This document shows, one piece after another, positions 1-64,000 of a stretch of DNA of 64,000 nt. Positions within the stretch are counted from its first letter, which is position 1. The number at the start of each line of letters is the position of its first letter. This DNA comes from an uncultured virus (IMG/VR IMGVR_UViG_3300001592_000009) (lineage: Duplodnaviria; Heunggongvirae; Uroviricota; Caudoviricetes), in IMG/VR virus record IMGVR_UViG_3300001592_000009. The stretch is one strand, 5' to 3'. The notes under the pieces are model-generated. The model was not told the origin of the DNA. It saw nothing but the letters and a program-made list of their open reading frames with translations, and ran no database searches. Position numbers and translations under genes: made by a program.

Positions 1-8
1 AGAGACTG

Positions 9-752
9 TCAATTGATAGCGAGCGATTCAAAAGCTTTCACGTACTTGGGCATACGGAGCTCAATGACGTCCTTGGAGTGGTGTCGTCCAATATCACAAG
101 GGGATCGACCACCGTACTGTGGCATGGGCTTCCTGCTTGCTGTACAGTACTTTTCCACATGTCCTCGCCAGAGCTGTGGATTACAACCCGCTGCAAGACC
201 ACAGGCGCGTCTGTCCTTAGCGATACGTCCGATGCCCATGTTGTGCGCTGTATCGACCATATAGAGCCGTTCCAGAGGGTCTTCCACGGACCTCAATGTC
301 TTGAGACTGTTCTTGGTCAGCAAAATACCGGAGCGGATTTGAAGATCTGGTCTCTGCCGAACATTTAGCCACGACAGCTCTCGAAGCTCATCCATGTACT
401 GCTTTCGGAGATCGGAGAGCGTATCGAAGCGTTCGGACCCATCCGGGTTCCATGTCCTGGTGATCTGAAAAAATCCCACACCTTCCTCTCGTGAGTTGAG
501 GAGTTCCGACTTCGGATTCCAACAGCGCTTGTGTTTGAGGTTCAGGCAAGACTCGTGTTCTATGAGAGCACCATAGTAGTACGGACCATAGATGTCCGGT
601 GTGTGGCGGTTCGATTCCTCGATGATGACTGGGAAGAACTGATAAGCCTGTGGCGGAATGTGGGTCTTGACGGACAACGTTTGGCCATGGACAATCCACG
701 ACACCATCAGGGTGAAAAGAAAAGCGATGAGTTTCACGGGAGATCTCCGCAT
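9..752 (-). CDS. Endolysin, lytic transglycosylase (SLT-like), with N-terminal signal peptide
   Basis: Catalytic-type motif IEHES, then EEGVGFFQIT and AHNMGIG (SLT motifs ES / G..Q / AYN.G). Hydrophobic N-terminus ending VHG-Q. Several Cys residues. Lies next to a 3-TM protein. Confidence 0.8.
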   Translation of the reverse strand: MRRSPVKLIAFLFTLMVSWIVHGQTLSVKTHIPPQAYQFFPVIIEESNRHTPDIYGPYYYGALIEHESCLNLKHKRCWNPKSELLNSREEGVGFFQITRTWNPDGSERFDTLSDLRKQYMDELRELSWLNVRQRPDLQIRSGILLTKNSLKTLRSVEDPLERLYMVDTAHNMGIGRIAKDRRACGLAAGCNPQLWRGHVEKYCTASRKPMPQYGGRSPCDIGRHHSKDVIELRMPKYVKAFESLAIN

Positions 753-756
753 AAGA

Positions 757-784
757 GATGAGACAGGGTGACCCCTGTCTCATC
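757..784. terminator. Hairpin between holin candidate and endolysin
   Basis: GATGAGACAGGG-tgac-CCCTGTCTCATC, perfect 12-bp stem. Confidence 0.5.
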
Positions 785-798
785 TTGGGTAAGTGAAG

Positions 799-1200
799 TT
801 ACTTCGTACCGAGCACAGAGGCCAGGATCACAATCGAAATAGCAACGCTAGAAAGACCGACACCAATCAAAGCCAAACCAGCGCCAGTAGAAGTCTCCAT
901 GGCCTTGGTGAAGAACACCGATAGATCCACGTAGTCGAACATGGCTCGTCGCGAGAGATGCAGCAGTGTCACGTAGAGCACGGCTGAGATCAGCAGCACG
1001 ATGGTGGCTACGAAACCTGCGGCGATCGGAAGTGCAGTTACCAGCTTGGAGTCGGGATCCGTCACGAAGAGCAGCAGCAAGGCCAAGGCGCCGAAAAACC
1101 CCATGAAGAGGTAGCGAAAGCGGATGCCTTTATGCTTGACTTCCAGGTTGGTAGGAGAATCGGGGTTGGTAGCCGGATCAGTATTTTGGTTCTCGTCCAT
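799..1200 (-). CDS. Membrane protein, putative holin
   Basis: 133 aa, three hydrophobic segments, directly upstream of the endolysin, SD AGGAG. Confidence 0.55.
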   Translation of the reverse strand: MDENQNTDPATNPDSPTNLEVKHKGIRFRYLFMGFFGALALLLLFVTDPDSKLVTALPIAAGFVATIVLLISAVLYVTLLHLSRRAMFDYVDLSVFFTKAMETSTGAGLALIGVGLSSVAISIVILASVLGTK

Positions 1201-1259
1201 GGGTACTCCTTCTAAAGTTGGGTAGAGATGTCAGATGATCTAGAAAGATTTTTCACGGA

Positions 1260-1297
1260 CAGCACACTCAGACAGGACTTAGCGTCCTGTCTGAGTG
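1260..1297 (-). terminator. Hairpin terminator, TRTG class
   Basis: CACTCAGACAGGAC / GTCCTGTCTGAGTG stem just after the stop at 1312, with TGTGCTG at its 3' base on the minus strand. Confidence 0.65.
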
Positions 1298-1311
1298 GAA
1301 ACCGGTAAAGA

Positions 1312-1926
1312 TTAAGCTTCCCAGGTCATCGCTGGGATGAGGGCATCCACATCCGCGATACTGGTCGGAACGGGAACAGCTCCAGTGGTCACTTGCGTGA
1401 AGTAGTTCAGGAGGTTGGCCCAGATCTGATCACGCAGGGTATAGCCGCGCATGGCTTCGGCAGCAAAGCTCGGGATGGCCGAGTAGCGGTAGCCGGTCAA
1501 GTGGATGAAGTCCTTGTACTGCTTGGTGCGAGCAAACTCATCCAGCTTGACAGAGACATAGTCGCCAGCGAGGCTGTAGACGTGCTGGACCGTGGCTGGA
1601 TCGATCTCGGAGATCGATTTAGCCGTCATGGGAGCCATGGGGTCTTCGGGGTTCTGGACTTGGAAGGTGCGAAGGATCTCAGCCAGGGTCAGAGGACGTT
1701 TGGTGTATACCACATGGACCGCGTCAGGACGCACTTCAAGGGACTCATCCACCGTGCCGAACTGATCGGGAGCCGGAGCCTCTGTCTTGACGACAGGGGT
1801 GTAGAAACTCAGGGGGTGGGCACGGTTCTTGATGTGGATACGGTAGACGGGGTATTCAACAACCTTGCCGTCAACAACGCGGGCAAAGAGATCGAGATCG
1901 TTCAGAGTGACGTTGGATTGAGTCAT
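1312..1926 (-). CDS. Tail fibre assembly/chaperone-like protein
   Basis: Likely start MTQSNV. C-terminal LDEFARTKQY...SFAAEA...RDQIW pattern is typical of phage tail-fibre-associated proteins. Confidence 0.55.
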   Translation of the reverse strand: MTQSNVTLNDLDLFARVVDGKVVEYPVYRIHIKNRAHPLSFYTPVVKTEAPAPDQFGTVDESLEVRPDAVHVVYTKRPLTLAEILRTFQVQNPEDPMAPMTAKSISEIDPATVQHVYSLAGDYVSVKLDEFARTKQYKDFIHLTGYRYSAIPSFAAEAMRGYTLRDQIWANLLNYFTQVTTGAVPVPTSIADVDALIPAMTWEA

Positions 1927-1975
1927 GTATAAAGCTCCAAAGTGTTTGGTGATCGGTGTCAGAGGATCTTTGGTC

Positions 1976-3010
1976 TTAGACGAAGATCTTCCATCCAGTT
2001 GGTCCATTCCAACCATTCCAGGACCCGGAGATAGCCACTGTAGACCCATCTTGGGAGATCGCCAAATCGAAAACCGAAGATGGTGGCGAAAGAGGAACTT
2101 CTATCCAGGATCCGTTAACGTTTTTCAGCACCACTGCATATGAAGAGCCTGCAATGGCTATAGTCTTAGTGTCCTTCGACATCTTCATCAAGCCGATATA
2201 GCCGCCAAAGGAAAGCGTCACACGTCTGGTGAAGATCCATGAAGCGCCAGACCAAGAGTAGAAATCAACACCGTCACCATAACCGTTGATCATTATCGAG
2301 CCGTCGTAACTAATCGCTACAACGCCAGCTGTTGTCACGATGTTCTGTATCACATTGTAGGAACTTCCGACTTTCTTCACCGCCGCAATCTTCGACTCTA
2401 AGGGGATGCTGACTCCCCCCATGGTGCCGTCAGCACTTACAGTAGGCGGTGTGGTAGTTTGGTAACTCCCACCAAAGACAGATACCCACCCGACACCGGA
2501 GAGCTGATGATAGTAGTGCGGACTGTCTGCTGACGAGTTCATGAACCTGTATGTACTGCCACTAATTTCAGGATACTCCACCGACCCGGTCCAACTCACA
2601 AGAGTCTGCTTTTGGAACTTCCGGACACGTGACCAAGACTCTACTCCTACCGTTACAGTGTCATCATTCTCGGCTTGAGATCCGATAAGAAAGGCGTCCC
2701 CATCTGGGAAAAACCACACACTTGAACCCATGGCGTAGTCCGTCGCTCTTCCAGACACATAGCTAATTCCTTCCGATATCGTTGCTTTGAGACTCCATGC
2801 TGAATTTTCACGGTGGTGAATAGTCGCTCCAGACCACGGATATGCTGGATTTCCAAGGACTGCCAAATCACCGTTGCCGGAGAGTGACACCGGCCCATGC
2901 CCAGATCTTGCGGGATTAGGGATAAACGCCTGTTCCAGACCCTTAAAAGTCGGCTTCACCAGGGTGAATCTCTTCGCCGGACTCCACGCACTTTCTACTT
3001 CAGTAGCCAT
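1976..3010 (-). CDS. Degenerate FG-GAP-like beta-propeller protein (putative receptor-binding/appendage head)
   Basis: Start MATEVESAWS with SD AAGGA. Repeats VSLSGNG / AISYDGS / MSKDTK / AISQDGS. Paralogous N-terminus to 3061-4302. Confidence 0.65.
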   Translation of the reverse strand: MATEVESAWSPAKRFTLVKPTFKGLEQAFIPNPARSGHGPVSLSGNGDLAVLGNPAYPWSGATIHHRENSAWSLKATISEGISYVSGRATDYAMGSSVWFFPDGDAFLIGSQAENDDTVTVGVESWSRVRKFQKQTLVSWTGSVEYPEISGSTYRFMNSSADSPHYYHQLSGVGWVSVFGGSYQTTTPPTVSADGTMGGVSIPLESKIAAVKKVGSSYNVIQNIVTTAGVVAISYDGSIMINGYGDGVDFYSWSGASWIFTRRVTLSFGGYIGLMKMSKDTKTIAIAGSSYAVVLKNVNGSWIEVPLSPPSSVFDLAISQDGSTVAISGSWNGWNGPTGWKIFV

Positions 3011-3060
3011 CTTCATTCCTTTCATCCCGTGGCTCTCTGGCCACGGGAGTGTGTTTCACA

Positions 3061-4302
3061 TCAGATAAAAACGTAGGCAGCGCCAGCGTTCGTACCGCGG
3101 GGATTGGTGTTGAAGTACGCACCACCGACACAGGTCTTGCCGTCTCCGGAAAGAGAGACGGAGTATCCGAAGCGATCAGAGGTCGCACCATCGGCCGGCA
3201 GTAGCTTGGAGGTCTGCTCCCAAACAGCACCACTCTTCTTGAAAATAACAACAGCACCACTACCACTGCCTTTGTCATCGTCAAGATAGGCTCCGACAGC
3301 ACAGAACGATCCGTTGTCACTGATCGAGACAGAGTGACCGAAATAGTCTCCAGCAGAGCCGTCTGCCAACATCAGTTTGCTGTGCTGAGACCAGGTGACT
3401 CCTGAACGTGTGTAGACATACGCCGCACCTGCAGAAGTTCCCTTGGTATCGTTGCCGTAGGCTCCAGCGAGTACTGTGTTTCCGTCACCAGAGATAGAAA
3501 CGGAATACCCCAGGCTATCACCGGATGCTCCATCAGAAGCCGTCACGCGAGCCTGTTGTGACCAAGTGGTTCCGGAACGGGTGAAGACATAGACGCATCC
3601 GTGGTCTCCAGCAGTACCATAAGCGCCGACGGCGATGTCGTTACCGCTGTTCGAAAGAGAGACAGACCGGCCAAAATGCATGCTGGCATCGCTCACTGTG
3701 AGCTTTACTTGCTCTGCCCACACTGCTCCTGTGCGGACATAGATGTAGACGGCACCTGCATCGGTAGTAGGTGAATCTTCCAGATGGCGACCCACAGCCA
3801 AGGTATTCCCATCCGAACTCAGGGTGATAGAGATCCCGTACGAAGTGCCGGCTTCTGCTGCAGGCGGAAGCAGTTTCGTTTGCTGAACCCAGTCAGACCC
3901 TGACTTGACAAAGACATAGACAGATCCGCGGTTCGTACCGGAATCATCATCGTTGATAGAAGAAACGGAGACAGTGGCCCCGTCTCCGGAAATAGCCGCT
4001 GCGTAACCGAAGTTATCTCCAGACTGACCATCACTGGCTGTCAATTTTGCCTCCTGGCTCCAAACGCCGTTCTGACGGCGATAGACATAGGCGGCGCCGA
4101 CCTGACTGCCGGTAGCTCCGCTGTTCACAGACCCAATAACGCAAATGCTACCATCGTTCGATACGGAGACAGAGTTACCGAAGAAGGCACTGGCTGCGCC
4201 ATCGTTTGCCAGCAGTTTGGCTTGCTCCACACCAGAGATATCGTCACTCACCACGGTGAATCGCCGACCATTGCTCCAAGGACTCGTAATCAAAGTAGCC
4301 AT
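3061..4302 (-). CDS. FG-GAP repeat (integrin-alpha-like) seven-bladed beta-propeller protein
   Basis: Seven repeats of FG.SVS.S.DG....VGA....G.AYV(Y/F). Start MATLITSPWS with SD GAGGA. Confidence 0.9.
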   Translation of the reverse strand: MATLITSPWSNGRRFTVVSDDISGVEQAKLLANDGAASAFFGNSVSVSNDGSICVIGSVNSGATGSQVGAAYVYRRQNGVWSQEAKLTASDGQSGDNFGYAAAISGDGATVSVSSINDDDSGTNRGSVYVFVKSGSDWVQQTKLLPPAAEAGTSYGISITLSSDGNTLAVGRHLEDSPTTDAGAVYIYVRTGAVWAEQVKLTVSDASMHFGRSVSLSNSGNDIAVGAYGTAGDHGCVYVFTRSGTTWSQQARVTASDGASGDSLGYSVSISGDGNTVLAGAYGNDTKGTSAGAAYVYTRSGVTWSQHSKLMLADGSAGDYFGHSVSISDNGSFCAVGAYLDDDKGSGSGAVVIFKKSGAVWEQTSKLLPADGATSDRFGYSVSLSGDGKTCVGGAYFNTNPRGTNAGAAYVFI

Positions 4303-4347
4303 TGTTTCCTCATCTTTCATTGAAAATAAAATCGAACCACTGACCGA

Positions 4348-5166
4348 TCAGTGAGGGTCTGTCACTGTTGAGAAGTACAGTGCAGCGCTCCAGTCACCCC
4401 ATCCGCCACTCAAACCGTTGTAACGCGCTCTGGCCCAATACTCCGTGTCGTGACTCAACCCCGACACAGAGACAGTCGACGCTTGGTCGCTATAGAACAT
4501 GCTGTGCAGAGAACTGAGTCCACTGTCAGAGTAGATCTCTAACTGGATCTTTTGGGCGCTGGTGGTGAGAAGATCACCCACCCTTGAGCTGAACTCCGTC
4601 AAATAGAAGATAGGGGATGTAGATACATCATCAGAATACCACTCCATAGGGTAGATGATGGTAGGGACATCTGGACGTACGACGCTGAGGTCGATCATTG
4701 AGATCTCGTTGTTCACGCTCAACCGGATCTTACCCGAGGGACACTCCTCTACAGTTGGTAGCTTCAGTGTCAAAACGCCATCCACTAGACTGAATCTTTC
4801 AGCCATGGGAAGACTGTTGGGCTGATCCACAGTGACGTGGTAGTAAGTAAAGCTGTCGAAGTTCAGCAGTTTGTAGACGCTAAGCTCCCTTGGGGCTCCT
4901 TGGACGGACGGTGTGTAAGGGACAACCGCGTCCCCTTTCAGCCAGACAGTTCTTCCAAAGACCGAGAGCTTGTTACTGGTCTTCGACTTCAGCAAGACAC
5001 GCATGCCTAGTGACGGACTCTTCTGAATATAGAGAATGTCAGGCTCTATAACCACAGGAAGGTCCACCACCCGTTTGAATTCACGGACAACCATGGTGGA
5101 GATCTCCGATCTTGTTTTAATGGCTTTCAGAGGATTTGAGCCTCTGATCCTTTCTACTGGCAACAT
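4348..5166 (-). CDS. Virion appendage protein with C-terminal fibronectin-III-like domain
   Basis: C-terminal VSGLSHDTEYWARARY...WGDWS...FST. Confidence 0.7.
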   Translation of the reverse strand: MLPVERIRGSNPLKAIKTRSEISTMVVREFKRVVDLPVVIEPDILYIQKSPSLGMRVLLKSKTSNKLSVFGRTVWLKGDAVVPYTPSVQGAPRELSVYKLLNFDSFTYYHVTVDQPNSLPMAERFSLVDGVLTLKLPTVEECPSGKIRLSVNNEISMIDLSVVRPDVPTIIYPMEWYSDDVSTSPIFYLTEFSSRVGDLLTTSAQKIQLEIYSDSGLSSLHSMFYSDQASTVSVSGLSHDTEYWARARYNGLSGGWGDWSAALYFSTVTDPH

Positions 5167-5170
5167 AACA

Positions 5171-5201
5171 TCCAGCTCCAGGGGACGACCCTGGAGCTGG
5201 A
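5171..5201. terminator. Intergenic hairpin
   Basis: TCCAGCTCCAGGG-gacga-CCCTGGAGCTGGA, flanked by CATA and TATG. Confidence 0.6.
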
Positions 5202-5216
5202 CCTATGGCGCGACTT

Positions 5217-6446
5217 CTAGACAGCACTCTCACCTGTATAGCGTACACGAGCATACAGGACAGTGCCGGAAGGAGCACGATAGCTCGTCCTCCACGATAC
5301 CAGATCCTGGACAGACCCTGTGACGCTTCCAACGACGTTGACGAAGTTCACATCGGTAGCGATCTCCCAGTCACTACTGACATGGGACGCGTAGCCTTGC
5401 TCCACGGCAAAGCCCGAGCTGGTCAGATCATTACCCAGGTTAAACTGCTCACCATCGAGACCTGGCTTGGTCACGACAGGCTTACGGATCACCGCAGGGA
5501 GATCGATGTTTGGCTGGTAGTCCGTTGCGTTGTAGCGCACCCGACCGTAGTACTCTCCGTTCGGGAGACGGAGGGTCAGAGAGGTCAGATTCACGGTGTC
5601 TTCGTAACCAGAATACACGATGTTCGTGAAGTTACGATCACTGGCCACTTCCCAATCGCTGGAGTGATGAACACGGTCCGACATCACCCACCGGTAGTCA
5701 CACTTGGCGGTACCGGACACGACTACACCGACGCTGGTAGCGCCGTTCAAGTAGAGAGTACGGTGCGACATCGCTTTCCCGACACCGTAGACCTTTCCAT
5801 TGAACGAGATCTCCACTTTCCCGTCGATACCTTCACGACCAGAGAGATCTAGCGCTGTAGCACCTACCGGGACTGCAAGTACACCGGTGATCAGTTGTGC
5901 TTCGTTGGAGTAGCGGATACTAGAATCCACCATCCGACTGGACTGGAAGGTGAAGAGAGACTCCACACCTTGATCCAGTCCTGGCGCTGTGATCTCTGGG
6001 GTCAGAACCCCTGGCTGTGTCAATCGAATCGTGACGCTTCGACCGTTGATAGTCAAAACGAAAGATTCTCCAGACAGGGGCGCTGTGACGTACACGACTT
6101 TGTCGCCGATCTCCACCGGCAAGACTGGTACGGTACTGGCCGTGATGTTGTCGATGGCATTCTGGGCAGTGAGGCGAAAACGTGCCCGCTTCCCATACTC
6201 CACGGACCTCGGTCCGTCGATGGGATGTCCTCTGGCACCGGCTGTGAGATTGATAGAGTCTTCAGAGATGAGACCGTTCTCATCCAGCATCAGGATGCCG
6301 TTGGGAGCACCGAGCCAGCTGCGAGGGATGCCACCGAGAGCATCGACTGCGTCGCTGACCGTGCGACTCCCCGTACCACCTTTGGAGATGGGTACAGGGG
6401 ACGTGATCCGTAGTACGGGTGTTTGGTCCTGCAACTGACGCAGCAT
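5217..6446 (-). CDS. Tail fibre/appendage protein with two FnIII-like domains
   Basis: N-terminal PISKGGTG...AVDALG fibre motif. Two H.SSDWE(V/I)A.D.NF.N.V ... Y.RVRY repeats. Confidence 0.75.
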   Translation of the reverse strand: MLRQLQDQTPVLRITSPVPISKGGTGSRTVSDAVDALGGIPRSWLGAPNGILMLDENGLISEDSINLTAGARGHPIDGPRSVEYGKRARFRLTAQNAIDNITASTVPVLPVEIGDKVVYVTAPLSGESFVLTINGRSVTIRLTQPGVLTPEITAPGLDQGVESLFTFQSSRMVDSSIRYSNEAQLITGVLAVPVGATALDLSGREGIDGKVEISFNGKVYGVGKAMSHRTLYLNGATSVGVVVSGTAKCDYRWVMSDRVHHSSDWEVASDRNFTNIVYSGYEDTVNLTSLTLRLPNGEYYGRVRYNATDYQPNIDLPAVIRKPVVTKPGLDGEQFNLGNDLTSSGFAVEQGYASHVSSDWEIATDVNFVNVVGSVTGSVQDLVSWRTSYRAPSGTVLYARVRYTGESAV

Positions 6447-6458
6447 GGATCAGCCTCC

Positions 6459-6797
6459 TCAGGCTTCGTCGCTGACGTAGTCCACACGCACTACGACACC
6501 GGGACCAGCCTGCACCCAGATCACTTCGCCTTCACCGATGATCCGGCAGCTGTGTTCCAGGTGACCGTTGTTCTTCTCGATGTGGGCGTACTCGATGCGG
6601 TCCACCAGAGAAGGACTGCTGCCATCCGGAGCAGCCCAGAGTCTCGATCGTGCGATTGGTCGTGGTGTNCGCCGGATCGTTGGACTGTGTTCGTATTCGA
6701 TGGCCATGATGTGCATNGNCACATACGAGCCTGCCGGGATCTGACCCACGCGCTGTACCGTACCGTCCGTGATCAGTTTGTTCAGAAGTCCGCTCAT
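6459..6797 (-). CDS. Hypothetical virion-cluster protein (112 aa)
   Basis: ATG with SD AAGGA. Two of its three Ns fall at third codon positions of this frame. Fills the gap to the next gene. Confidence 0.65.
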   Translation of the reverse strand: MSGLLNKLITDGTVQRVGQIPAGSYVXMHIMAIEYEHSPTIRXTPRPIARSRLWAAPDGSSPSLVDRIEYAHIEKNNGHLEHSCRIIGEGEVIWVQAGPGVVVRVDYVSDEA

Positions 6798-7563
6798 GAG
6801 AGTTCCTTGTAAGTGAAAAGAAAAAGAGATCCGTCAAGGACGGAGGTTCAGAAGCATCAATGACCTGGCGCAACGTGATATACTTCTCCAGAGGCTGAAG
6901 AGTCATCACTTCTTCATCTGTCGCCATCTCCAGATTAGCAACCTTACCCAAACCCACAGAACTCGCAGTCTGGTGGTGTAGGTCGTAATCCAGGATGTGG
7001 GCTGCCATCATCGCAGGAATCTCGTTAGGACGAGCGAGGATGGCTTCCTCGATGGCTTGGAGGCGCAGGAGGAGAGCCCCGTGTCCTTCGATATCCGTGA
7101 CAGGGTGTGGATGCTCCGTCGGAGGGAAGATCTCCTGGACGTTGGTGAGTCGATCCCACCAAGTCGTGCGACGGTTGTAGACACTCTCCAACAACCGCTC
7201 ATAGACATAGTCCACATCCGCACACCACTCACCACCCACGGTCTGGTAGCGAAGACGGATCGTGCCTTCCACCAGTCGGTTGGTAATGCAGAGACCGCCG
7301 TAGACGGGCTTCCCGGTGGAGCGGGTAGCCGCCATGTAAGGGAGGGAGCAATAGTAGTCTGCACCTTCCTCCATGGGACTCGCTACACCCATGACATCCA
7401 CGTGCTCCACAAGGAGGTTGTGGAGATAAAATGGAGCGAACGTAGGGATGAGGATGCGGTATGTGTCGTCGTTGATCTCGGTCAGGGTGTGGAGTTCGTT
7501 CTCCACCAGGTTGCTAGCAGCCAACCCTGTCAAGTCCAACGGATAAACTGGTGTAGTCACCAA
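6794..7563 (-). CDS. phiKZ-like tail/baseplate structural protein (3' end uncertain)
   Basis: YPLDLTG...SNLVENE.H N-terminus and FAPFY, YQTVGG, VGLGKVAN motifs are recurrent in phiKZ-like tail proteins. As sequenced the frame runs on to 6532, but it probably ends near 6800. Confidence 0.65.
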
Positions 7564-7675
7564 AGTCCTCCAATCTCTGCGTTAAAATGGACAAGTCGCA
7601 CGGGTCACAGCCGTGAGGACTCTTTTCAAACATTCAAGTGCCAGGGGCACCTCACACCATATGGACGGCCTGTCT

Positions 7676-8923
7676 ATGTATACTTATCTCTCTTCTCGCG
7701 TCCTTCCCAACCAGACAAACGCCCAGTGGCTCGATGTGGATATCTCCATGACCATCGTCAGAGATATCTTTGTCGATTATCGAGAGATCTATCTCAAACT
7801 GAACCGGGATGGTGTTGAGATCTTTGTTGACCTGAACCAGCTGAGGACCAGGTACGCTAGTTACAACAACCGTCTCTCAGTACTTCTCCAGTCTCTGGGG
7901 AACACAGGCCTCGACACTGTGGCAGGTTTCCCTGAAGGCCAGAACCACTTTGCCATCTACCAGAATGCTTTCAGGGTAGGTTATTCCGCCAAACTGTCGG
8001 AGCGCGGTGTATACCACCCTCCCGGCTATCCTCGTGAACTTCTTCCGGACATTGAACTGACTCGTGCGTTACAACCCACGGATCTCTCCCTCCTGCACAG
8101 CCATTGTCTGGTCTCTGTCAACGGCTACTACCACATGACAGACACAGATGGACAGCGAGCTTGGGTCGTCGACGGCGGCAAGTCCACCCAGGCTTCTGCC
8201 ACGGGACACATCGGCATCTTTAGCTTCGTATCCGTCGGTAAGCTCCACAAGGAAGCGATCAATATCTCCGCGATCACCCCCTCCGATACCGGTAAGCCGT
8301 TGTTTGAAGGAGTCGTCATCCACACGACCCGACCCGTCGTAGACAACTCCTTCTTTCTGGTGCTGGGCGGGTACCTGGTCTTTCCACAGGACCAAGTCTT
8401 CTGGCAGATTACAGAGACCAGCTTTGGCATCCGTCTGAAGGAGCTCCGCTATCTGGAGCGTATCTCAGAAAGTCTGCGGTACATCAACCTGGACAAGCTG
8501 GAACTGACCGCTTCCGTGATCCATCAACAACTTCTGAACGTCGATGAACTGACATCTGATGCGGTGATCCGAAAGTACTTTGGTCTGAGTCAGTCGTTCT
8601 TCGTCTCCGTAGAAGCACCTCCTCTGTTCGTGAACAAGAAGTTCTTGCGTCAGATGCGCGCCCCTGGCATCTTCACCGCCTTTCAGGAACCGAAGTACCC
8701 GCTCATCATGGGTTCAGGTCGTGCTGTGGAGTATTGGAAGGTCAACGAAGGTCAGTACTGGTCTGTCAGCGCAGCCGATAGTTTCTACCGCAACTACATC
8801 TTTGATCGACAGCACATGCGAACCCTGTCGAACGTCACCCCCAGTAACTCGTTTGATCGACCTTTCTTCTACAGCCAAGGCATGCTGCTGGAAGTCGGTG
8901 TCTTCAAGCCCCAAACCCCTTGA
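7676..8923 (+). CDS. Conserved phiKZ-like virion structural protein
   Basis: Long ORF with likely start MYTYLSS. Motifs CLVSVNGYYH and LVLGGYL are recalled from phiKZ-like structural proteins. Confidence 0.6.
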   Translation: MYTYLSSRVLPNQTNAQWLDVDISMTIVRDIFVDYREIYLKLNRDGVEIFVDLNQLRTRYASYNNRLSVLLQSLGNTGLDTVAGFPEGQNHFAIYQNAFRVGYSAKLSERGVYHPPGYPRELLPDIELTRALQPTDLSLLHSHCLVSVNGYYHMTDTDGQRAWVVDGGKSTQASATGHIGIFSFVSVGKLHKEAINISAITPSDTGKPLFEGVVIHTTRPVVDNSFFLVLGGYLVFPQDQVFWQITETSFGIRLKELRYLERISESLRYINLDKLELTASVIHQQLLNVDELTSDAVIRKYFGLSQSFFVSVEAPPLFVNKKFLRQMRAPGIFTAFQEPKYPLIMGSGRAVEYWKVNEGQYWSVSAADSFYRNYIFDRQHMRTLSNVTPSNSFDRPFFYSQGMLLEVGVFKPQTP

Positions 8924-8939
8924 CCCTTAGGAGGCTATC

Positions 8940-10274
8940 TTGCGTCAATTCTACCACTCGTCTCACGACAAGTCTAACAACCTTCTTCCGATCACTCTGG
9001 GTGGTTTTGGAACCGATAACCTGGAAGATGCGGCAAACGTACTGGATGCGCTCAGATACAGGGATCTGAACCGTCCCGGAGGCGCTGCTATCCTCGGGGA
9101 AAACGGAGAGTTTCCAACCCACCTGCTTCCCCTTGGCTATCTTCCCGATAACTTCGTCGCGCTGCACGGACCTTCCAGCATCCCGAAGCTTGGCACCGCG
9201 ATCTTCAAGATCAGCAACTACGATGAGAAGACTACTTACTCTATCGTCACAGAGAACGGCAAAGCCTACCAGTATGGTGATCAGATCGCTTTTGCAGCAG
9301 GTGTGGTGGTAGGAGCAGCCTCTCTCTCCATCAACGGAGCTGTCTATGTGATCCAGGTCACCAGCACATCTCCATCCTCTCCTACGGTGATCAGTCCGCT
9401 TCAGGACAGCGCCAACCATGAAGCCAGCGTGAGTTTCATGTCTTCCACGTTTGCGTCTCCGCAGATCCCGGATCAGCATGCGGATTCGGACTGGCAACTC
9501 GCTGCCGACAGTGATTTTCTGTCAGTTGTACAGCAGAGCCTTAACGACACAGTCAACACCACTAGCTGGACTGTCACAGGACTGAGTCCGAATACCCAGT
9601 ACTACCTGCGAGTGCGTCACAAGAGTCTCTCCACAGGCCCTAGTCCTTGGAGTCCTTCTCTGCGCTTCTCCACGCGATCGTTCCAAGTGGTTCAACCGAC
9701 GACCATCACATCGCCTGTCAACGGGGCTCTGAACGTAGATACACGCCTCACGGTTACGACAGCAGGCTACGTGGGGGGTGGCGGTACCGACTACCATACA
9801 ACCACGGACTGGGAGGTCGCTACCGATGTCTCCTTCAACACGGTGGTTTGGAACAGCTATGCTGATCCGGTCAACAAGACGAGTGTCAAGATCACCAGCC
9901 TTCCTTACGACTCTCTCTTCTACATTCGGTCACGCCATAACAGCAGCGTCACAGGCACAGGTCCGTGGTCTCCCGTGGTGAGCTTCCGCACCTTGACAGG
10001 CGCCCAGCTGAGCACACCGTCCATCACGGTACCTGTCACCAATGGCTCTGAGCTAGAGCAAGGGGCGGCAGTTACGTCCTCTAACTTCATTGTTTCCGCA
10101 GGCTATGCCACGCATACCAAAACGGTTTATGAGATCGCCACCGACGCAGCGTTCTCTAACATCGTGGCCAGCAGCCCCGGTGCGAGCCCTGTCACCTCCT
10201 GGGTTCCGTCGAGCTTGACGATCGGACAGGAGTACTACGTTCGTGTCAAGTACAAGGCCAACCAGAACCAGTGA
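8940..10274 (+). CDS. Tail fibre/appendage protein with three FnIII-like domains (paralog of 5217-6446)
   Basis: PITLGGFG...AANVLD N-terminus. Three repeats H..(S/T).(W/Y)(Q/E).A.D..F ... Y.R.(R/K). SD AGGAGG with TTG start. Confidence 0.8.
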   Translation: MRQFYHSSHDKSNNLLPITLGGFGTDNLEDAANVLDALRYRDLNRPGGAAILGENGEFPTHLLPLGYLPDNFVALHGPSSIPKLGTAIFKISNYDEKTTYSIVTENGKAYQYGDQIAFAAGVVVGAASLSINGAVYVIQVTSTSPSSPTVISPLQDSANHEASVSFMSSTFASPQIPDQHADSDWQLAADSDFLSVVQQSLNDTVNTTSWTVTGLSPNTQYYLRVRHKSLSTGPSPWSPSLRFSTRSFQVVQPTTITSPVNGALNVDTRLTVTTAGYVGGGGTDYHTTTDWEVATDVSFNTVVWNSYADPVNKTSVKITSLPYDSLFYIRSRHNSSVTGTGPWSPVVSFRTLTGAQLSTPSITVPVTNGSELEQGAAVTSSNFIVSAGYATHTKTVYEIATDAAFSNIVASSPGASPVTSWVPSSLTIGQEYYVRVKYKANQNQ

Positions 10275-10288
10275 TCTGAATCAACTGC

Positions 10289-10335
10289 CAGCATAGGGCT
10301 AGGAGGGGCTATACGCCCCTCCTAGCCCTATGTAC
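10289..10335. terminator. Bidirectional hairpin terminator, TRTG class
   Basis: CATAGGGCTAGGAGGGGC / GCCCCTCCTAGCCCTATG, 18-bp stem between convergent genes. Confidence 0.8.
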
Positions 10336-10340
10336 GTCTC

Positions 10341-10997
10341 TTAGAGAGGCTCACCCTTGGTCAGCTTCGTAACAGCCGCCATGGCGTCGATACGACCACT
10401 CCGGATACCTTCTATGATCTCAGGCACAACCACACCAGTCATGTACATCCAGGTGTCCTTCATGAACTCGTCGGTCTTGCGCTGGATCTTTTCACGCTCC
10501 AGGTCTTCTTCCGAGAGACCCTGACCTTCGGCTGCTGCTTTCTGGTACAGGTCAGTCAGGCGAGCCCGCATGCGTTCCGAGATCCCACGCAGAGTCGACA
10601 GGGCTGAAATCAATTCCCCGTCATTCCACGGGTTCATCGCAGCGAACCGAGTCACGCTGTAGTTGTTCATCAGGAAGATCTCGGTCGTACCGCTATGGAT
10701 CTGTCTGATGTCACTCCCATCGCTCTCTGTTTTCATGAACGTGTAGGTCACGTCATCCACAGAGACGATGGCGTTCTCTCGCTTCATGAAGGAGCGGTGG
10801 TGCAGCAATGCGGCCTCACGCTCATCGGGACTGTAGAGACCAGCTCTCTTTCCGTCTCGTGTAAAGACCCCAGCTTTGTCTGTCAACAGAAGAGGGAGAG
10901 GGTCTTCTCCTTCCAAAGAGACAGGGAGGGTGGATAGAAGGTAGAAGTGGGAGATTCCTACGGTCTTCAGAGAAGCAGATGGTCCGTTGTTTTTCAT
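10341..10997 (-). CDS. Hypothetical protein
   Basis: 218-aa ORF, tightly packed, last gene of the operon. Confidence 0.6.
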   Translation of the reverse strand: MKNNGPSASLKTVGISHFYLLSTLPVSLEGEDPLPLLLTDKAGVFTRDGKRAGLYSPDEREAALLHHRSFMKRENAIVSVDDVTYTFMKTESDGSDIRQIHSGTTEIFLMNNYSVTRFAAMNPWNDGELISALSTLRGISERMRARLTDLYQKAAAEGQGLSEEDLEREKIQRKTDEFMKDTWMYMTGVVVPEIIEGIRSGRIDAMAAVTKLTKGEPL

Positions 10998-11005
10998 GGC
11001 GTACT

Positions 11006-11587
11006 TTAACCTTTCACCAGTTCGAAGATGCTAAGCAAAGTATCCAGAAGTGTCGATCCTTTTTCACTACCGGCAGCTCCCATCACCAATGTGAAGAGCA
11101 CCACCAGGACAAAGGTAGAGCTTCCGATGACCAGGAAGGCTTTGTTCATCCATGTCTTGAGCTTGATCTGCTCCTCCGCATCGATGCTTCTAAGGTCTTT
11201 CCGCTCGTGCTGCACCACACCCATGTCGATAGATGTCTCCTTGTCCACCTTGATATCTTCCAAGGCCTCTACGGCCCTGTCGATATCGTTCTCCCAGTGG
11301 AGCAACAGGCTCTTCTTCAGGAAAGTCTGTCGATCCACGGGGTGGAGTTGTTCGAAGATCTCCATCACATTGTCACGCAAAAGCCCACCATGGCTGTGGT
11401 CGGCCAGCCTCTGCATCTTGTCGACAACCTGATGTGAAGTGCGAGGGATGCGTCGTTCCCGAACACGCTCATCCTTCTGTACATATTCACGACTGCTGGG
11501 GGTATTGGAATAGGTTCGTACACGTTCCACAGAACCTACTTCCTCCTGCTCCGACCCCAGACAGTTCACGAACTCTCTATCGCCCAT
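11006..11587 (-). CDS. Membrane protein with C-terminal TM segment(s)
   Basis: Start MGDREF with SD AGGAG. Hydrophobic AFLVIGSSTFVLVVLFTLVMG. Confidence 0.65.
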   Translation of the reverse strand: MGDREFVNCLGSEQEEVGSVERVRTYSNTPSSREYVQKDERVRERRIPRTSHQVVDKMQRLADHSHGGLLRDNVMEIFEQLHPVDRQTFLKKSLLLHWENDIDRAVEALEDIKVDKETSIDMGVVQHERKDLRSIDAEEQIKLKTWMNKAFLVIGSSTFVLVVLFTLVMGAAGSEKGSTLLDTLLSIFELVKG

Positions 11588-12230
11588 TGTTATTCTCCTT
11601 CTTCTTGAGCTGGAATGCATCCCAGAACTTCTTCACACTCTGGTCATGTTGTTCATTGCCGGTACTGTGTAGGAAACACTGTTCCGGCTTGAAGGGCAGA
11701 TGGGTCACCTTGACCACCATTTCCACGTCGTCAAAGGAGATCCCTTTGCGATCCAAGAAATCCAGCAGGCTGTCAATCTCTACATCGATCTTACACCAAC
11801 GGCTGCGCTCTCCTGTTTCGGTACGGAAGATGTCGACCTCGTACTTGATGTTCGGGATCTCGATCTCCTTACCCTCCATAGTCACGGAGACTTTCTTAGC
11901 GTGGAAGGTATAGCGGGTCTTCAGAACGCCGCGTTCACCAAAGTGTTGCTTCCAGGCTTCGAAGTAAGCAGCCTCGATCGGTGTAGAGACCTCTATGGTC
12001 GACTGGACAGCTGTCTCGCCATCGATGTCGATTTTGATGGTCTCATCGAAACGAGAGACACCGTCTGAGATGGTCTCACGCACACGTTGACGGCGCTTGG
12101 CACCGTTCTCTCCGATCACAGGGAGGCGGACCTCCCATTGTTCGTGTTGCTCGACAGCATCTGCTTGGTTGAGACCATCAGGGTCTCCGACGCGTGCGTA
12201 GATAGTGATCTCTCGTTCCGTATTGGCCAT
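11577..12230 (-). CDS. CYTH / triphosphate tunnel metalloenzyme-like protein
   Basis: N-terminal ERE, RQRVR, TIK, IEV, KTRYTF, YEVDIF and IDVE match the ordered CYTH strand motifs. Confidence 0.65.
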   Translation of the reverse strand: MANTEREITIYARVGDPDGLNQADAVEQHEQWEVRLPVIGENGAKRRQRVRETISDGVSRFDETIKIDIDGETAVQSTIEVSTPIEAAYFEAWKQHFGERGVLKTRYTFHAKKVSVTMEGKEIEIPNIKYEVDIFRTETGERSRWCKIDVEIDSLLDFLDRKGISFDDVEMVVKVTHLPFKPEQCFLHSTGNEQHDQSVKKFWDAFQLKKKENNNGR

Positions 12231-12593
12231 TTACTTCTCCAGTGCTTTCTTTTCCTCCAACACCCGCTTCTCTTCCTTGGCGTTGTACTCGTCAATCAAC
12301 GCCTTCTGCTTCTCCAGAGAAGTCTTGATGCTGCGTTTATCGATGGTGCAGTTTTTGGTGTGTTTGTACTGCTCGATCACCANNCGNGTCAGATGGTCTT
12401 CCCGCTCATCCATGCTCATCTTGAGATACTCAGGGCGAGTAACCGNGGGTTCGATCTTGCAGTCTTCCAGGAGAACAGGGTCGACAGAGACTGTCTTCCA
12501 ACTGTTCTTCTCCACCACCACAACCTTGATGGTCTCGCAGCCTGCCATGAACAAAGCCAGCAGGCTGATACACGCGATCTTCAGAAAGTTCAT
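12231..12593 (-). CDS. Lipoprotein, putative outer-membrane spanin (Rz1-like)
   Basis: Signal peptide with lipobox MAGC, two further Cys, 4-nt overlap with the upstream TM coiled-coil gene. Confidence 0.75.
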   Translation of the reverse strand: MNFLKIACISLLALFMAGCETIKVVVVEKNSWKTVSVDPVLLEDCKIEPXVTRPEYLKMSMDEREDHLXXXVIEQYKHTKNCTIDKRSIKTSLEKQKALIDEYNAKEEKRVLEEKKALEK

Positions 12594-13198
12594 GTCANNT
12601 CCTTAGAGAGAAGAATGGGGTTCAGGTCACTGAAANTACATCGCTCCTCATGGAGCCAGTCCAACCNAGAGTAGTGNGAGAGCTCAGGCAGCTGAAGGGT
12701 AGCTCCTNTGGGAGCACTNCCCTTGTTCTCCTTCGGCTTCACTTCCGCTGGCGCTGGAGCGATTTCAGCCACCTCTTGGTAAACAGCGAACANCACATCG
12801 TANCGCTTCATGCTNTCNCTCTCTTCAGCCTCCACCACCGGTTTGGACGGATCGCGTTTCTTGGGCACAGGGAGAGCCGTCGATAGCTTTTTGATGCGAT
12901 CCTCCAGCTTATCGATAGTGCGCTCGCGTTCCAAGATAACCTGCTGGTTGACCTGGGTCGTATCCTGCATTAGTTTGATCTCTCGATCCTTTTGCTCGAG
13001 TGCTTTGGCCAGCTGCTCAACCTTTTCATTAGCCTGCCGGAGTTCTTCGGTCTTGGTGTTGAGGAGACCCTGCACACGCTCCGTCTCCGCTTTCTCTTTG
13101 GACGAACCGTGGCTGTAGCCAATGAAACCGATGATCCCTGCGATCACCAGCGTTGCGATCCCTCCGATGAGAAAGGATCCTCTCTGTTTGTTTTGCAT
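12590..13198 (-). CDS. Putative inner-membrane spanin (Rz-like)
   Basis: Single N-terminal TM followed by a long coiled coil. Start MQNKQR with SD GGAGG. Confidence 0.7.
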   Translation of the reverse strand: MQNKQRGSFLIGGIATLVIAGIIGFIGYSHGSSKEKAETERVQGLLNTKTEELRQANEKVEQLAKALEQKDREIKLMQDTTQVNQQVILERERTIDKLEDRIKKLSTALPVPKKRDPSKPVVEAEEXXSMKXYDVXFAVYQEVAEIAPAPAEVKPKENKXSAPXGATLQLPELXHYSXLDWLHEERCXFSDLNPILLSKXXT

Positions 13199-13199
13199 T

Positions 13200-13784
13200 T
13201 CACCCTCCTGTGAACAGTTCAGATTTGGTCTTGAGCCACGCATAACCGACTGCTGTAGCGTCGATCGCGTGCTCATCGAGATGGTCGATACCTCTAGGGA
13301 AATGCTCCATGATCAACGGAGTCTTCTCTACAGCTTCTTTGACGATCTCTTTCCCCTTGATTCCAGCTACACCCAAGGACTTCTTCACAGCCTGGGGCGC
13401 AAGCTTCTGGAACCGCACCATGCGATTGTATCGCAAGACTTCGTCATAGAGTGTCGTAAGGACCTCGCTAAGGATCTGAAAGCTGTTAGGTTTCTTGCGA
13501 TCAAAGAACGGGCTCTCGGTGACCACGATGTCGGGGCGGTAGATCTCCAACCAAGCTCTTAACCCTCTCCCCATTTGAAGACGCTTGATGACGCGTTCCT
13601 CGTGAACCTCGTCGTCGATACCACTGTCGTCGATCAGCCGTATAGCTTTCAAGGTCCCTGCTTCAATACCCAGGACCTTGCAATCATACTGGTCGATGCG
13701 ATAGACAGAAACCCCGGTGTTATTCAAGCCTGGATCAAGGAACAGGGCGTTGAACACCCGATGGGTCTCTGGTCTACTCTGCAT
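13200..13784 (-). CDS. ruvC: RuvC-like Holliday junction resolvase
   Basis: FLDPGLNNTG, VVTES, PQAVKK and EHAIDATAVG catalytic motifs. Confidence 0.9.
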   Translation of the reverse strand: MQSRPETHRVFNALFLDPGLNNTGVSVYRIDQYDCKVLGIEAGTLKAIRLIDDSGIDDEVHEERVIKRLQMGRGLRAWLEIYRPDIVVTESPFFDRKKPNSFQILSEVLTTLYDEVLRYNRMVRFQKLAPQAVKKSLGVAGIKGKEIVKEAVEKTPLIMEHFPRGIDHLDEHAIDATAVGYAWLKTKSELFTGG

Positions 13785-13789
13785 AGCGT

Positions 13790-14638
13790 TTAGTTGCTGA
13801 CGGTGAGGAGAGGCTCGACGTTGCCGATGTCGAGGTTGAGGCGAGTCCCGTCTCGCAAGGAGTCCATCACCCAGGCTGTCGCCACGAAGGCCGTCACCTG
13901 TGCGTAGATGGCTTCTGTGTAGGACTGGTTGACGCCGTTGAAAGCACCGTTGACCGTCTTATCCACACCAGAGACGGTCACCAGCTCACTGATGATGCCG
14001 TATCCGTCTTCGTTCTCTCGAATACGGCAAGCGTTGATGAACTCCGTGACGTCTTCCGGCGTCATGATGAACGGAACCTTCATGGTGCTGGCCACGTAAT
14101 CGCCCGTGGTNGTGACGGCGTTGTCAGTCACCAAGACCGGAGGCACGGGGTTCAGATCTTCCAGAGACGGTACGAAGGGGGTGGAGGTTGTNACGCCATC
14201 TTCCACCACCCGCAGTTCCAAAGCAGGGCGCGACAGCGACATGTCCAAGACACGGAGGTANTAGGCGATGTAGTCNACCCCGTGGTGGCGCTCCACCTTG
14301 CGGAGACGGTAGCGTACGCGCTGCTCCGGTGTCAGATCTTCACCGATGGGGCGCAATACGAAGGGAAGCTGGTTGTACATGGCCGTGTGGCGGGGTGTGT
14401 GGTGCACTCCGACCCATTTGGTCTTTCCGTTACCACCGCGCAGGAAGTCGTGACCACCATCACCGATACCTACGTAACGGACATGCGGCATGTCTGTGTC
14501 GATCAGTTGAACATCGGCATGGATGCTCAGCTTTTGATTGAGAGTGGAGTTCGGGAAGACCTCCAACTTCTTTCCAGTGTATTGACAGGTCTGAAGGATG
14601 CCTGCCATGGCGGTTCGGACGACATTGGTGTTGCTCAA
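13790..14638 (-). CDS. phiKZ-like virion structural protein (portal-adjacent conserved block)
   Basis: TLNQK, IGDGGH, QLPFVLR motifs. Synteny with the large structural gene and portal. Confidence 0.7.
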   Translation of the reverse strand: MSNTNVVRTAMAGILQTCQYTGKKLEVFPNSTLNQKLSIHADVQLIDTDMPHVRYVGIGDGGHDFLRGGNGKTKWVGVHHTPRHTAMYNQLPFVLRPIGEDLTPEQRVRYRLRKVERHHGXDYIAXYLRVLDMSLSRPALELRVVEDGXTTSTPFVPSLEDLNPVPPVLVTDNAVXTTGDYVASTMKVPFIMTPEDVTEFINACRIRENEDGYGIISELVTVSGVDKTVNGAFNGVNQSYTEAIYAQVTAFVATAWVMDSLRDGTRLNLDIGNVEPLLTVSN

Positions 14639-14668
14639 GATACGCTCCTATGGATACAGTTAAAGGGT

Positions 14669-16882
14669 TTAGATCACAGACTGGCTGTAACGAGATTTGA
14701 GACGGGAGCGTGAAGACTCCGGAAGGTTGTGGAACGTGGTATACCCGGGAAGCAGGTGTTTGTTGTCGAGAGCTTCGTCCTGTCCGTCGTAGGTGATGTC
14801 AAGACTATAGGGCCTGAACGTGATGTTGGTAGTAGATTCCGAAGTCGACCTAGCAGCCACGGCACCTACCAGCTCGATCTCCGCGTCCTGTTCCGTAGAC
14901 CCCGTCAGAGAACCTCCTCCCTTGACGCCGACATCCAAAGCAATCGCCTTGGGTGTAGCGCCAGACCCACTGCTGTCCAGAACAAAGACGTTCACATCCA
15001 TGGACCTGGTTGTTTCACCGTAAGTGGAGAGGTTTCCAAGACGAATAGCAGGCCAGTTAATCAAGACGATATCGTCGTCGATGATGGAGCTGGTGAACTG
15101 GATGGTGTAACTGCTCAGCTGTTTGGTGATAGCGATCATCGCAGCCTGGATGTTCTTCAATGTGAGGACACTGCCCACCTCTAAGCCTGTAGAAGCTTCG
15201 TAGATGGTCTTGGCCAGTTGAAGAGCTTCCTCATAGGAGTAGGCATATGGCGGAAGATCTTTCGATCTCAACCACGTATCCATAGACAAAGTCTGGGTAT
15301 CGTAGCCCTGTCGAACATCCTCATAGAGTCTCCGCACCATGTTCTCCACCATGGCGCGCTCATAGTGGTCACCCATGCTGGAGATGAGGTACCAGTGGAA
15401 TAGACACTCCTCTGTCAATTTGCGAGCCAGAACATGGAAAGCACTGACCGACATCACTGGGCCGATGTCTGGCTGTCTCCGAACAATCTCTTCGGCGTGT
15501 CGACGAAGATTGTGCTTGGTAGTATCCACGACAGACAGCAGATCTTCCACAGTGGGTTTTGGAAGGATGCGCTGCTGCATGTTGATGTATTGCGGGACTT
15601 CCTGAACATCAAATCCCTCGGCTTTCAGGACCAGGTACTGCATGTAGAGGAAAGCGTCATGGGCGAACAGAGTTCGTGGCTCTCCTGTACCGGGATCTTT
15701 GAAGTTGATAACCACGTCATAGTAGCCGCGTTGACTGAGGTGAAACCATTCCCGGATAGCGACCATCTCAAAGGTCTCCGGTACCGCGTTGCTGTAGTCC
15801 ACCATACTTGAATCTAACACCTTGGTCTGCACTTCCGCACTTCGGGAGAGACGGAAGCTCTTATCCATCGCCGTTCCGTACTGCTCGTAGTAGAGATTGT
15901 TTCCTGGAGATTCCGGTATTTCCTTGCGGAGCAACACATCGACCGAATGCCGATCTTCCAGATCCACGACCATGTGGTGGTTCAGAGGGTTCAAGAACGC
16001 GATCTGCTCCGGGATGTAATCCACCGTGAAGTCGTCAGTATGTCGAACCGAGTAAGAGCCGATAGGGATGCCTCGATCGGTCAGAAGGTGCTGGATCAGC
16101 TTCTTGAACTGAGAACTCTTTCCGTGGTTGTGCTCCAGGTAGACGATGTTGCGGTACAACCACAGAGCTTGCTTCAACGTCAGATAGGGGAGGAAGCGGT
16201 CCAGTTCCCCGTGGCTACCCAAATACATCCGGACATGGAAGCTGTGGGCTTCCGGGGTCTTGCAGCGGGCAGTACGGAGATTCAGAAGCACAGGAAAGAG
16301 TTGTGTCATCAGCACAGTCCAGAACGTCGTGCAGTATTCCGAATCAGACATGGCGAACTGGACGTTGTGCCACCGAGCGATCTGTTGCTTGATATGTTTC
16401 TCCAGATCAGGGATCAAGGAGCTTTCGTTACTCTCCACGAGATGATCTGGATACCCCAGGATCGTACCGGACTCTGCTTCGATAGCGAGATCGATGTCAA
16501 CTGGGGTGAGGATGCCGTCGATGACGCTCTTTTGATCAGGGTAGCGTAGCAGGAGACGCTGGTAGGCCGGAGACCCCATCACATGGGCGTCTCTGGTCGC
16601 TGTATGGATCTCCAGGTTCTCTCGGGTGAATTCGATCTCCTCGAGGTTATCTATGGACACCACGGTCATTATCCGATCAGTGGGGTGGTACTGACCTGAG
16701 AGGTTCATGTAGTACTTCCATGTCTCTGGAAGCGAGGGATCCACTGCGCCAGACCCGTAGGTTTTAGCAACCGCCTCGTTCATCAACAAAGGCGCTTCAT
16801 CGAACTTGACCACCAAGGTCTTGACCAACTGCATGCACTGGTCAAGATACTGGTTGAGGTAACTGTTTTGAGTAATAGACAT
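14669..16882 (-). CDS. Large phiKZ-like virion structural protein (gp128-like)
   Basis: WKYYMNLSGQYH and LYRNI.YL motifs. Divergent from the portal as in phiKZ relatives. Confidence 0.7.
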   Translation of the reverse strand: MSITQNSYLNQYLDQCMQLVKTLVVKFDEAPLLMNEAVAKTYGSGAVDPSLPETWKYYMNLSGQYHPTDRIMTVVSIDNLEEIEFTRENLEIHTATRDAHVMGSPAYQRLLLRYPDQKSVIDGILTPVDIDLAIEAESGTILGYPDHLVESNESSLIPDLEKHIKQQIARWHNVQFAMSDSEYCTTFWTVLMTQLFPVLLNLRTARCKTPEAHSFHVRMYLGSHGELDRFLPYLTLKQALWLYRNIVYLEHNHGKSSQFKKLIQHLLTDRGIPIGSYSVRHTDDFTVDYIPEQIAFLNPLNHHMVVDLEDRHSVDVLLRKEIPESPGNNLYYEQYGTAMDKSFRLSRSAEVQTKVLDSSMVDYSNAVPETFEMVAIREWFHLSQRGYYDVVINFKDPGTGEPRTLFAHDAFLYMQYLVLKAEGFDVQEVPQYINMQQRILPKPTVEDLLSVVDTTKHNLRRHAEEIVRRQPDIGPVMSVSAFHVLARKLTEECLFHWYLISSMGDHYERAMVENMVRRLYEDVRQGYDTQTLSMDTWLRSKDLPPYAYSYEEALQLAKTIYEASTGLEVGSVLTLKNIQAAMIAITKQLSSYTIQFTSSIIDDDIVLINWPAIRLGNLSTYGETTRSMDVNVFVLDSSGSGATPKAIALDVGVKGGGSLTGSTEQDAEIELVGAVAARSTSESTTNITFRPYSLDITYDGQDEALDNKHLLPGYTTFHNLPESSRSRLKSRYSQSVI

Positions 16883-16894
16883 AAGGAGTCTCCG

Positions 16895-19672
16895 ATGCCA
16901 ATAAGTGAGCAGAATGGTTTTGTATCCGAGGTTCGGAAGATCGTGCAACAGATGGGTGGTAAGAAACCCGCAGGCTCGATCTTGACCGATCCCGAACTGG
17001 CATCAGTGATTGCCAAACTTCAACGTCCTCGTGACCGTGTAGATACAGCGATCTCAAATCCGGATGGTGCGAGCGGCATGACCGTGGCAGGTGCTCAGGA
17101 GATCTCCCGGAGCATCATGGCTCGGATGGAGGATAACCAGAACACGATGCAGCTGTTTCCGGACATTGAGCTGGCAGAACAGATCGTCATCTCCTCCATC
17201 CTGGCGCCAAAGGATATGGGCTCGTCCGAGCTTATTTACAAGCTGACGGACAACCGTTTTCCAGCTGTCCTGACCAATGAACTGCTCGGTGTTCTCAAAG
17301 AACATATCTCCAAGAACTACAAGCTGAGAGAACAGTGTTCGGACATCTTGTCTGACGCCATGTTCAAGAAAGGCAGTCATGTCAAAGCCATCCTCCCTGA
17401 ATCGGCAGTAGATGAGCTCATCAACAGCAACAGCGTGGTCGCTACTGAAAACATCTTCCCTAGCGATATCTTTGCGGACCGCACAGGGAGCAGTCTGACC
17501 AGCATGAACCTCCTGGGAAGTCCTGTCCCCAAGGACACCACAGAACGCCGGAACCCGAAGTATGTGCTAGAGTCCATTGTGAATGCTGGCGCTGGCGTCA
17601 GTCCTTCCATTTACAACGAGGATGAATCTGTTCGAAAAGCACTTGAAGGTTTGGTCGAGGTCACTGACAACTACAACCTTCTGAAGTTCCAGAAACTGGT
17701 GGACGCTATCTCTGTCAGCTCTGTCCGTAAAGCCGTAGGCACACGCCTTGACAAGGCTTCGATGACCTTTGCCACGGAGAGCTACAAATTCTTCGAAGGA
17801 AAGAAGGCTGAAGGGAAGATGACGGAAGAGCAGATGAAACAACTGCTCTACCGCAACAGTGTGAGTCAATACAAGCCTTTCCTGACCATTCCGTCTAAGG
17901 ACAATCTCCGCCGGAAGAGCGTCGGTCGCCCTATGGTGATCGACATCCCCAGTGAAGCCGCTGTACCGATCCATGTGCCGGGCTCTCCGGAGAAACACAT
18001 CGGATACATGGTCCCGGTGGATGCGGATGGAAACTTCATCACTCTGGGTAGTGCGTTTGACAACGCCACCGGTATGGCTGGTATGATGTCTTCGGACAAG
18101 AGCAACAGCTCTCTNGGTAGTCTCTTGACAGAGAAGGCTCGAAAGAACCTGGCTACTCAGAACGAGCAGCCCACGATCGAGAATGCGACAGAAATCTACG
18201 CAGACATCATCGAGAAGGACTTTCTTCAGCGTCTGGCCAATGGGAAGTATGGTCGTGAACTGCGCATCGGTCGTAACATGGACATCATGCGTATCATGTT
18301 GATCCGGGCCTTGAAGGCACAGTTCACTCGACTGGTCTACGTGCCTTCGGAGTATGTGACCTACTTCGCGTTCAAGTACCATGACAACGGGGTCGGGAAG
18401 TCCTATCTGGATGACCTGGCCAACATCACCAGCCTGCGGGCTCTGGTGTTGTTCTCTAAGACCATGGCTCGGGTTAAGAGCTCCATCGAGACCACCCATG
18501 TGAATGTCAAGTTGGATCCACGGGATCACGATCCTGCGGGAACCCTGGAGAAAGCCAAGCATCTCATCGCCAAGACCCGACAGCAGTTCTTCCCCCATGG
18601 TCTGAACCGGGTGGTGGATCTGACAGACTGGATCTCTCGCGCCGGTATCCAGATCACGTTCGAAGGCCATCCCAAGATGCCTACGACGTCGTTTGACTTT
18701 GAGACCAAGAACATGCAGCACCCTCCGCCGGACGATGGTCTGGAAGAGGATTTCCGTTACCAGACCTACATGCACTTCGGTCTGAGTCCCGACGCTGTGG
18801 ATACGGCAGCCAAGTCGGACTTCGCTACCGTGATCGAGAAGAGNAGCATCATGTTCTCTAAACGGGTCACTGTTTGGAGCGACGCTTTCTCCGAGGATCT
18901 GACCGACTATGCGCGCAAGATCCTCAACAACGATAACGAACTGATTGACGCTCTGCTGGAAGTGCTCAAGAACAACAAGTCCGAAATCGATAGCATGATG
19001 ACGGATGAGGAGAAGGAGTTCTATACCGCACATCCCAAGGAGTTCTCGGAGTTTCTGATCTATCAGTTCTCTTCCTCTCTGAAAGTGGATCTGCCAAAAC
19101 CGGAATTCACCAGTTTGCAGAACATGAACACTTCGTTCTCTGACCGTGCCAACGCCTACAAGGCCGCGATCGAGTACGTCATCGACGAGAGCGTACTTCC
19201 CTCCGATCTGGGTGGTGAAGCATCGAACTACGTGGCTACACTCCAGAAGGTCTGGCTGGCTGGTCTCATGCGCAAGTGGATGGCTGAGAACAACTATGTG
19301 CCGGAAGTGATGGAGATCTCTCAGTTGAGTGAGGAAGGTAAGCCTGCGATCGATCTGCTGGAGCTCACTGAGTCCCATAGCAAGAACCTCATGTTGGCTG
19401 TCGCCACACTTCTCAACAAGGTGAAGTCGGCCCGTGTTGCAACCGATGCGGATCTGGCTAAGATCAACGCTGGTGATTCCAGTTCTTCCGGTGTCGACAC
19501 CAGCTCTTCTAGTTCTTCCGAGGATAGCGGAGGAGGAGAAGAGGGAGGTGGAGGCGAGGATGACTTCTCTTCCAATCCGTTTGATGACGGTGGCGGAGAA
19601 GGTGGAGCTGAGGGTGGTGAGGATGGGGGTGATGAGAATCTCACCGATCCAGGCAATAACCCCTTCGCTTAA
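16895..19672 (+). CDS. Portal protein (phiKZ gp129-like)
   Basis: About 925 aa. LFPDIEL...ISSILAP and NGVGKS.LD motifs, ATE maturation-type sites, acidic Gly-rich tail, SD AAGGAG. Confidence 0.75.
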   Translation: MPISEQNGFVSEVRKIVQQMGGKKPAGSILTDPELASVIAKLQRPRDRVDTAISNPDGASGMTVAGAQEISRSIMARMEDNQNTMQLFPDIELAEQIVISSILAPKDMGSSELIYKLTDNRFPAVLTNELLGVLKEHISKNYKLREQCSDILSDAMFKKGSHVKAILPESAVDELINSNSVVATENIFPSDIFADRTGSSLTSMNLLGSPVPKDTTERRNPKYVLESIVNAGAGVSPSIYNEDESVRKALEGLVEVTDNYNLLKFQKLVDAISVSSVRKAVGTRLDKASMTFATESYKFFEGKKAEGKMTEEQMKQLLYRNSVSQYKPFLTIPSKDNLRRKSVGRPMVIDIPSEAAVPIHVPGSPEKHIGYMVPVDADGNFITLGSAFDNATGMAGMMSSDKSNSSXGSLLTEKARKNLATQNEQPTIENATEIYADIIEKDFLQRLANGKYGRELRIGRNMDIMRIMLIRALKAQFTRLVYVPSEYVTYFAFKYHDNGVGKSYLDDLANITSLRALVLFSKTMARVKSSIETTHVNVKLDPRDHDPAGTLEKAKHLIAKTRQQFFPHGLNRVVDLTDWISRAGIQITFEGHPKMPTTSFDFETKNMQHPPPDDGLEEDFRYQTYMHFGLSPDAVDTAAKSDFATVIEKXSIMFSKRVTVWSDAFSEDLTDYARKILNNDNELIDALLEVLKNNKSEIDSMMTDEEKEFYTAHPKEFSEFLIYQFSSSLKVDLPKPEFTSLQNMNTSFSDRANAYKAAIEYVIDESVLPSDLGGEASNYVATLQKVWLAGLMRKWMAENNYVPEVMEISQLSEEGKPAIDLLELTESHSKNLMLAVATLLNKVKSARVATDADLAKINAGDSSSSGVDTSSSSSSEDSGGGEEGGGGEDDFSSNPFDDGGGEGGAEGGEDGGDENLTDPGNNPFA

Positions 19673-19716
19673 GAGAGTAACCTAGAAGAAAAAAGAAAAC
19701 CTTCTAGTGAATGAAC

Positions 19717-19765
19717 CATAGACCCATGGTGGAGCCCTTAGAGGCTCCACCATGGGTCTATGTCG
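19717..19765. terminator. Bidirectional hairpin terminator
   Basis: CATAGACCCATGGTGGAGCC / GGCTCCACCATGGGTCTATG, 20-bp stem between convergent genes. Confidence 0.8.
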
Positions 19766-20152
19766 CTAACTGTAGCTGATGTCTTCCCAACGCTCTCTCA
19801 TGCGCTGAATCGCCTCTTCAGGGACGTTGTGGATGCTCTTCCATTTGCCATCCATCACAACAATGGAAGGAACAATGGTCAACTCCTTACAGAGCTTGAA
19901 ATAGGGTTCCATTTCAAACCGCTGTGTGAAGGTGTTTGACACCACCACGTTCTGACCAGCGTACAACGCTTTCATGGTTCCTTCCAGACACCAGTTGTGC
20001 GCTTGGTTGAGCTTTTCACGATCAAAGACGTAGACACCGTTAACCATCATGAACATATCAGCCTCAAAGTGCCGATAGCCCTTCTTGACGTACCGCTGAG
20101 ACTCTGTGCTCTTCCCACTTCCAGGAAGACCCCGTATCAATACAAGCAGCAT
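19766..20152 (-). CDS. P-loop kinase (AAA_33 / polynucleotide kinase-like)
   Basis: RGLPGSGKST Walker A, VVVSNT, HNVP...I.RM..RWE. Confidence 0.85.
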   Translation of the reverse strand: MLLVLIRGLPGSGKSTESQRYVKKGYRHFEADMFMMVNGVYVFDREKLNQAHNWCLEGTMKALYAGQNVVVSNTFTQRFEMEPYFKLCKELTIVPSIVVMDGKWKSIHNVPEEAIQRMRERWEDISYS

Positions 20153-20260
20153 GTATGCTCCTCACTTATAGTAAAGAAAAGAAAGAGAGGGATGCGCCCT
20201 CTCTTCACTGTGTCGTCACAACCCCAGGGGGAGCCCTCGAGGGCTCCCCCTGGGACTATG

Positions 20261-20944
20261 TCACGACTTGAGATAGAAGACCGCTTTCATGTGGTCGTTC
20301 TGAAGTGGACCAAACTCATCCACCACCTCACCCTTGGTCACAGCTTCATGGGGTTTGATCACCATGATCTTGAGGATGCGATCCTCAGAGACTGCGTCAG
20401 AGATGTGTCGGGTCAGACCCGTCAACGGNATATCNACCGGGTAGTCTTTGCAGGCTACACAGCGGACGAAACCGTCAANGATGCTGAACTCCTTGGGGGT
20501 GAACATAGCGGACTGTGCCGACTTGGCCGTCTTGCGACGGGGTCGGTTGCGGTGCGACAGACTGNTGTCTGTCTCTCCTTTGGCGCTGTTCTTGTAAGCA
20601 GCAAGGAGTTCCGTGAGGCGTTGTTCCGTCATCGTACGCGGGATCTCTCGAACCCGCTCGATAAAGGAGTGCCATTTCTGAGGGATCACGTCCAGGTAGT
20701 CGTCCCGATAAACGTCCTCGAAGTATGCCCAGACTTCCTTCTCCAAGTAGTCATCCAAACCCTCTGAGGGTCCATCTTGACGGTACTTGGCAAGGTAGTC
20801 TTCGAACACTGCTTGAGTGGCTTCTACCAGGTAGTTCCACAAGAACGTCGTGCGTGACAAGTAGTACGAGATGTTGTCTTTGGAGGACGAGTCAGGTACA
20901 AAGCTCTGGTGTCGCCAGAGCGTGCCTTCCTTCTCCGTCTCCAT
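20261..20944 (-). CDS. Hypothetical protein
   Basis: Start METEKE with SD GGAGG, abutting the upstream stop. Confidence 0.6.
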   Translation of the reverse strand: METEKEGTLWRHQSFVPDSSSKDNISYYLSRTTFLWNYLVEATQAVFEDYLAKYRQDGPSEGLDDYLEKEVWAYFEDVYRDDYLDVIPQKWHSFIERVREIPRTMTEQRLTELLAAYKNSAKGETDXSLSHRNRPRRKTAKSAQSAMFTPKEFSIXDGFVRCVACKDYPXDXPLTGLTRHISDAVSEDRILKIMVIKPHEAVTKGEVVDEFGPLQNDHMKAVFYLKS

Positions 20945-20945
20945 A

Positions 20946-22628
20946 TCACACCTCCACGGCGTTGTACACGTCACCGTCCTCGTAAGAGCGGTGGATCGCG
21001 TACCGTGCGCCGTCACTGGTCACCAGCAGGATCTGCGAGGTCCGGATGTTCAACAACGAGGACTGTGCCCGCACCGCCTTGATCAGACGATGCAGCAGAG
21101 GTGTTCCTTCAGGCGTCATGCGCTTCGGAGCACCCTCGATGGTGTAACCCAGTTCTGCTGCTGTGGCCGTCACATACAGCAGGTTGTAGGCCACAGTCAG
21201 CTGCATAGAATGCCAGCCACCCGTGTCACCCACCGACGCATAGACGTCCACAGGCTCACCAGCCGCTTCACCCAGATCCACTTGCCCCACGCCCGCCAGG
21301 TCCAGGAAGAGTTCTTCCATGACATCACGCTGGTAGTTTGTGTAGGCCTTGTTGTACATGCCGTTGTATTTGTCCGACAGATACTTGCCCAGGCTGGGTG
21401 CGTCTTCCACGAAGGAAGTGACACGCACCTTGGGCAGCGACAGGCTGTTTGCAAGGAAGTCGTTCACGATACCCGTGAGTACACGGTCGATCTGAGAAAC
21501 AGCGTCCAGAGCAATACGCAGACCTGCCCCAGAGGGAGCTTCCTGCGCATACCTGCTGAGTACCGTGCCAAGATCTGCAAACGTACCACAGGCCTTCAGC
21601 TTGTTACGCAGAACATCCAGGGACTCCACAGACAGCACAGGATGCGCTACCAGCCCGACGGTCGAGAAGATGTCGAGTCCGTCTGCGAACTTCGACAGGT
21701 AGCGACCACGGGCCATGACACCGATTTCCCCCAGGCTGCTACCAGCCAACACAGTCTTGTCATAGTGGGTCTCACTAGGCTTCTTGCGTTCAGCTGCAGC
21801 TTCTTGGTGCTCGACCGCTTCTTCGAAACGACGGCGAAGCGGAGGTGTCGGCACCTTGTACTTCTGACCGAAGTAGATGATGGAATGTGCGTCGCGGTCC
21901 ATTTTTTCGATTTCTCCCGTAATGTGGGTGACTTTTTCTTCCACCTTCTTGTCAGACGCAGGTGCTTCTGCCTTGGCTTGATCGCGCTGTACACGGGACT
22001 GCTGCGAGGAACGAGCAGGAGGTGTGACACCGCCTCCGCCGGGGTGGGCGAGTGCGGTAGGACGAACAGCTGGTGGTCGTGCACCATAAGAGCGAACAGC
22101 CGGTGCAACAGGCGGAGTACCTGGACGTCCACCGTATCCGGGACGCACAGGAGCTCCTCGGTTGTAGAGAGCACCCAAGGCGCTGATGCGGTCCTCGTAT
22201 ACGCGGAAGTTGTCTTCCGCTGCACGGACATGCTCAGGAGCCATGCTCCGCATCAGATCCGGATGCGTGACAATCAACATGCTGGTGAACAAGGTCAAGG
22301 TTTCCTTGACAGCAGAATTCAAAGCCAGGTGAGGGCTTCCGTATTGTCCGTCACGGAACATCAACACGGCCGTATCGCAGACCATCTTGACGACGTCTGC
22401 GAAAGCGTTGTTTGCCCAGTTCATGTCACTGAGCATATTGTAGCAGAACACACGGGGACCGGACTGTCCCGACATGTAACTGGCTTCGTTGGCTACAGCA
22501 GCTGAAGCTGCTGTAAGGAGAGATTCGGCCTCGTGAAGAAGCTCAACCCGAGGAACGTAGGGTGGGTTGTTGTTGGGGTATTGAACGGGTTGGGACAGAA
22601 GTTCGTGGTCAGGATAGGGCAAGGGCAT
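20946..22628 (-). CDS. Conserved phiKZ-like protein downstream of the RNAP subunit (gp124-like position)
   Basis: 560-aa ORF with a Pro/Arg/Gly-rich central linker. Assignment rests on synteny. Confidence 0.55.
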   Translation of the reverse strand: MPLPYPDHELLSQPVQYPNNNPPYVPRVELLHEAESLLTAASAAVANEASYMSGQSGPRVFCYNMLSDMNWANNAFADVVKMVCDTAVLMFRDGQYGSPHLALNSAVKETLTLFTSMLIVTHPDLMRSMAPEHVRAAEDNFRVYEDRISALGALYNRGAPVRPGYGGRPGTPPVAPAVRSYGARPPAVRPTALAHPGGGGVTPPARSSQQSRVQRDQAKAEAPASDKKVEEKVTHITGEIEKMDRDAHSIIYFGQKYKVPTPPLRRRFEEAVEHQEAAAERKKPSETHYDKTVLAGSSLGEIGVMARGRYLSKFADGLDIFSTVGLVAHPVLSVESLDVLRNKLKACGTFADLGTVLSRYAQEAPSGAGLRIALDAVSQIDRVLTGIVNDFLANSLSLPKVRVTSFVEDAPSLGKYLSDKYNGMYNKAYTNYQRDVMEELFLDLAGVGQVDLGEAAGEPVDVYASVGDTGGWHSMQLTVAYNLLYVTATAAELGYTIEGAPKRMTPEGTPLLHRLIKAVRAQSSLLNIRTSQILLVTSDGARYAIHRSYEDGDVYNAVEV

Positions 22629-22718
22629 GGATCGCTCCGTGGATATTGCTGTCGGGTTTAGAAAGTCTTACAGCGCGACAGACAGAACACTGTAGACGGG
22701 TTGGAAAACGGATGAAAC

Positions 22719-24350
22719 TTAGTACGTGAACCATTTGCGGTTCGCGTCAATCAGTTCCTTGTACTTCAGGGATTCGACGACTGTGTAGGTACGGCCTTCG
22801 AGCGGAGCCCACATATTCAACCGAGCGATCGGTGTCGGTGTAGGCTTGGGCAGGTTCAGGATAGAACCCAGGGTAACCATGCTGAGGTCGATCCGATGTT
22901 GCGGACCTACAACAACGCGGTTGTTTTGCTGTCGACCAGCTCCGACCTGACTTTCCTGTTCAGCCAGGACAGCTGTGATCTTGGGGTACTTGTGGTCCCC
23001 GGAGTAGTTGACAGGCGTGGCGACAATCTTGCCTGATGACAAGCTGAAGATCTTCCCGGTCGGAACATAGCGGTTGAAGTTCTCCGTCACATCCTTGAGG
23101 GTGATGTTGTTGTTCCGGCGCTTCTCCGCTTTCTTCAATTCGAAATTGACCTTCACGAAACCTGAGATGATGTCATACAGCAGGTAGTACAGCACCTCCA
23201 GGTTCTTACCATAGACCTCCTGACCACGGCCCTGCTTCTCTTGGAGCATCTCATCGAAGTTCGAGTTGATGTAGTAAAGCATGTCGTAGTAGTCGTTCAG
23301 GAAGATTCCGCGCTCTGCGAGTTTGTCCTTCACAACAGTATCTAGGTAGCTGTCGAGGCTCTCTAAATGCTCCTGGATGTCCATGTAGAGACGACCATCA
23401 CCGTACTCGCCGCTGAAAACGATGTGTCCGATGAGGATCATCCACTCCGAAGGTCGATCCAAGATGGATGCGTCGGGTCGGAAACGAGTGGGGAAGTTAT
23501 CCGCCACGTAGAAGAACGCCACGATCATGCCTTCGATCGCTTTGCTCCACTGCTCCCTCCGTATCGCCAGACGAACACTGTGTCTCGCATACGGCTTGGA
23601 AATAAACCCGTTCGGAGGCACTCCCGTGGACTTGTAGATGATCCACTCGTCCTTCGGATAGTTCTCTTCACTGATCTCCGTACCACCGACGACAGGAACG
23701 ATCCCTGTAAAGCGTTTGAAGGCTTCACTGAACCCGTACTTGGCGAACAAGTAATGCGGTAGCGTAGTCAACGCCTTAGTCGTTACCCGAACACCTGGGT
23801 TCTTCTTCATGCGGTGGATCATGGACCAGACCACATAACGTGTCTCTGGGCGACCATCGATCACGACCGTATGGTAAGTACGGCGCATGATGTTACGATC
23901 CCTCTGAAGACGCACAAAGATCGTACCGCGACTGGGTGTGAACACCTTGTCAGACAGAACAGGAACCAGATGGTAGCGCGTACCTCCCAAGTAGATGATG
24001 CCTGCCGGCAGAACGTAAGGCAGATAGATATAGCGCGTGATGCGGTGCATCACGCCATCCATGTCCGTGAACGTGAAGTAATACTTCATCAGGTTCAGGG
24101 TGCTCTTTGCCAGATCAAAAGTCCGGCGGTTGCTACGAGGGCGGGTGATTTCCTCGTACTCTTCCTGGGTCGTACAGGGCTCGTATCCGTCATAGGTGAC
24201 GGATGGCGGAAAGCTGGCACAGACAGAGCGCAGTTGGGCGTCGAGATACTCCTCCATGTGTTTCACGGCGCCTACTGCGATACCGTCCATGACCTCCCGG
24301 TTCATGGGAACAGCGTAACGTGCTGTCATACGAGTGAATAGTCGATGCAT
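22719..24350 (-). CDS. Non-virion RNA polymerase beta-like subunit, N-terminal fragment (phiKZ gp123-like)
   Basis: 543 aa. YIYLPYV...IYLGGTRY.LVPVLSDKV resembles the RpoB G.FIING region and phiKZ gp123-type subunits. Confidence 0.75.
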   Translation of the reverse strand: MHRLFTRMTARYAVPMNREVMDGIAVGAVKHMEEYLDAQLRSVCASFPPSVTYDGYEPCTTQEEYEEITRPRSNRRTFDLAKSTLNLMKYYFTFTDMDGVMHRITRYIYLPYVLPAGIIYLGGTRYHLVPVLSDKVFTPSRGTIFVRLQRDRNIMRRTYHTVVIDGRPETRYVVWSMIHRMKKNPGVRVTTKALTTLPHYLFAKYGFSEAFKRFTGIVPVVGGTEISEENYPKDEWIIYKSTGVPPNGFISKPYARHSVRLAIRREQWSKAIEGMIVAFFYVADNFPTRFRPDASILDRPSEWMILIGHIVFSGEYGDGRLYMDIQEHLESLDSYLDTVVKDKLAERGIFLNDYYDMLYYINSNFDEMLQEKQGRGQEVYGKNLEVLYYLLYDIISGFVKVNFELKKAEKRRNNNITLKDVTENFNRYVPTGKIFSLSSGKIVATPVNYSGDHKYPKITAVLAEQESQVGAGRQQNNRVVVGPQHRIDLSMVTLGSILNLPKPTPTPIARLNMWAPLEGRTYTVVESLKYKELIDANRKWFTY

Positions 24351-24431
24351 CGGACCTCTTCTTGTTTTGACAAGTACCCATCTTGGCTAAGACCCTCTCC
24401 TCAGAGCCTCTAGCCAAGATGATATCAGTAC

Positions 24432-25751
24432 CTAAACATAATTTGCTTTTCCACCCCCGGTGGAACGAAGGATGACAAAAGCACCTGCAATGCCCATGAT
24501 GAAGGCCGGGACATACTTGAGGATCTCGCTGTAGTCCTTGCGCTGACTGCTGCGGGATTCGTAGTAGTCATCGCGGTGGCGGCTCCGAGACTCGTAGTAG
24601 TCTTTCCGATTCATGGAGTCTCTTTCAACCGCCTCCTTCTCCAGTTGACGGATGCGGTCCGTCAACTGGGTCTTCTCCTGGAGCTCTTGCATCAGCATGC
24701 GGTGTCGTTCTTCACGAACACGTTCCAACTCAGCGTTTGTCTGGCGTTGCTCCGTAAGGAAGGCGGCCCAGCGGTTCTCCATGATCTTGAGATCATGACC
24801 TGACTGAGACTCCTCCATCTTACGCTCCATGTTAACCACCTTGAGCTGCTCGGTGTCATGGACCAGCTTTGCCTTCGGATCTCCGTTGGTGTAAGCATGT
24901 TCCTTGGTGCGGTATACGCCGTGGTCACGTTCAGCCTCCTCATAGGTGTATTTCACCGTGGTGCGGGTGATGTCACCGTTGATGTCGCTGTTCATGGTCG
25001 TGATGTAAACACCAGACTCCAGCTTCGGGTCTTCAAAGGTGGGGATAGTGATCACGTCCTTACCACTGAACATGTAGCGGCGACCCGCCAGTCCTTCGTT
25101 GTCGATGGCTCGCACCATGATGCCGACATGTCCTGGCGAGGGTTTCACACGCCCCACCTCTAAGGCGGCGAGACCCTCGCTGCTGTTGGGATGGGGTACA
25201 CGCGCCAGACTGGGATGGATGGAGACCAGGCAGTCGGTCTCACGGATGTACATCGCTTCCAACTTCGAGAGCTGCGCGTAGTTGATATACACTACGGCAG
25301 TCTGGGAGAAGCTGCTGAGACCTCGGACCTCTCCTTCCCGCATCTGCTCAGACAAGATGCCGTCCAAATAGACAGAAGCATCTTGGGTCATGGGGTATAC
25401 CTTCTGCTCCAGCCGATGGGCTTCCAAGACGTTCTTGGTCACCCTCACGCCTTCAGAACGACTGTTGGTGGTGGTGATACGAATCTCCAGATGCCGATCG
25501 TTGCGGCGAGACAGTGTCTCATCCGTGTTGGCTGGCAACACTGTCACGATACCAGCCTGTGTTTTAAGGTACAGCATGGTCTTGGTATGGTTGCAGTACT
25601 CTACCCGGACCGATACACCTGCGTTGGCTGGAAGATCTCGCTGAGGGACAGCACAGATCTTTTCGGGCTTGAAGGTCTTTGGTACGGTGGAAGAGGTCAG
25701 TGGCTCATGCCGTGGTTTCACATCGGCGATGGTATCATCTACGATAGTCAT
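24432..25751 (-). CDS. Coiled-coil protein with C-terminal membrane anchor (gp122-like position)
   Basis: Coiled coil, repeated R.DYYESRS, terminal hydrophobic helix VPAFIMGIAGAFVIL. Confidence 0.65.
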   Translation of the reverse strand: MTIVDDTIADVKPRHEPLTSSTVPKTFKPEKICAVPQRDLPANAGVSVRVEYCNHTKTMLYLKTQAGIVTVLPANTDETLSRRNDRHLEIRITTTNSRSEGVRVTKNVLEAHRLEQKVYPMTQDASVYLDGILSEQMREGEVRGLSSFSQTAVVYINYAQLSKLEAMYIRETDCLVSIHPSLARVPHPNSSEGLAALEVGRVKPSPGHVGIMVRAIDNEGLAGRRYMFSGKDVITIPTFEDPKLESGVYITTMNSDINGDITRTTVKYTYEEAERDHGVYRTKEHAYTNGDPKAKLVHDTEQLKVVNMERKMEESQSGHDLKIMENRWAAFLTEQRQTNAELERVREERHRMLMQELQEKTQLTDRIRQLEKEAVERDSMNRKDYYESRSRHRDDYYESRSSQRKDYSEILKYVPAFIMGIAGAFVILRSTGGGKANYV

Positions 25752-25809
25752 TTAAAAACCCTCAGTTTGAAATAGAAAACAAGAAACAACAGGAGTTGTC
25801 ATCAGGTTG

Positions 25810-25826
25810 GATCTATATCGCCATAG
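25810..25826 (-). promoter_or_regulatory. Putative early-type phage promoter motif
   Basis: TCTATGGCGATATAGATC, a member of a five-copy motif family. Confidence 0.5.
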
Positions 25827-25920
25827 AGGCTTTCAAGACAGTGTGGCTGGGGTAGGTAGCGATTGACGGAACACAGCCCTCTAGGAGCCCAGTAAAGGGC
25901 TCCTAGAGGGTGTATTATTG

Positions 25921-26667
25921 TCAGTCTGCTTTTACTTCTTCTTTTGCCACCGGAGGCAAGATGTCAAAACCGAGACGCTTGCGATCCCCGCGAGAGAACC
26001 CTTGTGCTGGGAGCCAATAGCTTCCCATCTGATACAGAGGCTGAACGTACTCCGCCACTACCTGGAGTACGCAAGAACCGGGATCGATGGTGCGAGCACA
26101 CCTCGGACCCATCCAGGTGATCTGAGTACCTTCTACCCCATGGATATAGATCACACGAGCGATGGAAGCTACCGCCAGCATCAGTTCAGCTGTAGCACGC
26201 ACATGGCGCGGATACTTGCCACTGTGCTGAAGACCGGTGCGCAGTAGCTCCGTCACACGCTTGTCAAGCATGCCTTCACGGATCTTTTTCGAGAGAAGGG
26301 ATTTGTAGGCATTGTTACCGTCACCGGCGCCAACGATGACGACTGTGGGGGGTGCGAAAGTAGCGGTGTTGAACAACTGCACCGTGTCACCCGTGTTGTC
26401 CTTGGTCTGGACGTTCTTAGGGTTGTAACGGTTGGCGACCTCGATGAGGGCTTTCATCTGCTCCTCGGTCATGGTCTCTGGCAGTGTTTCTGCCGTGATG
26501 CCGGATGCCGCGAGGTCTCTGACAGCCTCTATCTTCTCTGTGGCTGTAAGATCGCTGACATCCATGGCAGTTTCAGGCTCTTGCGTTTCTACGCAGCCTT
26601 CGATAGCTTTGCAAATTTCAGGCTGAGATTCGGACAGGAGTCCGGAGGTGGCGTTAGACAGAAGCAT
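25921..26667 (-). CDS. Hypothetical protein
   Basis: ORF with SD AAGGAG, followed by hairpin 25878-25910. Confidence 0.65.
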   Translation of the reverse strand: MLLSNATSGLLSESQPEICKAIEGCVETQEPETAMDVSDLTATEKIEAVRDLAASGITAETLPETMTEEQMKALIEVANRYNPKNVQTKDNTGDTVQLFNTATFAPPTVVIVGAGDGNNAYKSLLSKKIREGMLDKRVTELLRTGLQHSGKYPRHVRATAELMLAVASIARVIYIHGVEGTQITWMGPRCARTIDPGSCVLQVVAEYVQPLYQMGSYWLPAQGFSRGDRKRLGFDILPPVAKEEVKAD

Positions 26668-26706
26668 GGTTTTCTCCTTGGTTCGATTGCGTTTGGGGGT
26701 GGACTG

Positions 26707-27108
26707 TTAACCGAGTTGTTTGCGAGACTCGTAGAAATCAAGATACGTGAAGTCTGGAGTGTCATTGAAGAGTGGTTTGTCCCAGAGATCGAAGTTCTCA
26801 GGAACGATGTTCAGGGCGATCAGGATCATCCCCACCGTGCCACTGATACCTTCTTCCACCATATGGTACTTCAGGGCGTAGTTGGTGAACTGTGGAGGGA
26901 GTGCCGACATAGCGGCAGCAGCGACTGCCAGCGGAAGCTCACCAAAGACTCCCTTGACAGGCTGCTCCCAGAGAGGACTGTCTCCTGGAACATCTTTAAT
27001 GATATCGTAGAAAGCGGACGTGGCTGCGTTCGGAGCTCCGGGCACGTAGCCGATGACTACAACCTTCTGCAGAAGCTCGTTGAGTTGTCCGATAAGATCG
27101 TCATCCAT
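26707..27108 (-). CDS. Hypothetical protein
   Basis: Likely start MDDDLIG. The upstream ORF extension crosses a terminator. Confidence 0.55.
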   Translation of the reverse strand: MDDDLIGQLNELLQKVVVIGYVPGAPNAATSAFYDIIKDVPGDSPLWEQPVKGVFGELPLAVAAAAMSALPPQFTNYALKYHMVEEGISGTVGMILIALNIVPENFDLWDKPLFNDTPDFTYLDFYESRKQLG

Positions 27109-27150
27109 GGAAAGACCTTTCTTGGTACATACGAATAGGGTCTGTGAAAC

Positions 27151-27185
27151 AAAAAGAAAACCACCGGTGAGGGCGGTCTTCTTTT
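27151..27185 (-). terminator. Intrinsic terminator, U-tract class
   Basis: GACCGCC-ctcacc-GGTGGTT followed by TTCTTTTT. Confidence 0.7.
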
Positions 27186-27197
27186 GAGAGGGGAAGC

Positions 27198-27872
27198 TCA
27201 CTTACCAAACTTCTCGTTCAGGCGCGCGACATCCGCCTGGAGACCTTCCATCGAGGCAGGTACCTCATGGTATTGGTCGTTCGCCCGGATGCTGGGTGCA
27301 ACGGGTTGGGTGGGGTCGATGCCTTGCACCTCGACCACCTGGGTGATCTCACGATCTTCCAACCCCAACTCAGCCTCCATGGAGGCCATGAAGGAGGCCA
27401 GTTCTTCCTGGCTGCCGAACATCTTCAGAAGATCCTCACCAGCGCCCTTGATGAAGGCTTCGCTGACCTTGCGCCAGCTCTTCCCCAGCTCCTTCACGTA
27501 GTTGGAGTTGTCGGGAAGAACCTTTCCGCTCGCCACCTTTCCGTTGATGTGCTCGGCCAGGGCGGCCTGGAGATTGCCCCGGATGAATTCCTTCATATTG
27601 GCCACCATCTTGGCCTCGGCCTCCTCCACACTCTCCTTGCCAGTCAGGCCGCGAAGTGCGGCCGCTCTGGTGATGGCCGAAATGTCGGCATCGTGAGCGA
27701 TGTGACTGGCCGGGCCGGCCTGAAACCCGCCTTCGGACTTCTTGGCAAGAAGACCTCGAATGCGCTTCGCTTCAGCTTTCTCCTTCCTCATTCTCGCCGC
27801 CTCCTCGAAGGCTGCGTTGAGGTTTGAAAACACCACCTTCTGGAGCTCGTTGGGGATCGTTACACTGAACAT
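27198..27872 (-). CDS. Hypothetical protein
   Basis: Start MFSVTI with SD GAGGAG. Promoter-like motif upstream. Confidence 0.65.
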   Translation of the reverse strand: MFSVTIPNELQKVVFSNLNAAFEEAARMRKEKAEAKRIRGLLAKKSEGGFQAGPASHIAHDADISAITRAAALRGLTGKESVEEAEAKMVANMKEFIRGNLQAALAEHINGKVASGKVLPDNSNYVKELGKSWRKVSEAFIKGAGEDLLKMFGSQEELASFMASMEAELGLEDREITQVVEVQGIDPTQPVAPSIRANDQYHEVPASMEGLQADVARLNEKFGK

Positions 27873-27915
27873 ATAAACTCCTCTAATAGCCATCGACATG
27901 ATGACCTTCACCTAG

Positions 27916-27932
27916 GATGTACGTGGTCATAT
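27916..27932 (-). promoter_or_regulatory. Putative early-type phage promoter motif
   Basis: ATATGACCACGTACATC. Confidence 0.45.
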
Positions 27933-27943
27933 TTTTCTATGGA

Positions 27944-27983
27944 CAGCATAGGCTCCCTCCTGACTTTAACGGTCAGGAGGGAG
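27944..27983 (-). terminator. Hairpin terminator, TRTG class
   Basis: CTCCCTCCTGAC / GTCAGGAGGGAG followed by TATGCTG on the minus strand. Confidence 0.7.
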
Positions 27984-28019
27984 TCTATTTAGTTCGAAGT
28001 TACGAACTCAGACGAAAGA

Positions 28020-29441
28020 TTACTCTTCGTCAGTATCGTCTTCACCCTCGCTACCGGCAGGACCGAGGTTCCGCAGGCAAATGGAGGCGTAGTCAGCACC
28101 GGCACGCACGGCACGGAACTGCATCGAGGGAGCGTTGTTGCCGAAGGTGTTCAGAAGAGTAAGCGAGGAACGGACAGTTTCCTGCATTTCCTTCAACCCC
28201 AGACGGGTTTCCGAGGAGCCGCCGGTCTTGCTGACGATCTTGGAAACTTCCTTCAGAACGTTATCAGCCACCTTCTGCTGGTCCTTGGCCATCTTTTCCA
28301 GGTTCTTCTGGGTGGCTTGGAAGTCGGCGAGAGCGTTTGCAGCCTTCATCGATTCTTCGATCACCTTCATGATCTCGCCCTTGTCAAGAGCAGTCACGAC
28401 AGACGGACCCTTCTTGCCAACGCCTTGGAAGCGGATATTGAGGCCGGTAGAAGTCCTGGTTGCGCCGGCATCACGTTTGGTGATGGTGGCCACGAGAGCG
28501 CTAGACCCGGGGTAGGGGCCATACACCTTGTGCTCGACACCGTCCTCGGCCTTCAAACCTTTGACGCTCACGCCATTAAGCTGGGCCTCGGACATCGTCA
28601 CGGCTGTTCCAGCGGCGTCGTCGACAGCCTTGAAAATAGCCAAGTTTGCATCGCTGCTGGATTTCACGAACGCGTTCAGAGTCGCTTCACTGAAGTCACC
28701 GACGTTGCGGATGCTGGCGGCAGTGTCAACGATCTTGGCGATGTGCTGACTAACTGCCTTCGACAGGCTGCTGAGCCTGGAGGCAGAATCCAGGTTCTTT
28801 TCGAAGGTCGAAAGATCAGCGACTTTGCCCATGGCGATCGCAGTAGCCAGAGACTTGGCCTTGATCTTCTTCTTCTTCTTCACGTAGCCGGCAGGGACTT
28901 CAGCGACACGCTTGCGAAGAGCCGACAGATGGTTCACCAGGCTCTTGCCGCTCTTGAAGATGTTTGCCAGGAACAGACGGACCTTGTCCCACAGACGGAT
29001 CGACGCGGCCTTGATCGAAGCCCAGACCTTCTTCAGCCAGTCGCCGATGCCTTCCACCACCAGCTTGGTCGACACGCGACGGCTGGAGCTGTTGCCGAAG
29101 GACTCGGCCACCGGCACGGTGCGGGTTTCACGCGATGCACCCAGGCGGTTCAGGATGGATTCGACAGCGATCGAGACAGCTTCAGCGGTTTCTTCGCTCA
29201 GACCTTCACCGTTTTCCAGAGAGTCGGCAGCCAGCTCGCCCAGCGACTCGAGTTCTTCACCGGCCTGCACAGCGTCTTCCACCTTGCCGACTTCGATGCC
29301 GATGTCGGTGTTGTCGTTCTGGATCTCGGCAGACTCGTCGGCCACCGTGACAGCAACTTCAGCAGCTTCCACTTCGCCCAGGTCTTCACCGTTGTCGATT
29401 TCTTCCATGGCCAGCAGGCCACCATTCAGAGAAAAGCTCAT
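28020..29441 (-). CDS. Internal head / inner-body protein (phiKZ internal-protein family, gp93-like)
   Basis: Acidic propeptide with AME/AVE/VVE sites followed by EGIGDWLKKVW..IK helix. Strong codon bias. Confidence 0.75.
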   Translation of the reverse strand: MSFSLNGGLLAMEEIDNGEDLGEVEAAEVAVTVADESAEIQNDNTDIGIEVGKVEDAVQAGEELESLGELAADSLENGEGLSEETAEAVSIAVESILNRLGASRETRTVPVAESFGNSSSRRVSTKLVVEGIGDWLKKVWASIKAASIRLWDKVRLFLANIFKSGKSLVNHLSALRKRVAEVPAGYVKKKKKIKAKSLATAIAMGKVADLSTFEKNLDSASRLSSLSKAVSQHIAKIVDTAASIRNVGDFSEATLNAFVKSSSDANLAIFKAVDDAAGTAVTMSEAQLNGVSVKGLKAEDGVEHKVYGPYPGSSALVATITKRDAGATRTSTGLNIRFQGVGKKGPSVVTALDKGEIMKVIEESMKAANALADFQATQKNLEKMAKDQQKVADNVLKEVSKIVSKTGGSSETRLGLKEMQETVRSSLTLLNTFGNNAPSMQFRAVRAGADYASICLRNLGPAGSEGEDDTDEE

Positions 29442-29590
29442 AATTACTCCAAGCTTGGGTTGATAAAACACATGTGTTAACTCAGGCCCAGACGCGGGCA
29501 TCTATCAGCGATCTACCAAGGAAAGGGCGGTGAGTTGGGCGATGCGCCCGCGTCTGAGGCACAGTAGGGATCCTACTGTACACCGGTGAG

Positions 29591-31204
29591 TCACTCCGGT
29601 GATTCCTCAGAAGGTTTGACAGAAGCCAATACCTTCAGATTCTTCTTAGCGAAACGAGTCGCTCTCACTACATAAGCGGTTACATAGTCATGGATGTCGA
29701 TCATCCCGGCTAGGTAAGTCTTCGAAGCGAAGGACTGTTTCAGAAACACGAACTCTGCCAGGCTCTCATGCAAACCCACCTTTTCAGGAGAACTGCTGAG
29801 TTTCTGGTAGTAATGTCGATAGCCTAACTTCAGCTTCCTGCCTTCGTTGGCGATATTGACATAGTGTTCCGTATGTCTTTGCAGCAGATCCGTGATCACT
29901 GCAAGTTGGTCAATGTATTTGTCAAGCTCCGAGGCAGACAAGTACGGGATCGCCTGAGGCGTGTCCATCAAAGCGGTATCTACTCCCATAAAGATAGAGG
30001 AATCTTTGTAGGCGGCAGAGACCTTGTCGATGTCTCCCAGTTTGTTCTTAGGGAGATTCGTGATGAACAACACACCGTTCGGAAGAGGACGTTGGTAGAC
30101 GTAGGTCTCTACGTCTACGTTATCCATGGGGTAGTTCTTCAGGGTCTTCCTGTCATATTCGCCGCCGATGGGGTTGACATCCATCATAGCGAGCACGTTA
30201 CCACGGATCCCCGAGATCGCACTCATGTCGATCATCTTCTTAACAGCGTGGATGTCTTCCAACACCCGCTTGGCCATGGGATCTATGGTAGCATCAAGAA
30301 AATGCAGGACTTCTGCACCACTCCCCGCAACACTGACCTTGGTTCCGTAACAGAACCAAGGGATTGCCTTTTCATCTGTGAAGCTCTCACCAACTGTCTC
30401 AGGTAACTCCACATCTTTCAGCTCATCCATGGTTTTCCGAAGCGCACCGACATCCTTTTTCAAGGAAGAGACAGAATGGTAGTGTCGCTTGATGAAGTCG
30501 CTGGAGGACGCGATGGTGCGGAACAGAACCTTCACGGACCGCGTGAAGAGATAGATGACGCCCTTGCGAAGTTTGTCAGCGACACCTGGACCATAGCGAA
30601 CACCGAGCGCTACCACGACCTTGGCAAACTCTATCAGAAGTCCCACGGCAATAGCGCCAGCCCGATAGAGCACACCACCGACCTTCACAGCACCGTCATA
30701 CACATCGTCTTTGGTGATCTCTTCCAGGACAGCGGAGCTGTAGTGCATGTCGTAAGGGTGGCGCAGAGACTCCGAGATGACTTTTGCTTCTGTCGGTTCT
30801 TCCTGTTTATCGCCGTCTTCAGACTTGGGGGAACCATCGTCCTTAGATTCATCCTTCTCTTTCGCACCAGAAGCCTCGTCAGCTGGTTTCTCATCCCTGT
30901 CCGAACCATCTCCTTCACCGTCTTCATTAAAAGGGTTGCTGGAGTCTTCTTCCTCCGAAGCTACTTCTTCCTCTGAAGCATCTGTCGCGGGTTCCGGAGT
31001 TTCTGCAGGAGGGGCGGCTTCACCGCCTTCTTCCGTCTCTGTCATCTCCAGTTCTTCTGTCTTCTTGGCAGCAACGACCTTGTCGTGCAGCACATCAAAC
31101 TCACTGCCNGCNGCAGCCTTCTTCTCTTTCTCGACCAGCTTGGAGATCTCCAAACCCTGGTCCAGATATCCAGTATTGTCAGCGTCTTCCATGTAGTAAG
31201 ACAT
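29591..31204 (-). CDS. Head protein with acidic disordered N-terminal region (gp92-like position)
   Basis: E/D-rich N-terminal ~150 aa, ISE/VLE sites, located in the head gene block. Confidence 0.6.
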   Translation of the reverse strand: MSYYMEDADNTGYLDQGLEISKLVEKEKKAXXGSEFDVLHDKVVAAKKTEELEMTETEEGGEAAPPAETPEPATDASEEEVASEEEDSSNPFNEDGEGDGSDRDEKPADEASGAKEKDESKDDGSPKSEDGDKQEEPTEAKVISESLRHPYDMHYSSAVLEEITKDDVYDGAVKVGGVLYRAGAIAVGLLIEFAKVVVALGVRYGPGVADKLRKGVIYLFTRSVKVLFRTIASSSDFIKRHYHSVSSLKKDVGALRKTMDELKDVELPETVGESFTDEKAIPWFCYGTKVSVAGSGAEVLHFLDATIDPMAKRVLEDIHAVKKMIDMSAISGIRGNVLAMMDVNPIGGEYDRKTLKNYPMDNVDVETYVYQRPLPNGVLFITNLPKNKLGDIDKVSAAYKDSSIFMGVDTALMDTPQAIPYLSASELDKYIDQLAVITDLLQRHTEHYVNIANEGRKLKLGYRHYYQKLSSSPEKVGLHESLAEFVFLKQSFASKTYLAGMIDIHDYVTAYVVRATRFAKKNLKVLASVKPSEESPE

Positions 31205-31301
31205 AAAGACCTTTCTAAGGGGATTGTTTTGTGGGTAGTCAAGGGATTTGGCTGAACGCAACATACATCCACACCCAGGGTACCCTGGGTGTGGATGGTG
31301 T

Positions 31302-31919
31302 TCAGGTCGAAGAGATCTTTACGATGCCCGCTACGCGACGGCCAAAGATGACGTTCAAGGTACAGATCAGATCCACCACCCCGTCTGTGTCCTTGGTCCA
31401 TTCTGTCAACACGTCCGGCAAGAAGGAACCTTGTCCGCTCTTGATGAAGGTGTCGAGATAGTCGGTCGACAACACAGAACTCACGTTGGTGTTCGGGAAC
31501 TTCGTGGAGAAGGGTTCACGGGACAGTAGTCGGTAGTACTGGTAGTTGTCCATGGTCTTCGCTTGATCGCTGAAGATACGTCCCACTACCTCTTTGATGA
31601 AGCGCCGATGAAGATAACCGACACCGCCTTGAGCATGTTGCAATTCGATCCATCGACCAAAGCTCTGGTCGTCGAAAGCACGCAGAGCTACTTTCAACAG
31701 CGTCTCACGGAATTCAAAGTTCCGGATCAGATCCTCATCCTTGCGCCACTGGTTGAAGATGCTGGTGACTTCGCTGTCATAGTAGCTGTCCGGATCTTCG
31801 CCCAAGCTGCTTGGCTGGATCATCATCTTGCGGATGCCCTTGTCTTCGATGGTGGATCGAAGGAGTTTGCTGGAGTCCGTGGTCACGAACCCTGAGTGGA
31901 GAATGAAAACAGGTTTCAT
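31302..31919 (-). CDS. Head-block structural/hypothetical protein
   Basis: Translationally coupled to the upstream head gene. Confidence 0.6.
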   Translation of the reverse strand: MKPVFILHSGFVTTDSSKLLRSTIEDKGIRKMMIQPSSLGEDPDSYYDSEVTSIFNQWRKDEDLIRNFEFRETLLKVALRAFDDQSFGRWIELQHAQGGVGYLHRRFIKEVVGRIFSDQAKTMDNYQYYRLLSREPFSTKFPNTNVSSVLSTDYLDTFIKSGQGSFLPDVLTEWTKDTDGVVDLICTLNVIFGRRVAGIVKISST

Positions 31920-32833
31920 CACCGGCGCTCCTCGATGCTTTCTTCGACTTCACGCAGATAGCGGTCGTATTTCTCGATACGTGCCTGCAAGTCGGAGATC
32001 TCCCTCATCACCGTGGGGTCGGACGTGCCGTCTTCCTTCTGCATCTGGAGATACAGGAGACGGAGTTCCAGCTGCTGCTTCTTGGCACGGGACGACTCGT
32101 AGCGATCGTTCTGCCAGCGCGCAATGACGAGCCGGACACGATAGATCACAGAGGGGAGGAAGTTGGCAGTTCCAAACCTCTCGAAAGGATCGATATCGCC
32201 CACAGCGCCACTGATCGCTTGTCCGTTGTCAGAACCCACCAGCACTTCAGGGAGACCCTTCACGGTGCGGGAGAAGTCCTTAGTAGGCATGCTGTAAGCG
32301 TTGAGGAGGGCGACGAAGCGGAGGAACATGTTCTCCACGTACTTCTGTTCTGCCTTGGACAACTGGAGAGCTTCATCCAGATGCGTGTCGTGGTGCTGGG
32401 CTTCCACCGTGTAGAGGTAGTTCAGAAGTGACGAGAGGTACTGCGACATCAGGGAGAGATTGCTAGCCGCCCGTACAATGAAAGCCTGGCGCGCATTCAT
32501 ACCCTCGCTGATAATGTCACGTTCCACTTCACTGTCGAGGATGCCTTGCAGGTATACCACGTTCTCATGGAGCGTGGGGAGGCGACGCTGGATGTCGTGC
32601 AAGAAGCTGACCGCCTTACCCACACCTCTGCGATCGAAGTTGCGGTAGAAGAGATTTCCCAGCTCCGTGGCTTCGGCCGAGGCCAGTTTCTCGATCTTAA
32701 AGTGGGTTGCTGCAGCCTCCCAGGTAGGTAGCACGATCTTCACATACTCCTTTTCAGAAGTACGAAGATCTTCAGCCACAGAAGTCCGCTCGATGCGGGG
32801 AAGAAGGCTCTTGACAAAGTTCGAAATGCTCAC
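31919..32833 (-). CDS. Inner-body/head protein (phiKZ gp90-like)
   Basis: FVKSLLP N-terminus, C-terminal LELRLL.L coiled coil, synteny. Confidence 0.65.
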   Translation of the reverse strand: MSISNFVKSLLPRIERTSVAEDLRTSEKEYVKIVLPTWEAAATHFKIEKLASAEATELGNLFYRNFDRRGVGKAVSFLHDIQRRLPTLHENVVYLQGILDSEVERDIISEGMNARQAFIVRAASNLSLMSQYLSSLLNYLYTVEAQHHDTHLDEALQLSKAEQKYVENMFLRFVALLNAYSMPTKDFSRTVKGLPEVLVGSDNGQAISGAVGDIDPFERFGTANFLPSVIYRVRLVIARWQNDRYESSRAKKQQLELRLLYLQMQKEDGTSDPTVMREISDLQARIEKYDRYLREVEESIEERR

Positions 32834-32863
32834 GTTGTTTGCTCCGTGTTAGTTGATGGTGGG

Positions 32864-34000
32864 TCAGAACGAAGGAGCGCTGCCTTCGAAGAGCGACTTC
32901 ATGATGTCGGCAATGTCAGGACCTTTGTCCTTACCCGACTTCAGAGACCGGATGCTGAACGTTGAGTGCGAGGCGATGCCGTTGAAGTACAGCGTCACCT
33001 GGCCCCAGTCAGGGTTCACCACCGCCATGATCATAGCGTAGGTGTCTTCAAACAACTTCTCACGGTTCTTGGCGTTGTTGAAGCGCAGACCCGTTTTGGC
33101 TTCGATCGCCTTGGCAGCGCGATCCGTCACCACGTAGATGTTAGACGCTACGGCCAAGGAAGGATTCTTTGTCAGCAGGCCGAAGCTGCGGGCGTTATTG
33201 ACACGTCGAACGATCTCGTTCAAAGTACCGGTGCGATCCTTGATAGCAGCGCGGCGGTATTCGTTGATCAAGTCTTGGCAGAAGATTCCGTCTCGGATAA
33301 AGTCAATACGGCCATTGCGCCAGGCGTGGAAGCGTTCCACGATGCCGGTATCCAGCTTGCGGTGTGTGAAGATGTGGGAGATCGTGTCATCCGGAAGGAA
33401 GGCAGGAGACAGACGAATCGAAACAGGGATGTTCACCGACTTGGGGCTGCCGTCTTTGTCATTGACCGTGATGGAGACATTCAACAGCTTACCGACCGCC
33501 ATGTTGGCGTTCTCGTTCAACAACTTGGTGTTGGCCGAACCCACCATGTCTTCATCTGTGGTATCGGATTCAGCTTCCGCTGCGATCACTTGGCGGGTAG
33601 GGAGACTGAACTTGTAACTGTCCTTCACCAGGTTCTGAACCGACTCAGTGGCGTAACGACCACCCAACAGGAAGCCGGAGCTGTCCCGATCAGGATTCAA
33701 GCGGTCCAAGATACGCACCACCTCCAGGTCGTTCACACGGGTCAGGATGGCCACGGTTTGCAGGTAGTAACCCGCATACACGTTGACCAGGCTGTTCATG
33801 ATGTCTGGAAGTTCCGCCAGGTTGGCGCAATCCTGTGACAAAATCGTAAGAGGTTCAGACCGGGTCAGTTTCGTGATCCCGGTCATGGACGTGTCGGAGA
33901 AATGCCCCTGGACGTTCGTTTTGAAGTAATCCAGGGCTTTTGCTACTGCCGTCAGCGTGGCGTTGGTGGTGGAGATGACGTCCAAGATAACCTCACTCAA
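32864..34000 (-). CDS. Inner-body/head protein (phiKZ gp89-like)
   Basis: TRSEP, GYYLQ, LNPDRD, VGKLLNV, FCQDLI motifs and an ATE site. Confidence 0.7.
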   Translation of the reverse strand: MSEVILDVISTTNATLTAVAKALDYFKTNVQGHFSDTSMTGITKLTRSEPLTILSQDCANLAELPDIMNSLVNVYAGYYLQTVAILTRVNDLEVVRILDRLNPDRDSSGFLLGGRYATESVQNLVKDSYKFSLPTRQVIAAEAESDTTDEDMVGSANTKLLNENANMAVGKLLNVSITVNDKDGSPKSVNIPVSIRLSPAFLPDDTISHIFTHRKLDTGIVERFHAWRNGRIDFIRDGIFCQDLINEYRRAAIKDRTGTLNEIVRRVNNARSFGLLTKNPSLAVASNIYVVTDRAAKAIEAKTGLRFNNAKNREKLFEDTYAMIMAVVNPDWGQVTLYFNGIASHSTFSIRSLKSGKDKGPDIADIMKSLFEGSAPSF

Positions 34001-34017
34001 GTTAGATAGGAGAGAAA

Positions 34018-35100
34018 ATGGCAGACAGCATAGCCAAAGGTAGCCTTGATAAGCTCTTTAGCAGCATGCCTACGGGGTCACTAGATAGAGCAATGCTCAA
34101 TAATCTTCGGGGGTTTAACCACCGAGGAACGCCTGGAATGCTACCCTCTAACAAGAGGATGCCTGGCTTGACTTTCTTTGTCCGACCCCAGCTGAACATG
34201 CAGAAGGACAATCTTCGAAACGTACGACAGCTGAGCGCTTTGCTGTCAGACAACCCTCTGAGCATTCAGACCTACATCCGATGCATGCTGGATCCACGAC
34301 TGATGTCTGGTGTCAGTTACCGGTCTGGGAGCATTCCTCCGATCAAATGCCCGTTGGTGGATAACCTTCAAGCGTTCATTCCTGTTCTTACCAACAACCT
34401 GACGACAATCTCAGGCTGGCCCAGTATTTCTGTCCCTACCTTTGTTTCCAGCCCAGGGCTCTACAACGAGTCCTACATGCAGGCCGATGGGAAGGTCAGG
34501 AACTGTGAAAACTTTGACATCAGTGCCAACTTTCGAAACGTGCGCGGAGATCCTGTCGTCTACCTCCTCTACGTCTGGGCCATGTACATGGCTGAAGTCT
34601 TCGAAGGTCGACTCGTTCCTTACCTGGACATGATCCCCAATAACCGGATCGACTACAACACGCGGATCTATCGAATGACTTTGGACCATAAGAAGCACCG
34701 CATCCTGGAGATGACGGCGACTTGTGCTTCCCAGGTCTCCGGTGTTCCGATCGGAGATATCTTTGACGTGCAGGCCGATAAGACCTACACGGAAGCCAAC
34801 CACGAAGTCACGGCATCGTTTAAGTCGGTCGGTGTGGATTACTTCGACCCCATTGTTGCCTATGAGTTCAACAAAACCGTTGAGATCTTTAATGGCGACA
34901 TGAAGGATGGTCCCAGACAGATCCGGATGATGAAGCTTCCTCCGAGGCTCTTGATCGAAGGGAATTTCCGTGGCTATCCCTACATCGATCTGGAGAACAT
35001 GAATCTGGATTGGTACGTTCCGACCCAGGAGTACATCGACACTTCTCAGACAGTGTTGGACCGCACCAAGTATGTGGATTACGAAAACGAAGGCGATTGA
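34018..35100 (+). CDS. Virion structural protein, baseplate/tube-like (phiKZ gp88-like)
   Basis: GLTFFVRPQLN, IRCMLDP, IDYNTRIYR motifs. Divergent from the head block. Confidence 0.65.
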   Translation: MADSIAKGSLDKLFSSMPTGSLDRAMLNNLRGFNHRGTPGMLPSNKRMPGLTFFVRPQLNMQKDNLRNVRQLSALLSDNPLSIQTYIRCMLDPRLMSGVSYRSGSIPPIKCPLVDNLQAFIPVLTNNLTTISGWPSISVPTFVSSPGLYNESYMQADGKVRNCENFDISANFRNVRGDPVVYLLYVWAMYMAEVFEGRLVPYLDMIPNNRIDYNTRIYRMTLDHKKHRILEMTATCASQVSGVPIGDIFDVQADKTYTEANHEVTASFKSVGVDYFDPIVAYEFNKTVEIFNGDMKDGPRQIRMMKLPPRLLIEGNFRGYPYIDLENMNLDWYVPTQEYIDTSQTVLDRTKYVDYENEGD

Positions 35101-35112
35101 TAGAGGACCCCC

Positions 35113-38044
35113 ATGGATTACAGCAACTACACCACCACACCTGTCTCCAAGGTCGCTAGCGACATGGAGCTTTTCAAGCGCGACCCTACAGCCCTGACAC
35201 AGTCCGCCCTAGAGACTGTGGAGTCTATCCTGAATGGAGAGGCAACCTTGATGTCCCCCGGATCGCCCTTCATCATGCTGATGGAGATGGCCTGCGTGAC
35301 ATCCGCCAACGCTGTTCGGGAGAACCTGGTCTTGCTGCGTCGACAGTACCCCATGCTCTCTATCACCAGCGATGAGATCTACCATCACATGGCAGACGAA
35401 GACTATCTGGGGAGGTTCTCTGTTCCGGCAGAGCTGGAAGTCGTCTTGGCGATCCAGGTTCAAGGTCTGATCAACGGCATGGTGCGGGATGAGTCTGAAA
35501 ACGCATGGAAGGCGATCCTTCCTCGTGACACCTCCATCACGGTAGACGGCATCACTTTCATGCCTCTCTACCCTATCGTTCTTCGGCGCTACGATAACGG
35601 GATCTTACAGATCAACTACGACTCTACCTACCTGAACCCGGTGATGCCTCTGAGGGACTCCATCATCACCCCAGAGATCCGTACGACGGTCTCTGGAGAC
35701 GAATGGGTGTTTCTCAAAATCAAGACAACACAGGTAAAGCTGGAACCGCATTACTTCACGGTCGACAAGACCTATCGGTTCAAGAAGTCTGTAGTGATGG
35801 AGGATCAGTTCCACCACGCTCGTGTTTACTTCCGCAACGACGCATCGAACCGAGCTTGGGTGGAGATGAGGACTACGCACAGCGAACAGACCTTCGATGC
35901 ACGTCACCCCACTGCCGTTTTGAAAGTAGATAACTCCAACAGTGACTGTGGAGATCCCTGTCGTTTATCTGACTTCTGGTCTGTTGTCCGGTGAAGTGCG
36001 CATGGATGTCCTACACCTCCAAGGGAGAGATCCATGTCAAACATGGCGGACTATCGCCCAGAGCAATACACGAGTGGCGTTGACAGCGATCGATGCAGAG
36101 CGTGATTCATCCGTTTACACGCTGGCGATGGCGGATGTCTCGTACTACGCTTACAGTCTGGACAGCGTGAACGACGGCAAGAACGGCATGGATTTCAACA
36201 CCCTGCGCAAGAACGTCATCTACAACGCAGACGGTCCACAGAACCTTCCGATCACCAACGTGCAGTTGTCTGCCAGTGGAACCAAGAACAACTTCGAGAT
36301 CGTCAAGAACGTCGACATGTTGACTAATCGGGTTTACCTGGCTACACGGAAGCTACCGCAGCCCAAGAACTCCAGTTTGATCACCTCGGCCAGCATCGGT
36401 ATCGTCACCATGACGAGCACGTTGGAGAGTCTCAAACTCAACCACCGCGTCATCGACAATGGCCACCGTGTCACGATCAAGAGCAAGTCTCTGTTTGAGA
36501 GCATCAACGGACAGTTGAAGCTACTGAGCCAGAGTGAGCAGGACGCATTGCAAGCCATGGGGCCTTCATCCATGGTCACGCATGTCAACAATCGCCACTA
36601 TCTTTACAGTCCGTTCTACTGCGTTTTGGATAACACGGAGGGTACGTTCGAACAGCGTGTCTATTCCCTGGACCAGCCGTTGGCTAAGGATCTGAACATC
36701 CTGCGTCAGAACCATACCTTGCAGTTGTTCGTGAATACGGGTAGCTATGAGCTCAAGAAGACCAACGACGGTTACAGTCTCAAAGTGCTAACTCGCAGTA
36801 GCAACCACTACATCGCTCTGCAAGACAACGAGGTCGGTGTTCAGCTGGCTTACTATCCCCACCATGAGACGACTCTCGCATACATCAACGGGGTGTTGGA
36901 GAGCAAGAACGCCAATGGTGAGCGACTCTATCGCTTCGACATCCAGTCCAGTCACGACTTCAATGTTGAGAACTCCATGGAGATCACGAACAGCGAAGTA
37001 CAGGGCGTGGTGTCCTATAAGGGTTGGGTTGAACTGGAGAAACAGGTCTATCTCATCCACCATACCACCAGCATCAGTACCAACTACCGAGCTGATGAAA
37101 CAGATGGACTTCTTGGCAAGTTCCTACTTCCATCCGGCAGTGTAGGCAATACCTTGGAACGCCTTACTCTGCACTTCGGTGATAGCCTGGATCTGCTGTG
37201 GTCTCGTGCCCGATCATTCTTGACAGACCCGGTCTACCAGACCCACTCTGTCGACATCCCGCTTCTCTACACGGAGACCCAATACGGGAAGGATCCGGTT
37301 ACTGGAAGTATCTTCGACTCGAACATGAACTACATCGTTAAAGCCTATGCTGGCGATCAGGTCATGGATGAGGATGGTAACCCGGTCTACAAACACCGTG
37401 TCGGTGATGTGGTGTTGAATGAACAGGGTCAGCCTGTGATCTCCGCATCCAGTGTCACGGGTCGAGAGTTCGATCTACTGGTGGTGGATGGTCGCTATCT
37501 CTTCGCCAATGACTTGGTCTACACCGACTACCGTACAGAAATCGATAAGCTCCTGACAACGTGGATCACCAAGAACGTACAGGAGCATCAGAACGATCTG
37601 CTTGAGATCACGAAGATCTACTTCTACCCTCGAACGACTATCGGTCTCACCAGGGTCTACACGGAGAACCACGGTTCGGTGTTCATTCCGTCGGAACAAG
37701 CGTTTACCGTAGAGCTCCATGTGCAGAAAGACATTTTCGAGAACCTGGACATCCGAAAAACGCTTCGGAGGACCACCATTCAAATTCTGGACGCTGCTGT
37801 ATCTGAATCGAGCATCAATATGACCGCTGTCAAGGATACGCTCAGGAAGGCCTACGGTGCCTCTGTCGATGCTTTTGAAGTGACAGGATTGGGCGGTAGT
37901 GAGAACTATCAACTGGTGACGGTTTCTTCGAACGAATACCGTCTCTGTCTCAAGAAGAAGCTGGAGATCGCTCCAGACCGCAGCTATGTGGTCACGGACG
38001 ATGTCAATGTGGAGTTCAAGCTCTCTGCAAACAAAGTGATGTAA
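35113..38044 (+). CDS. Large baseplate-wedge-like structural protein (phiKZ gp87-like), one gene split here by indels at 35935-36075
   Basis: ORFs 35113-35994 and 35942-38044 join into a ~975-aa protein if four single-base insertions are removed. Confidence 0.7.
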
Positions 38045-38054
38045 TCGCTGCTCA

Positions 38055-38124
38055 GACCACGGAGGAAACTCCGTGGTCCTGTGCCGCACGGCACACAGGC
38101 CGTAGGTTTCCCTACGGCCTGTGT
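38055..38124. terminator. Two back-to-back hairpin terminators, TRTG class
   Basis: GACCACGGAG / CTCCGTGGTC plus TGTGCCG, then CGGCACA plus ACACAGGCCGTAGG / CCTACGGCCTGTGT. Confidence 0.7.
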
Positions 38125-38129
38125 TTGGT

Positions 38130-38381
38130 TTATCGCAAGAGATGTATCACTCTTGCCGCGTGATAGGGGTGGCTGATCTGGAACGCCACATCCCAGTGAT
38201 TGAGGTTCTTGTCCTGCCTCCCCAGTCGGAATTTCGCACCGATAGCGGTCTCTACGATATCGTCCTCGATCTTGACGATCGGAGAGGTCTTGATACGCAT
38301 ACTTTTACTCATCCCGACAGCATGTAGCTGGTCTTTATTGACTTCCAGCTTCCAGCTCTTTAAATCACACGGCGGTGCCAT
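38130..38381 (-). CDS. Small hypothetical protein
   Basis: 83 aa, SD AAGGA. Confidence 0.5.
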   Translation of the reverse strand: MAPPCDLKSWKLEVNKDQLHAVGMSKSMRIKTSPIVKIEDDIVETAIGAKFRLGRQDKNLNHWDVAFQISHPYHAARVIHLLR

Positions 38382-38453
38382 GATCTTCCTTTCAATTAAC
38401 AAACAACACACTGACAGGTGGCTTTTGACCACCTACCAGTGTGGAGGGCTGTG

Positions 38454-39536
38454 TCAGACCGACACGCTTTCCCGATAGAGATGCATGGCAGAGAAGTACT
38501 TCGACACCAGGGTGAGGAAGTACGTCAACTCCACGACTGTGGTGACCATGGTGTTCTGAGCTCGCATCTTCTTCGCCATGTCCTGGGGTAAGTCTTCAGG
38601 TGACACAGGCTGGATGAGGGCCAAGTGGTCGTCGATATAGCTGATCAGAAGCGGAGAAGCCAGAAGACCCGCGAGAGCCATCAGGTTTATACCGGACACA
38701 TGGTGGAGACTAACCGATCCACTCTCCAGAGCACCAGTCTCCTTGGGAGGAGGAGCATCCACGCTCAGACGGAGCAGCTTACACGCCCCGATAGGAGCGC
38801 GGCTGATCAACTGAAACACGGCTTCCGACAAAGCAAGGAACTGCGCACTCAGGTGTGCCTTTCCTTCGACATTGGTACGCGTGTATTGACAGAGCTGTGC
38901 TTTGCGGAGATCGATCAATGAGTCTTGGGACTCGTTGAGATACACCAGATAGCGCCGGTCCGAGGGAGACTCGTTGACAAAACCCGATGCCTGGAGTCGG
39001 ATGGACTCGGCCGCACTACGCGCTACGGCGAAGTACTCATGGATCTTGTTCTGCACCTGAGCAGACCATTCCGGAAGACTGGCGATCAGCTGTTCGTTCT
39101 TCCCAGAGGCCTCGCGCTGCCTCTCCTCCAAGTAGTTGGCAACAAAGCCTTTCACCTGGGGGAGACCGGTCTTGGTCGGGGTGTCTGTGAAACGGTTCAG
39201 AGGAACCGCTTCGGTGAGCTTTCCGCCCAAGGACTTATCAACCGCCAGCACTTGGCTTGCGGAGATGGTCTCCTGCGCCATGATGGTCTTGGTGACGTCT
39301 TCCAGGTCATGTACCGACTCCTGCTCATCGATCACTGTCTTGATGAGTACTTCGCTGTCGTTCACTGCTTTGTAAAGCTCGCCCTCACCCATCTCGCTGG
39401 GTTGAGGAAAGTCGTTCTGTTCCGCAGTGATGTTCACCAGAGGTTTATCCTCACCTTCCTTGTTCGGGGGTGTGATGAAACTGGGATCCAGGTCATGAAC
39501 CGCGTCGTCGTTCAAAGAAGGTTCAGGCTGCGACAT
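38454..39536 (-). CDS. Putative head protein with acidic propeptide
   Basis: Start MSQPEP with SD GGAGG. AQE site. Confidence 0.6.
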   Translation of the reverse strand: MSQPEPSLNDDAVHDLDPSFITPPNKEGEDKPLVNITAEQNDFPQPSEMGEGELYKAVNDSEVLIKTVIDEQESVHDLEDVTKTIMAQETISASQVLAVDKSLGGKLTEAVPLNRFTDTPTKTGLPQVKGFVANYLEERQREASGKNEQLIASLPEWSAQVQNKIHEYFAVARSAAESIRLQASGFVNESPSDRRYLVYLNESQDSLIDLRKAQLCQYTRTNVEGKAHLSAQFLALSEAVFQLISRAPIGACKLLRLSVDAPPPKETGALESGSVSLHHVSGINLMALAGLLASPLLISYIDDHLALIQPVSPEDLPQDMAKKMRAQNTMVTTVVELTYFLTLVSKYFSAMHLYRESVSV

Positions 39537-40038
39537 GGCGGTCCTCCACACCCGGCAGCTGGTCCGCACGCTCAGGGTTGTTCTTGACAGCATCGGAAAG
39601 CAGTTCCGCAAAGCCATTCACCATGCGTGTGACATCCGAGCCCTGCTTCTCCAAGACCTCCAAGGCACCGTCCGGGAAAAGCTTGCTGATACCAAAGAAG
39701 TCTGCCACGCCATGACAGTCACGGAGGGCCAGCGGGACTGCTTCGGGGTGCGCTGCGCGATAGCGGAACGCATAGAAGGAGCGAGCATAGCTGCGAATCG
39801 CGTCTGCATTCAGACTGAGGACTTCGTTGACCACGCCGAGGCGGTTGAAGATGGCGCTCTCGTGATGCATGCGATAGTACTGGTCGATGTCTTCTACTTC
39901 ACCAGCAGGAAGAGACAGGTCGCGAGAGAGACTGTAGGCCAGCGCTAGATTAAAACTCTCCTTGCTGTTGAGACCTGCGGTGTTGATGTAGTTGATGAAG
40001 TCGATGGATTTCCGACTCAGGCGAGCAATGACGTACAT
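39523..40038 (-). CDS. Putative virion structural protein
   Basis: 171-aa ORF within the operon. Confidence 0.55.
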   Translation of the reverse strand: MYVIARLSRKSIDFINYINTAGLNSKESFNLALAYSLSRDLSLPAGEVEDIDQYYRMHHESAIFNRLGVVNEVLSLNADAIRSYARSFYAFRYRAAHPEAVPLALRDCHGVADFFGISKLFPDGALEVLEKQGSDVTRMVNGFAELLSDAVKNNPERADQLPGVEDRHVAA

Positions 40039-40068
40039 GGTTGTTCTTTCAGTTTAGAGATAAAGGGA

Positions 40069-41391
40069 TCAGGCGACACGGAGTTCAGCCGACTTCAGGA
40101 ACAGGTCGTTCGACGCCAGAGCCTCCAGAACCTGCTGTTCATCAATGCTTCCGGCTGTTTTGCGCGCACCACTGAAGACAAAGTTCGAGATGTACTTCGG
40201 AAGCGTCTTGACATCAGCCGTTTCCTTGAGGGAGAGATCCACCGCGTAGACCATCTCAATCAGTTCCGCGGTCTTCGCCTTCGAGAGTTTGGTGTTCTTC
40301 AACTGATCCACCATGTCTTGCCGAATCCGCAGATAGCGGAACTTCAGTTTGTCGTAGGTGTAGTCTTCCATGTCTTCACGGAAGACTGAGAAGAAGATCA
40401 GGTTATAGAACGAGCAGAGCACAAAAGCCAGGAGACTAGGCCCCATCAGAGTGGTCATGAGGGCAGCGATCAAAATCACCGTGGTGAGAGTCGTGGCCAA
40501 ATGGACAAAGGTTCGTGTCACAGGACTCTTCTCAGCACTGCCCTTACTCAGCTTATCAAGCGCCAGCACCAGAGGCTTACCATATCCGAAGCGAGCGGAG
40601 AAGTTGTCAGCCCGCTGTTCAAAAGACGTGTTGGAATAGTGGTCGTCATCCAGCTGCGAACGCACAACACCGATGGTGACCTTGAAGAAGGTCATGCCAG
40701 CCACCACACGACTTCCGTTGACCAGCTTATCAGCAGCCTCACGAGCTCCGCTCGGGGTGATCTTTTCCAGTTCACGGTAGACGTATTCGATATCTCCGTC
40801 TTCCTTGTTCAGGATGTGTCGAGAGATAGAAGCCAACACCTGGTTCGTGCGGTCGGTACGGTCCGCGTAGTAGCAGGCGTAGAACGCATGACCGAGTTCA
40901 TGCAACATCACACCCACAATCTCTGGCACCGTGAGACCATAGATCTTGCGCATGCTGTAGAAGTCGGCGTAAAAGGGATGTTCGTACTCGCTATAGATAC
41001 CAGAGAGCACGGCCTTCTCGAGACTGACAGTACCTTTCTTGCCTTCCAGTTTCTTCAGCAGCTTGTTCTGATCGCGAAGATCGAAATTGCCACGGAAGTA
41101 TTCATGGATGAAGACATGGTTCTTGTTCGAGTAAAACGGCAACACAGCGGCCAGATATTCGTCTGTGATGAAGCTGACTTTGATCTTGAGGCGGTCAAAG
41201 ATGCGCGATTCCAGCTGATGCAGAATAGGGCTACCAGCGACATCCTTCGGGCTCTTGACGAGTCCCTCGTCGATGTCCTGCACGATCATAGTCACCAGAC
41301 TCTCGATGGATTCTCCGAAGCGATCATTCTGGGTAGCGATTGACTCCACGGCCAGCAGGCCTTCGGGTCGCTTCAGTCGTATTTGGTTCAT
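40069..41391 (-). CDS. Virion protein with zincin HEXXH motif and hydrophobic hairpin
   Basis: MLHELGHAF, EQRADNFSARFGYG, two TM-like helices, N-terminal AVE site. Confidence 0.7.
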   Translation of the reverse strand: MNQIRLKRPEGLLAVESIATQNDRFGESIESLVTMIVQDIDEGLVKSPKDVAGSPILHQLESRIFDRLKIKVSFITDEYLAAVLPFYSNKNHVFIHEYFRGNFDLRDQNKLLKKLEGKKGTVSLEKAVLSGIYSEYEHPFYADFYSMRKIYGLTVPEIVGVMLHELGHAFYACYYADRTDRTNQVLASISRHILNKEDGDIEYVYRELEKITPSGAREAADKLVNGSRVVAGMTFFKVTIGVVRSQLDDDHYSNTSFEQRADNFSARFGYGKPLVLALDKLSKGSAEKSPVTRTFVHLATTLTTVILIAALMTTLMGPSLLAFVLCSFYNLIFFSVFREDMEDYTYDKLKFRYLRIRQDMVDQLKNTKLSKAKTAELIEMVYAVDLSLKETADVKTLPKYISNFVFSGARKTAGSIDEQQVLEALASNDLFLKSAELRVA

Positions 41392-41499
41392 GTTAGTGTC
41401 CTTGGTGTCGGATAAAACGCCCAGGCGGCACCTATCAGGTAGAGCCCCCGCAGCCACAGCATATCGTCTACGCTGCGCTTAATCAACAAGGCGAGGTCT

Positions 41500-43263
41500 A
41501 TGACTCAACAGAAGAAGATCGTAGCAAAAGAATGTCGCTTTGCTATCCATATCCCTACACGGAGTAGCGATGCTCCCGATCTCCATCTCGTAAAAGAGGT
41601 ACGGCACTACGAAGACGGCACCCATGAGCCGTTCACCAACTTCGTCAAGAACTACAAGCGACCCTTCGCTGTAACCAAAGAAGCCTACCGTAATCACGAG
41701 CAGAAGAAGGAAAGCGAGTCGCTAGACAGACTCAACACCCACCACTGTACACAGTCAGACCTTCGATTCCATGTCGCCAGAGCCCTCGGTAAAGGTTGGA
41801 GCAATGCCCAGATGCGGGAGTTGTCCAAGTCACCGTTTCTCTACGGAACAGATGTGTCTTCCACGGTTCATATCAAGTCCGAATACAGGAAACGCTGGCC
41901 GGATGTCGCAACAGACTACACAGTAGCCTACTACGATATCGAGACGGATATGACTTCGGAGGAAGGTGATCCCATCATGACCACCTTGGTCTTTGAGGAC
42001 CTTATCCACACGACCATCCTCTCTAGCTTCTTCCGAGGCTATTCCAACGTCGTTGAACGCATCTTGGAGATGTTAGAGAAGCAGCTGAAGATCGAGCTTC
42101 CTGAAAAGAAGTATCGCTTCAAGATCGAGCTGGTGGACAACATGAAAGACTTGATCAAGAAGCCCATCGATACGGCTCATGAGAGACAGCCAGACTTCAT
42201 CGCTATCTGGAACATCGACTTCGACTTACCGAAAGTTATCGGAGCTCTGGAGCGCCAGAAAGTCGACATCAAGGATGTCTTCTGTCATCCAAGACTACCT
42301 CCCCACATGCGTTTCTGCAAGTACAAGAAGGGAAAGACGAAAAAAGTAACAGCCTCCGGTCAGGTTAAGCCGATGAACCCGTCGGAGCAGTGGCACAGCC
42401 TCTTGGTTCCTGCCAGCTTTTACTTCATCTGCGCCATGTCCAGTTACCGCTTCATCCGCCAGGGTGCTCCGGAAGAACCTGACTATAAGCTCGACTCTAT
42501 CTTGGAGAAAGAGAAGATTGGCGGTAAGCTCAAGATGGGTGTCGCTGATGAGTTTGAAGGGGGTGACTGGCACTACGCTATGCAGACACGGTTCAAGTTC
42601 GAGTATGTGATTTATCACATCTTTGACTGTATTCGGATGCAGCAGCTCAACGACAAGACAGGTGATCTGACAACCGCTCTTCCTGTGCGGGCAGGCTGTT
42701 CCGACTTCGCCAAGTTCAATTCCCAAACCAAGCGTCTGTCGGACAAGTACTCCATCTACCTGGAAAGCCGCGGACATGTAATCGGTGTGGTTGAGCCTAA
42801 AGACGATAACAAAGATGTGGCTTCTGCTGACGAGGTTCTGGATGTCGAGGATGAATCGGATTACAGCTCCAACGTAGAAGCTAGCGACGCCGACGAATCA
42901 GACCCCTACGAGCACCTCAACGAAGTGTTGAGTCTTCGTAACTGGATCATCACGCTTCCGAGTCATCAGACCGTACTGGGACTTCCGCTGATCAAGGAAT
43001 ACAAGGGGATCAGGACTCAGATCCGAGGTCTTACTTACGACTCAGATGCGGTCTCAGCTTACCCGAGCTGTACAGCTGCTGGCAATGTGTCGAAGGCCAC
43101 ATGTTCCAAAGAGATCATCACCATCGACGGTGTTGAGGAGAACGATTTCAGACGCCACAACCTCAACATTCTTCAAGGTCATGTGAATGCTTTGGAATAC
43201 GGGTGTGAGATGTTCAAGCTTCCCAAGCCTCGTGAGATTCTCTCCTACTTTGAAGATATGTAA
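41500..43263 (+). CDS. Split family-B DNA polymerase subunit: 3'-5' exonuclease plus palm motif A (phiKZ gp82-like)
   Basis: ExoI YDIETD, ExoII WNIDFD, YKLD, ExoIII YHIFD, motif A DAVSAYPS. No motif B/C follows. Confidence 0.85.
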   Translation: MTQQKKIVAKECRFAIHIPTRSSDAPDLHLVKEVRHYEDGTHEPFTNFVKNYKRPFAVTKEAYRNHEQKKESESLDRLNTHHCTQSDLRFHVARALGKGWSNAQMRELSKSPFLYGTDVSSTVHIKSEYRKRWPDVATDYTVAYYDIETDMTSEEGDPIMTTLVFEDLIHTTILSSFFRGYSNVVERILEMLEKQLKIELPEKKYRFKIELVDNMKDLIKKPIDTAHERQPDFIAIWNIDFDLPKVIGALERQKVDIKDVFCHPRLPPHMRFCKYKKGKTKKVTASGQVKPMNPSEQWHSLLVPASFYFICAMSSYRFIRQGAPEEPDYKLDSILEKEKIGGKLKMGVADEFEGGDWHYAMQTRFKFEYVIYHIFDCIRMQQLNDKTGDLTTALPVRAGCSDFAKFNSQTKRLSDKYSIYLESRGHVIGVVEPKDDNKDVASADEVLDVEDESDYSSNVEASDADESDPYEHLNEVLSLRNWIITLPSHQTVLGLPLIKEYKGIRTQIRGLTYDSDAVSAYPSCTAAGNVSKATCSKEIITIDGVEENDFRRHNLNILQGHVNALEYGCEMFKLPKPREILSYFEDM

Positions 43264-43396
43264 CAGCTATAGTGTGGCTGTGGATGCTCCTCTGCTGGGG
43301 AAGTGCGGGGCGTGGGAACCTTCGTACTGTCCATGGTCTTTCGATTGCGTTCTTAGCTCGGGTCGAAAGACCCGAGCTCTTTTTCCGACATCGGTC

Positions 43397-43440
43397 AAAA
43401 AAGAGAGGAGACCCTTGCGGGTCTCCTCTCTATTATGCCG
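43397..43440. terminator. Bidirectional terminator (U-tract on minus strand, TATGCCG on plus strand)
   Basis: AAAAAA-GAGAGGAGACCC-ttgc-GGGTCTCCTCTC-tatTATGCCG. Confidence 0.75.
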
Positions 43441-43443
43441 CCC

Positions 43444-43935
43444 CTAGATATGAACCTTGGCTCGGCGCGTCACCCCTGTAGGGTATCCGAAGAGGGAGTC
43501 GATCTGCTCCTTTGTCACCACGGACTGCGGGAGGACACGGATCTCAGGCCCCTTGTCCAGGATCTCTGTCAGTCGACGAACCACCCTGCGACTCGATAGC
43601 CAGAACTTAGGGAAGCTCCGGCTAAAACTGCGTCTCAGTTCTTGCACATGCATGTCGCTCTCCAATCGACGGGAGATGTACGCTGACATGTCCATGACTA
43701 CGCGGTAGGNNCCCCCTTTGGTTTGCCCCACATACACAGCGTCGGAGAGATCAGGGATCGAATCTTTGAAGTAGGTTTTCAGATCCGATTTCAACTCTAC
43801 CCGATTCAGCTGAAGTCTGGAGGCAGTGATTCCATATACCTGCAAGGGGACAGGTTCAAGAGGCAGAGATTCGAAATCGTGATTCAGGATCACGACGAAG
43901 TCTGAAGGCTTCGGGAGTTTGGTGGGTGTCGGCAT
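43444..43935 (-). CDS. Hypothetical protein
   Basis: 163-aa ORF with SD GGAG. Confidence 0.55.
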   Translation of the reverse strand: MPTPTKLPKPSDFVVILNHDFESLPLEPVPLQVYGITASRLQLNRVELKSDLKTYFKDSIPDLSDAVYVGQTKGXXYRVVMDMSAYISRRLESDMHVQELRRSFSRSFPKFWLSSRRVVRRLTEILDKGPEIRVLPQSVVTKEQIDSLFGYPTGVTRRAKVHI

Positions 43936-43952
43936 TCTAGGTATCTCCGGGG

Positions 43953-44519
43953 TTATGCGAAAAGATCGCGTTGGGTGAGGGTGAAACTATGGTAGTTGAG
44001 ATGGTTCAGAACCAATCTCTCGTTGATTGCTTCCTTGGCGTGACCAATGTCTATGCGCCAACCTGGGAACTGGGTCTCGAACTCTTTGATCACGAGCTTC
44101 TGATTGATGGTCAGTTCGTAGCCGTCGGTATTCACCCCGGAACGGGCTACGGAGAGTTCATTCAGATGGTATCGTAGCTCTATACCTGCGTGGCTGTGGT
44201 CGGAATCCTGGAGACCTGTGACGCGTTTCGCCACATAGTCGGAGCGACCCAGGTCCGACAACTCTGCATACGGAAGCTGGATATGCCAGTCATGACCGTG
44301 TTCATCTTCCAAGACGTATCCGTGACGCGCTTGAGACTCATCGACGTTCTCGACTTTGTGGTACTTACCATAGACCTTCTTGTGCTCTTTGATCTTGAGA
44401 CGGATGATCTCAAACCTGGCTAACCGAGAACTGGCCATGGATCGATAGCTCGTACCGATACATGTCGGATGATGGCTAACGTACGATACAATAAAGACAG
44501 GGGTGTTTTTGTCAAACAT
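43953..44519 (-). CDS. Hypothetical protein
   Basis: 188-aa ORF downstream of a promoter-like motif. Confidence 0.6.
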   Translation of the reverse strand: MFDKNTPVFIVSYVSHHPTCIGTSYRSMASSRLARFEIIRLKIKEHKKVYGKYHKVENVDESQARHGYVLEDEHGHDWHIQLPYAELSDLGRSDYVAKRVTGLQDSDHSHAGIELRYHLNELSVARSGVNTDGYELTINQKLVIKEFETQFPGWRIDIGHAKEAINERLVLNHLNYHSFTLTQRDLFA

Positions 44520-44564
44520 AGGCTGAAGTGGTGGAGTGGTTAATTGAAGTGATTGCTCAAGTGA

Positions 44565-44581
44565 GATCTATGTCGTTCAAA
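44565..44581 (-). promoter_or_regulatory. Putative early-type phage promoter motif
   Basis: TTTGAACGACATAGATC. Confidence 0.5.
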
Positions 44582-44774
44582 TTGTAAACAAACAGCATAG
44601 CTCCCAGGTGGCATTAAGCCACCTGGGAACGTATGTAACGTCGCTCATGCCTTTCTCAGGACTTCGATTCCGTGGGAGTCACGTCAGGCCATCCAAGGAC
44701 CGTTGACCAGAACAACCAGATAGCGATAGGGAGCGGCATGAACGACCTTTCAGTGAATGATTCACTGTATCTTC

Positions 44775-45641
44775 TTACTGGTAGAAGCGACGCAGGTTGC
44801 GGAGACCGTCTTCAGTGATCAGACCAGGACCGAGGCGTTCCAGCACGATGTTCTTGACGTTCATCTTGCGGGTAGCAGGGTCTCGGGTCGAACGGAGGAG
44901 CTCGAAGATGTTCTTGTAAGCTGCCCAAGTCTCCTCGCCACGTTCCCAATACGGACCAAAGCGCGAAGCAGGACCATCCGAGATCGGGGAGGTATTGGAC
45001 ACNGAGGAACGGCCATGGTTTTCCTTGAAGAACACCAGCAGCACGTTCCAGCCTGCCTTGAACACATCGTACTTCCAGCCTGCCTTGAACACATCGTACT
45101 CAGAGTTGATCAGTTTGAGGGCGTGGAGCAGGAACTCGTATTGCCACTTCACACCCTCATTGCCGTTGACAGGTGCTCGGGGACGGAAACGCTCACAGTA
45201 GAGCTCGATCGCAGCCAGGATCTTCTTCTGACCTTCCGTGCCGGAGACACGGATCTTGGCCAGATACGCTGCTTCTTCAGACATGTCTTTTTCGACATTG
45301 GTCGCGTCATCGAGTGCAGGGTCAGGCTCGGTCACTGTTTCAGCAGCGACCTCCTCCACGGCAGGATCTTCTTTCACGCTTTCATCCTTGACACCATCGA
45401 CAGGCGCCGGGGCGTCGGGGACAGGAGCTGGAACAGTGCCTTCGGCGACTTCGGATTTCTGTTCCGATGCAGCGACGTCCTGCGCAGGAGCTTTAGATTC
45501 CGTCACGGCGTCAGTAGCTTGTTCCACGGCTTGCTGAGGGTCATTCTGGGTCTGTTCTTGTTTGGCGGTCTCTGCCGGCGCGACGACCGGATCGATGGTC
45601 TGAACTTCGGCAGGCTTCGGGTTCTCGGCGGATTGTGTCAT
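44775..45641 (-). CDS. Hypothetical protein with acidic Pro/Ala-rich disordered N-half
   Basis: Likely start MTQSAE. Folded C-terminal part carries a 9-aa tandem duplication. Confidence 0.65.
   Translation of the reverse strand: MTQSAENPKPAEVQTIDPVVAPAETAKQEQTQNDPQQAVEQATDAVTESKAPAQDVAASEQKSEVAEGTVPAPVPDAPAPVDGVKDESVKEDPAVEEVAAETVTEPDPALDDATNVEKDMSEEAAYLAKIRVSGTEGQKKILAAIELYCERFRPRAPVNGNEGVKWQYEFLLHALKLINSEYDVFKAGWKYDVFKAGWNVLLVFFKENHGRSXVSNTSPISDGPASRFGPYWERGEETWAAYKNIFELLRSTRDPATRKMNVKNIVLERLGPGLITEDGLRNLRRFYQ
45046..45099. repeat. Exact 27-bp tandem duplication
   Basis: TTCCAGCCTGCCTTGAACACATCGTAC x2, in frame (YDVFKAGW repeated). Confidence 0.95.
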
Positions 45642-45710
45642 GGAGGCAGTCCTTTGTTTCTGGTTAAAGCTCTTGGGTTTCACACTAAATGCTCCTTGAG
45701 GAGGTTCGTT

Positions 45711-46601
45711 CTACATCTCGTTCGTGATGAGCATGTTCAGTTTCTGCTCTGCGTCACTCCGAGCGAGGTTGATCACAGGGATCCCAATGCCAGCAGCGAT
45801 GGCGATGGGATGTCCAGCGAAACCCGTGCGGGCTGTGCGGTCTCTGGAAGAGGTCGCTCCGTCCTCCGTCCAGGTGAGGAGGAACAGGGCCGGTGAGGTC
45901 ATATTATTCCCCAGCACCAAACGAGCGTTCTTGGCCAGGAAGCACTTGACTCCCTTGGACAGACCGTCGAAGGTCGGGTGGTACTTCTTAGCGATGGCGT
46001 AAGCGCGATCGCTGTTGAAAGTGAAGCGGGACTGTTTACCTGCGAACTCACGCCAAGGAAGATGGACTTCCTTCTTGGTGACGGAATTCTCGACGATCTC
46101 TTCGACACCTTCCATACCACCGGTACGAAGGGTATAGCCGTTGTTCTCGAGCATCTTAACGATCTCGATGAACTTGTTCTTGATCTCCGGAGGAGCATCT
46201 TCGTTGGCAGTACATGCGTAGGGCTTGTAGAGCGTCATGTCGGTGTCTTCGGGACGTTTCTGGAAACCCCCACCGCCACCGCCGCCACCCTGTCCACCGT
46301 TCCAAGGTTTCTTCTGATAGCCACTCTGACCACCACCAGACCCCCAGGAGCGATTACCACCACCCTGACCACCCTGGTTGTTCTGCTGACCGCCAGCTTG
46401 GTTACGTTCCTTCCAGGAACCACCGCCCTGGCCACCTTGACTATTCTGTCCGCCTTGGTAGCCGCCCTGACCACCTTGACTATTCTGCCCACCTTGGTAG
46501 CCNCTCTGACCACCNTGATAGGAGCGCTGTTCATTGTTTCCACCAGAGTTGGAGAACTCGCTATCTCCAAACTCATGCGGCGGGAATGTCGTACCGTTCA
46601 T
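45711..46601 (-). CDS. DprA/Smf (SLOG)-like protein with Gly/Gln-rich low-complexity N-terminus
   Basis: LRTGG.EG.E, HLPW..F, AKNA..VLG, TWT.DG and AIA...GIPVINL motifs. Confidence 0.7.
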   Translation of the reverse strand: MNGTTFPPHEFGDSEFSNSGGNNEQRSYXGGQXGYQGGQNSQGGQGGYQGGQNSQGGQGGGSWKERNQAGGQQNNQGGQGGGNRSWGSGGGQSGYQKKPWNGGQGGGGGGGGFQKRPEDTDMTLYKPYACTANEDAPPEIKNKFIEIVKMLENNGYTLRTGGMEGVEEIVENSVTKKEVHLPWREFAGKQSRFTFNSDRAYAIAKKYHPTFDGLSKGVKCFLAKNARLVLGNNMTSPALFLLTWTEDGATSSRDRTARTGFAGHPIAIAAGIGIPVINLARSDAEQKLNMLITNEM

Positions 46602-46630
46602 AGATCGTCCTTCCAATAACTCTTGTGTTG

Positions 46631-47938
46631 TTAACTCAGCACGGACTTGAGATCCATGACTGTGGTGGTGAGACTAGAGTCGTGCATCATTTTCAGACTG
46701 TCTGACAAGATACCGGAACTCACTTCACCCAGAGGGATCGTCACCCCCTTCTTGAAGATAGACAACTCAGGACCTGCACACTTGCTACAGGTGCGGGTAC
46801 TTTCCATCCTGCAATAGAGGGGACTTCGTAAGATCACTGACTTGCCGTCAAATTTACTAGCGGTCTCTTGGTCAGGGATCTCTACCAGTTTTCCATCAAT
46901 AATCGCCGTCCGACCGATCAAGCGATAAGTTTCAGAACCGGTATAGACACGCGTGATGCCGAGTTTTGATCCACAATCGCCATCGACCACAACCCAGTTG
47001 TCGGCTGCGTTGTTGAGACCCTTAGCCACCACACCCCCGTTGACCGTCTCCGCACCCCGGGCAAAGGATCCGAAACGGATCATGTTTGAGGAAGCAGTGA
47101 ATCCCTTGTCATCCAGAGCAATGCCATCCTCCAGAGCCGGAATGATGGGAGTCACTTCCATGGAACCTGTGAAGTTATTAGCCTCGCCGCCTTGGCTCAT
47201 GAAGAGCTTGGAACGAGATTTGGCTGTCTTGCCCTTCATAAAGGTCCCGTAGGCTGGATCCTGCTTCAGGTAGTTGTTGTCGTACTGACCCAGCTCCTCT
47301 TCGAACTTGGACATCTCCACAGGGTCGGACAGCTTGCCTTCGTATTTCTTGAGAAGCTCCTGTTTGAACTCCCTTCGACCAGGTGCCGGAAGAACACCCA
47401 CGCGTGAGACGGAATGAGAGAAGATCGCGGAGAGGTTCTCCAGAAAACTCACCCCTTCACAGAACTTGACATACTCATCGACGTAGAAACCCTTGGGGTC
47501 TCTTTCACTTCCTTCGGGTGGAGTGCTCTTCACCAAAGGAGCGATCTTTCCTTCGACATCTGAGGGACTGAACTTATCGTTCATGTACGCCACTTTGGAT
47601 CCAAAAGCTTCCACGATGAAGAGGTTTACAAGGAGTCGCCCGATGGTGGTTTCCAGGCTAGTTTCCTGGAGAGAAGGGATCCAGTCCTTGGTAATGGTTA
47701 CTGGGTCGTTCTTCCCAAAGAGAGGCTCAGACGTCTTCTGGTTTGTCTGGATCTTAACCGGCTTATTTTCATCGTCGATGTAGAAGAAGCCAAAGGGTTC
47801 TTGTATCAGCTTCCCTGGGTAGAGTCTGGCTTTGGAAGAATCGGTTTCTCGCACCACAGTAAAGCAGTAGCGATACCAAACACTGTCAAGATGGAGTTTC
47901 TTCTGGATCGCGTAGAGCAGGTACTGGTGTGGTGTCAT
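46631..47938 (-). CDS. Virion RNA polymerase beta-prime-like middle subunit (phiKZ gp80-like)
   Basis: Bridge-helix-like RFGSFARGAETVNGG, zinc site DCGS...RSPLYC...CSKCAG, trigger-loop-like LKMMH. Confidence 0.85.
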   Translation of the reverse strand: MTPHQYLLYAIQKKLHLDSVWYRYCFTVVRETDSSKARLYPGKLIQEPFGFFYIDDENKPVKIQTNQKTSEPLFGKNDPVTITKDWIPSLQETSLETTIGRLLVNLFIVEAFGSKVAYMNDKFSPSDVEGKIAPLVKSTPPEGSERDPKGFYVDEYVKFCEGVSFLENLSAIFSHSVSRVGVLPAPGRREFKQELLKKYEGKLSDPVEMSKFEEELGQYDNNYLKQDPAYGTFMKGKTAKSRSKLFMSQGGEANNFTGSMEVTPIIPALEDGIALDDKGFTASSNMIRFGSFARGAETVNGGVVAKGLNNAADNWVVVDGDCGSKLGITRVYTGSETYRLIGRTAIIDGKLVEIPDQETASKFDGKSVILRSPLYCRMESTRTCSKCAGPELSIFKKGVTIPLGEVSSGILSDSLKMMHDSSLTTTVMDLKSVLS

Positions 47939-48843
47939 GACTTACTCCCTACTGCGGAGGTTTTGTTTTGGATACTGCGAGCTTCTCGCTGGGCTGATTT
48001 GTACTGCTCGTACTTGGCCAACTCCTTCATGAAGAACTCCTCTACACGGGGGATTCGTGCGTTGTCGTGAAGCAGTGATTCACTGTAACGGCGATAACTC
48101 TCCAGGGGTGCTGCAAAGGTGTCAGNCGACATCAAAAAGAAAGACAACAGGTTTTTGGCTGTATCTTCATCGTTGTCCGTGACAAGTCCTTCATCCACAT
48201 ACGGGTAGTAGACTGCAGCTGGCTGTTCGAGCATCATCCCGCTAGAGAGCAGAAGATACGCAATGTTGTCTGTCCCGCAGGCCTGGAAATACTCCTCCAT
48301 CCTTTTACGGGATTCGCTAACATCCACTGAAGGGGGCGAGGCTGCAGCTTCCTTGTCTTGAAGGAACCTTTTGATTCCGTCAAGAGCTTGTGGTAGGTTG
48401 GAGTTCTCGCTATCCAGCATTGCCATCACAGTTCCCATGCCGATGTCTGTGAGCTGCTCTACAACCATGCCAAACGTCTCTTCGGGCATCTGGTTGCTTT
48501 CAAGGATGCGGAGAATAGGGACATAGTCTTCCACTGACTGGATGAGGAACAGAGAAGAGAGTACTTTGTTCGCCTGATCGAGTCTGACTTCCTCGAACAG
48601 AACGATGGAGTGCTCCTCCAGAACCTTGCGGATGCCCTGCGCCATGGTCTCATGGAATCGCAGACTGGCAAGCTCAGGGTCTTCGGACTCAGGGTCAAAG
48701 AAAACGTCGTTCAGCTGTTCATAGATGATGTTGTATTCAAACACATCCATAAGAGCCAAGGAGTCTTGATAGACCTGCTGCATTTCAAGACTGTAGTTGC
48801 TGGACGTGAATGACTGTATCACTTCCATGGTGTTGTTGAACAT
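47935..48843 (-). CDS. Conserved hypothetical protein coupled to the RNAP subunit
   Basis: Start MFNNTM. ATGA overlap with the RNAP gene. Confidence 0.65.
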   Translation of the reverse strand: MFNNTMEVIQSFTSSNYSLEMQQVYQDSLALMDVFEYNIIYEQLNDVFFDPESEDPELASLRFHETMAQGIRKVLEEHSIVLFEEVRLDQANKVLSSLFLIQSVEDYVPILRILESNQMPEETFGMVVEQLTDIGMGTVMAMLDSENSNLPQALDGIKRFLQDKEAAASPPSVDVSESRKRMEEYFQACGTDNIAYLLLSSGMMLEQPAAVYYPYVDEGLVTDNDEDTAKNLLSFFLMSXDTFAAPLESYRRYSESLLHDNARIPRVEEFFMKELAKYEQYKSAQREARSIQNKTSAVGSKS

Positions 48844-48985
48844 AGCGGTCCTTAGAAACTGTTGGGTGGTCGAGCACTGCGGCTCGTCACGGGATCTTCG
48901 GTAGAAGGTAAATTCTCCTCTTCGGCCAAATGCTCTAGGTGCAGCACGCAACTACATTTCTTTCAATCACCAAAGGAGCCCGTCG

Positions 48986-49555
48986 ATGGCAAAGTCCAAA
49001 GTCATTAAGCATTCCACCGGAATGAAGCCTCGTGTCAGTCCCGTCGCCGGCGCTGTCCGCACCATGTCACGTCCTTCGAAGGGCAGTCTGCAGCTGCCTA
49101 CTGACGACGCCCAGCGCCAGACCTGGGACGCTTTGGAAGCCATCAGTATGGCCATCCGGAACGAGATCCAGGAAATGGCTGAGAACCTCCACGAGTCGGT
49201 GGAGCTGGTGAGGGTGGCCGGTGGCGTGAACGTGAATGAGTTCGACGTTGCTGTCAAGAAGACAAACAAAGACTTGCAGGACTTCACGACGGACTTCCTG
49301 AAGATTGCCGACACCCACAAGGGTCGAACAGGTACGGTGAAAGACGAAAACGAACTGGCGGACTGCCTCGAGATCTACGAGAAGTACATGCAGTTCAAAG
49401 CGTTGTTCAACGGCGTTTTCCATCACACTGCCATCCTTTTCACGGAGTTCTCCCTGCAAGCCAAAGACGCTATGGAGGACGCGATGATCAAGGAAGCCAA
49501 GGATGTCGCTGAGCAGAAAGCCGCCTTGGTGGAAGAGCCCAAAGCTATCCAGTAA
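48986..49555 (+). CDS. Hypothetical helical protein
   Basis: 189 aa, SD AAGGAG. Confidence 0.65.
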   Translation: MAKSKVIKHSTGMKPRVSPVAGAVRTMSRPSKGSLQLPTDDAQRQTWDALEAISMAIRNEIQEMAENLHESVELVRVAGGVNVNEFDVAVKKTNKDLQDFTTDFLKIADTHKGRTGTVKDENELADCLEIYEKYMQFKALFNGVFHHTAILFTEFSLQAKDAMEDAMIKEAKDVAEQKAALVEEPKAIQ

Positions 49556-49582
49556 TCACCCACCCATTCAATCGGAGCTGAG

Positions 49583-51214
49583 ATGAGTAACGAGAACCAA
49601 GAAAACAAACAGAACGCTGTCGACGACCTTCTGAAGGCTGATGAGACCAGCGGCAAGGTCCAGATGTCTTCCTCCCCGGAACCGGCTATTGCTCAAACTG
49701 AGCCGAAGGATACATCGGCAACTGAGCAACAAGCTCCCGAGAACACGGAATACGTACTGAAGCGAACCGTTGAGAACGCGGATCAAACCTTCATCACCTC
49801 CACGCCCCGCACAGCCGGTGCTCCCGACGTCGTCGTGATCCCTCCCGAGAACACGGAAGTGATTCGGGAGAGTCTGGCCAACACGCCCAATTTGGACATC
49901 CTGAAGAGCGGTGGTCAGATGCGGTGGCTGGAGACGGTGAAAGAAGCTGTCACCATGACACCGATGTCAGGCATGTATACCAAGCGATTGGCTGACACCA
50001 AAGCCGCATTTGCACAGCAGGTGGAGTACGGCGGTCAGATCCTGCGTGGTGTGGCTCCCAGCCTGAATCCGAAGCCTGGTCGCCGGGAAGAAGAAGGAGA
50101 GATGGCTCTCATCAAACTGATGACCCACATGGGTGTTGGTGGTTTCTTCCGAGCTCCTCTGTGGAACAGTGGGATCTGGGTGATGTTCAAGCCTGCGTCG
50201 GAAGACGAGCTGGATGAATTGAACCGCATCATCTACAGCGACAAGGTCCAGTTGGGTCGTTGGAGCTATGGTCTGGCTCTGGGTAACAGCACGGTCTACA
50301 CTCTGGATCGTGTTTTTGACTTCTGTCTTTCCAAGGTCTATCAGACCAGTGTGCGTACGGAAGAGCTGCCTTTGGAGAAACTGCGGGACTACATCCTGCC
50401 GCAGGACGCCATGTCCTTCATCTGGGGTTTCCTCTGCGCCAACTATCCTTCCGGTTTCCACTACGAGACTCCGTGCATCAACGATCCTTCGAAATGCACC
50501 CATGTCTTCGAAGAGAACCTGAATGTCACCAAGCTGCAGTGGGCTGACAGCTCCATGCTGACCGAGAGTCAGAAGGCACATATGTGTGGCTTTTCAGGCA
50601 ACTCCAAGTCCTTGGAGTCGGTGAAGAAGTACCAGGAAGAGATGAAGGCAACGAAGTCTCGTCGGGTGGTGTTGAACGAAGGCACCAAGCACGAAGTGGC
50701 GTTCGTCTTGAAGACGCCCACCATGACCGAGTACATCACCCAAGGTCATCAGTGGGTATCCAGCATCGTGGAAGCTGTCAATCGTGCTCTGGGTAGCAAC
50801 GCTACAGACCGTGAACGCAACGACCAGATCACCCGCCAGTCTAAGGCGGCGACAATCTGTCAATATGCGCACTGGATCGAGAGCCTGGAGTACGGTGAGA
50901 TCACAGCGAACCCGAACAACCCTGACGACAACGCAGTGGCGGTGATCCGCAACCAGGAAACCCTGCTGGAATCGCTGAAGTCTCTCAGCTCCATCGACTC
51001 GATCCGCAACAAGATCATCGACGCAGTCAAGGACTACATCGAAGAGAGCACGGTCTCCATTATCGGTGTGCCGGCCTATACCTGCCCTGTCTGTCAAAAA
51101 GACCAAGTCGGTGAGACCAAGTACCCGCGCCGCACCACGGTGATCCCACTGGACATCCTCCAGGTTTTTTTCGCCCTGCTTATTCAGCGGTTAAGCAGGA
51201 TCGAGAATCGATAA
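49583..51214 (+). CDS. Conserved phiKZ-like protein, candidate tail/baseplate assembly chaperone
   Basis: PLWNSG.W, C......C and CPVC motifs. Ends over a slippery site and pseudoknot. Confidence 0.6.
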   Translation: MSNENQENKQNAVDDLLKADETSGKVQMSSSPEPAIAQTEPKDTSATEQQAPENTEYVLKRTVENADQTFITSTPRTAGAPDVVVIPPENTEVIRESLANTPNLDILKSGGQMRWLETVKEAVTMTPMSGMYTKRLADTKAAFAQQVEYGGQILRGVAPSLNPKPGRREEEGEMALIKLMTHMGVGGFFRAPLWNSGIWVMFKPASEDELDELNRIIYSDKVQLGRWSYGLALGNSTVYTLDRVFDFCLSKVYQTSVRTEELPLEKLRDYILPQDAMSFIWGFLCANYPSGFHYETPCINDPSKCTHVFEENLNVTKLQWADSSMLTESQKAHMCGFSGNSKSLESVKKYQEEMKATKSRRVVLNEGTKHEVAFVLKTPTMTEYITQGHQWVSSIVEAVNRALGSNATDRERNDQITRQSKAATICQYAHWIESLEYGEITANPNNPDDNAVAVIRNQETLLESLKSLSSIDSIRNKIIDAVKDYIEESTVSIIGVPAYTCPVCQKDQVGETKYPRRTTVIPLDILQVFFALLIQRLSRIENR

Positions 51215-51223
51215 AGCCGCTGA
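51166..51223 (+). promoter_or_regulatory. -1 programmed ribosomal frameshift signal (slippery heptamer plus H-type pseudoknot)
   Basis: T_TTT_TTC at 51166-51172 in the correct phase. Stem 1: 51175-82 with 51192-99. Stem 2: 51184-90 with 51217-23. Confidence 0.75.
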
Positions 51224-51249
51224 TCGCTTCCGGAGACTTCGGAAGACAA

Positions 51250-51627
51250 GTGGACTTCCGATCGTTTCTGGAGGACGTGACCAAGATCCCGAGGACCTTG
51301 AGTTCTCTGGAGACACGGATCTTCATGCAGGACCAGTACGAGATTCGCACAGGTATCTTCGACCACGTCACAAATGGGGCTGAGAGACCTCTCTCCAGTG
51401 TGGCGATGTTTCCATCGGAGGACTTCACATCGAATGGAAAGACCTACGACATACTCCAGAAGTATGCTCAAGGGAACTACCGTGAGATCTGGGGTCTGAG
51501 CATCGAGGAGTATCTCCAGCTTCCTCAATGGAAGACCCGGATGATGGAAAAGATCGCTGATGAGATCCTGAAGAAGAAAACGAAGGCTCTAGACGCAGAG
51601 ATCGGCAAAGTCCAGGGTAAGTCATAG
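51250..51627 (+). CDS. Small conserved ORF, probably the -1 frameshift extension of 49583-51214
   Basis: Frame is open from the slippery site, GTG start is weak, WGLSIEEYLQLP motif resembles tail-chaperone extensions. Confidence 0.65.
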   Translation: MDFRSFLEDVTKIPRTLSSLETRIFMQDQYEIRTGIFDHVTNGAERPLSSVAMFPSEDFTSNGKTYDILQKYAQGNYREIWGLSIEEYLQLPQWKTRMMEKIADEILKKKTKALDAEIGKVQGKS

Positions 51628-51628
51628 G

Positions 51629-51677
51629 CGGCACAACACACACCAGGTAGGGCTACGCCCTACCTGGTGCTGTGACG
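51629..51677. terminator. Bidirectional hairpin terminator, TRTG class
   Basis: CGGCACA...CACCAGGTAGGGC / GCCCTACCTGGTG...TGTGACG. Confidence 0.75.
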
Positions 51678-51681
51678 GCTG

Positions 51682-53550
51682 TTAAACGGGCTTTAAATGG
51701 CTCTGAGAGGGTGTCTTGCGGTGCGCCACTATCCCAGTGGTCATGACTGTGACATGCATACGGCGTTTCTCCCCCAGGAACTTGTCCATGCGTACCCTGT
51801 CGATGGTGGTGACATAAGGTACGTTGGAACAGTTCTTCTGTGGACGTCGGCGCCGTTTGTCTTTGTAGAAGCGGTCGATAAAGATCTCGTCCGTTCTGTC
51901 GTCTGGTGGAAGGTTGTTGGTGACATGGCGATAGTAGACAGGGTCTTTGGTCCGGTAATGGTTCCGGATCATATTCACATCCACGCAGTCAAGAAAGGAC
52001 TGACCTTCAACATCAGGCCACATTGGGGCTCCGTACCAGCCGGCGGGTGCCGAAGGATGGCTGGGCGCGTACTGGTTGCCGTAGTGACTACCTGTAAGGT
52101 AGTAGTAAAGCTCAGAGACTTCATAGGGTTGAATCTCTGACCTTCCGCGCAAGTTATTGAAGTCTGGGCTCTGTCGAAAACCTTCATTGATAGCTCCGAG
52201 AACTTTCACGAAAGCTCTCGATGAATCTATCAGTCGATCGATGCCTTCCTTCATGACAGTTCCGATATCGGCGTAGATAGCGAAGCGGACATGGTGGGTC
52301 TGTCGGAGGTTCAGAGGAAGTACGGACTTCACTAGGAGGTCATCTGTGACTTCCAAGATCCCATCCGGAGCCAGCTTCCCATTGCGGTAAAGGGAGATGT
52401 GGAACATAGACTTCATGACGCGTGTCATGTAGGCTGTCTCTTTGTAGAGATGCTCCAGGATATCGGGATCGATGATAAAGTCACCCAGGTCCTTCAGATC
52501 CAACAACGTGTGCTTGTCCTCTTCGACACAGCAAAGTGCTTGGAAGACAGTCGCAGTGTTCGGTATCAGTTCTTCTGGTTTGAAGTCGTCAAAGTCAGGG
52601 ATGCGGATAAAGGGTTCTTCTCTCCGGATCTTCAGGCTCTGTGTATCGGCTTCAAACATCTGTAACGCACGGTACGTGCGGTTGTTGTAGGGAAGACGGT
52701 AGAGAGGGTCTTCCTGGTCATGGATGTAACTCAGATAGCGTTCAGGCAGAAGCTGGTTGTGCACCATGGTCGGATAGTCGATAAACATCGACTCCGGCTT
52801 CTGAAAGCTGAACTTGTAGGCAAACGCGATCTCCCACATCCCTGTAGCCTGCTCATGTGTAGGTCTTGAGGGAAGCCCAGCAAAGTCGAAAAGACCCTGG
52901 ATACGGGACTGCTTTTCCTTGACAGCCACGATACCTTTTTCACCAGCTCGGTTAGCGAGAATAGTAAAGCGGTCTGTCCCGTAGTTGGAGAGATAACCTT
53001 CAAAGCTATCTCCGTAAGGCTCTACGGTCTCTCGGAGCTGATGGATCTCCTTGAGGATCTCCAAGAACTCATAAGGGATAGCGTAGGTGTATTCCACGCT
53101 ATGGAGGTTCAGGTCACGACCCCTGGACGTCTTGGTCTTCATAGCAGCCATCCACCGAAGGACCTCGGTCTCACTGGTGGAGCGATACCGGATAGCGATA
53201 GAGACATCCACGGTCGAGTAGATGGGGCGGAGAGAGCACCTCAGAGACTTGTCTTCAAAGACAGGCACTTGATCGTACTCCATGGTGATCATCTCCTGGA
53301 TGGAGTTCACGTCATCGGTCTCCGTCACCTCGATGTAGGTGGCTCTGTCTTGTGTGAAGCGAGCTTCCTTCTCACCGACATTGTCGATGTTGGACCCAGG
53401 TGTCTGGTGCGGGCCGTTCAGACGGCTGTAGTAAATGTTGGTATCTTTGGAGAGGGAGGTGATCTCAAAGATCTGCTCCATGATTGCCATCACCACTGGT
53501 CTGGTGACGGTTTGTTCTACATCTACGAGTTCAACTATTTGGGAAGGCAT
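51682..53550 (-). CDS. phiKZ-like virion structural protein
   Basis: Start MPSQIV with SD AGGAG. TVTRPV, YPTMVHNQL and HHVRF motifs. Confidence 0.65.
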   Translation of the reverse strand: MPSQIVELVDVEQTVTRPVVMAIMEQIFEITSLSKDTNIYYSRLNGPHQTPGSNIDNVGEKEARFTQDRATYIEVTETDDVNSIQEMITMEYDQVPVFEDKSLRCSLRPIYSTVDVSIAIRYRSTSETEVLRWMAAMKTKTSRGRDLNLHSVEYTYAIPYEFLEILKEIHQLRETVEPYGDSFEGYLSNYGTDRFTILANRAGEKGIVAVKEKQSRIQGLFDFAGLPSRPTHEQATGMWEIAFAYKFSFQKPESMFIDYPTMVHNQLLPERYLSYIHDQEDPLYRLPYNNRTYRALQMFEADTQSLKIRREEPFIRIPDFDDFKPEELIPNTATVFQALCCVEEDKHTLLDLKDLGDFIIDPDILEHLYKETAYMTRVMKSMFHISLYRNGKLAPDGILEVTDDLLVKSVLPLNLRQTHHVRFAIYADIGTVMKEGIDRLIDSSRAFVKVLGAINEGFRQSPDFNNLRGRSEIQPYEVSELYYYLTGSHYGNQYAPSHPSAPAGWYGAPMWPDVEGQSFLDCVDVNMIRNHYRTKDPVYYRHVTNNLPPDDRTDEIFIDRFYKDKRRRRPQKNCSNVPYVTTIDRVRMDKFLGEKRRMHVTVMTTGIVAHRKTPSQSHLKPV

Positions 53551-53584
53551 ATCGACTCCTTGTTCAGAGGATCTTAGGCTCGTT

Positions 53585-54013
53585 CTAAGCAAAAAGAAAA
53601 CCACCCGCGAGGGGTGGCTTCTTTAGCCGCGGTTTTAGACCGTCGGCCATTGCAGCGACGATCATGCGATTGGCTTCACCCGTTCGATCGATTTCGCGAT
53701 TGACTTGGAGCTTGAAAGCATCAAGGTTCTCCACCTTTTGGAGGTGGGTCAACCAAATACCATTAAGCCGACTGTTGTCCACGACAGCATTGGCTACGTA
53801 GAGCCCGTGGTCCTTGAGGGTCACGTAGACCTTCGTAGTAGGCGCTGATGGGTTCTGATTCTCAATCTCCTCTTCACGCCGCTGACCGGCGTGGAAGAAC
53901 ATGGCCTTCACCACACCGACCACGCCCAATTCCTCGGCTTCCACCGAGTAGGCTGTGATAAGATTCTCCACGGTGTCCAGGTCATAGGTGTTGTTTTCAG
54001 CATTGACGATCAT
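53585..54013 (-). CDS. Hypothetical protein
   Basis: SD AGGAG, promoter-like motif upstream. The 3' end overlaps a terminator. Confidence 0.6.
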   Translation of the reverse strand: MIVNAENNTYDLDTVENLITAYSVEAEELGVVGVVKAMFFHAGQRREEEIENQNPSAPTTKVYVTLKDHGLYVANAVVDNSRLNGIWLTHLQKVENLDAFKLQVNREIDRTGEANRMIVAAMADGLKPRLKKPPLAGGFLFA

Positions 54014-54070
54014 GACTTTCTCCTAAATTGACTATGGTTCTTCAGACATTGAAGGCTACCATTCACTTTA

Positions 54071-54087
54071 GATATATGTCGCCATAA
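54071..54087 (-). promoter_or_regulatory. Putative early-type phage promoter motif
   Basis: TTATGGCGACATATATC. Confidence 0.5.
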
Positions 54088-54098
54088 TTTCACAGGGG

Positions 54099-54142
54099 CA
54101 GCATAGCTCCCCCTCCGGCCTTTTGAGCCGGAGGGGGAGCTA
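54099..54142 (-). terminator. Hairpin terminator of the major capsid gene, TRTG class
   Basis: 16-bp stem TAGCTCCCCCTCCGGC / GCCGGAGGGGGAGCTA running into TATGCTG. Confidence 0.8.
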
Positions 54143-54171
54143 CTAGGGGGTGTCAACCGCCAGAGGCCGGA

Positions 54172-56382
54172 TTAGGGCACTTCGTGGAAGTTGATGTTCA
54201 GCTTGCGCAGCACGTTCGGCACGTTGTTGAAGGTCAACAGCGTAGCGACCGGGAGGTGGTTCACGAAGCGATAGCGCGGCTGCACGATCGTCTCACGCGA
54301 CATGGACTCGCCACGAGGCACCGAAGCGTGNTGCACGACTTCAGGAGCCCAGATCAGGTTGCCCCAGTTCAGGATGTTCGGAGCCGTGTTGCGGTTCTCN
54401 TCGAACACACCGAAGGTCATGAACACCTTGCCGGAGAAGCGGCGGTCCAGGGTGTCAACGATCTTCATGTTGAACTTGTCGGTCAACGTACGCAGATCGC
54501 CGTCNGCCAGGATGTAGCGACGGATGATCGGATCGGTGGCCACGATGATCGTGGGCACTTCAGCCTGACCCAGTGCCGAAGCAGCTGCCGGGTACTCGGA
54601 CTCGACGTGCATGCGGAAGGCGTAGTCGCGCAGGATGTTCACGATGGAGGCTTGCAGGTCAGCCAGGCGGTTCGCCGAGCTCCAGCTGTCCACGATCGTG
54701 GTAGCGTCGATAGCGGCCGGTTCGAAGAACGTGGGACGGACGTGGAAGCGCGAAGCGCCCAGACCTTCCGGCAGTTCCAGCGGGTCGCCCGACTGGGTGT
54801 GGTTGCGCAGACCTTCAACGGCGTCGAACACGGCGGTCACGGCGTCGTTCTTCAGGCGGAAGCGGGTCGTGGTCACCAGGGCTTCGAAGTCACCGGCATC
54901 CATCTGACCATCGGTCGACTGAGGACGCTGAGCGGTCACGGGGGACAGCAGCGGGACATCATAGAGCTGGGTGAAGCTGGTGCGGTCGATGAAGTCGCCA
55001 CGCTCACGCATGTTGACGTTGGTGACCCATGCACGAACATCGTAACCTTCGATGGTGGCAGCACGGAAGGCAGCCAGGATGGCGTCCACGTCCACGTCGG
55101 TCGCAGGCAGCACCTTCATGTCGGAGTCCAGCACGCGCACTGCAGCGACCTTGTTGCCGAAGACCTGGACCGTGCCGAACTCGGTGTTGGCCGAACCAGC
55201 CATCTTCAGCGAAACGCCGATGGTCAGGTTGCGGGTGGCGACAGCAGCCAGAGCGCCAGCCAGTGCCGAGCCGTCCACGTTCAAGGTGTTCTTGTTGATG
55301 CGAGGCGACTTGGTGTCGAGACTCAGCATCTTCATCTTGTCCGTGCCCTGCGGCGCGTAAGTGAAGTTGGACGAAGGCAGACCCAGGGTCTTCAAGCGGA
55401 TGACGTTGTCACCGACCTTGATGTAGACGTTCTTCAGATCGATAGCCGGGTCCAGCGTATCGGTTTGGTTGGGAGCGCCACCTTCCAGCTTGGCGTCGGT
55501 GCTGTTCAGACCGATGATGCCGATTTCTTCACCGACGCGCAGAGGAGCCGTGCGGCGGGTCTCACCTTCGACAGTGATGTCGTAATCGGCAACGATGGCG
55601 TTGTCCACGAACTTCTCGGCAGCTGCCGGACGGAAGATCGGGTACACGCTGGTGCGTTCCTTGCGAAGGATCGTGTGGTCTGCTTCAGCGCGCATCAGGT
55701 CGACCTTGCCGAAGTCCACGGGCTTGCCGTCCACGGTGTGGGTCACGCCGCGATGGATGGTCAGGCGGTTCACCACGATGCCGAAGCCGACTTGGTCCGC
55801 AGGCAGGGTCAGGGTAGGCCACAGCGTTTCGCCGAAGTCACCTTGACGGGCCACGCTGTAGTTGTACGCCATGGTGTACAGCACAGCCGAGCGGGTTTCG
55901 CGGTTGTCGAACGCTTCGGTAGCGAACACGCTGGAACGGTGACCCAGGTAGTTGGGCACGCCGTCGCCAGAGACCACGAAGGTGTTGCCGCTGGACTGAC
56001 GGGGGAAGCTCACTTCACGCGACAGGTACTCACCAGCCACGGAGGCCAGATGGGCTGCTGTCACGGCGGCCGTCTCCTGCACGAAGCGGCGCGACTTCTC
56101 ACGCAGGGCTTCGACACCGGTCATCTTGTTGTCGTCGAGGCTCAGAGCGCTCAGCACGCTGGTCAACACAGAGCTCATGGTCTGTGCAGAGCGGTTCAGC
56201 ATCGTCAGCTGTTCGCCGCTGATGCTTTCCGTTGCAAACGTGGCGCGAGCCACGCTGTCAGCCACCGGAGCCGTGTCCAACAGGGCACGATTCAGTTCTT
56301 TGAAAAAGGTCACATCAGTGCTTGCTTGCGGCAGGCTGTCGGACCGGACCTGGATTTGTTGGTTCATACTCTTTCGCCTCAT
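54172..56382 (-). CDS. Major capsid protein (phiKZ gp120-like)
   Basis: About 735 aa. Propeptide ending ATE-AFD, YN....RQ.DFGE..WPT, N.N.RERG and QPRY..VNHLP motifs. Strong codon bias. Near DnaB as in phiKZ. Confidence 0.9.
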   Translation of the reverse strand: MRRKSMNQQIQVRSDSLPQASTDVTFFKELNRALLDTAPVADSVARATFATESISGEQLTMLNRSAQTMSSVLTSVLSALSLDDNKMTGVEALREKSRRFVQETAAVTAAHLASVAGEYLSREVSFPRQSSGNTFVVSGDGVPNYLGHRSSVFATEAFDNRETRSAVLYTMAYNYSVARQGDFGETLWPTLTLPADQVGFGIVVNRLTIHRGVTHTVDGKPVDFGKVDLMRAEADHTILRKERTSVYPIFRPAAAEKFVDNAIVADYDITVEGETRRTAPLRVGEEIGIIGLNSTDAKLEGGAPNQTDTLDPAIDLKNVYIKVGDNVIRLKTLGLPSSNFTYAPQGTDKMKMLSLDTKSPRINKNTLNVDGSALAGALAAVATRNLTIGVSLKMAGSANTEFGTVQVFGNKVAAVRVLDSDMKVLPATDVDVDAILAAFRAATIEGYDVRAWVTNVNMRERGDFIDRTSFTQLYDVPLLSPVTAQRPQSTDGQMDAGDFEALVTTTRFRLKNDAVTAVFDAVEGLRNHTQSGDPLELPEGLGASRFHVRPTFFEPAAIDATTIVDSWSSANRLADLQASIVNILRDYAFRMHVESEYPAAASALGQAEVPTIIVATDPIIRRYILXDGDLRTLTDKFNMKIVDTLDRRFSGKVFMTFGVFXENRNTAPNILNWGNLIWAPEVVXHASVPRGESMSRETIVQPRYRFVNHLPVATLLTFNNVPNVLRKLNINFHEVP

Positions 56383-56454
56383 GAGGTTTTGATTTGACGT
56401 GGTTTTGATGCCGGTAGCGCTACCGGACCCACGTCGGGGACAGTGACAACAAAA

Positions 56455-57183
56455 TTACAGACTTGCCTGTTGAAGGACATGTACATAATTCCGATACCAC
56501 ACGGAAAGGTTCACTGTCGAGATCGGCAGCGCTGCATAAGCAGCTTTCAGAACCTGTTGAAAGAAGGACAGCCGCGCGGCTTTTCCCGAGATACGGGACA
56601 GGAACCCTTCCTCCACAATGATATACAGGGAATCGTTGACGTACTCGACACGATAGCCCAGAGACTTAGGATCTATGCCGGGCGTAACGCCAGGCACGAA
56701 CGCGATAGGAAAGACTTCTTCGCAGACAGGCTGACCGTCGTCGGTGTCCCGATAGCGCGCCATCACCGTGCGGCGGAACGACTCGTCCTGCTCGTAGAGC
56801 GTGACGGAAGCTTTGTACTCACTGTATTGTTCATCTGTGAGCACAGGCTGGTTCATGGCGCGGTCTTCGAAGTTCTTAACCTTGAAGAAACTATGCATGT
56901 ACGGCTCATGGCGGGATCCGTTCCGAACCTCTTTCTCCTGGGTCAGGAAACAGTTCGTGACCACCAGAGCTCCGATATCCTGGAGAGAAGCCACCTGTCG
57001 GACTTTTCCATAGTCATGGATCTCACCCAGGCTGTACTTCCTGGTAAAGGCTCGATGGATCCAGGCCGGCACGATGAAGGCACGCAACTGATCTCGACCT
57101 CCCTGGAAGTCGGAGATAGGGCGATTGGCAGGACTGGCCTGCTGTGACCAGCCGTGTACATTCGGCGGATTCGAGGTATACAT
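56455..57183 (-). CDS. Hypothetical protein between the helicase and major capsid genes
   Basis: 242 aa, SD AAGGAG. Confidence 0.65.
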   Translation of the reverse strand: MYTSNPPNVHGWSQQASPANRPISDFQGGRDQLRAFIVPAWIHRAFTRKYSLGEIHDYGKVRQVASLQDIGALVVTNCFLTQEKEVRNGSRHEPYMHSFFKVKNFEDRAMNQPVLTDEQYSEYKASVTLYEQDESFRRTVMARYRDTDDGQPVCEEVFPIAFVPGVTPGIDPKSLGYRVEYVNDSLYIIVEEGFLSRISGKAARLSFFQQVLKAAYAALPISTVNLSVWYRNYVHVLQQASL

Positions 57184-57283
57184 AACACTCCTTGTGTTTT
57201 AGCTGGCGAGAAGAGGGGATAAAAGCTGTTCAGGTCGGATATGCTCTGGCCCAAAACAATCAAATCAAGACGGAATTCTCGAC

Positions 57284-58810
57284 ATGGATGAAAACGTCAT
57301 TCTTACCAAGTGTATCACGCTGCTCTTCCGAGAATCCCAATTGGAGAGCGGTTCCGAGTCCAGTGTGGACACGGTAAGGACACTGTTGGAGAAGCTGAAG
57401 ATCAGCAACCACGACATCGGCATCGCTACACGCCGTAGCTCCATGCTGGCTATGAAGAACCTGGCGCTGGATCTGTGCAACCGATCTTCGGATGAACCCA
57501 TGGATGCTACGGAACTGCTTCAACAGATCCGTGTCATCACCAATGGTGACAACAATCTCTACACTGCTTTTGAGCAGGGTATCCAGCCGGAGCTGGTGGG
57601 CGCGAGCCTCAAGAGGACCATCACAAACCTTCGGAAGACACTGACCAACCATTACCGAGAACAGCGAACCATAGACATCGTTCGGAAAGCCAACCGTGAA
57701 CTGGGCTTTGAACGTCATAATATCCCAGATCTCGGTAACTACATCCGAGACCTGATGACGGAACTGGAAGCCAGCACCATGAAGTCCTCGGGTAAAGACC
57801 CAGCTCTGGTGTTCTCCATGGATGTGGGTGATGACAGTTCCATGGCTGAAGTTTTTGAGAAGGTGACCAGTTCCAACGACGCAGGTTTGGCCTATACGAC
57901 GGGTTGGAAGGAGATGAACGATGCCCTTCAAGGCGGTCCTCGTTCCGGCGACTGTGTGGTGATCGGTGCGCTTCAACACAACTACAAGTCCGGGATGTCC
58001 TTGTCGATGACGACTCACATTCCGATCTACAACAAACCGAAGTGCAAAGACCCTACCAAGAAGCCCCTGATTTACCGAGCCACCTTCGAAGATCCAGCTC
58101 GTAACAACGCGCAGTTCATGTACCAGCTCCTCAAGTACGATGAGACTGGCGAGCATGTAGATGTCAAGGGCGTGTCTGCCAAGGANATGGCGAACTATGT
58201 CCGTGACCGTATCCGCGTCAACGGCTACCATTTCATCATCGATGAAGTGAACCCGGCGGACTGGACCTATCAATCTCTGATTTCCCGCATCATCGAACTG
58301 GAATCGGAAGGCTACTGTGTCGAAGTGTTGTCTGTGGACTACCTGGCCAAGCTGCCTACCACGGGCTGTGTTCAAGGTTCTATCGGCGACGACATGCTGG
58401 ATATGCTTTCCCGCGTCAGAGGGTTCTGCTCAGCCCACGGCATCCTCTTCATCACGCCCCATCAACTTTCCACTGAAGCTGCACGTATCATGCAGACAGT
58501 ATCTAACGACCAGTTTCTCCACGCCATCAAGGGTGGTGGCTACTTCGAAAAGACCAAAGGACTTGGTCGCATCTATGACATCGGCATCTTGATCCACAAA
58601 TGTGAGACAGAGACAGGCGACTACCTTCACGTTGTGGTGGATAAACATCGGTTCCCATCGGTAGCGGATTCTCGATTGAAGTCCTTCTTCATGAAGTTCC
58701 CATCGAACAAAATGCCTATCCCGGCCAATGTGAACAATCCGGAGCACAAGACTCTGCGCAAGATCCCTCGGACGACCCAGTCCAAGGACGATTCATTCTT
58801 TGAGCTCTGA
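57284..58810 (+). CDS. DnaB-like replicative helicase (phiKZ gp118-like)
   Basis: TTGWKEMN..LQGG, deviant Walker A GALQHNYKS, Walker B VDYL, TPHQLS, KHR. Confidence 0.9.
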   Translation: MDENVILTKCITLLFRESQLESGSESSVDTVRTLLEKLKISNHDIGIATRRSSMLAMKNLALDLCNRSSDEPMDATELLQQIRVITNGDNNLYTAFEQGIQPELVGASLKRTITNLRKTLTNHYREQRTIDIVRKANRELGFERHNIPDLGNYIRDLMTELEASTMKSSGKDPALVFSMDVGDDSSMAEVFEKVTSSNDAGLAYTTGWKEMNDALQGGPRSGDCVVIGALQHNYKSGMSLSMTTHIPIYNKPKCKDPTKKPLIYRATFEDPARNNAQFMYQLLKYDETGEHVDVKGVSAKXMANYVRDRIRVNGYHFIIDEVNPADWTYQSLISRIIELESEGYCVEVLSVDYLAKLPTTGCVQGSIGDDMLDMLSRVRGFCSAHGILFITPHQLSTEAARIMQTVSNDQFLHAIKGGGYFEKTKGLGRIYDIGILIHKCETETGDYLHVVVDKHRFPSVADSRLKSFFMKFPSNKMPIPANVNNPEHKTLRKIPRTTQSKDDSFFEL

Positions 58811-58812
58811 TC

Positions 58813-58858
58813 AAAAAAGAAACACAGGTGGATGGGGTCTTCCCATCCACCTGTGACG
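58813..58858. terminator. Bidirectional terminator (U-tract on minus strand, TGTGACG on plus strand)
   Basis: CACAGGTGGATGGG / CCCATCCACCTGTG stem. Confidence 0.8.
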
Positions 58859-58865
58859 CTATCCA

Positions 58866-59099
58866 CTATAGGTGGTCTTTGAGCAGCTGCTTTCTACGCT
58901 GATCGTATTCGCTGGTGGAAAGAGGTTTCGATTGACTCATCAGGTCGAAAGCTGCCGATTTCGAGCTACTGATAACTTCCTTAACTTTCTTTTTAGCTCT
59001 TTTATGCAGGTAGAGAGCTGCAAAACAGACGAGCAGCACGAGAACGAAGAGCGTAATAGCGACAAGATATTCGGAAAAGAAGTTCATAAGAGAGCTCAT
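58866..59099 (-). CDS. Small single-TM membrane protein
   Basis: YLVAITLFVLVLLVCFAALYL followed by a basic stretch. Confidence 0.6.
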   Translation of the reverse strand: MSSLMNFFSEYLVAITLFVLVLLVCFAALYLHKRAKKKVKEVISSSKSAAFDLMSQSKPLSTSEYDQRRKQLLKDHL

Positions 59100-59125
59100 T
59101 GGAAAGTCCTTTGATTGAAGTGGAT

Positions 59126-59527
59126 TTAGGATGGTTTCTTCTTGTTGTCGATATCGTCCCAGTACTCATGGTAGATCTCAGCACGGAGGACAAACCCATC
59201 TTTGTCAACCAGCAACTTGACTGGAGTGCCTGTGCGCTCGCATTCACGAAGAATGTCCCGGGTATAGAGATCAACTCCCTCTGGAGAGCGGGTAGTGTGG
59301 AGCTGATAAGCCACTAGCAGTTCAGCCGAGAGATCGTATCGATGTAGAACAAAACGACCATGTCCGACGTTCATTTTCGCTTCGAATACATTTTCGAAAA
59401 CCATGATGAACTTTACATCTTCACACTGGCAGTCACTTCTCTGGTGAAAGTGCTGAATGGTCAGAATGGCGGGGTTCGGACTATAACCCGGTGGGTGAAA
59501 ATTAACGAGTTTGTAACTGTGTTTCAT
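59126..59527 (-). CDS. Hypothetical protein
   Basis: Likely start MKHSYK. Confidence 0.55.
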   Translation of the reverse strand: MKHSYKLVNFHPPGYSPNPAILTIQHFHQRSDCQCEDVKFIMVFENVFEAKMNVGHGRFVLHRYDLSAELLVAYQLHTTRSPEGVDLYTRDILRECERTGTPVKLLVDKDGFVLRAEIYHEYWDDIDNKKKPS

Positions 59528-59604
59528 TACGACCTTCCGATTGGATCGAGTGATAGCTCCACATAGCCTCCAGGAGCCCCTTAGAGGGCTCCTGGAGGCT
59601 CTTG

Positions 59605-59889
59605 TCACGCAATATAGATGATTGCCACCACAGTGACATAGAGAAGGAAGCCGAAGATTACAGTGGCTCCTCGAAACATCCCCATCGCCGTATGGTAGAC
59701 TTCCTCGAAAAGCTTCCTCAGCAGATGGATGTCCTCCTGGATACAGTTCGAGTTGTGTTCCTTGGCGTACTCAGAGGAGAGCCTTCTGAGCTCTTTCCAG
59801 AGATACTCTTCCCCGTGTTTCAGAAAGGAGAACATGACGATGGCTGTAAGGCCGGACCAGGCAAAGATGTAGAGAAGTTTATAGAGCAT
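59605..59889 (-). CDS. Small two-TM membrane protein
   Basis: Two hydrophobic segments flanking a polar loop. Confidence 0.55.
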   Translation of the reverse strand: MLYKLLYIFAWSGLTAIVMFSFLKHGEEYLWKELRRLSSEYAKEHNSNCIQEDIHLLRKLFEEVYHTAMGMFRGATVIFGFLLYVTVVAIIYIA

Positions 59890-59894
59890 GTTAA

Positions 59895-61196
59895 TCAGTA
59901 GTGGTGGTACCACTCAGATCTTTGTTTTTCACCGCCTTCAGCAAACAAGAAGACTATCTCCTTATCCACTTTCTCATCGAACTCAAGATAAGTCTTAGGC
60001 ATGCCTGCGTAAAGAATCGCTTTCAAATCACTGAGGAGAGGACTTTCGAAACCTACTTTGAGACTATAGAACATCAGTCTGGAGTGGTAGTGAAGCAGGG
60101 CACTATAGACATCTTCACCCGGTACAGAGAGCTGTTTCAAACGCTCCGCCGCAGCGGTGTCGAAAATAGTCGATCCACCTTCACTAATCCTGCTGAAAGC
60201 CAGAGCTGTGATGATGGTGTTTCTTTCCTCCATGAGATGGTTGGCTTTCTCAATGCCGACAGTCAGCGAGTGAGATGTTTCGTCCTCGGAGACTTTCGGA
60301 GTCTCTGTGAAAGGTTTCTTCTGAGAAGCTTCACGCTCTTCGATGAAGTGACAAATACGCCTCAACGTAGCAACGATCCAACGAGCATCCGTATCGAGGT
60401 TACGAGATCCCCATTGGCCAATGGCCCCGACATAGATCAATGCCGGTGGTATCGTCTTAGGGTTGCCGTCCCACCCATTGAAAAAACTCGTGAGATTGTC
60501 CTTGAGGTAAGAAGTCTCTCTGCTACTAGGCACAATCAGAGTGAGAAGGGTTCGAAGGATCGCAATGGACAGAACGAGCTTTTCCGGGTTAAGGACAGCT
60601 GTCAGCTTATCCAGCATGGTGAAAAGCGTAGAGATCTCCTCTAAACGTCCGGAAGGCTGGATGTTCGGAAGAACTGACCGATCTGAAGAAGGTTCTTTGA
60701 CCTCTTCTTTCTGTGAAGAGTCGAGAACGGTGATGACGCCTATTCCCATATCCACCTCAATACTCGAAACATTCTGCCCTTTTACTATCTTAAAGCTGCC
60801 GTATCCGTTCTTCCGGATGTCGACTGCCCAGAGGTCTCGGAGATCGACCTCCGACAGAAGTCCGTACTGTGCGGTTCTTTTGTGAAGACCTAATGGTGAA
60901 AAGGTGGTCTCTCCATCAGAGAGTTTGATGTAGATCTTTCGATCTTTCTTGAGGGTACTGCTGTTCTCACGATCAGATGGGAAAACATGGACGTCGGGAG
61001 ATGGATCGCCTGAAGTGAATATTCGGTCAAATTCAAGCTCGGTTGGCGGACGCTCCCCTTCCGTCAGATTCAGAAATTCTTTCACGAAATTGCGTCGGAT
61101 GATCGTCAGTCCGACAAGTTCTGCCGCTTTGATGAACTCTTCACGGAGCTCTTTGAACGTGGCGAAGCGAGCTTCTAAGATCTTTGAATGTGTCAC
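59895..61196 (-). CDS. Hypothetical protein (~433 aa)
   Basis: Long ORF, probable GTG start after SD AAGGA. Confidence 0.6.
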   Translation of the reverse strand: MTHSKILEARFATFKELREEFIKAAELVGLTIIRRNFVKEFLNLTEGERPPTELEFDRIFTSGDPSPDVHVFPSDRENSSTLKKDRKIYIKLSDGETTFSPLGLHKRTAQYGLLSEVDLRDLWAVDIRKNGYGSFKIVKGQNVSSIEVDMGIGVITVLDSSQKEEVKEPSSDRSVLPNIQPSGRLEEISTLFTMLDKLTAVLNPEKLVLSIAILRTLLTLIVPSSRETSYLKDNLTSFFNGWDGNPKTIPPALIYVGAIGQWGSRNLDTDARWIVATLRRICHFIEEREASQKKPFTETPKVSEDETSHSLTVGIEKANHLMEERNTIITALAFSRISEGGSTIFDTAAAERLKQLSVPGEDVYSALLHYHSRLMFYSLKVGFESPLLSDLKAILYAGMPKTYLEFDEKVDKEIVFLFAEGGEKQRSEWYHHY

Positions 61197-61248
61197 GGTG
61201 AGGTTTCCTTGGACGATGTGGTTGAGACAGTTTAAACAAACAGCAGAC

Positions 61249-61290
61249 AAAAAGAGAGAGGCCGAAGGGCCTCTCTCTGTTCTTATGCAC
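61249..61290 (-). terminator. Intrinsic terminator of the chimallin gene, U-tract class
   Basis: AGAGAGAGGCC-cttc-GGCCTCTCTCT followed by a T run. Confidence 0.8.
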
Positions 61291-61298
61291 CGAGGTGC

Positions 61299-63218
61299 TT
61301 ATGCACGGCCGTAGCCGCCACGGTAGCCGCTGTAGCTGTAGCCGCGCGAGGAAGAGCGCGGCTGGTAGCCAGACCGGTAGGTCGAAGTGCCGCTGGACAG
61401 CGAACGGCTCACGAAGTCGGGCGAAGGAACACCACTGCGCAGCTCGTCTGCGTTGAGCGGGGTATTCACCGTGGTCGGGATGTTCATCTGGCTGATGGCG
61501 TTCGAGATGGCCTTCACGAAGTCATCCGAGAAGGTCACGCGAGCGCTGTAGCGATCGATGGTGGCCGACTGGTTGCAAGCATCTTGGATGATGCCTTCGC
61601 GGATGGCGCAGTTGCGTTCGGGAGACACGCCGGGGCGGTTCACGAAGGTGTTGCTGTACTCGAAGATGACCGCGGGGTCGTTCTTGTACAGGTTGCAGAT
61701 CGCCGTCAGGTCGATGTTGGCCAGATCCTGGATGCTGCCATCCGAGGCACGGTAGCGCCCACCCGGCACCCGCACGATGTTGGTGAACATCGGCATCTTA
61801 TCCAGGTCGAAGAAACTGCCGAAGTGGTTGTCGGTCAGCTCCATCAGCGCGTCGAAGATCTGGCGGCGTGCGTCGTTGTCACCGGAGGCGGCAGCGGCGA
61901 ACACGTTCAGGTACCAGGACTGAGGGCCAGCTTCAGGGCAATCCATGGAAATCACCAGACCTTGACGGAACAGTGCCGTCAGGTAGGCGTTCACCTTGGG
62001 GATGTCGTTGGCGAACTTCTCGATGTTCACTTCACGACCGAAACCACCCAGGTCTTCTTCGCGATGGATGTTGGCCGGGATGTTCAGGGCACCGATGTTC
62101 ACGATATCCACATCACCCTTGGTCACACCCTTGGACTTGGGCAGGAAGCCTTGGATCCAGGTATCGCCATCAACCAGCGCCAGCACGCTCGAGATCGCCA
62201 TCAGCACTGCCGCGGGAGACGTGGCAAACTCGGTACGCACGCTGGTCAGCACCAGTTCTGCGACGAAGGACTGCGTCGGCAGATTCTGGTTGTAGCCTGC
62301 GGGCTGAAAGCCGAAGTTCTGATGCTGGTGCAGGGGCGACCAGATCGGCTGCAGGAAGCCGCTCAATTCGCAGATCTGCGCCACGCTATCCGCCACGTTC
62401 ACGGTACGGAGACCGGTGAAGTTGTTGGCGTTCTTCTTCTGGCTGGTGTAGTTGATCAGCACCGATGCGCGCTGCGGGTTGCCGACGATGTCGACCACCT
62501 GGTGGTTGCCAAAGGTCACGTCGATCACGAAGCGGCAATCGGGATCCATCTGCGCCAGGTTCAGATCACCGAAGTTGCCAGTGACGCCGTTGATCGTGGA
62601 GACGCAGGCCAGAGCGGCGTTGCGGGCCACGTTCTCGAAGTCTGCCGACATGTTGCCAGTACCGACAGCGGTGGAGACAGGCGGCTGGACATGACCAGGG
62701 ACCACCATGGCATCGGCACTGTAGATGTGGCACGAGGGGAACTCGGCCGTCACAGCGTCGTAGGCCTTCTTCTGCAGCACGTCGTCGAAGGCGTCGCCGG
62801 TGACCATGTTGACACGGACTTGCTGGTTGTCCATGTTGACCATGCGAGGCGTCAGCTTCTCACCAGTGGCTTCGAGGATCAGGGTGTGGTAGGCTGCCAC
62901 GTTGCTGCTGACCTTGGGCATGCGGACCGCCACCACGATGGCGGAGAAACGCATCTCCTGGGCGTTCTGGCGATTCAAGCTGATGATCTTCAGCTCTACA
63001 CCTTCAACGATGTCCTTGAACAGCTCATTGATGGCGGTACGGAACTTGGTGAAGTACTCACCACCCACACCTGCGGCCACGGGGGACTTGGTCAGGTTGG
63101 TTTGGTGGAAGGACCACATCCCGCCCTTCTGGGTCTGGGCAGCAGCACTCTGGTAGGCGTCCTGACGCGCGCCGGTGTTGNCTTGGTCGTTGCTGGTGTT
63201 GTCGTCTACGATGGCCAT
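61299..63218 (-). CDS. chmA: Chimallin, major phage-nucleus shell protein
   Basis: 639 aa with ordered motifs matching the recalled 201phi2-1/phiKZ chimallin: DIVGNPQRASV (cf. DTVGNPIRADI), WIQGFLP (WARPFLP), NIGAL (DIGAL), FGSFFD (FERFFD), ARVTFSDDFVKAI (AERCTYNAKFIEAL). Low-complexity termini and strong codon bias. Confidence 0.85.
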   Translation of the reverse strand: MAIVDDNTSNDQXNTGARQDAYQSAAAQTQKGGMWSFHQTNLTKSPVAAGVGGEYFTKFRTAINELFKDIVEGVELKIISLNRQNAQEMRFSAIVVAVRMPKVSSNVAAYHTLILEATGEKLTPRMVNMDNQQVRVNMVTGDAFDDVLQKKAYDAVTAEFPSCHIYSADAMVVPGHVQPPVSTAVGTGNMSADFENVARNAALACVSTINGVTGNFGDLNLAQMDPDCRFVIDVTFGNHQVVDIVGNPQRASVLINYTSQKKNANNFTGLRTVNVADSVAQICELSGFLQPIWSPLHQHQNFGFQPAGYNQNLPTQSFVAELVLTSVRTEFATSPAAVLMAISSVLALVDGDTWIQGFLPKSKGVTKGDVDIVNIGALNIPANIHREEDLGGFGREVNIEKFANDIPKVNAYLTALFRQGLVISMDCPEAGPQSWYLNVFAAAASGDNDARRQIFDALMELTDNHFGSFFDLDKMPMFTNIVRVPGGRYRASDGSIQDLANIDLTAICNLYKNDPAVIFEYSNTFVNRPGVSPERNCAIREGIIQDACNQSATIDRYSARVTFSDDFVKAISNAISQMNIPTTVNTPLNADELRSGVPSPDFVSRSLSSGTSTYRSGYQPRSSSRGYSYSGYRGGYGRA

Positions 63219-63350
63219 CGTTTTCTCTTTCTTTCGATTGTAGGACTGTGCACAGTCCCATTGTTTCCAGGAGTTTTGGGAAAAGGGTACTCCAAGCTGA
63301 CCCATTGCTACTAACCTAACCTACGACATCCGTAAGGCGTCGTCAAGTAG

Positions 63351-63367
63351 GATATACGTTACTGAAA
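63351..63367 (-). promoter_or_regulatory. Putative early-type promoter of chimallin
   Basis: TTTCAGTAACGTATATC. Confidence 0.5.
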
Positions 63368-63552
63368 CTCTGCTTGAAACAGACCTGTGGAGACTGCGGG
63401 CAGAGTACGGGGTGAGTGCACCGCGACCGTATTCACGATCGACTGGTGTGCTCCATAGATATAGGAAGTTGTAGAATCTTTTTACTGAAAGGGTGTAAAG
63501 AGGGACATCGTTTGAACGACAGCATCAGAAAACATCCTAAGGACACCTCTTC

Positions 63553-64000
63553 ATGTATTCCCTTTTCAGCGATCCTCCCAAGAAGCTGGGAGGGTCTATC
63601 CAACTTCCCCGGTTCCATGATGTAGAGAAAGCTACTATCAGGGACATTGAGAAGATCACGGACTACTACCGCTACGGATCGTTTGCGGTAAAAACCAACC
63701 ACATCCTGGTGAGACTGATTCTGAGCATGAATCTTCCGCTCAGTTATGACGCGTCTCAGTACTATGGGTTGGCTACCCAGCGTGCGCTGTACGTCGCCAC
63801 AAGCCTAGGGATGACATCGTCTATCTCCAAAGGAAGATTGCATCCGGGTCTTTTTTACTACGGCTGCCCTGAGATCCTTATCGCTTACACGGATCTGGAA
63901 CGACCTTTTGCCATGGAGACTTATTGGAAGGAGCTCTCCCCTGTCAAGGTGCTGAACCACCCTCTCAACAACATGGGGTACACCATCCCCGATGGCGTGG
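63553..64000 (+). CDS. Conserved phiKZ-like protein divergent from chimallin (partial, runs off the window)
   Basis: Open frame MYSLFSDPPKK...VKTNHILVRLIL...WKELSPVKVLNHP with no stop to the window end. Not in the supplied ORF track. Confidence 0.7.
   Translation, partial: MYSLFSDPPKKLGGSIQLPRFHDVEKATIRDIEKITDYYRYGSFAVKTNHILVRLILSMNLPLSYDASQYYGLATQRALYVATSLGMTSSISKGRLHPGLFYYGCPEILIAYTDLERPFAMETYWKELSPVKVLNHPLNNMGYTIPDGV

What the first reader, a model, noticed from the sequence alone, without database searches (positions are those of the whole stretch)
1976..10274. Split fibronectin-III domains: possible plug-and-socket appendage assembly by donor-strand complementation
Seen: complete FnIII repeats here end with Y.R.R(H/Y)...(S/G).WS....F.T (SPWSPSLRFST, GPWSPVVSFRT, GDWSAALYFST). 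The last repeats of two scaffold proteins stop just before this strand (…YARVRYTGESAV* at 5217; …YVRVKYKANQNQ* at 10274), and the first repeat of 5217-6446 also lacks it. Two separately translated beta-propeller genes, each with its own SD, begin with the missing strand: MATLITSPWSNGRRFTV (4302) and MATEVESAWSPAKRFTL (3010). Known: strand complementation assembles chaperone-usher pili. Inference: interchangeable propeller heads dock onto incomplete FnIII sockets, giving a modular receptor-binding system. I do not know of this being described in phages.
Basis: partly seen in the sequence, partly recalled or inferred. Interest (0 to 1): 0.85.

Follow-up and report, generated by a model that had tools for sequence, protein, structure and literature searches.

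The report
Split-domain connector joining phage fibre heads
In a giant phage from wastewater, the receptor-binding "heads" of the tail fibres are made as separate proteins that carry the one missing beta-strand of the fibre's last domain, so heads probably snap onto fibres by completing that fold and can be swapped as gene cassettes.

Summary
The window is a phiKZ-like nucleus-forming jumbo phage. Two fibre scaffold genes (8940-10274 +, 5217-6446 -) end 5-6 residues after the F strand of their last FnIII domain. Two propeller genes (start codons 4302 and 3010, - strand) begin with the missing G strand.

Nine fused homologues run unbroken through this point, so the genes were split in the F-G loop. 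The truncated ends are kept in 6 of 6 and 4 of 4 close relatives, down to 49% identity. The 26-residue plug plus linker sits on at least four different heads. Contigs from independent metagenomes show no indels at the stops and starts.

A complex model places head residues 8-26 antiparallel to the scaffold F strand: ipSAE 0.77, best control 0.00. Halves of a split gene can pass this test by likeness alone.

No recombinase or junction repeats support a DNA-inversion alternative. My best reading is non-covalent strand complementation used as a modular head connector, at about 0.75 confidence. I found no description of it in six literature searches. It is a new variant of known principles.

The parts
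8940..10274 (+). Scaffold fibre gene A (444 aa): N-terminal GG.G anchor-like region, an Ig-like domain, two complete FnIII repeats (9375-9680, 9690-9998) and a terminal FnIII lacking strand G
   Evidence: ORF; fn3 26.4 bits against cutoff 25; PhoD_N 39.2; Pur_ac_phosph_N 37; AF2 model pLDDT 74.5, G strands at residues 241-245 and 347-351, last strand of repeat 3 is 433-440
10005..10271 (+). Socket A3: terminal FnIII of A (residues 356-444), ending 6 residues after strand F; stop codon 10272-10274
   Evidence: (6 of 6 relatives at 49-98% identity end at the same point)
10292..10332 (.). Perfect 18-bp-stem hairpin just after the stop of A, between convergent genes (terminator-like)
   Evidence: (I5)
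5217..6446 (-). Scaffold fibre gene D (409 aa): KGGTG N-terminal motif, beta-rich middle, then two FnIII-like repeats that both lack the WS....F.T strand
   Evidence: 4 of 4 relatives end ..RVR[YH]..E..V; AF2 model of D uninformative, pLDDT 48.9
5220..5492 (-). Socket D2: terminal FnIII of D (residues 319-409). It is the closest relative of socket A3 among the six FnIII-like domains
   Evidence: A3-D2 reciprocal best, score 135, 41% over 79 aa
5514..5738 (-). D1: internal FnIII-like repeat without a G strand (possible third socket, unproven)
   Evidence: In relative P0157 strand F is followed directly by DPPPPPEPEPE, which cannot form a beta-strand
5171..5201 (.). 12-bp-stem hairpin (7-nt loop) just after the stop of D
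   Evidence: read from sequence; contigs of X16 break here (table 7)
4348..5166 (-). Gene E: tandem Ig/FnIII-like protein ending in a complete FnIII (GDWSAALYFST, 4366-4398). The start is uncertain (ATG 5166 or ATG 5094). It is a present/absent cassette in the population
   Evidence: Atlas record starts at M25; joint 4392->5076 in X8 DNA and X16
3061..4302 (-). Head gene F (413 aa): N-terminal plug plus linker, then a seven-repeat FG-GAP propeller
   Evidence: PF14312, 7 stretches, 7.5e-96; relatives all start at this Met; aligns to residues 228-643 of fused P0010
4243..4302 (-). Plug of F (MATLITSPWSNGRRFTVVSD): the donated G strand
   Evidence: only residues 8-26 of the 419-aa numbering touch the socket, antiparallel to A 426-443
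1976..3010 (-). Head gene G (344 aa): N-terminal plug plus linker, then a divergent propeller-like head. It is a present/absent or replaceable cassette
   Evidence: joint 1966->3024 in X16; unlike sequence beyond 2943 and 1973
2951..3010 (-). Plug of G (MATEVESAWSPAKRFTLVKP)
   Evidence: first 26 aa 82% mean pairwise identity across 6 proteins, heads otherwise weakly alike or unalike. The two listed variant positions in the plug, 2990 and 2963, are synonymous (table 3, codons read)
3024..3046 (.). 7-bp-stem hairpin between the stop of F and the ribosome-binding site of G. The G-cassette joint lies at its edge
   Evidence: read from sequence; table 5
6532..7563 (-). Gene C: phiKZ gp131-family fibre N-terminal domain. 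Its 3' part is garbled in the window
   Evidence: phrog_2163 1.1e-46, residues 3-232; 220 phage records, 2-4 paralogous places in most listed rows; one extra base at 6641
7613..8923 (+). Gene B: conserved phiKZ-like virion protein next to the fibre genes
   Evidence: phrog_3337 4.6e-66; 158 phage records

Best explanation
This is the tail-fibre module of a phiKZ-like jumbo phage. An ancestral one-piece fibre had an N-terminal anchor, FnIII repeats and a C-terminal FG-GAP propeller head. It was split by gene fission in the F-G loop of the last FnIII domain. Scaffolds A and D therefore end in a six-stranded FnIII "socket" with an exposed F-strand edge. Each head (F, G) is translated separately and starts with about 20 residues that form the missing G strand, followed by a short conserved linker. 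During virion assembly the head's N-terminal strand inserts antiparallel to strand F, next to strand A. This completes the FnIII sandwich and tethers the propeller non-covalently at the fibre tip. Because the connector is only a conserved 5' gene segment of about 80 nt, head genes can be gained, lost or replaced as cassettes downstream of the plug. That diversifies receptor binding without touching the scaffold. Shown: the split position, its conservation, the cassette polymorphism and the mosaic heads. Inferred: physical docking, its stoichiometry and which head fits which socket.
For: (1) Split point. In alignment A4, 9 of 9 fused homologues (627-661 aa) run through YY.RVRY.......S.WS....F.TK and on into the propeller. 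The A and D fragments stop 4-5 residues after strand F. F and G begin 2-3 columns earlier with ATLITSPWS and ATEVESAWS. F residues 4-419 align to P0010 residues 228-643 at 48% identity, and A aligns to P0010 18-253. Eight of the 33 homologues of A carry FG-GAP_2 in one chain.
(2) Both broken ends are under selection. A relatives: 6 of 6 at 49-98% identity end at the same place. D relatives: 4 of 4 at 49-100%. Of the 13 F relatives aligned, 12 have an N-terminus; 11 of these begin with the F-type plug and 1 (P0054) with the G-type plug. P0077 lacks the N-terminus. In the F family, plug plus linker is 84% identical pairwise, against 73% for the head and 68% for blade 1.
(3) Mosaic heads. The G-type plug heads 6 proteins: G, P0167, P0172, P0181, P0054 and the 51-aa P0168. 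The first 26 aa average 82% identity. P0054, P0172 and P0181 match G at 32-38% identity over their matched stretches, which lie in the N-terminal 90-147 residues.
(4) Population data. Contigs from four studies show no indel at the D stop or the F and G starts. They do show a clean 683-nt loss of E (X8 DNA, X16) and a 1057-nt skip of G (X16). They also show sequence that turns unlike just after the G plug, at 2943.
(5) Model. ipSAE 0.79/0.77/0.77 against a best control of 0.00. That mark was reached by 116 of 157 solved complexes and 2 of 215 mismatched pairs. The three runs share at least 94% of contacts and the partner's pLDDT is at least 88. Only F residues 8-26 touch, pairing 432-21, 435-18 and 437-15, which is antiparallel to strand F, plus A-strand residues 354-375. 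Socket pLDDT is 86-87 with F and 48-67 in the two controls where unrelated proteins replaced F.
(6) The AF2 model of A alone has G strands in repeats 1 and 2 but nothing in the G position of repeat 3.
(7) Each head gene has its own ribosome-binding site and ATG. Hairpins follow the stops of A and D.
(8) No close solved homologue exists. The PDB sequence search found 0 hits for F and only weak FN3 hits for A.
Against: Nothing here measures binding. The complex test is known to pass halves of a split gene by likeness to the intact fold. It also used my own shallow alignments (8 and 14 rows), so its calibration holds only roughly. AF2 models socket A3 confidently without the plug (block pLDDT 74-92), so the six-stranded domain might be stable on its own. 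Only one of the four possible socket-plug pairs was modelled. The D model failed (pLDDT 48.9). There are three candidate sockets (A3, D2, D1) but only two plugs in the 64-kb window, and the rest of the genome is not held. Whether these proteins are in the virion is inferred from neighbouring phiKZ-type fibre genes, not shown.
Confidence: 0.75

Rival explanations
1. The split is a decaying relic. The truncated FnIII domains are stable six-stranded ends. The heads attach to the virion elsewhere, or are soluble, and the N-terminal strand is vestigial or serves only as a recombination handle at the DNA level.
For: AF2 folds socket A3 confidently without a seventh strand. No binding was measured. 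G and E are dispensable in some population variants.
Against: The plug is conserved at the protein level more strongly than the adjacent blades. Both listed variant positions in the G plug are synonymous. Socket ends are conserved down to 49% identity. The heads have no other anchor domain: only residues 8-26 of F contact the scaffold in the model and the rest is propeller.
Confidence: 0.12
2. The N-terminal strand belongs to the propeller itself, as a closure ("velcro") strand or a folding or targeting element. Its likeness to an FnIII G strand is then incidental.
For: Many beta-propellers close the ring with an N-terminal strand (recalled knowledge, not tested here).
Against: In fused homologues the same segment (S.WS....F.T plus linker ..EQAKL) lies inside the FnIII domain, upstream of the propeller. 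The complex model puts it on the socket, not on the propeller. The same plug serves propellers that are only weakly alike or unalike.
Confidence: 0.05
3. Scaffold and head are joined at the nucleic-acid or translation level, for example by a Mu/P1-like invertible segment, deletion, read-through or frameshift, so that a single polypeptide is made.
For: A lies on the opposite strand to F and G, a geometry that an inversion could exploit. Invertible tail-fibre segments are known in Mu and P1 (recalled).
Against: No serine or tyrosine recombinase appears in the 11 + 49 ORFs scanned against Pfam. The only inverted repeats linking the regions are the homologous coding stretches themselves, at 71-79%. 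The heads keep their own ribosome-binding site and ATG in all relatives. No contig joins the D end to an F or G start. Reading through the stops gives no G strand (read). Hairpins follow both stops.
Confidence: 0.03
4. The stops and starts are assembly or sequencing errors in a low-quality metagenomic consensus.
For: The window has 41 scattered N's and one demonstrable extra base at 6641.
Against: Contigs of four runs from four studies cover the D stop and the F and G starts without indels. Independent protein records reproduce the same ends and starts.
Confidence: 0.01

Closest known systems
Donor-strand complementation/exchange in chaperone-usher pili (recalled from the literature; no paper on it was read here)
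   Same: An Ig-like sandwich lacks its C-terminal G strand. The strand is supplied by the N-terminal extension of another polypeptide, running antiparallel to strand F so that a canonical fold results.
   Different: No chaperone or usher is present. There is no polymerisation, only a terminal head on a fibre. The domain is FnIII of phage origin and arose by fission of a once-continuous gene, with fused homologues still extant. Assembly is cytoplasmic.
phiKZ gp131 and paralogues gp132-135 (passages of PMC13250141 read)
   Same: Same virus group, and the same module next to a gp131-type N-terminal domain gene (C here). A distal seven-bladed propeller is proposed to bind the host.
   Different: In gp131 the anchor and the propeller are one chain. 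Here the propeller is a separate gene joined through a split FnIII. F has no sequence match in the PDB.
Branched or adaptor-mounted receptor-binding proteins (Ackermannviridae TSP complexes, G7C gp63.1/gp66, DT57C LtfA/LtfB; the first two recalled, passages of PMC10713586 read for DT57C)
   Same: Separately encoded receptor-binding modules dock non-covalently onto a virion-bound fibre through a conserved N-terminal part, allowing module exchange.
   Different: Those use whole folded docking domains. Here the connector is a single beta-strand that completes the partner's fold.
Beta-strand exchange between contractile sheath subunits (passages of PMC13266070 read)
   Same: Strand donation between phage-type structural proteins is an established assembly principle.
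   Different: That is homotypic lattice building, not the attachment of exchangeable receptor-binding heads, and it does not complete a split FnIII.
Engineered split-domain tags such as SpyTag/SpyCatcher (recalled)
   Same: A terminal strand is removed from an Ig-like domain and supplied in trans as a short tag.
   Different: That system is engineered and covalent (isopeptide). No such chemistry is indicated here.

Membership tests
Fibronectin type III domain (Pfam PF00041 and FN3-like PF16655/PF16656) | Profile match above the curated cutoff | tested here: met
   protein A: fn3 26.4 bits (cutoff 25), PhoD_N 39.2 (30), Pur_ac_phosph_N 37 (30). Weak matches to solved FN3 chains, E 0.003-0.008. 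D alone scores below cutoff (PhoD_N 15.8).
Fibronectin type III domain | Seven-stranded sandwich with a C-terminal G strand in the same chain | tested here: not met
   Met for A repeats 1 and 2 and for the C-terminus of E. Not met for A3, D2 and D1: the chain ends or turns into linker 5-6 residues after strand F.
FG-GAP beta-propeller (PF14312) | Repeated FG-GAP_2 profile matches forming a 7-blade propeller | tested here: met
   F: 7 stretches, E 7.5e-96. G: no Pfam match, but its Atlas model resembles FG-GAP propellers at TM 0.75-0.81, so G is inconclusive.
Chaperone-usher donor-strand complementation system | Acceptor Ig-like fold lacking strand G, completed by a partner's N-terminal strand | tested here: inconclusive
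   The missing strand is shown. Completion in trans is supported only by a model: ipSAE 0.77 against a best control of 0.00.
Chaperone-usher donor-strand complementation system | Dedicated periplasmic chaperone and outer-membrane usher; subunit polymerisation | tested here: not met
   No PapD-like chaperone or usher family appears among the 11 + 49 window ORFs scanned with Pfam. The heads carry a plug but no socket, so no chain can grow.
phiKZ gp131-type fibre protein | gp131-like N-terminal segment and C-terminal propeller in one polypeptide | tested here: not met
   The gp131-family N-terminal domain is in gene C. The propellers are separate genes.
Invertible tail-fibre segment (Mu G / P1 C type) | Site-specific invertase, inverted crossover sites at the constant/variable junction, and variable parts without their own start | tested here: not met
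   No recombinase. No junction inverted repeats other than coding homology. The heads have a ribosome-binding site and ATG.
Chimalliviridae (phiKZ-like nucleus-forming phages) | Chimallin, phiKZ-type major capsid protein, internal head proteins, split multisubunit RNA polymerase | tested here: met
   PF25677 chimallin 3e-15, PF25620 MCP 1.4e-149, PF12699 7.9e-28, phrog_2962 RNAP beta 4.6e-89.

The most novel reading that the evidence does not exclude
The plug and socket form a promiscuous, general connector. Any plug-bearing head can occupy any of three sockets: A3, D2 and the internal D1, which would give a branched fibre. One virion population would then display combinatorial mixtures of heads. 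Head cassettes (G, E and unlike heads seen behind the same plug in wastewater contigs) would be gained, lost and swapped at the roughly 80-nt plug-coding segment. This would be a natural split-domain docking system for diversifying phage host range, one that arose by gene fission and then spread to the second scaffold by duplication of the socket domain (A3 and D2 are reciprocal best matches).
Probability: 0.35. Interest if true: 0.78.

Novelty: new variant of a known kind. Interest (0 to 1): 0.63.

Why it matters
Phage host range is set by receptor-binding modules, and how those modules are mounted limits how fast they can be exchanged. Here the mounting element appears to be reduced to one beta-strand that completes the partner's FnIII fold. 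That would be the smallest natural docking device I know of for a phage receptor-binding protein. It is a rare case where fused and split forms of the same fibre both survive, so the fission event can be read directly. It also gives a concrete, cheap test (co-expression, peptide competition, cryo-EM of the fibre tip) of strand complementation outside bacterial pili. In addition, it explains why annotation pipelines see "truncated" FnIII fibres and orphan FG-GAP proteins in such genomes.

Tried and rejected
- **Near-identical DNA in INPHARED:** no match. tblastn of A and E found nothing useful. tblastn of F found only distant FG-GAP proteins. The best of these, Vibrio phage nt-1 ORF127, starts with an unrelated N-terminus.
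- **IMG/VR:** protein scans with A and B found no relatives. Two back-translated plug patterns gave 0 matches.
- **JGI metagenome scan with fused P0010:** it returned 29 loci. The three inspected (L007, L012, L017) hold large cellular FG-GAP proteins, not phage fibres. The 229-kb contig of P0010 itself was not recovered, so its phage nature is unconfirmed.
- **Whole genome:** not held, so other plug-bearing genes outside the window could not be sought.
- **AF2 of D:** failed (pLDDT 48.9, 5-row alignment). It says nothing about D1 or D2.
- **G against fused P0166:** no significant similarity, so ancestry could not pair D with G.
- **Plug role for the N-terminus of E** (MVVREFKR.. before a DLPVVIEP linker): considered by eye only, with no support.
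- **RNA-library contig depth over D against F and G:** not interpretable as expression.
- **Earlier findings of this scan:** none for this genome.
- **Literature:** six searches for strand complementation or split domains in phage fibres found no description. The library lacks most subscription journals, so this is not proof of absence.


Full report
**What the window is.** Profile scans identify a phiKZ-like, nucleus-forming jumbo phage. The markers are:
- chimallin at 61299-63305 (-);
- a phiKZ-type major capsid protein at 54172-56382 (-);
- internal head protein, gp91-like protein and tail tube protein;
- a DnaB-like helicase and RNA polymerase beta pieces.

No cultured phage is close. There is no megablast match, and conserved virion proteins share 33% identity or less with Pseudomonas, Ralstonia, Erwinia and other phiKZ-like phages. 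The sequence is a metagenomic consensus with 41 isolated N's. Near-identical DNA occurs in a hydrocarbon metagenome and in wastewater metagenomes and metatranscriptomes, across 8 studies.

**Anatomy of 1976-10274.** The genes on the minus strand, in order, then the plus strand:
- **C (6532-7563):** its first ~230 residues are the gp131-family fibre N-terminal domain (phrog_2163, 1.1e-46; 220 phage records, 2-4 paralogous places in most listed rows).
- **D (5217-6446):** 409 aa.
- **E (4348-5166 or 4348-5094).**
- **F (3061-4302):** 413 aa, seven FG-GAP_2 repeats, E 7.5e-96.
- **G (1976-3010):** 344 aa.
- **B (7613-8923, plus strand):** phrog_3337.
- **A (8940-10274, plus strand):** 444 aa.

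A passes the Pfam thresholds for fn3 and for two FN3-like families.

A motif scan of all six frames finds the G-strand signature in only five long ORFs. Three are internal: two in A and one at the C-terminus of E. Two sit at the very N-termini of F and G. A ends ...EYYVRVKYKANQNQ* and D ends ...LYARVRYTGESAV*, which is 5-6 residues beyond strand F. The first FnIII-like repeat of D also lacks the signature. F and G have their own ribosome-binding sites: GAGGA 4 nt before ATG 4302, and AAGGAA 5 nt before ATG 3010. Hairpins follow the stops of A (18-bp stem, 10292-10332) and D (12-bp stem, 5171-5201).

**It is a gene fission in the F-G loop.** Among 33 homologues of A, eight proteins of 627-661 aa carry FG-GAP repeats in the same chain. 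Others carry gp38-like glycine-rich heads or DUF1566-type heads. I aligned nine fused proteins with the A and D socket fragments and with F and G. The fused chains run continuously through YY.RVRY - loop - S.WS....F.TK - linker (..EQAKL) - propeller. The A and D fragments stop just after strand F. F and G start two to three columns earlier. Pairwise, F residues 4-419 match residues 228-643 of fused P0010 at 48% identity, and this includes the plug and linker. The N-terminal half of A matches P0010 18-253 at 35%.

**Both broken ends are maintained.**
- Six of six relatives of A, at 49-98% identity, end at the same position. A seventh, at 33%, ends six residues later and also lacks the WS strand.
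- Four of four relatives of D, at 49-100% identity, end ..RVR[YH]..E..V.
- All also keep D1 without a G strand. In P0157, strand F of D1 runs straight into DPPPPPEPEPE, followed by an extra, complete FnIII.
- Of the 13 close relatives of F aligned, 12 have an N-terminus. Eleven of these start with the F-type plug and one (P0054) with the G-type plug. P0077 lacks the N-terminus.
- Plug plus linker is 84% identical pairwise, against 73% for the head and 68% for the first blade, counting 12 sequences after dropping the N-truncated P0077 and the C-truncated P0009.

**The plug is a portable module.** An exhaustive HMMER search with G found 28 proteins. Seven of them match from their first residues with the plug. 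The G-type plug MATE[VI]ESAWSPAKRFTLVKPTFKGLEQ heads G, its 64% homologue P0167, an F-like propeller (P0054), two other weakly FG-GAP-like heads (P0172, P0181) and a 51-aa fragment (P0168). P0188 combines an F-type plug with the G-type linker. The first 26 residues average 82% identity across the six proteins compared. P0054, P0172 and P0181 match G at only 32-38% identity over their matched stretches, which lie in the N-terminal 90-147 residues.

**Population evidence.** I laid contigs of four runs from four studies on 1900-6660: X1 hydrocarbon, X5 and X8 wastewater DNA, and X16 wastewater RNA library.
- The D stop, the F start and the G start are covered without indels, for example by X5 records 19 and 21 and by X8 records 23, 28 and 30.
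- Two joints appear. The first, 4392->5076, removes 683 nt of E. It is seen in X8 DNA, where record 28 is continuous across it (941 + 76 = 1017 letters), and in X16.
- The second, 1966->3024, skips the whole G gene in X16. Whether other sequence replaces G there is not known.
- One X16 contig matches the G plug region and turns unlike at 2943. One X5 contig turns unlike at 1973, the end of G.
- The two listed variant positions inside the G plug, 2990 and 2963, are third-codon and synonymous, by my reading.

Heads therefore behave as cassettes bounded by the plug and by intergenic hairpins.

**Structure models.**
- *Complex of A 352-444 with F 7-419.* It scored ipSAE 0.79/0.77/0.77, with all three controls at 0.00. 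That mark was reached by 116 of 157 solved complexes and 2 of 215 mismatched pairs. The runs agree in at least 94% of contacts and the partner's pLDDT is at least 88.
- *Interface.* Only F residues 8-26 touch the socket. The register is 432-21, 435-18 and 437-15, which is antiparallel to strand F. There are further contacts to residues 354-375 (strands A and B). This is the canonical G-strand position. The socket's pLDDT is 86-87 with F, against 48-67 in the two controls where unrelated proteins replaced F.
- *Caveats.* The tool itself warns that halves of a split gene tend to pass by likeness to the intact fold. My own shallow alignments were used. No close solved homologue exists.
- *A alone.* AF2 (pLDDT 74.5) shows G strands in repeats 1 and 2 (residues 241-245, 347-351). 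In repeat 3 the last strand is F (433-440), with nothing in the G position. No internal substitute strand is predicted, but the model also suggests the six-stranded domain may be stable alone.
- *D alone.* The model was unusable.

**Alternatives.**
- *DNA inversion or deletion (Mu/P1 type).* No recombinase appears among the 60 ORFs scanned. There are no junction repeats beyond coding homology. The head start signals are conserved, and no joining contig was seen.
- *Read-through of either stop.* This yields no G strand (read).
- *Assembly error.* Excluded for D, F and G, and for A by independent protein records.
- *Vestigial split.* It remains possible, but it fits poorly with protein-level conservation of a 20-residue strand across otherwise divergent heads.

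**Pairing.** This is unresolved.
- A plus F together resemble fused P0010.
- In variants without E, D is followed directly by F.
- The two terminal sockets, A3 and D2, are each other's best match among the six FnIII-like domains (score 135, 41% over 79 aa). This suggests one socket type that was duplicated, and possibly promiscuous docking.
- D1 may be a third socket, or it may be a six-stranded variant buried in the fibre.

**Comparison with what is known.**
- *phiKZ.* Passages of the phiKZ structural atlas (PMC13250141) describe fibres built from gp131 and its paralogues, which share N-terminal segments. [quoted passage not shown] That is the one-chain counterpart of what is split here.
- *Sheath subunits.* Strand exchange is established for contractile sheath subunits (passages of PMC13266070).
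- *Pili.* Strand donation is also established, from my own recollection, for chaperone-usher pili.
- *Branched receptor-binding complexes.* These use whole docking domains (DT57C passages, PMC10713586; others recalled).
- *Literature search.* Six full-text searches found no report of a phage receptor-binding head attached by completing a split FnIII domain. The library is incomplete.

**Verdict.** It is a new variant of known principles: modular attachment of receptor-binding proteins, and donor-strand complementation.

Noticed in passing
window 6459-6800 (gene C 3' part and small ORF 6459-6797, - strand): Contigs of X1, X5 and X16 all lack one base that the window has at 6641. N's lie at 6669, 6717 and 6719. 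The 3' part of C reads like out-of-frame sequence. A 112-aa ORF with a strong ribosome-binding site (AAGGA, ATG 6797) overlaps it. The true gene structure between C and D is therefore uncertain in this window.
   Followed up: partly
window 4392-5076: A 683-nt deletion removes almost all of gene E in contigs of X8 (DNA) and X16. In those variants D is followed directly by F. The breakpoint at 4392 lies in the Trp codon of E's own G strand.
   Followed up: partly
window 1966-3024, also 2943 and 1973: One X16 contig skips the whole G gene. The breakpoints lie 10 nt after its stop and at the edge of the F-G intergenic hairpin. Other contigs keep the G plug and then diverge, which points to different heads behind the same plug.
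   Followed up: partly
window 5171-5219: In D's frame the codons after its TAG stop read KSRHRSSSRVVPWSWMLCCQ*. A PWS tripeptide is encoded by the right arm of the post-D hairpin. It may be chance or a relic of the lost G strand.
   Followed up: no
window 35113-35994 and 35942-38044 (+): Two overlapping ORFs match consecutive parts (positions 4-267 and 269-966) of one 970-position PHROG profile (phrog_3248). This could be another split gene, a frameshift or a sequencing error.
   Followed up: no
window 12383-12818: A cluster of 15 N's within about 440 nt, across ORFs 12231-12593 and 12590-13276. It is probably a polymorphic or poorly resolved stretch of the consensus.
   Followed up: no
window 1312-2049 (-), 799-1200 (-), 9-752 (-): Three genes downstream of G have no family match. 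They are a 197-245 aa protein, a small protein that looks membrane-spanning by eye, and a 247-aa secreted-looking protein. Any role in fibre assembly or lysis is untested.
   Followed up: no
window 13200-13784 (-): A RuvC-like endonuclease (PF02075, E 3.2e-05, 24.3 bits against cutoff 22.2). It is the only recombination-related family found in the window.
   Followed up: no
whole window: Near-identical DNA occurs in hydrocarbon and wastewater metagenomes and in wastewater RNA libraries, across 8 studies. The host is unknown.
   Followed up: no
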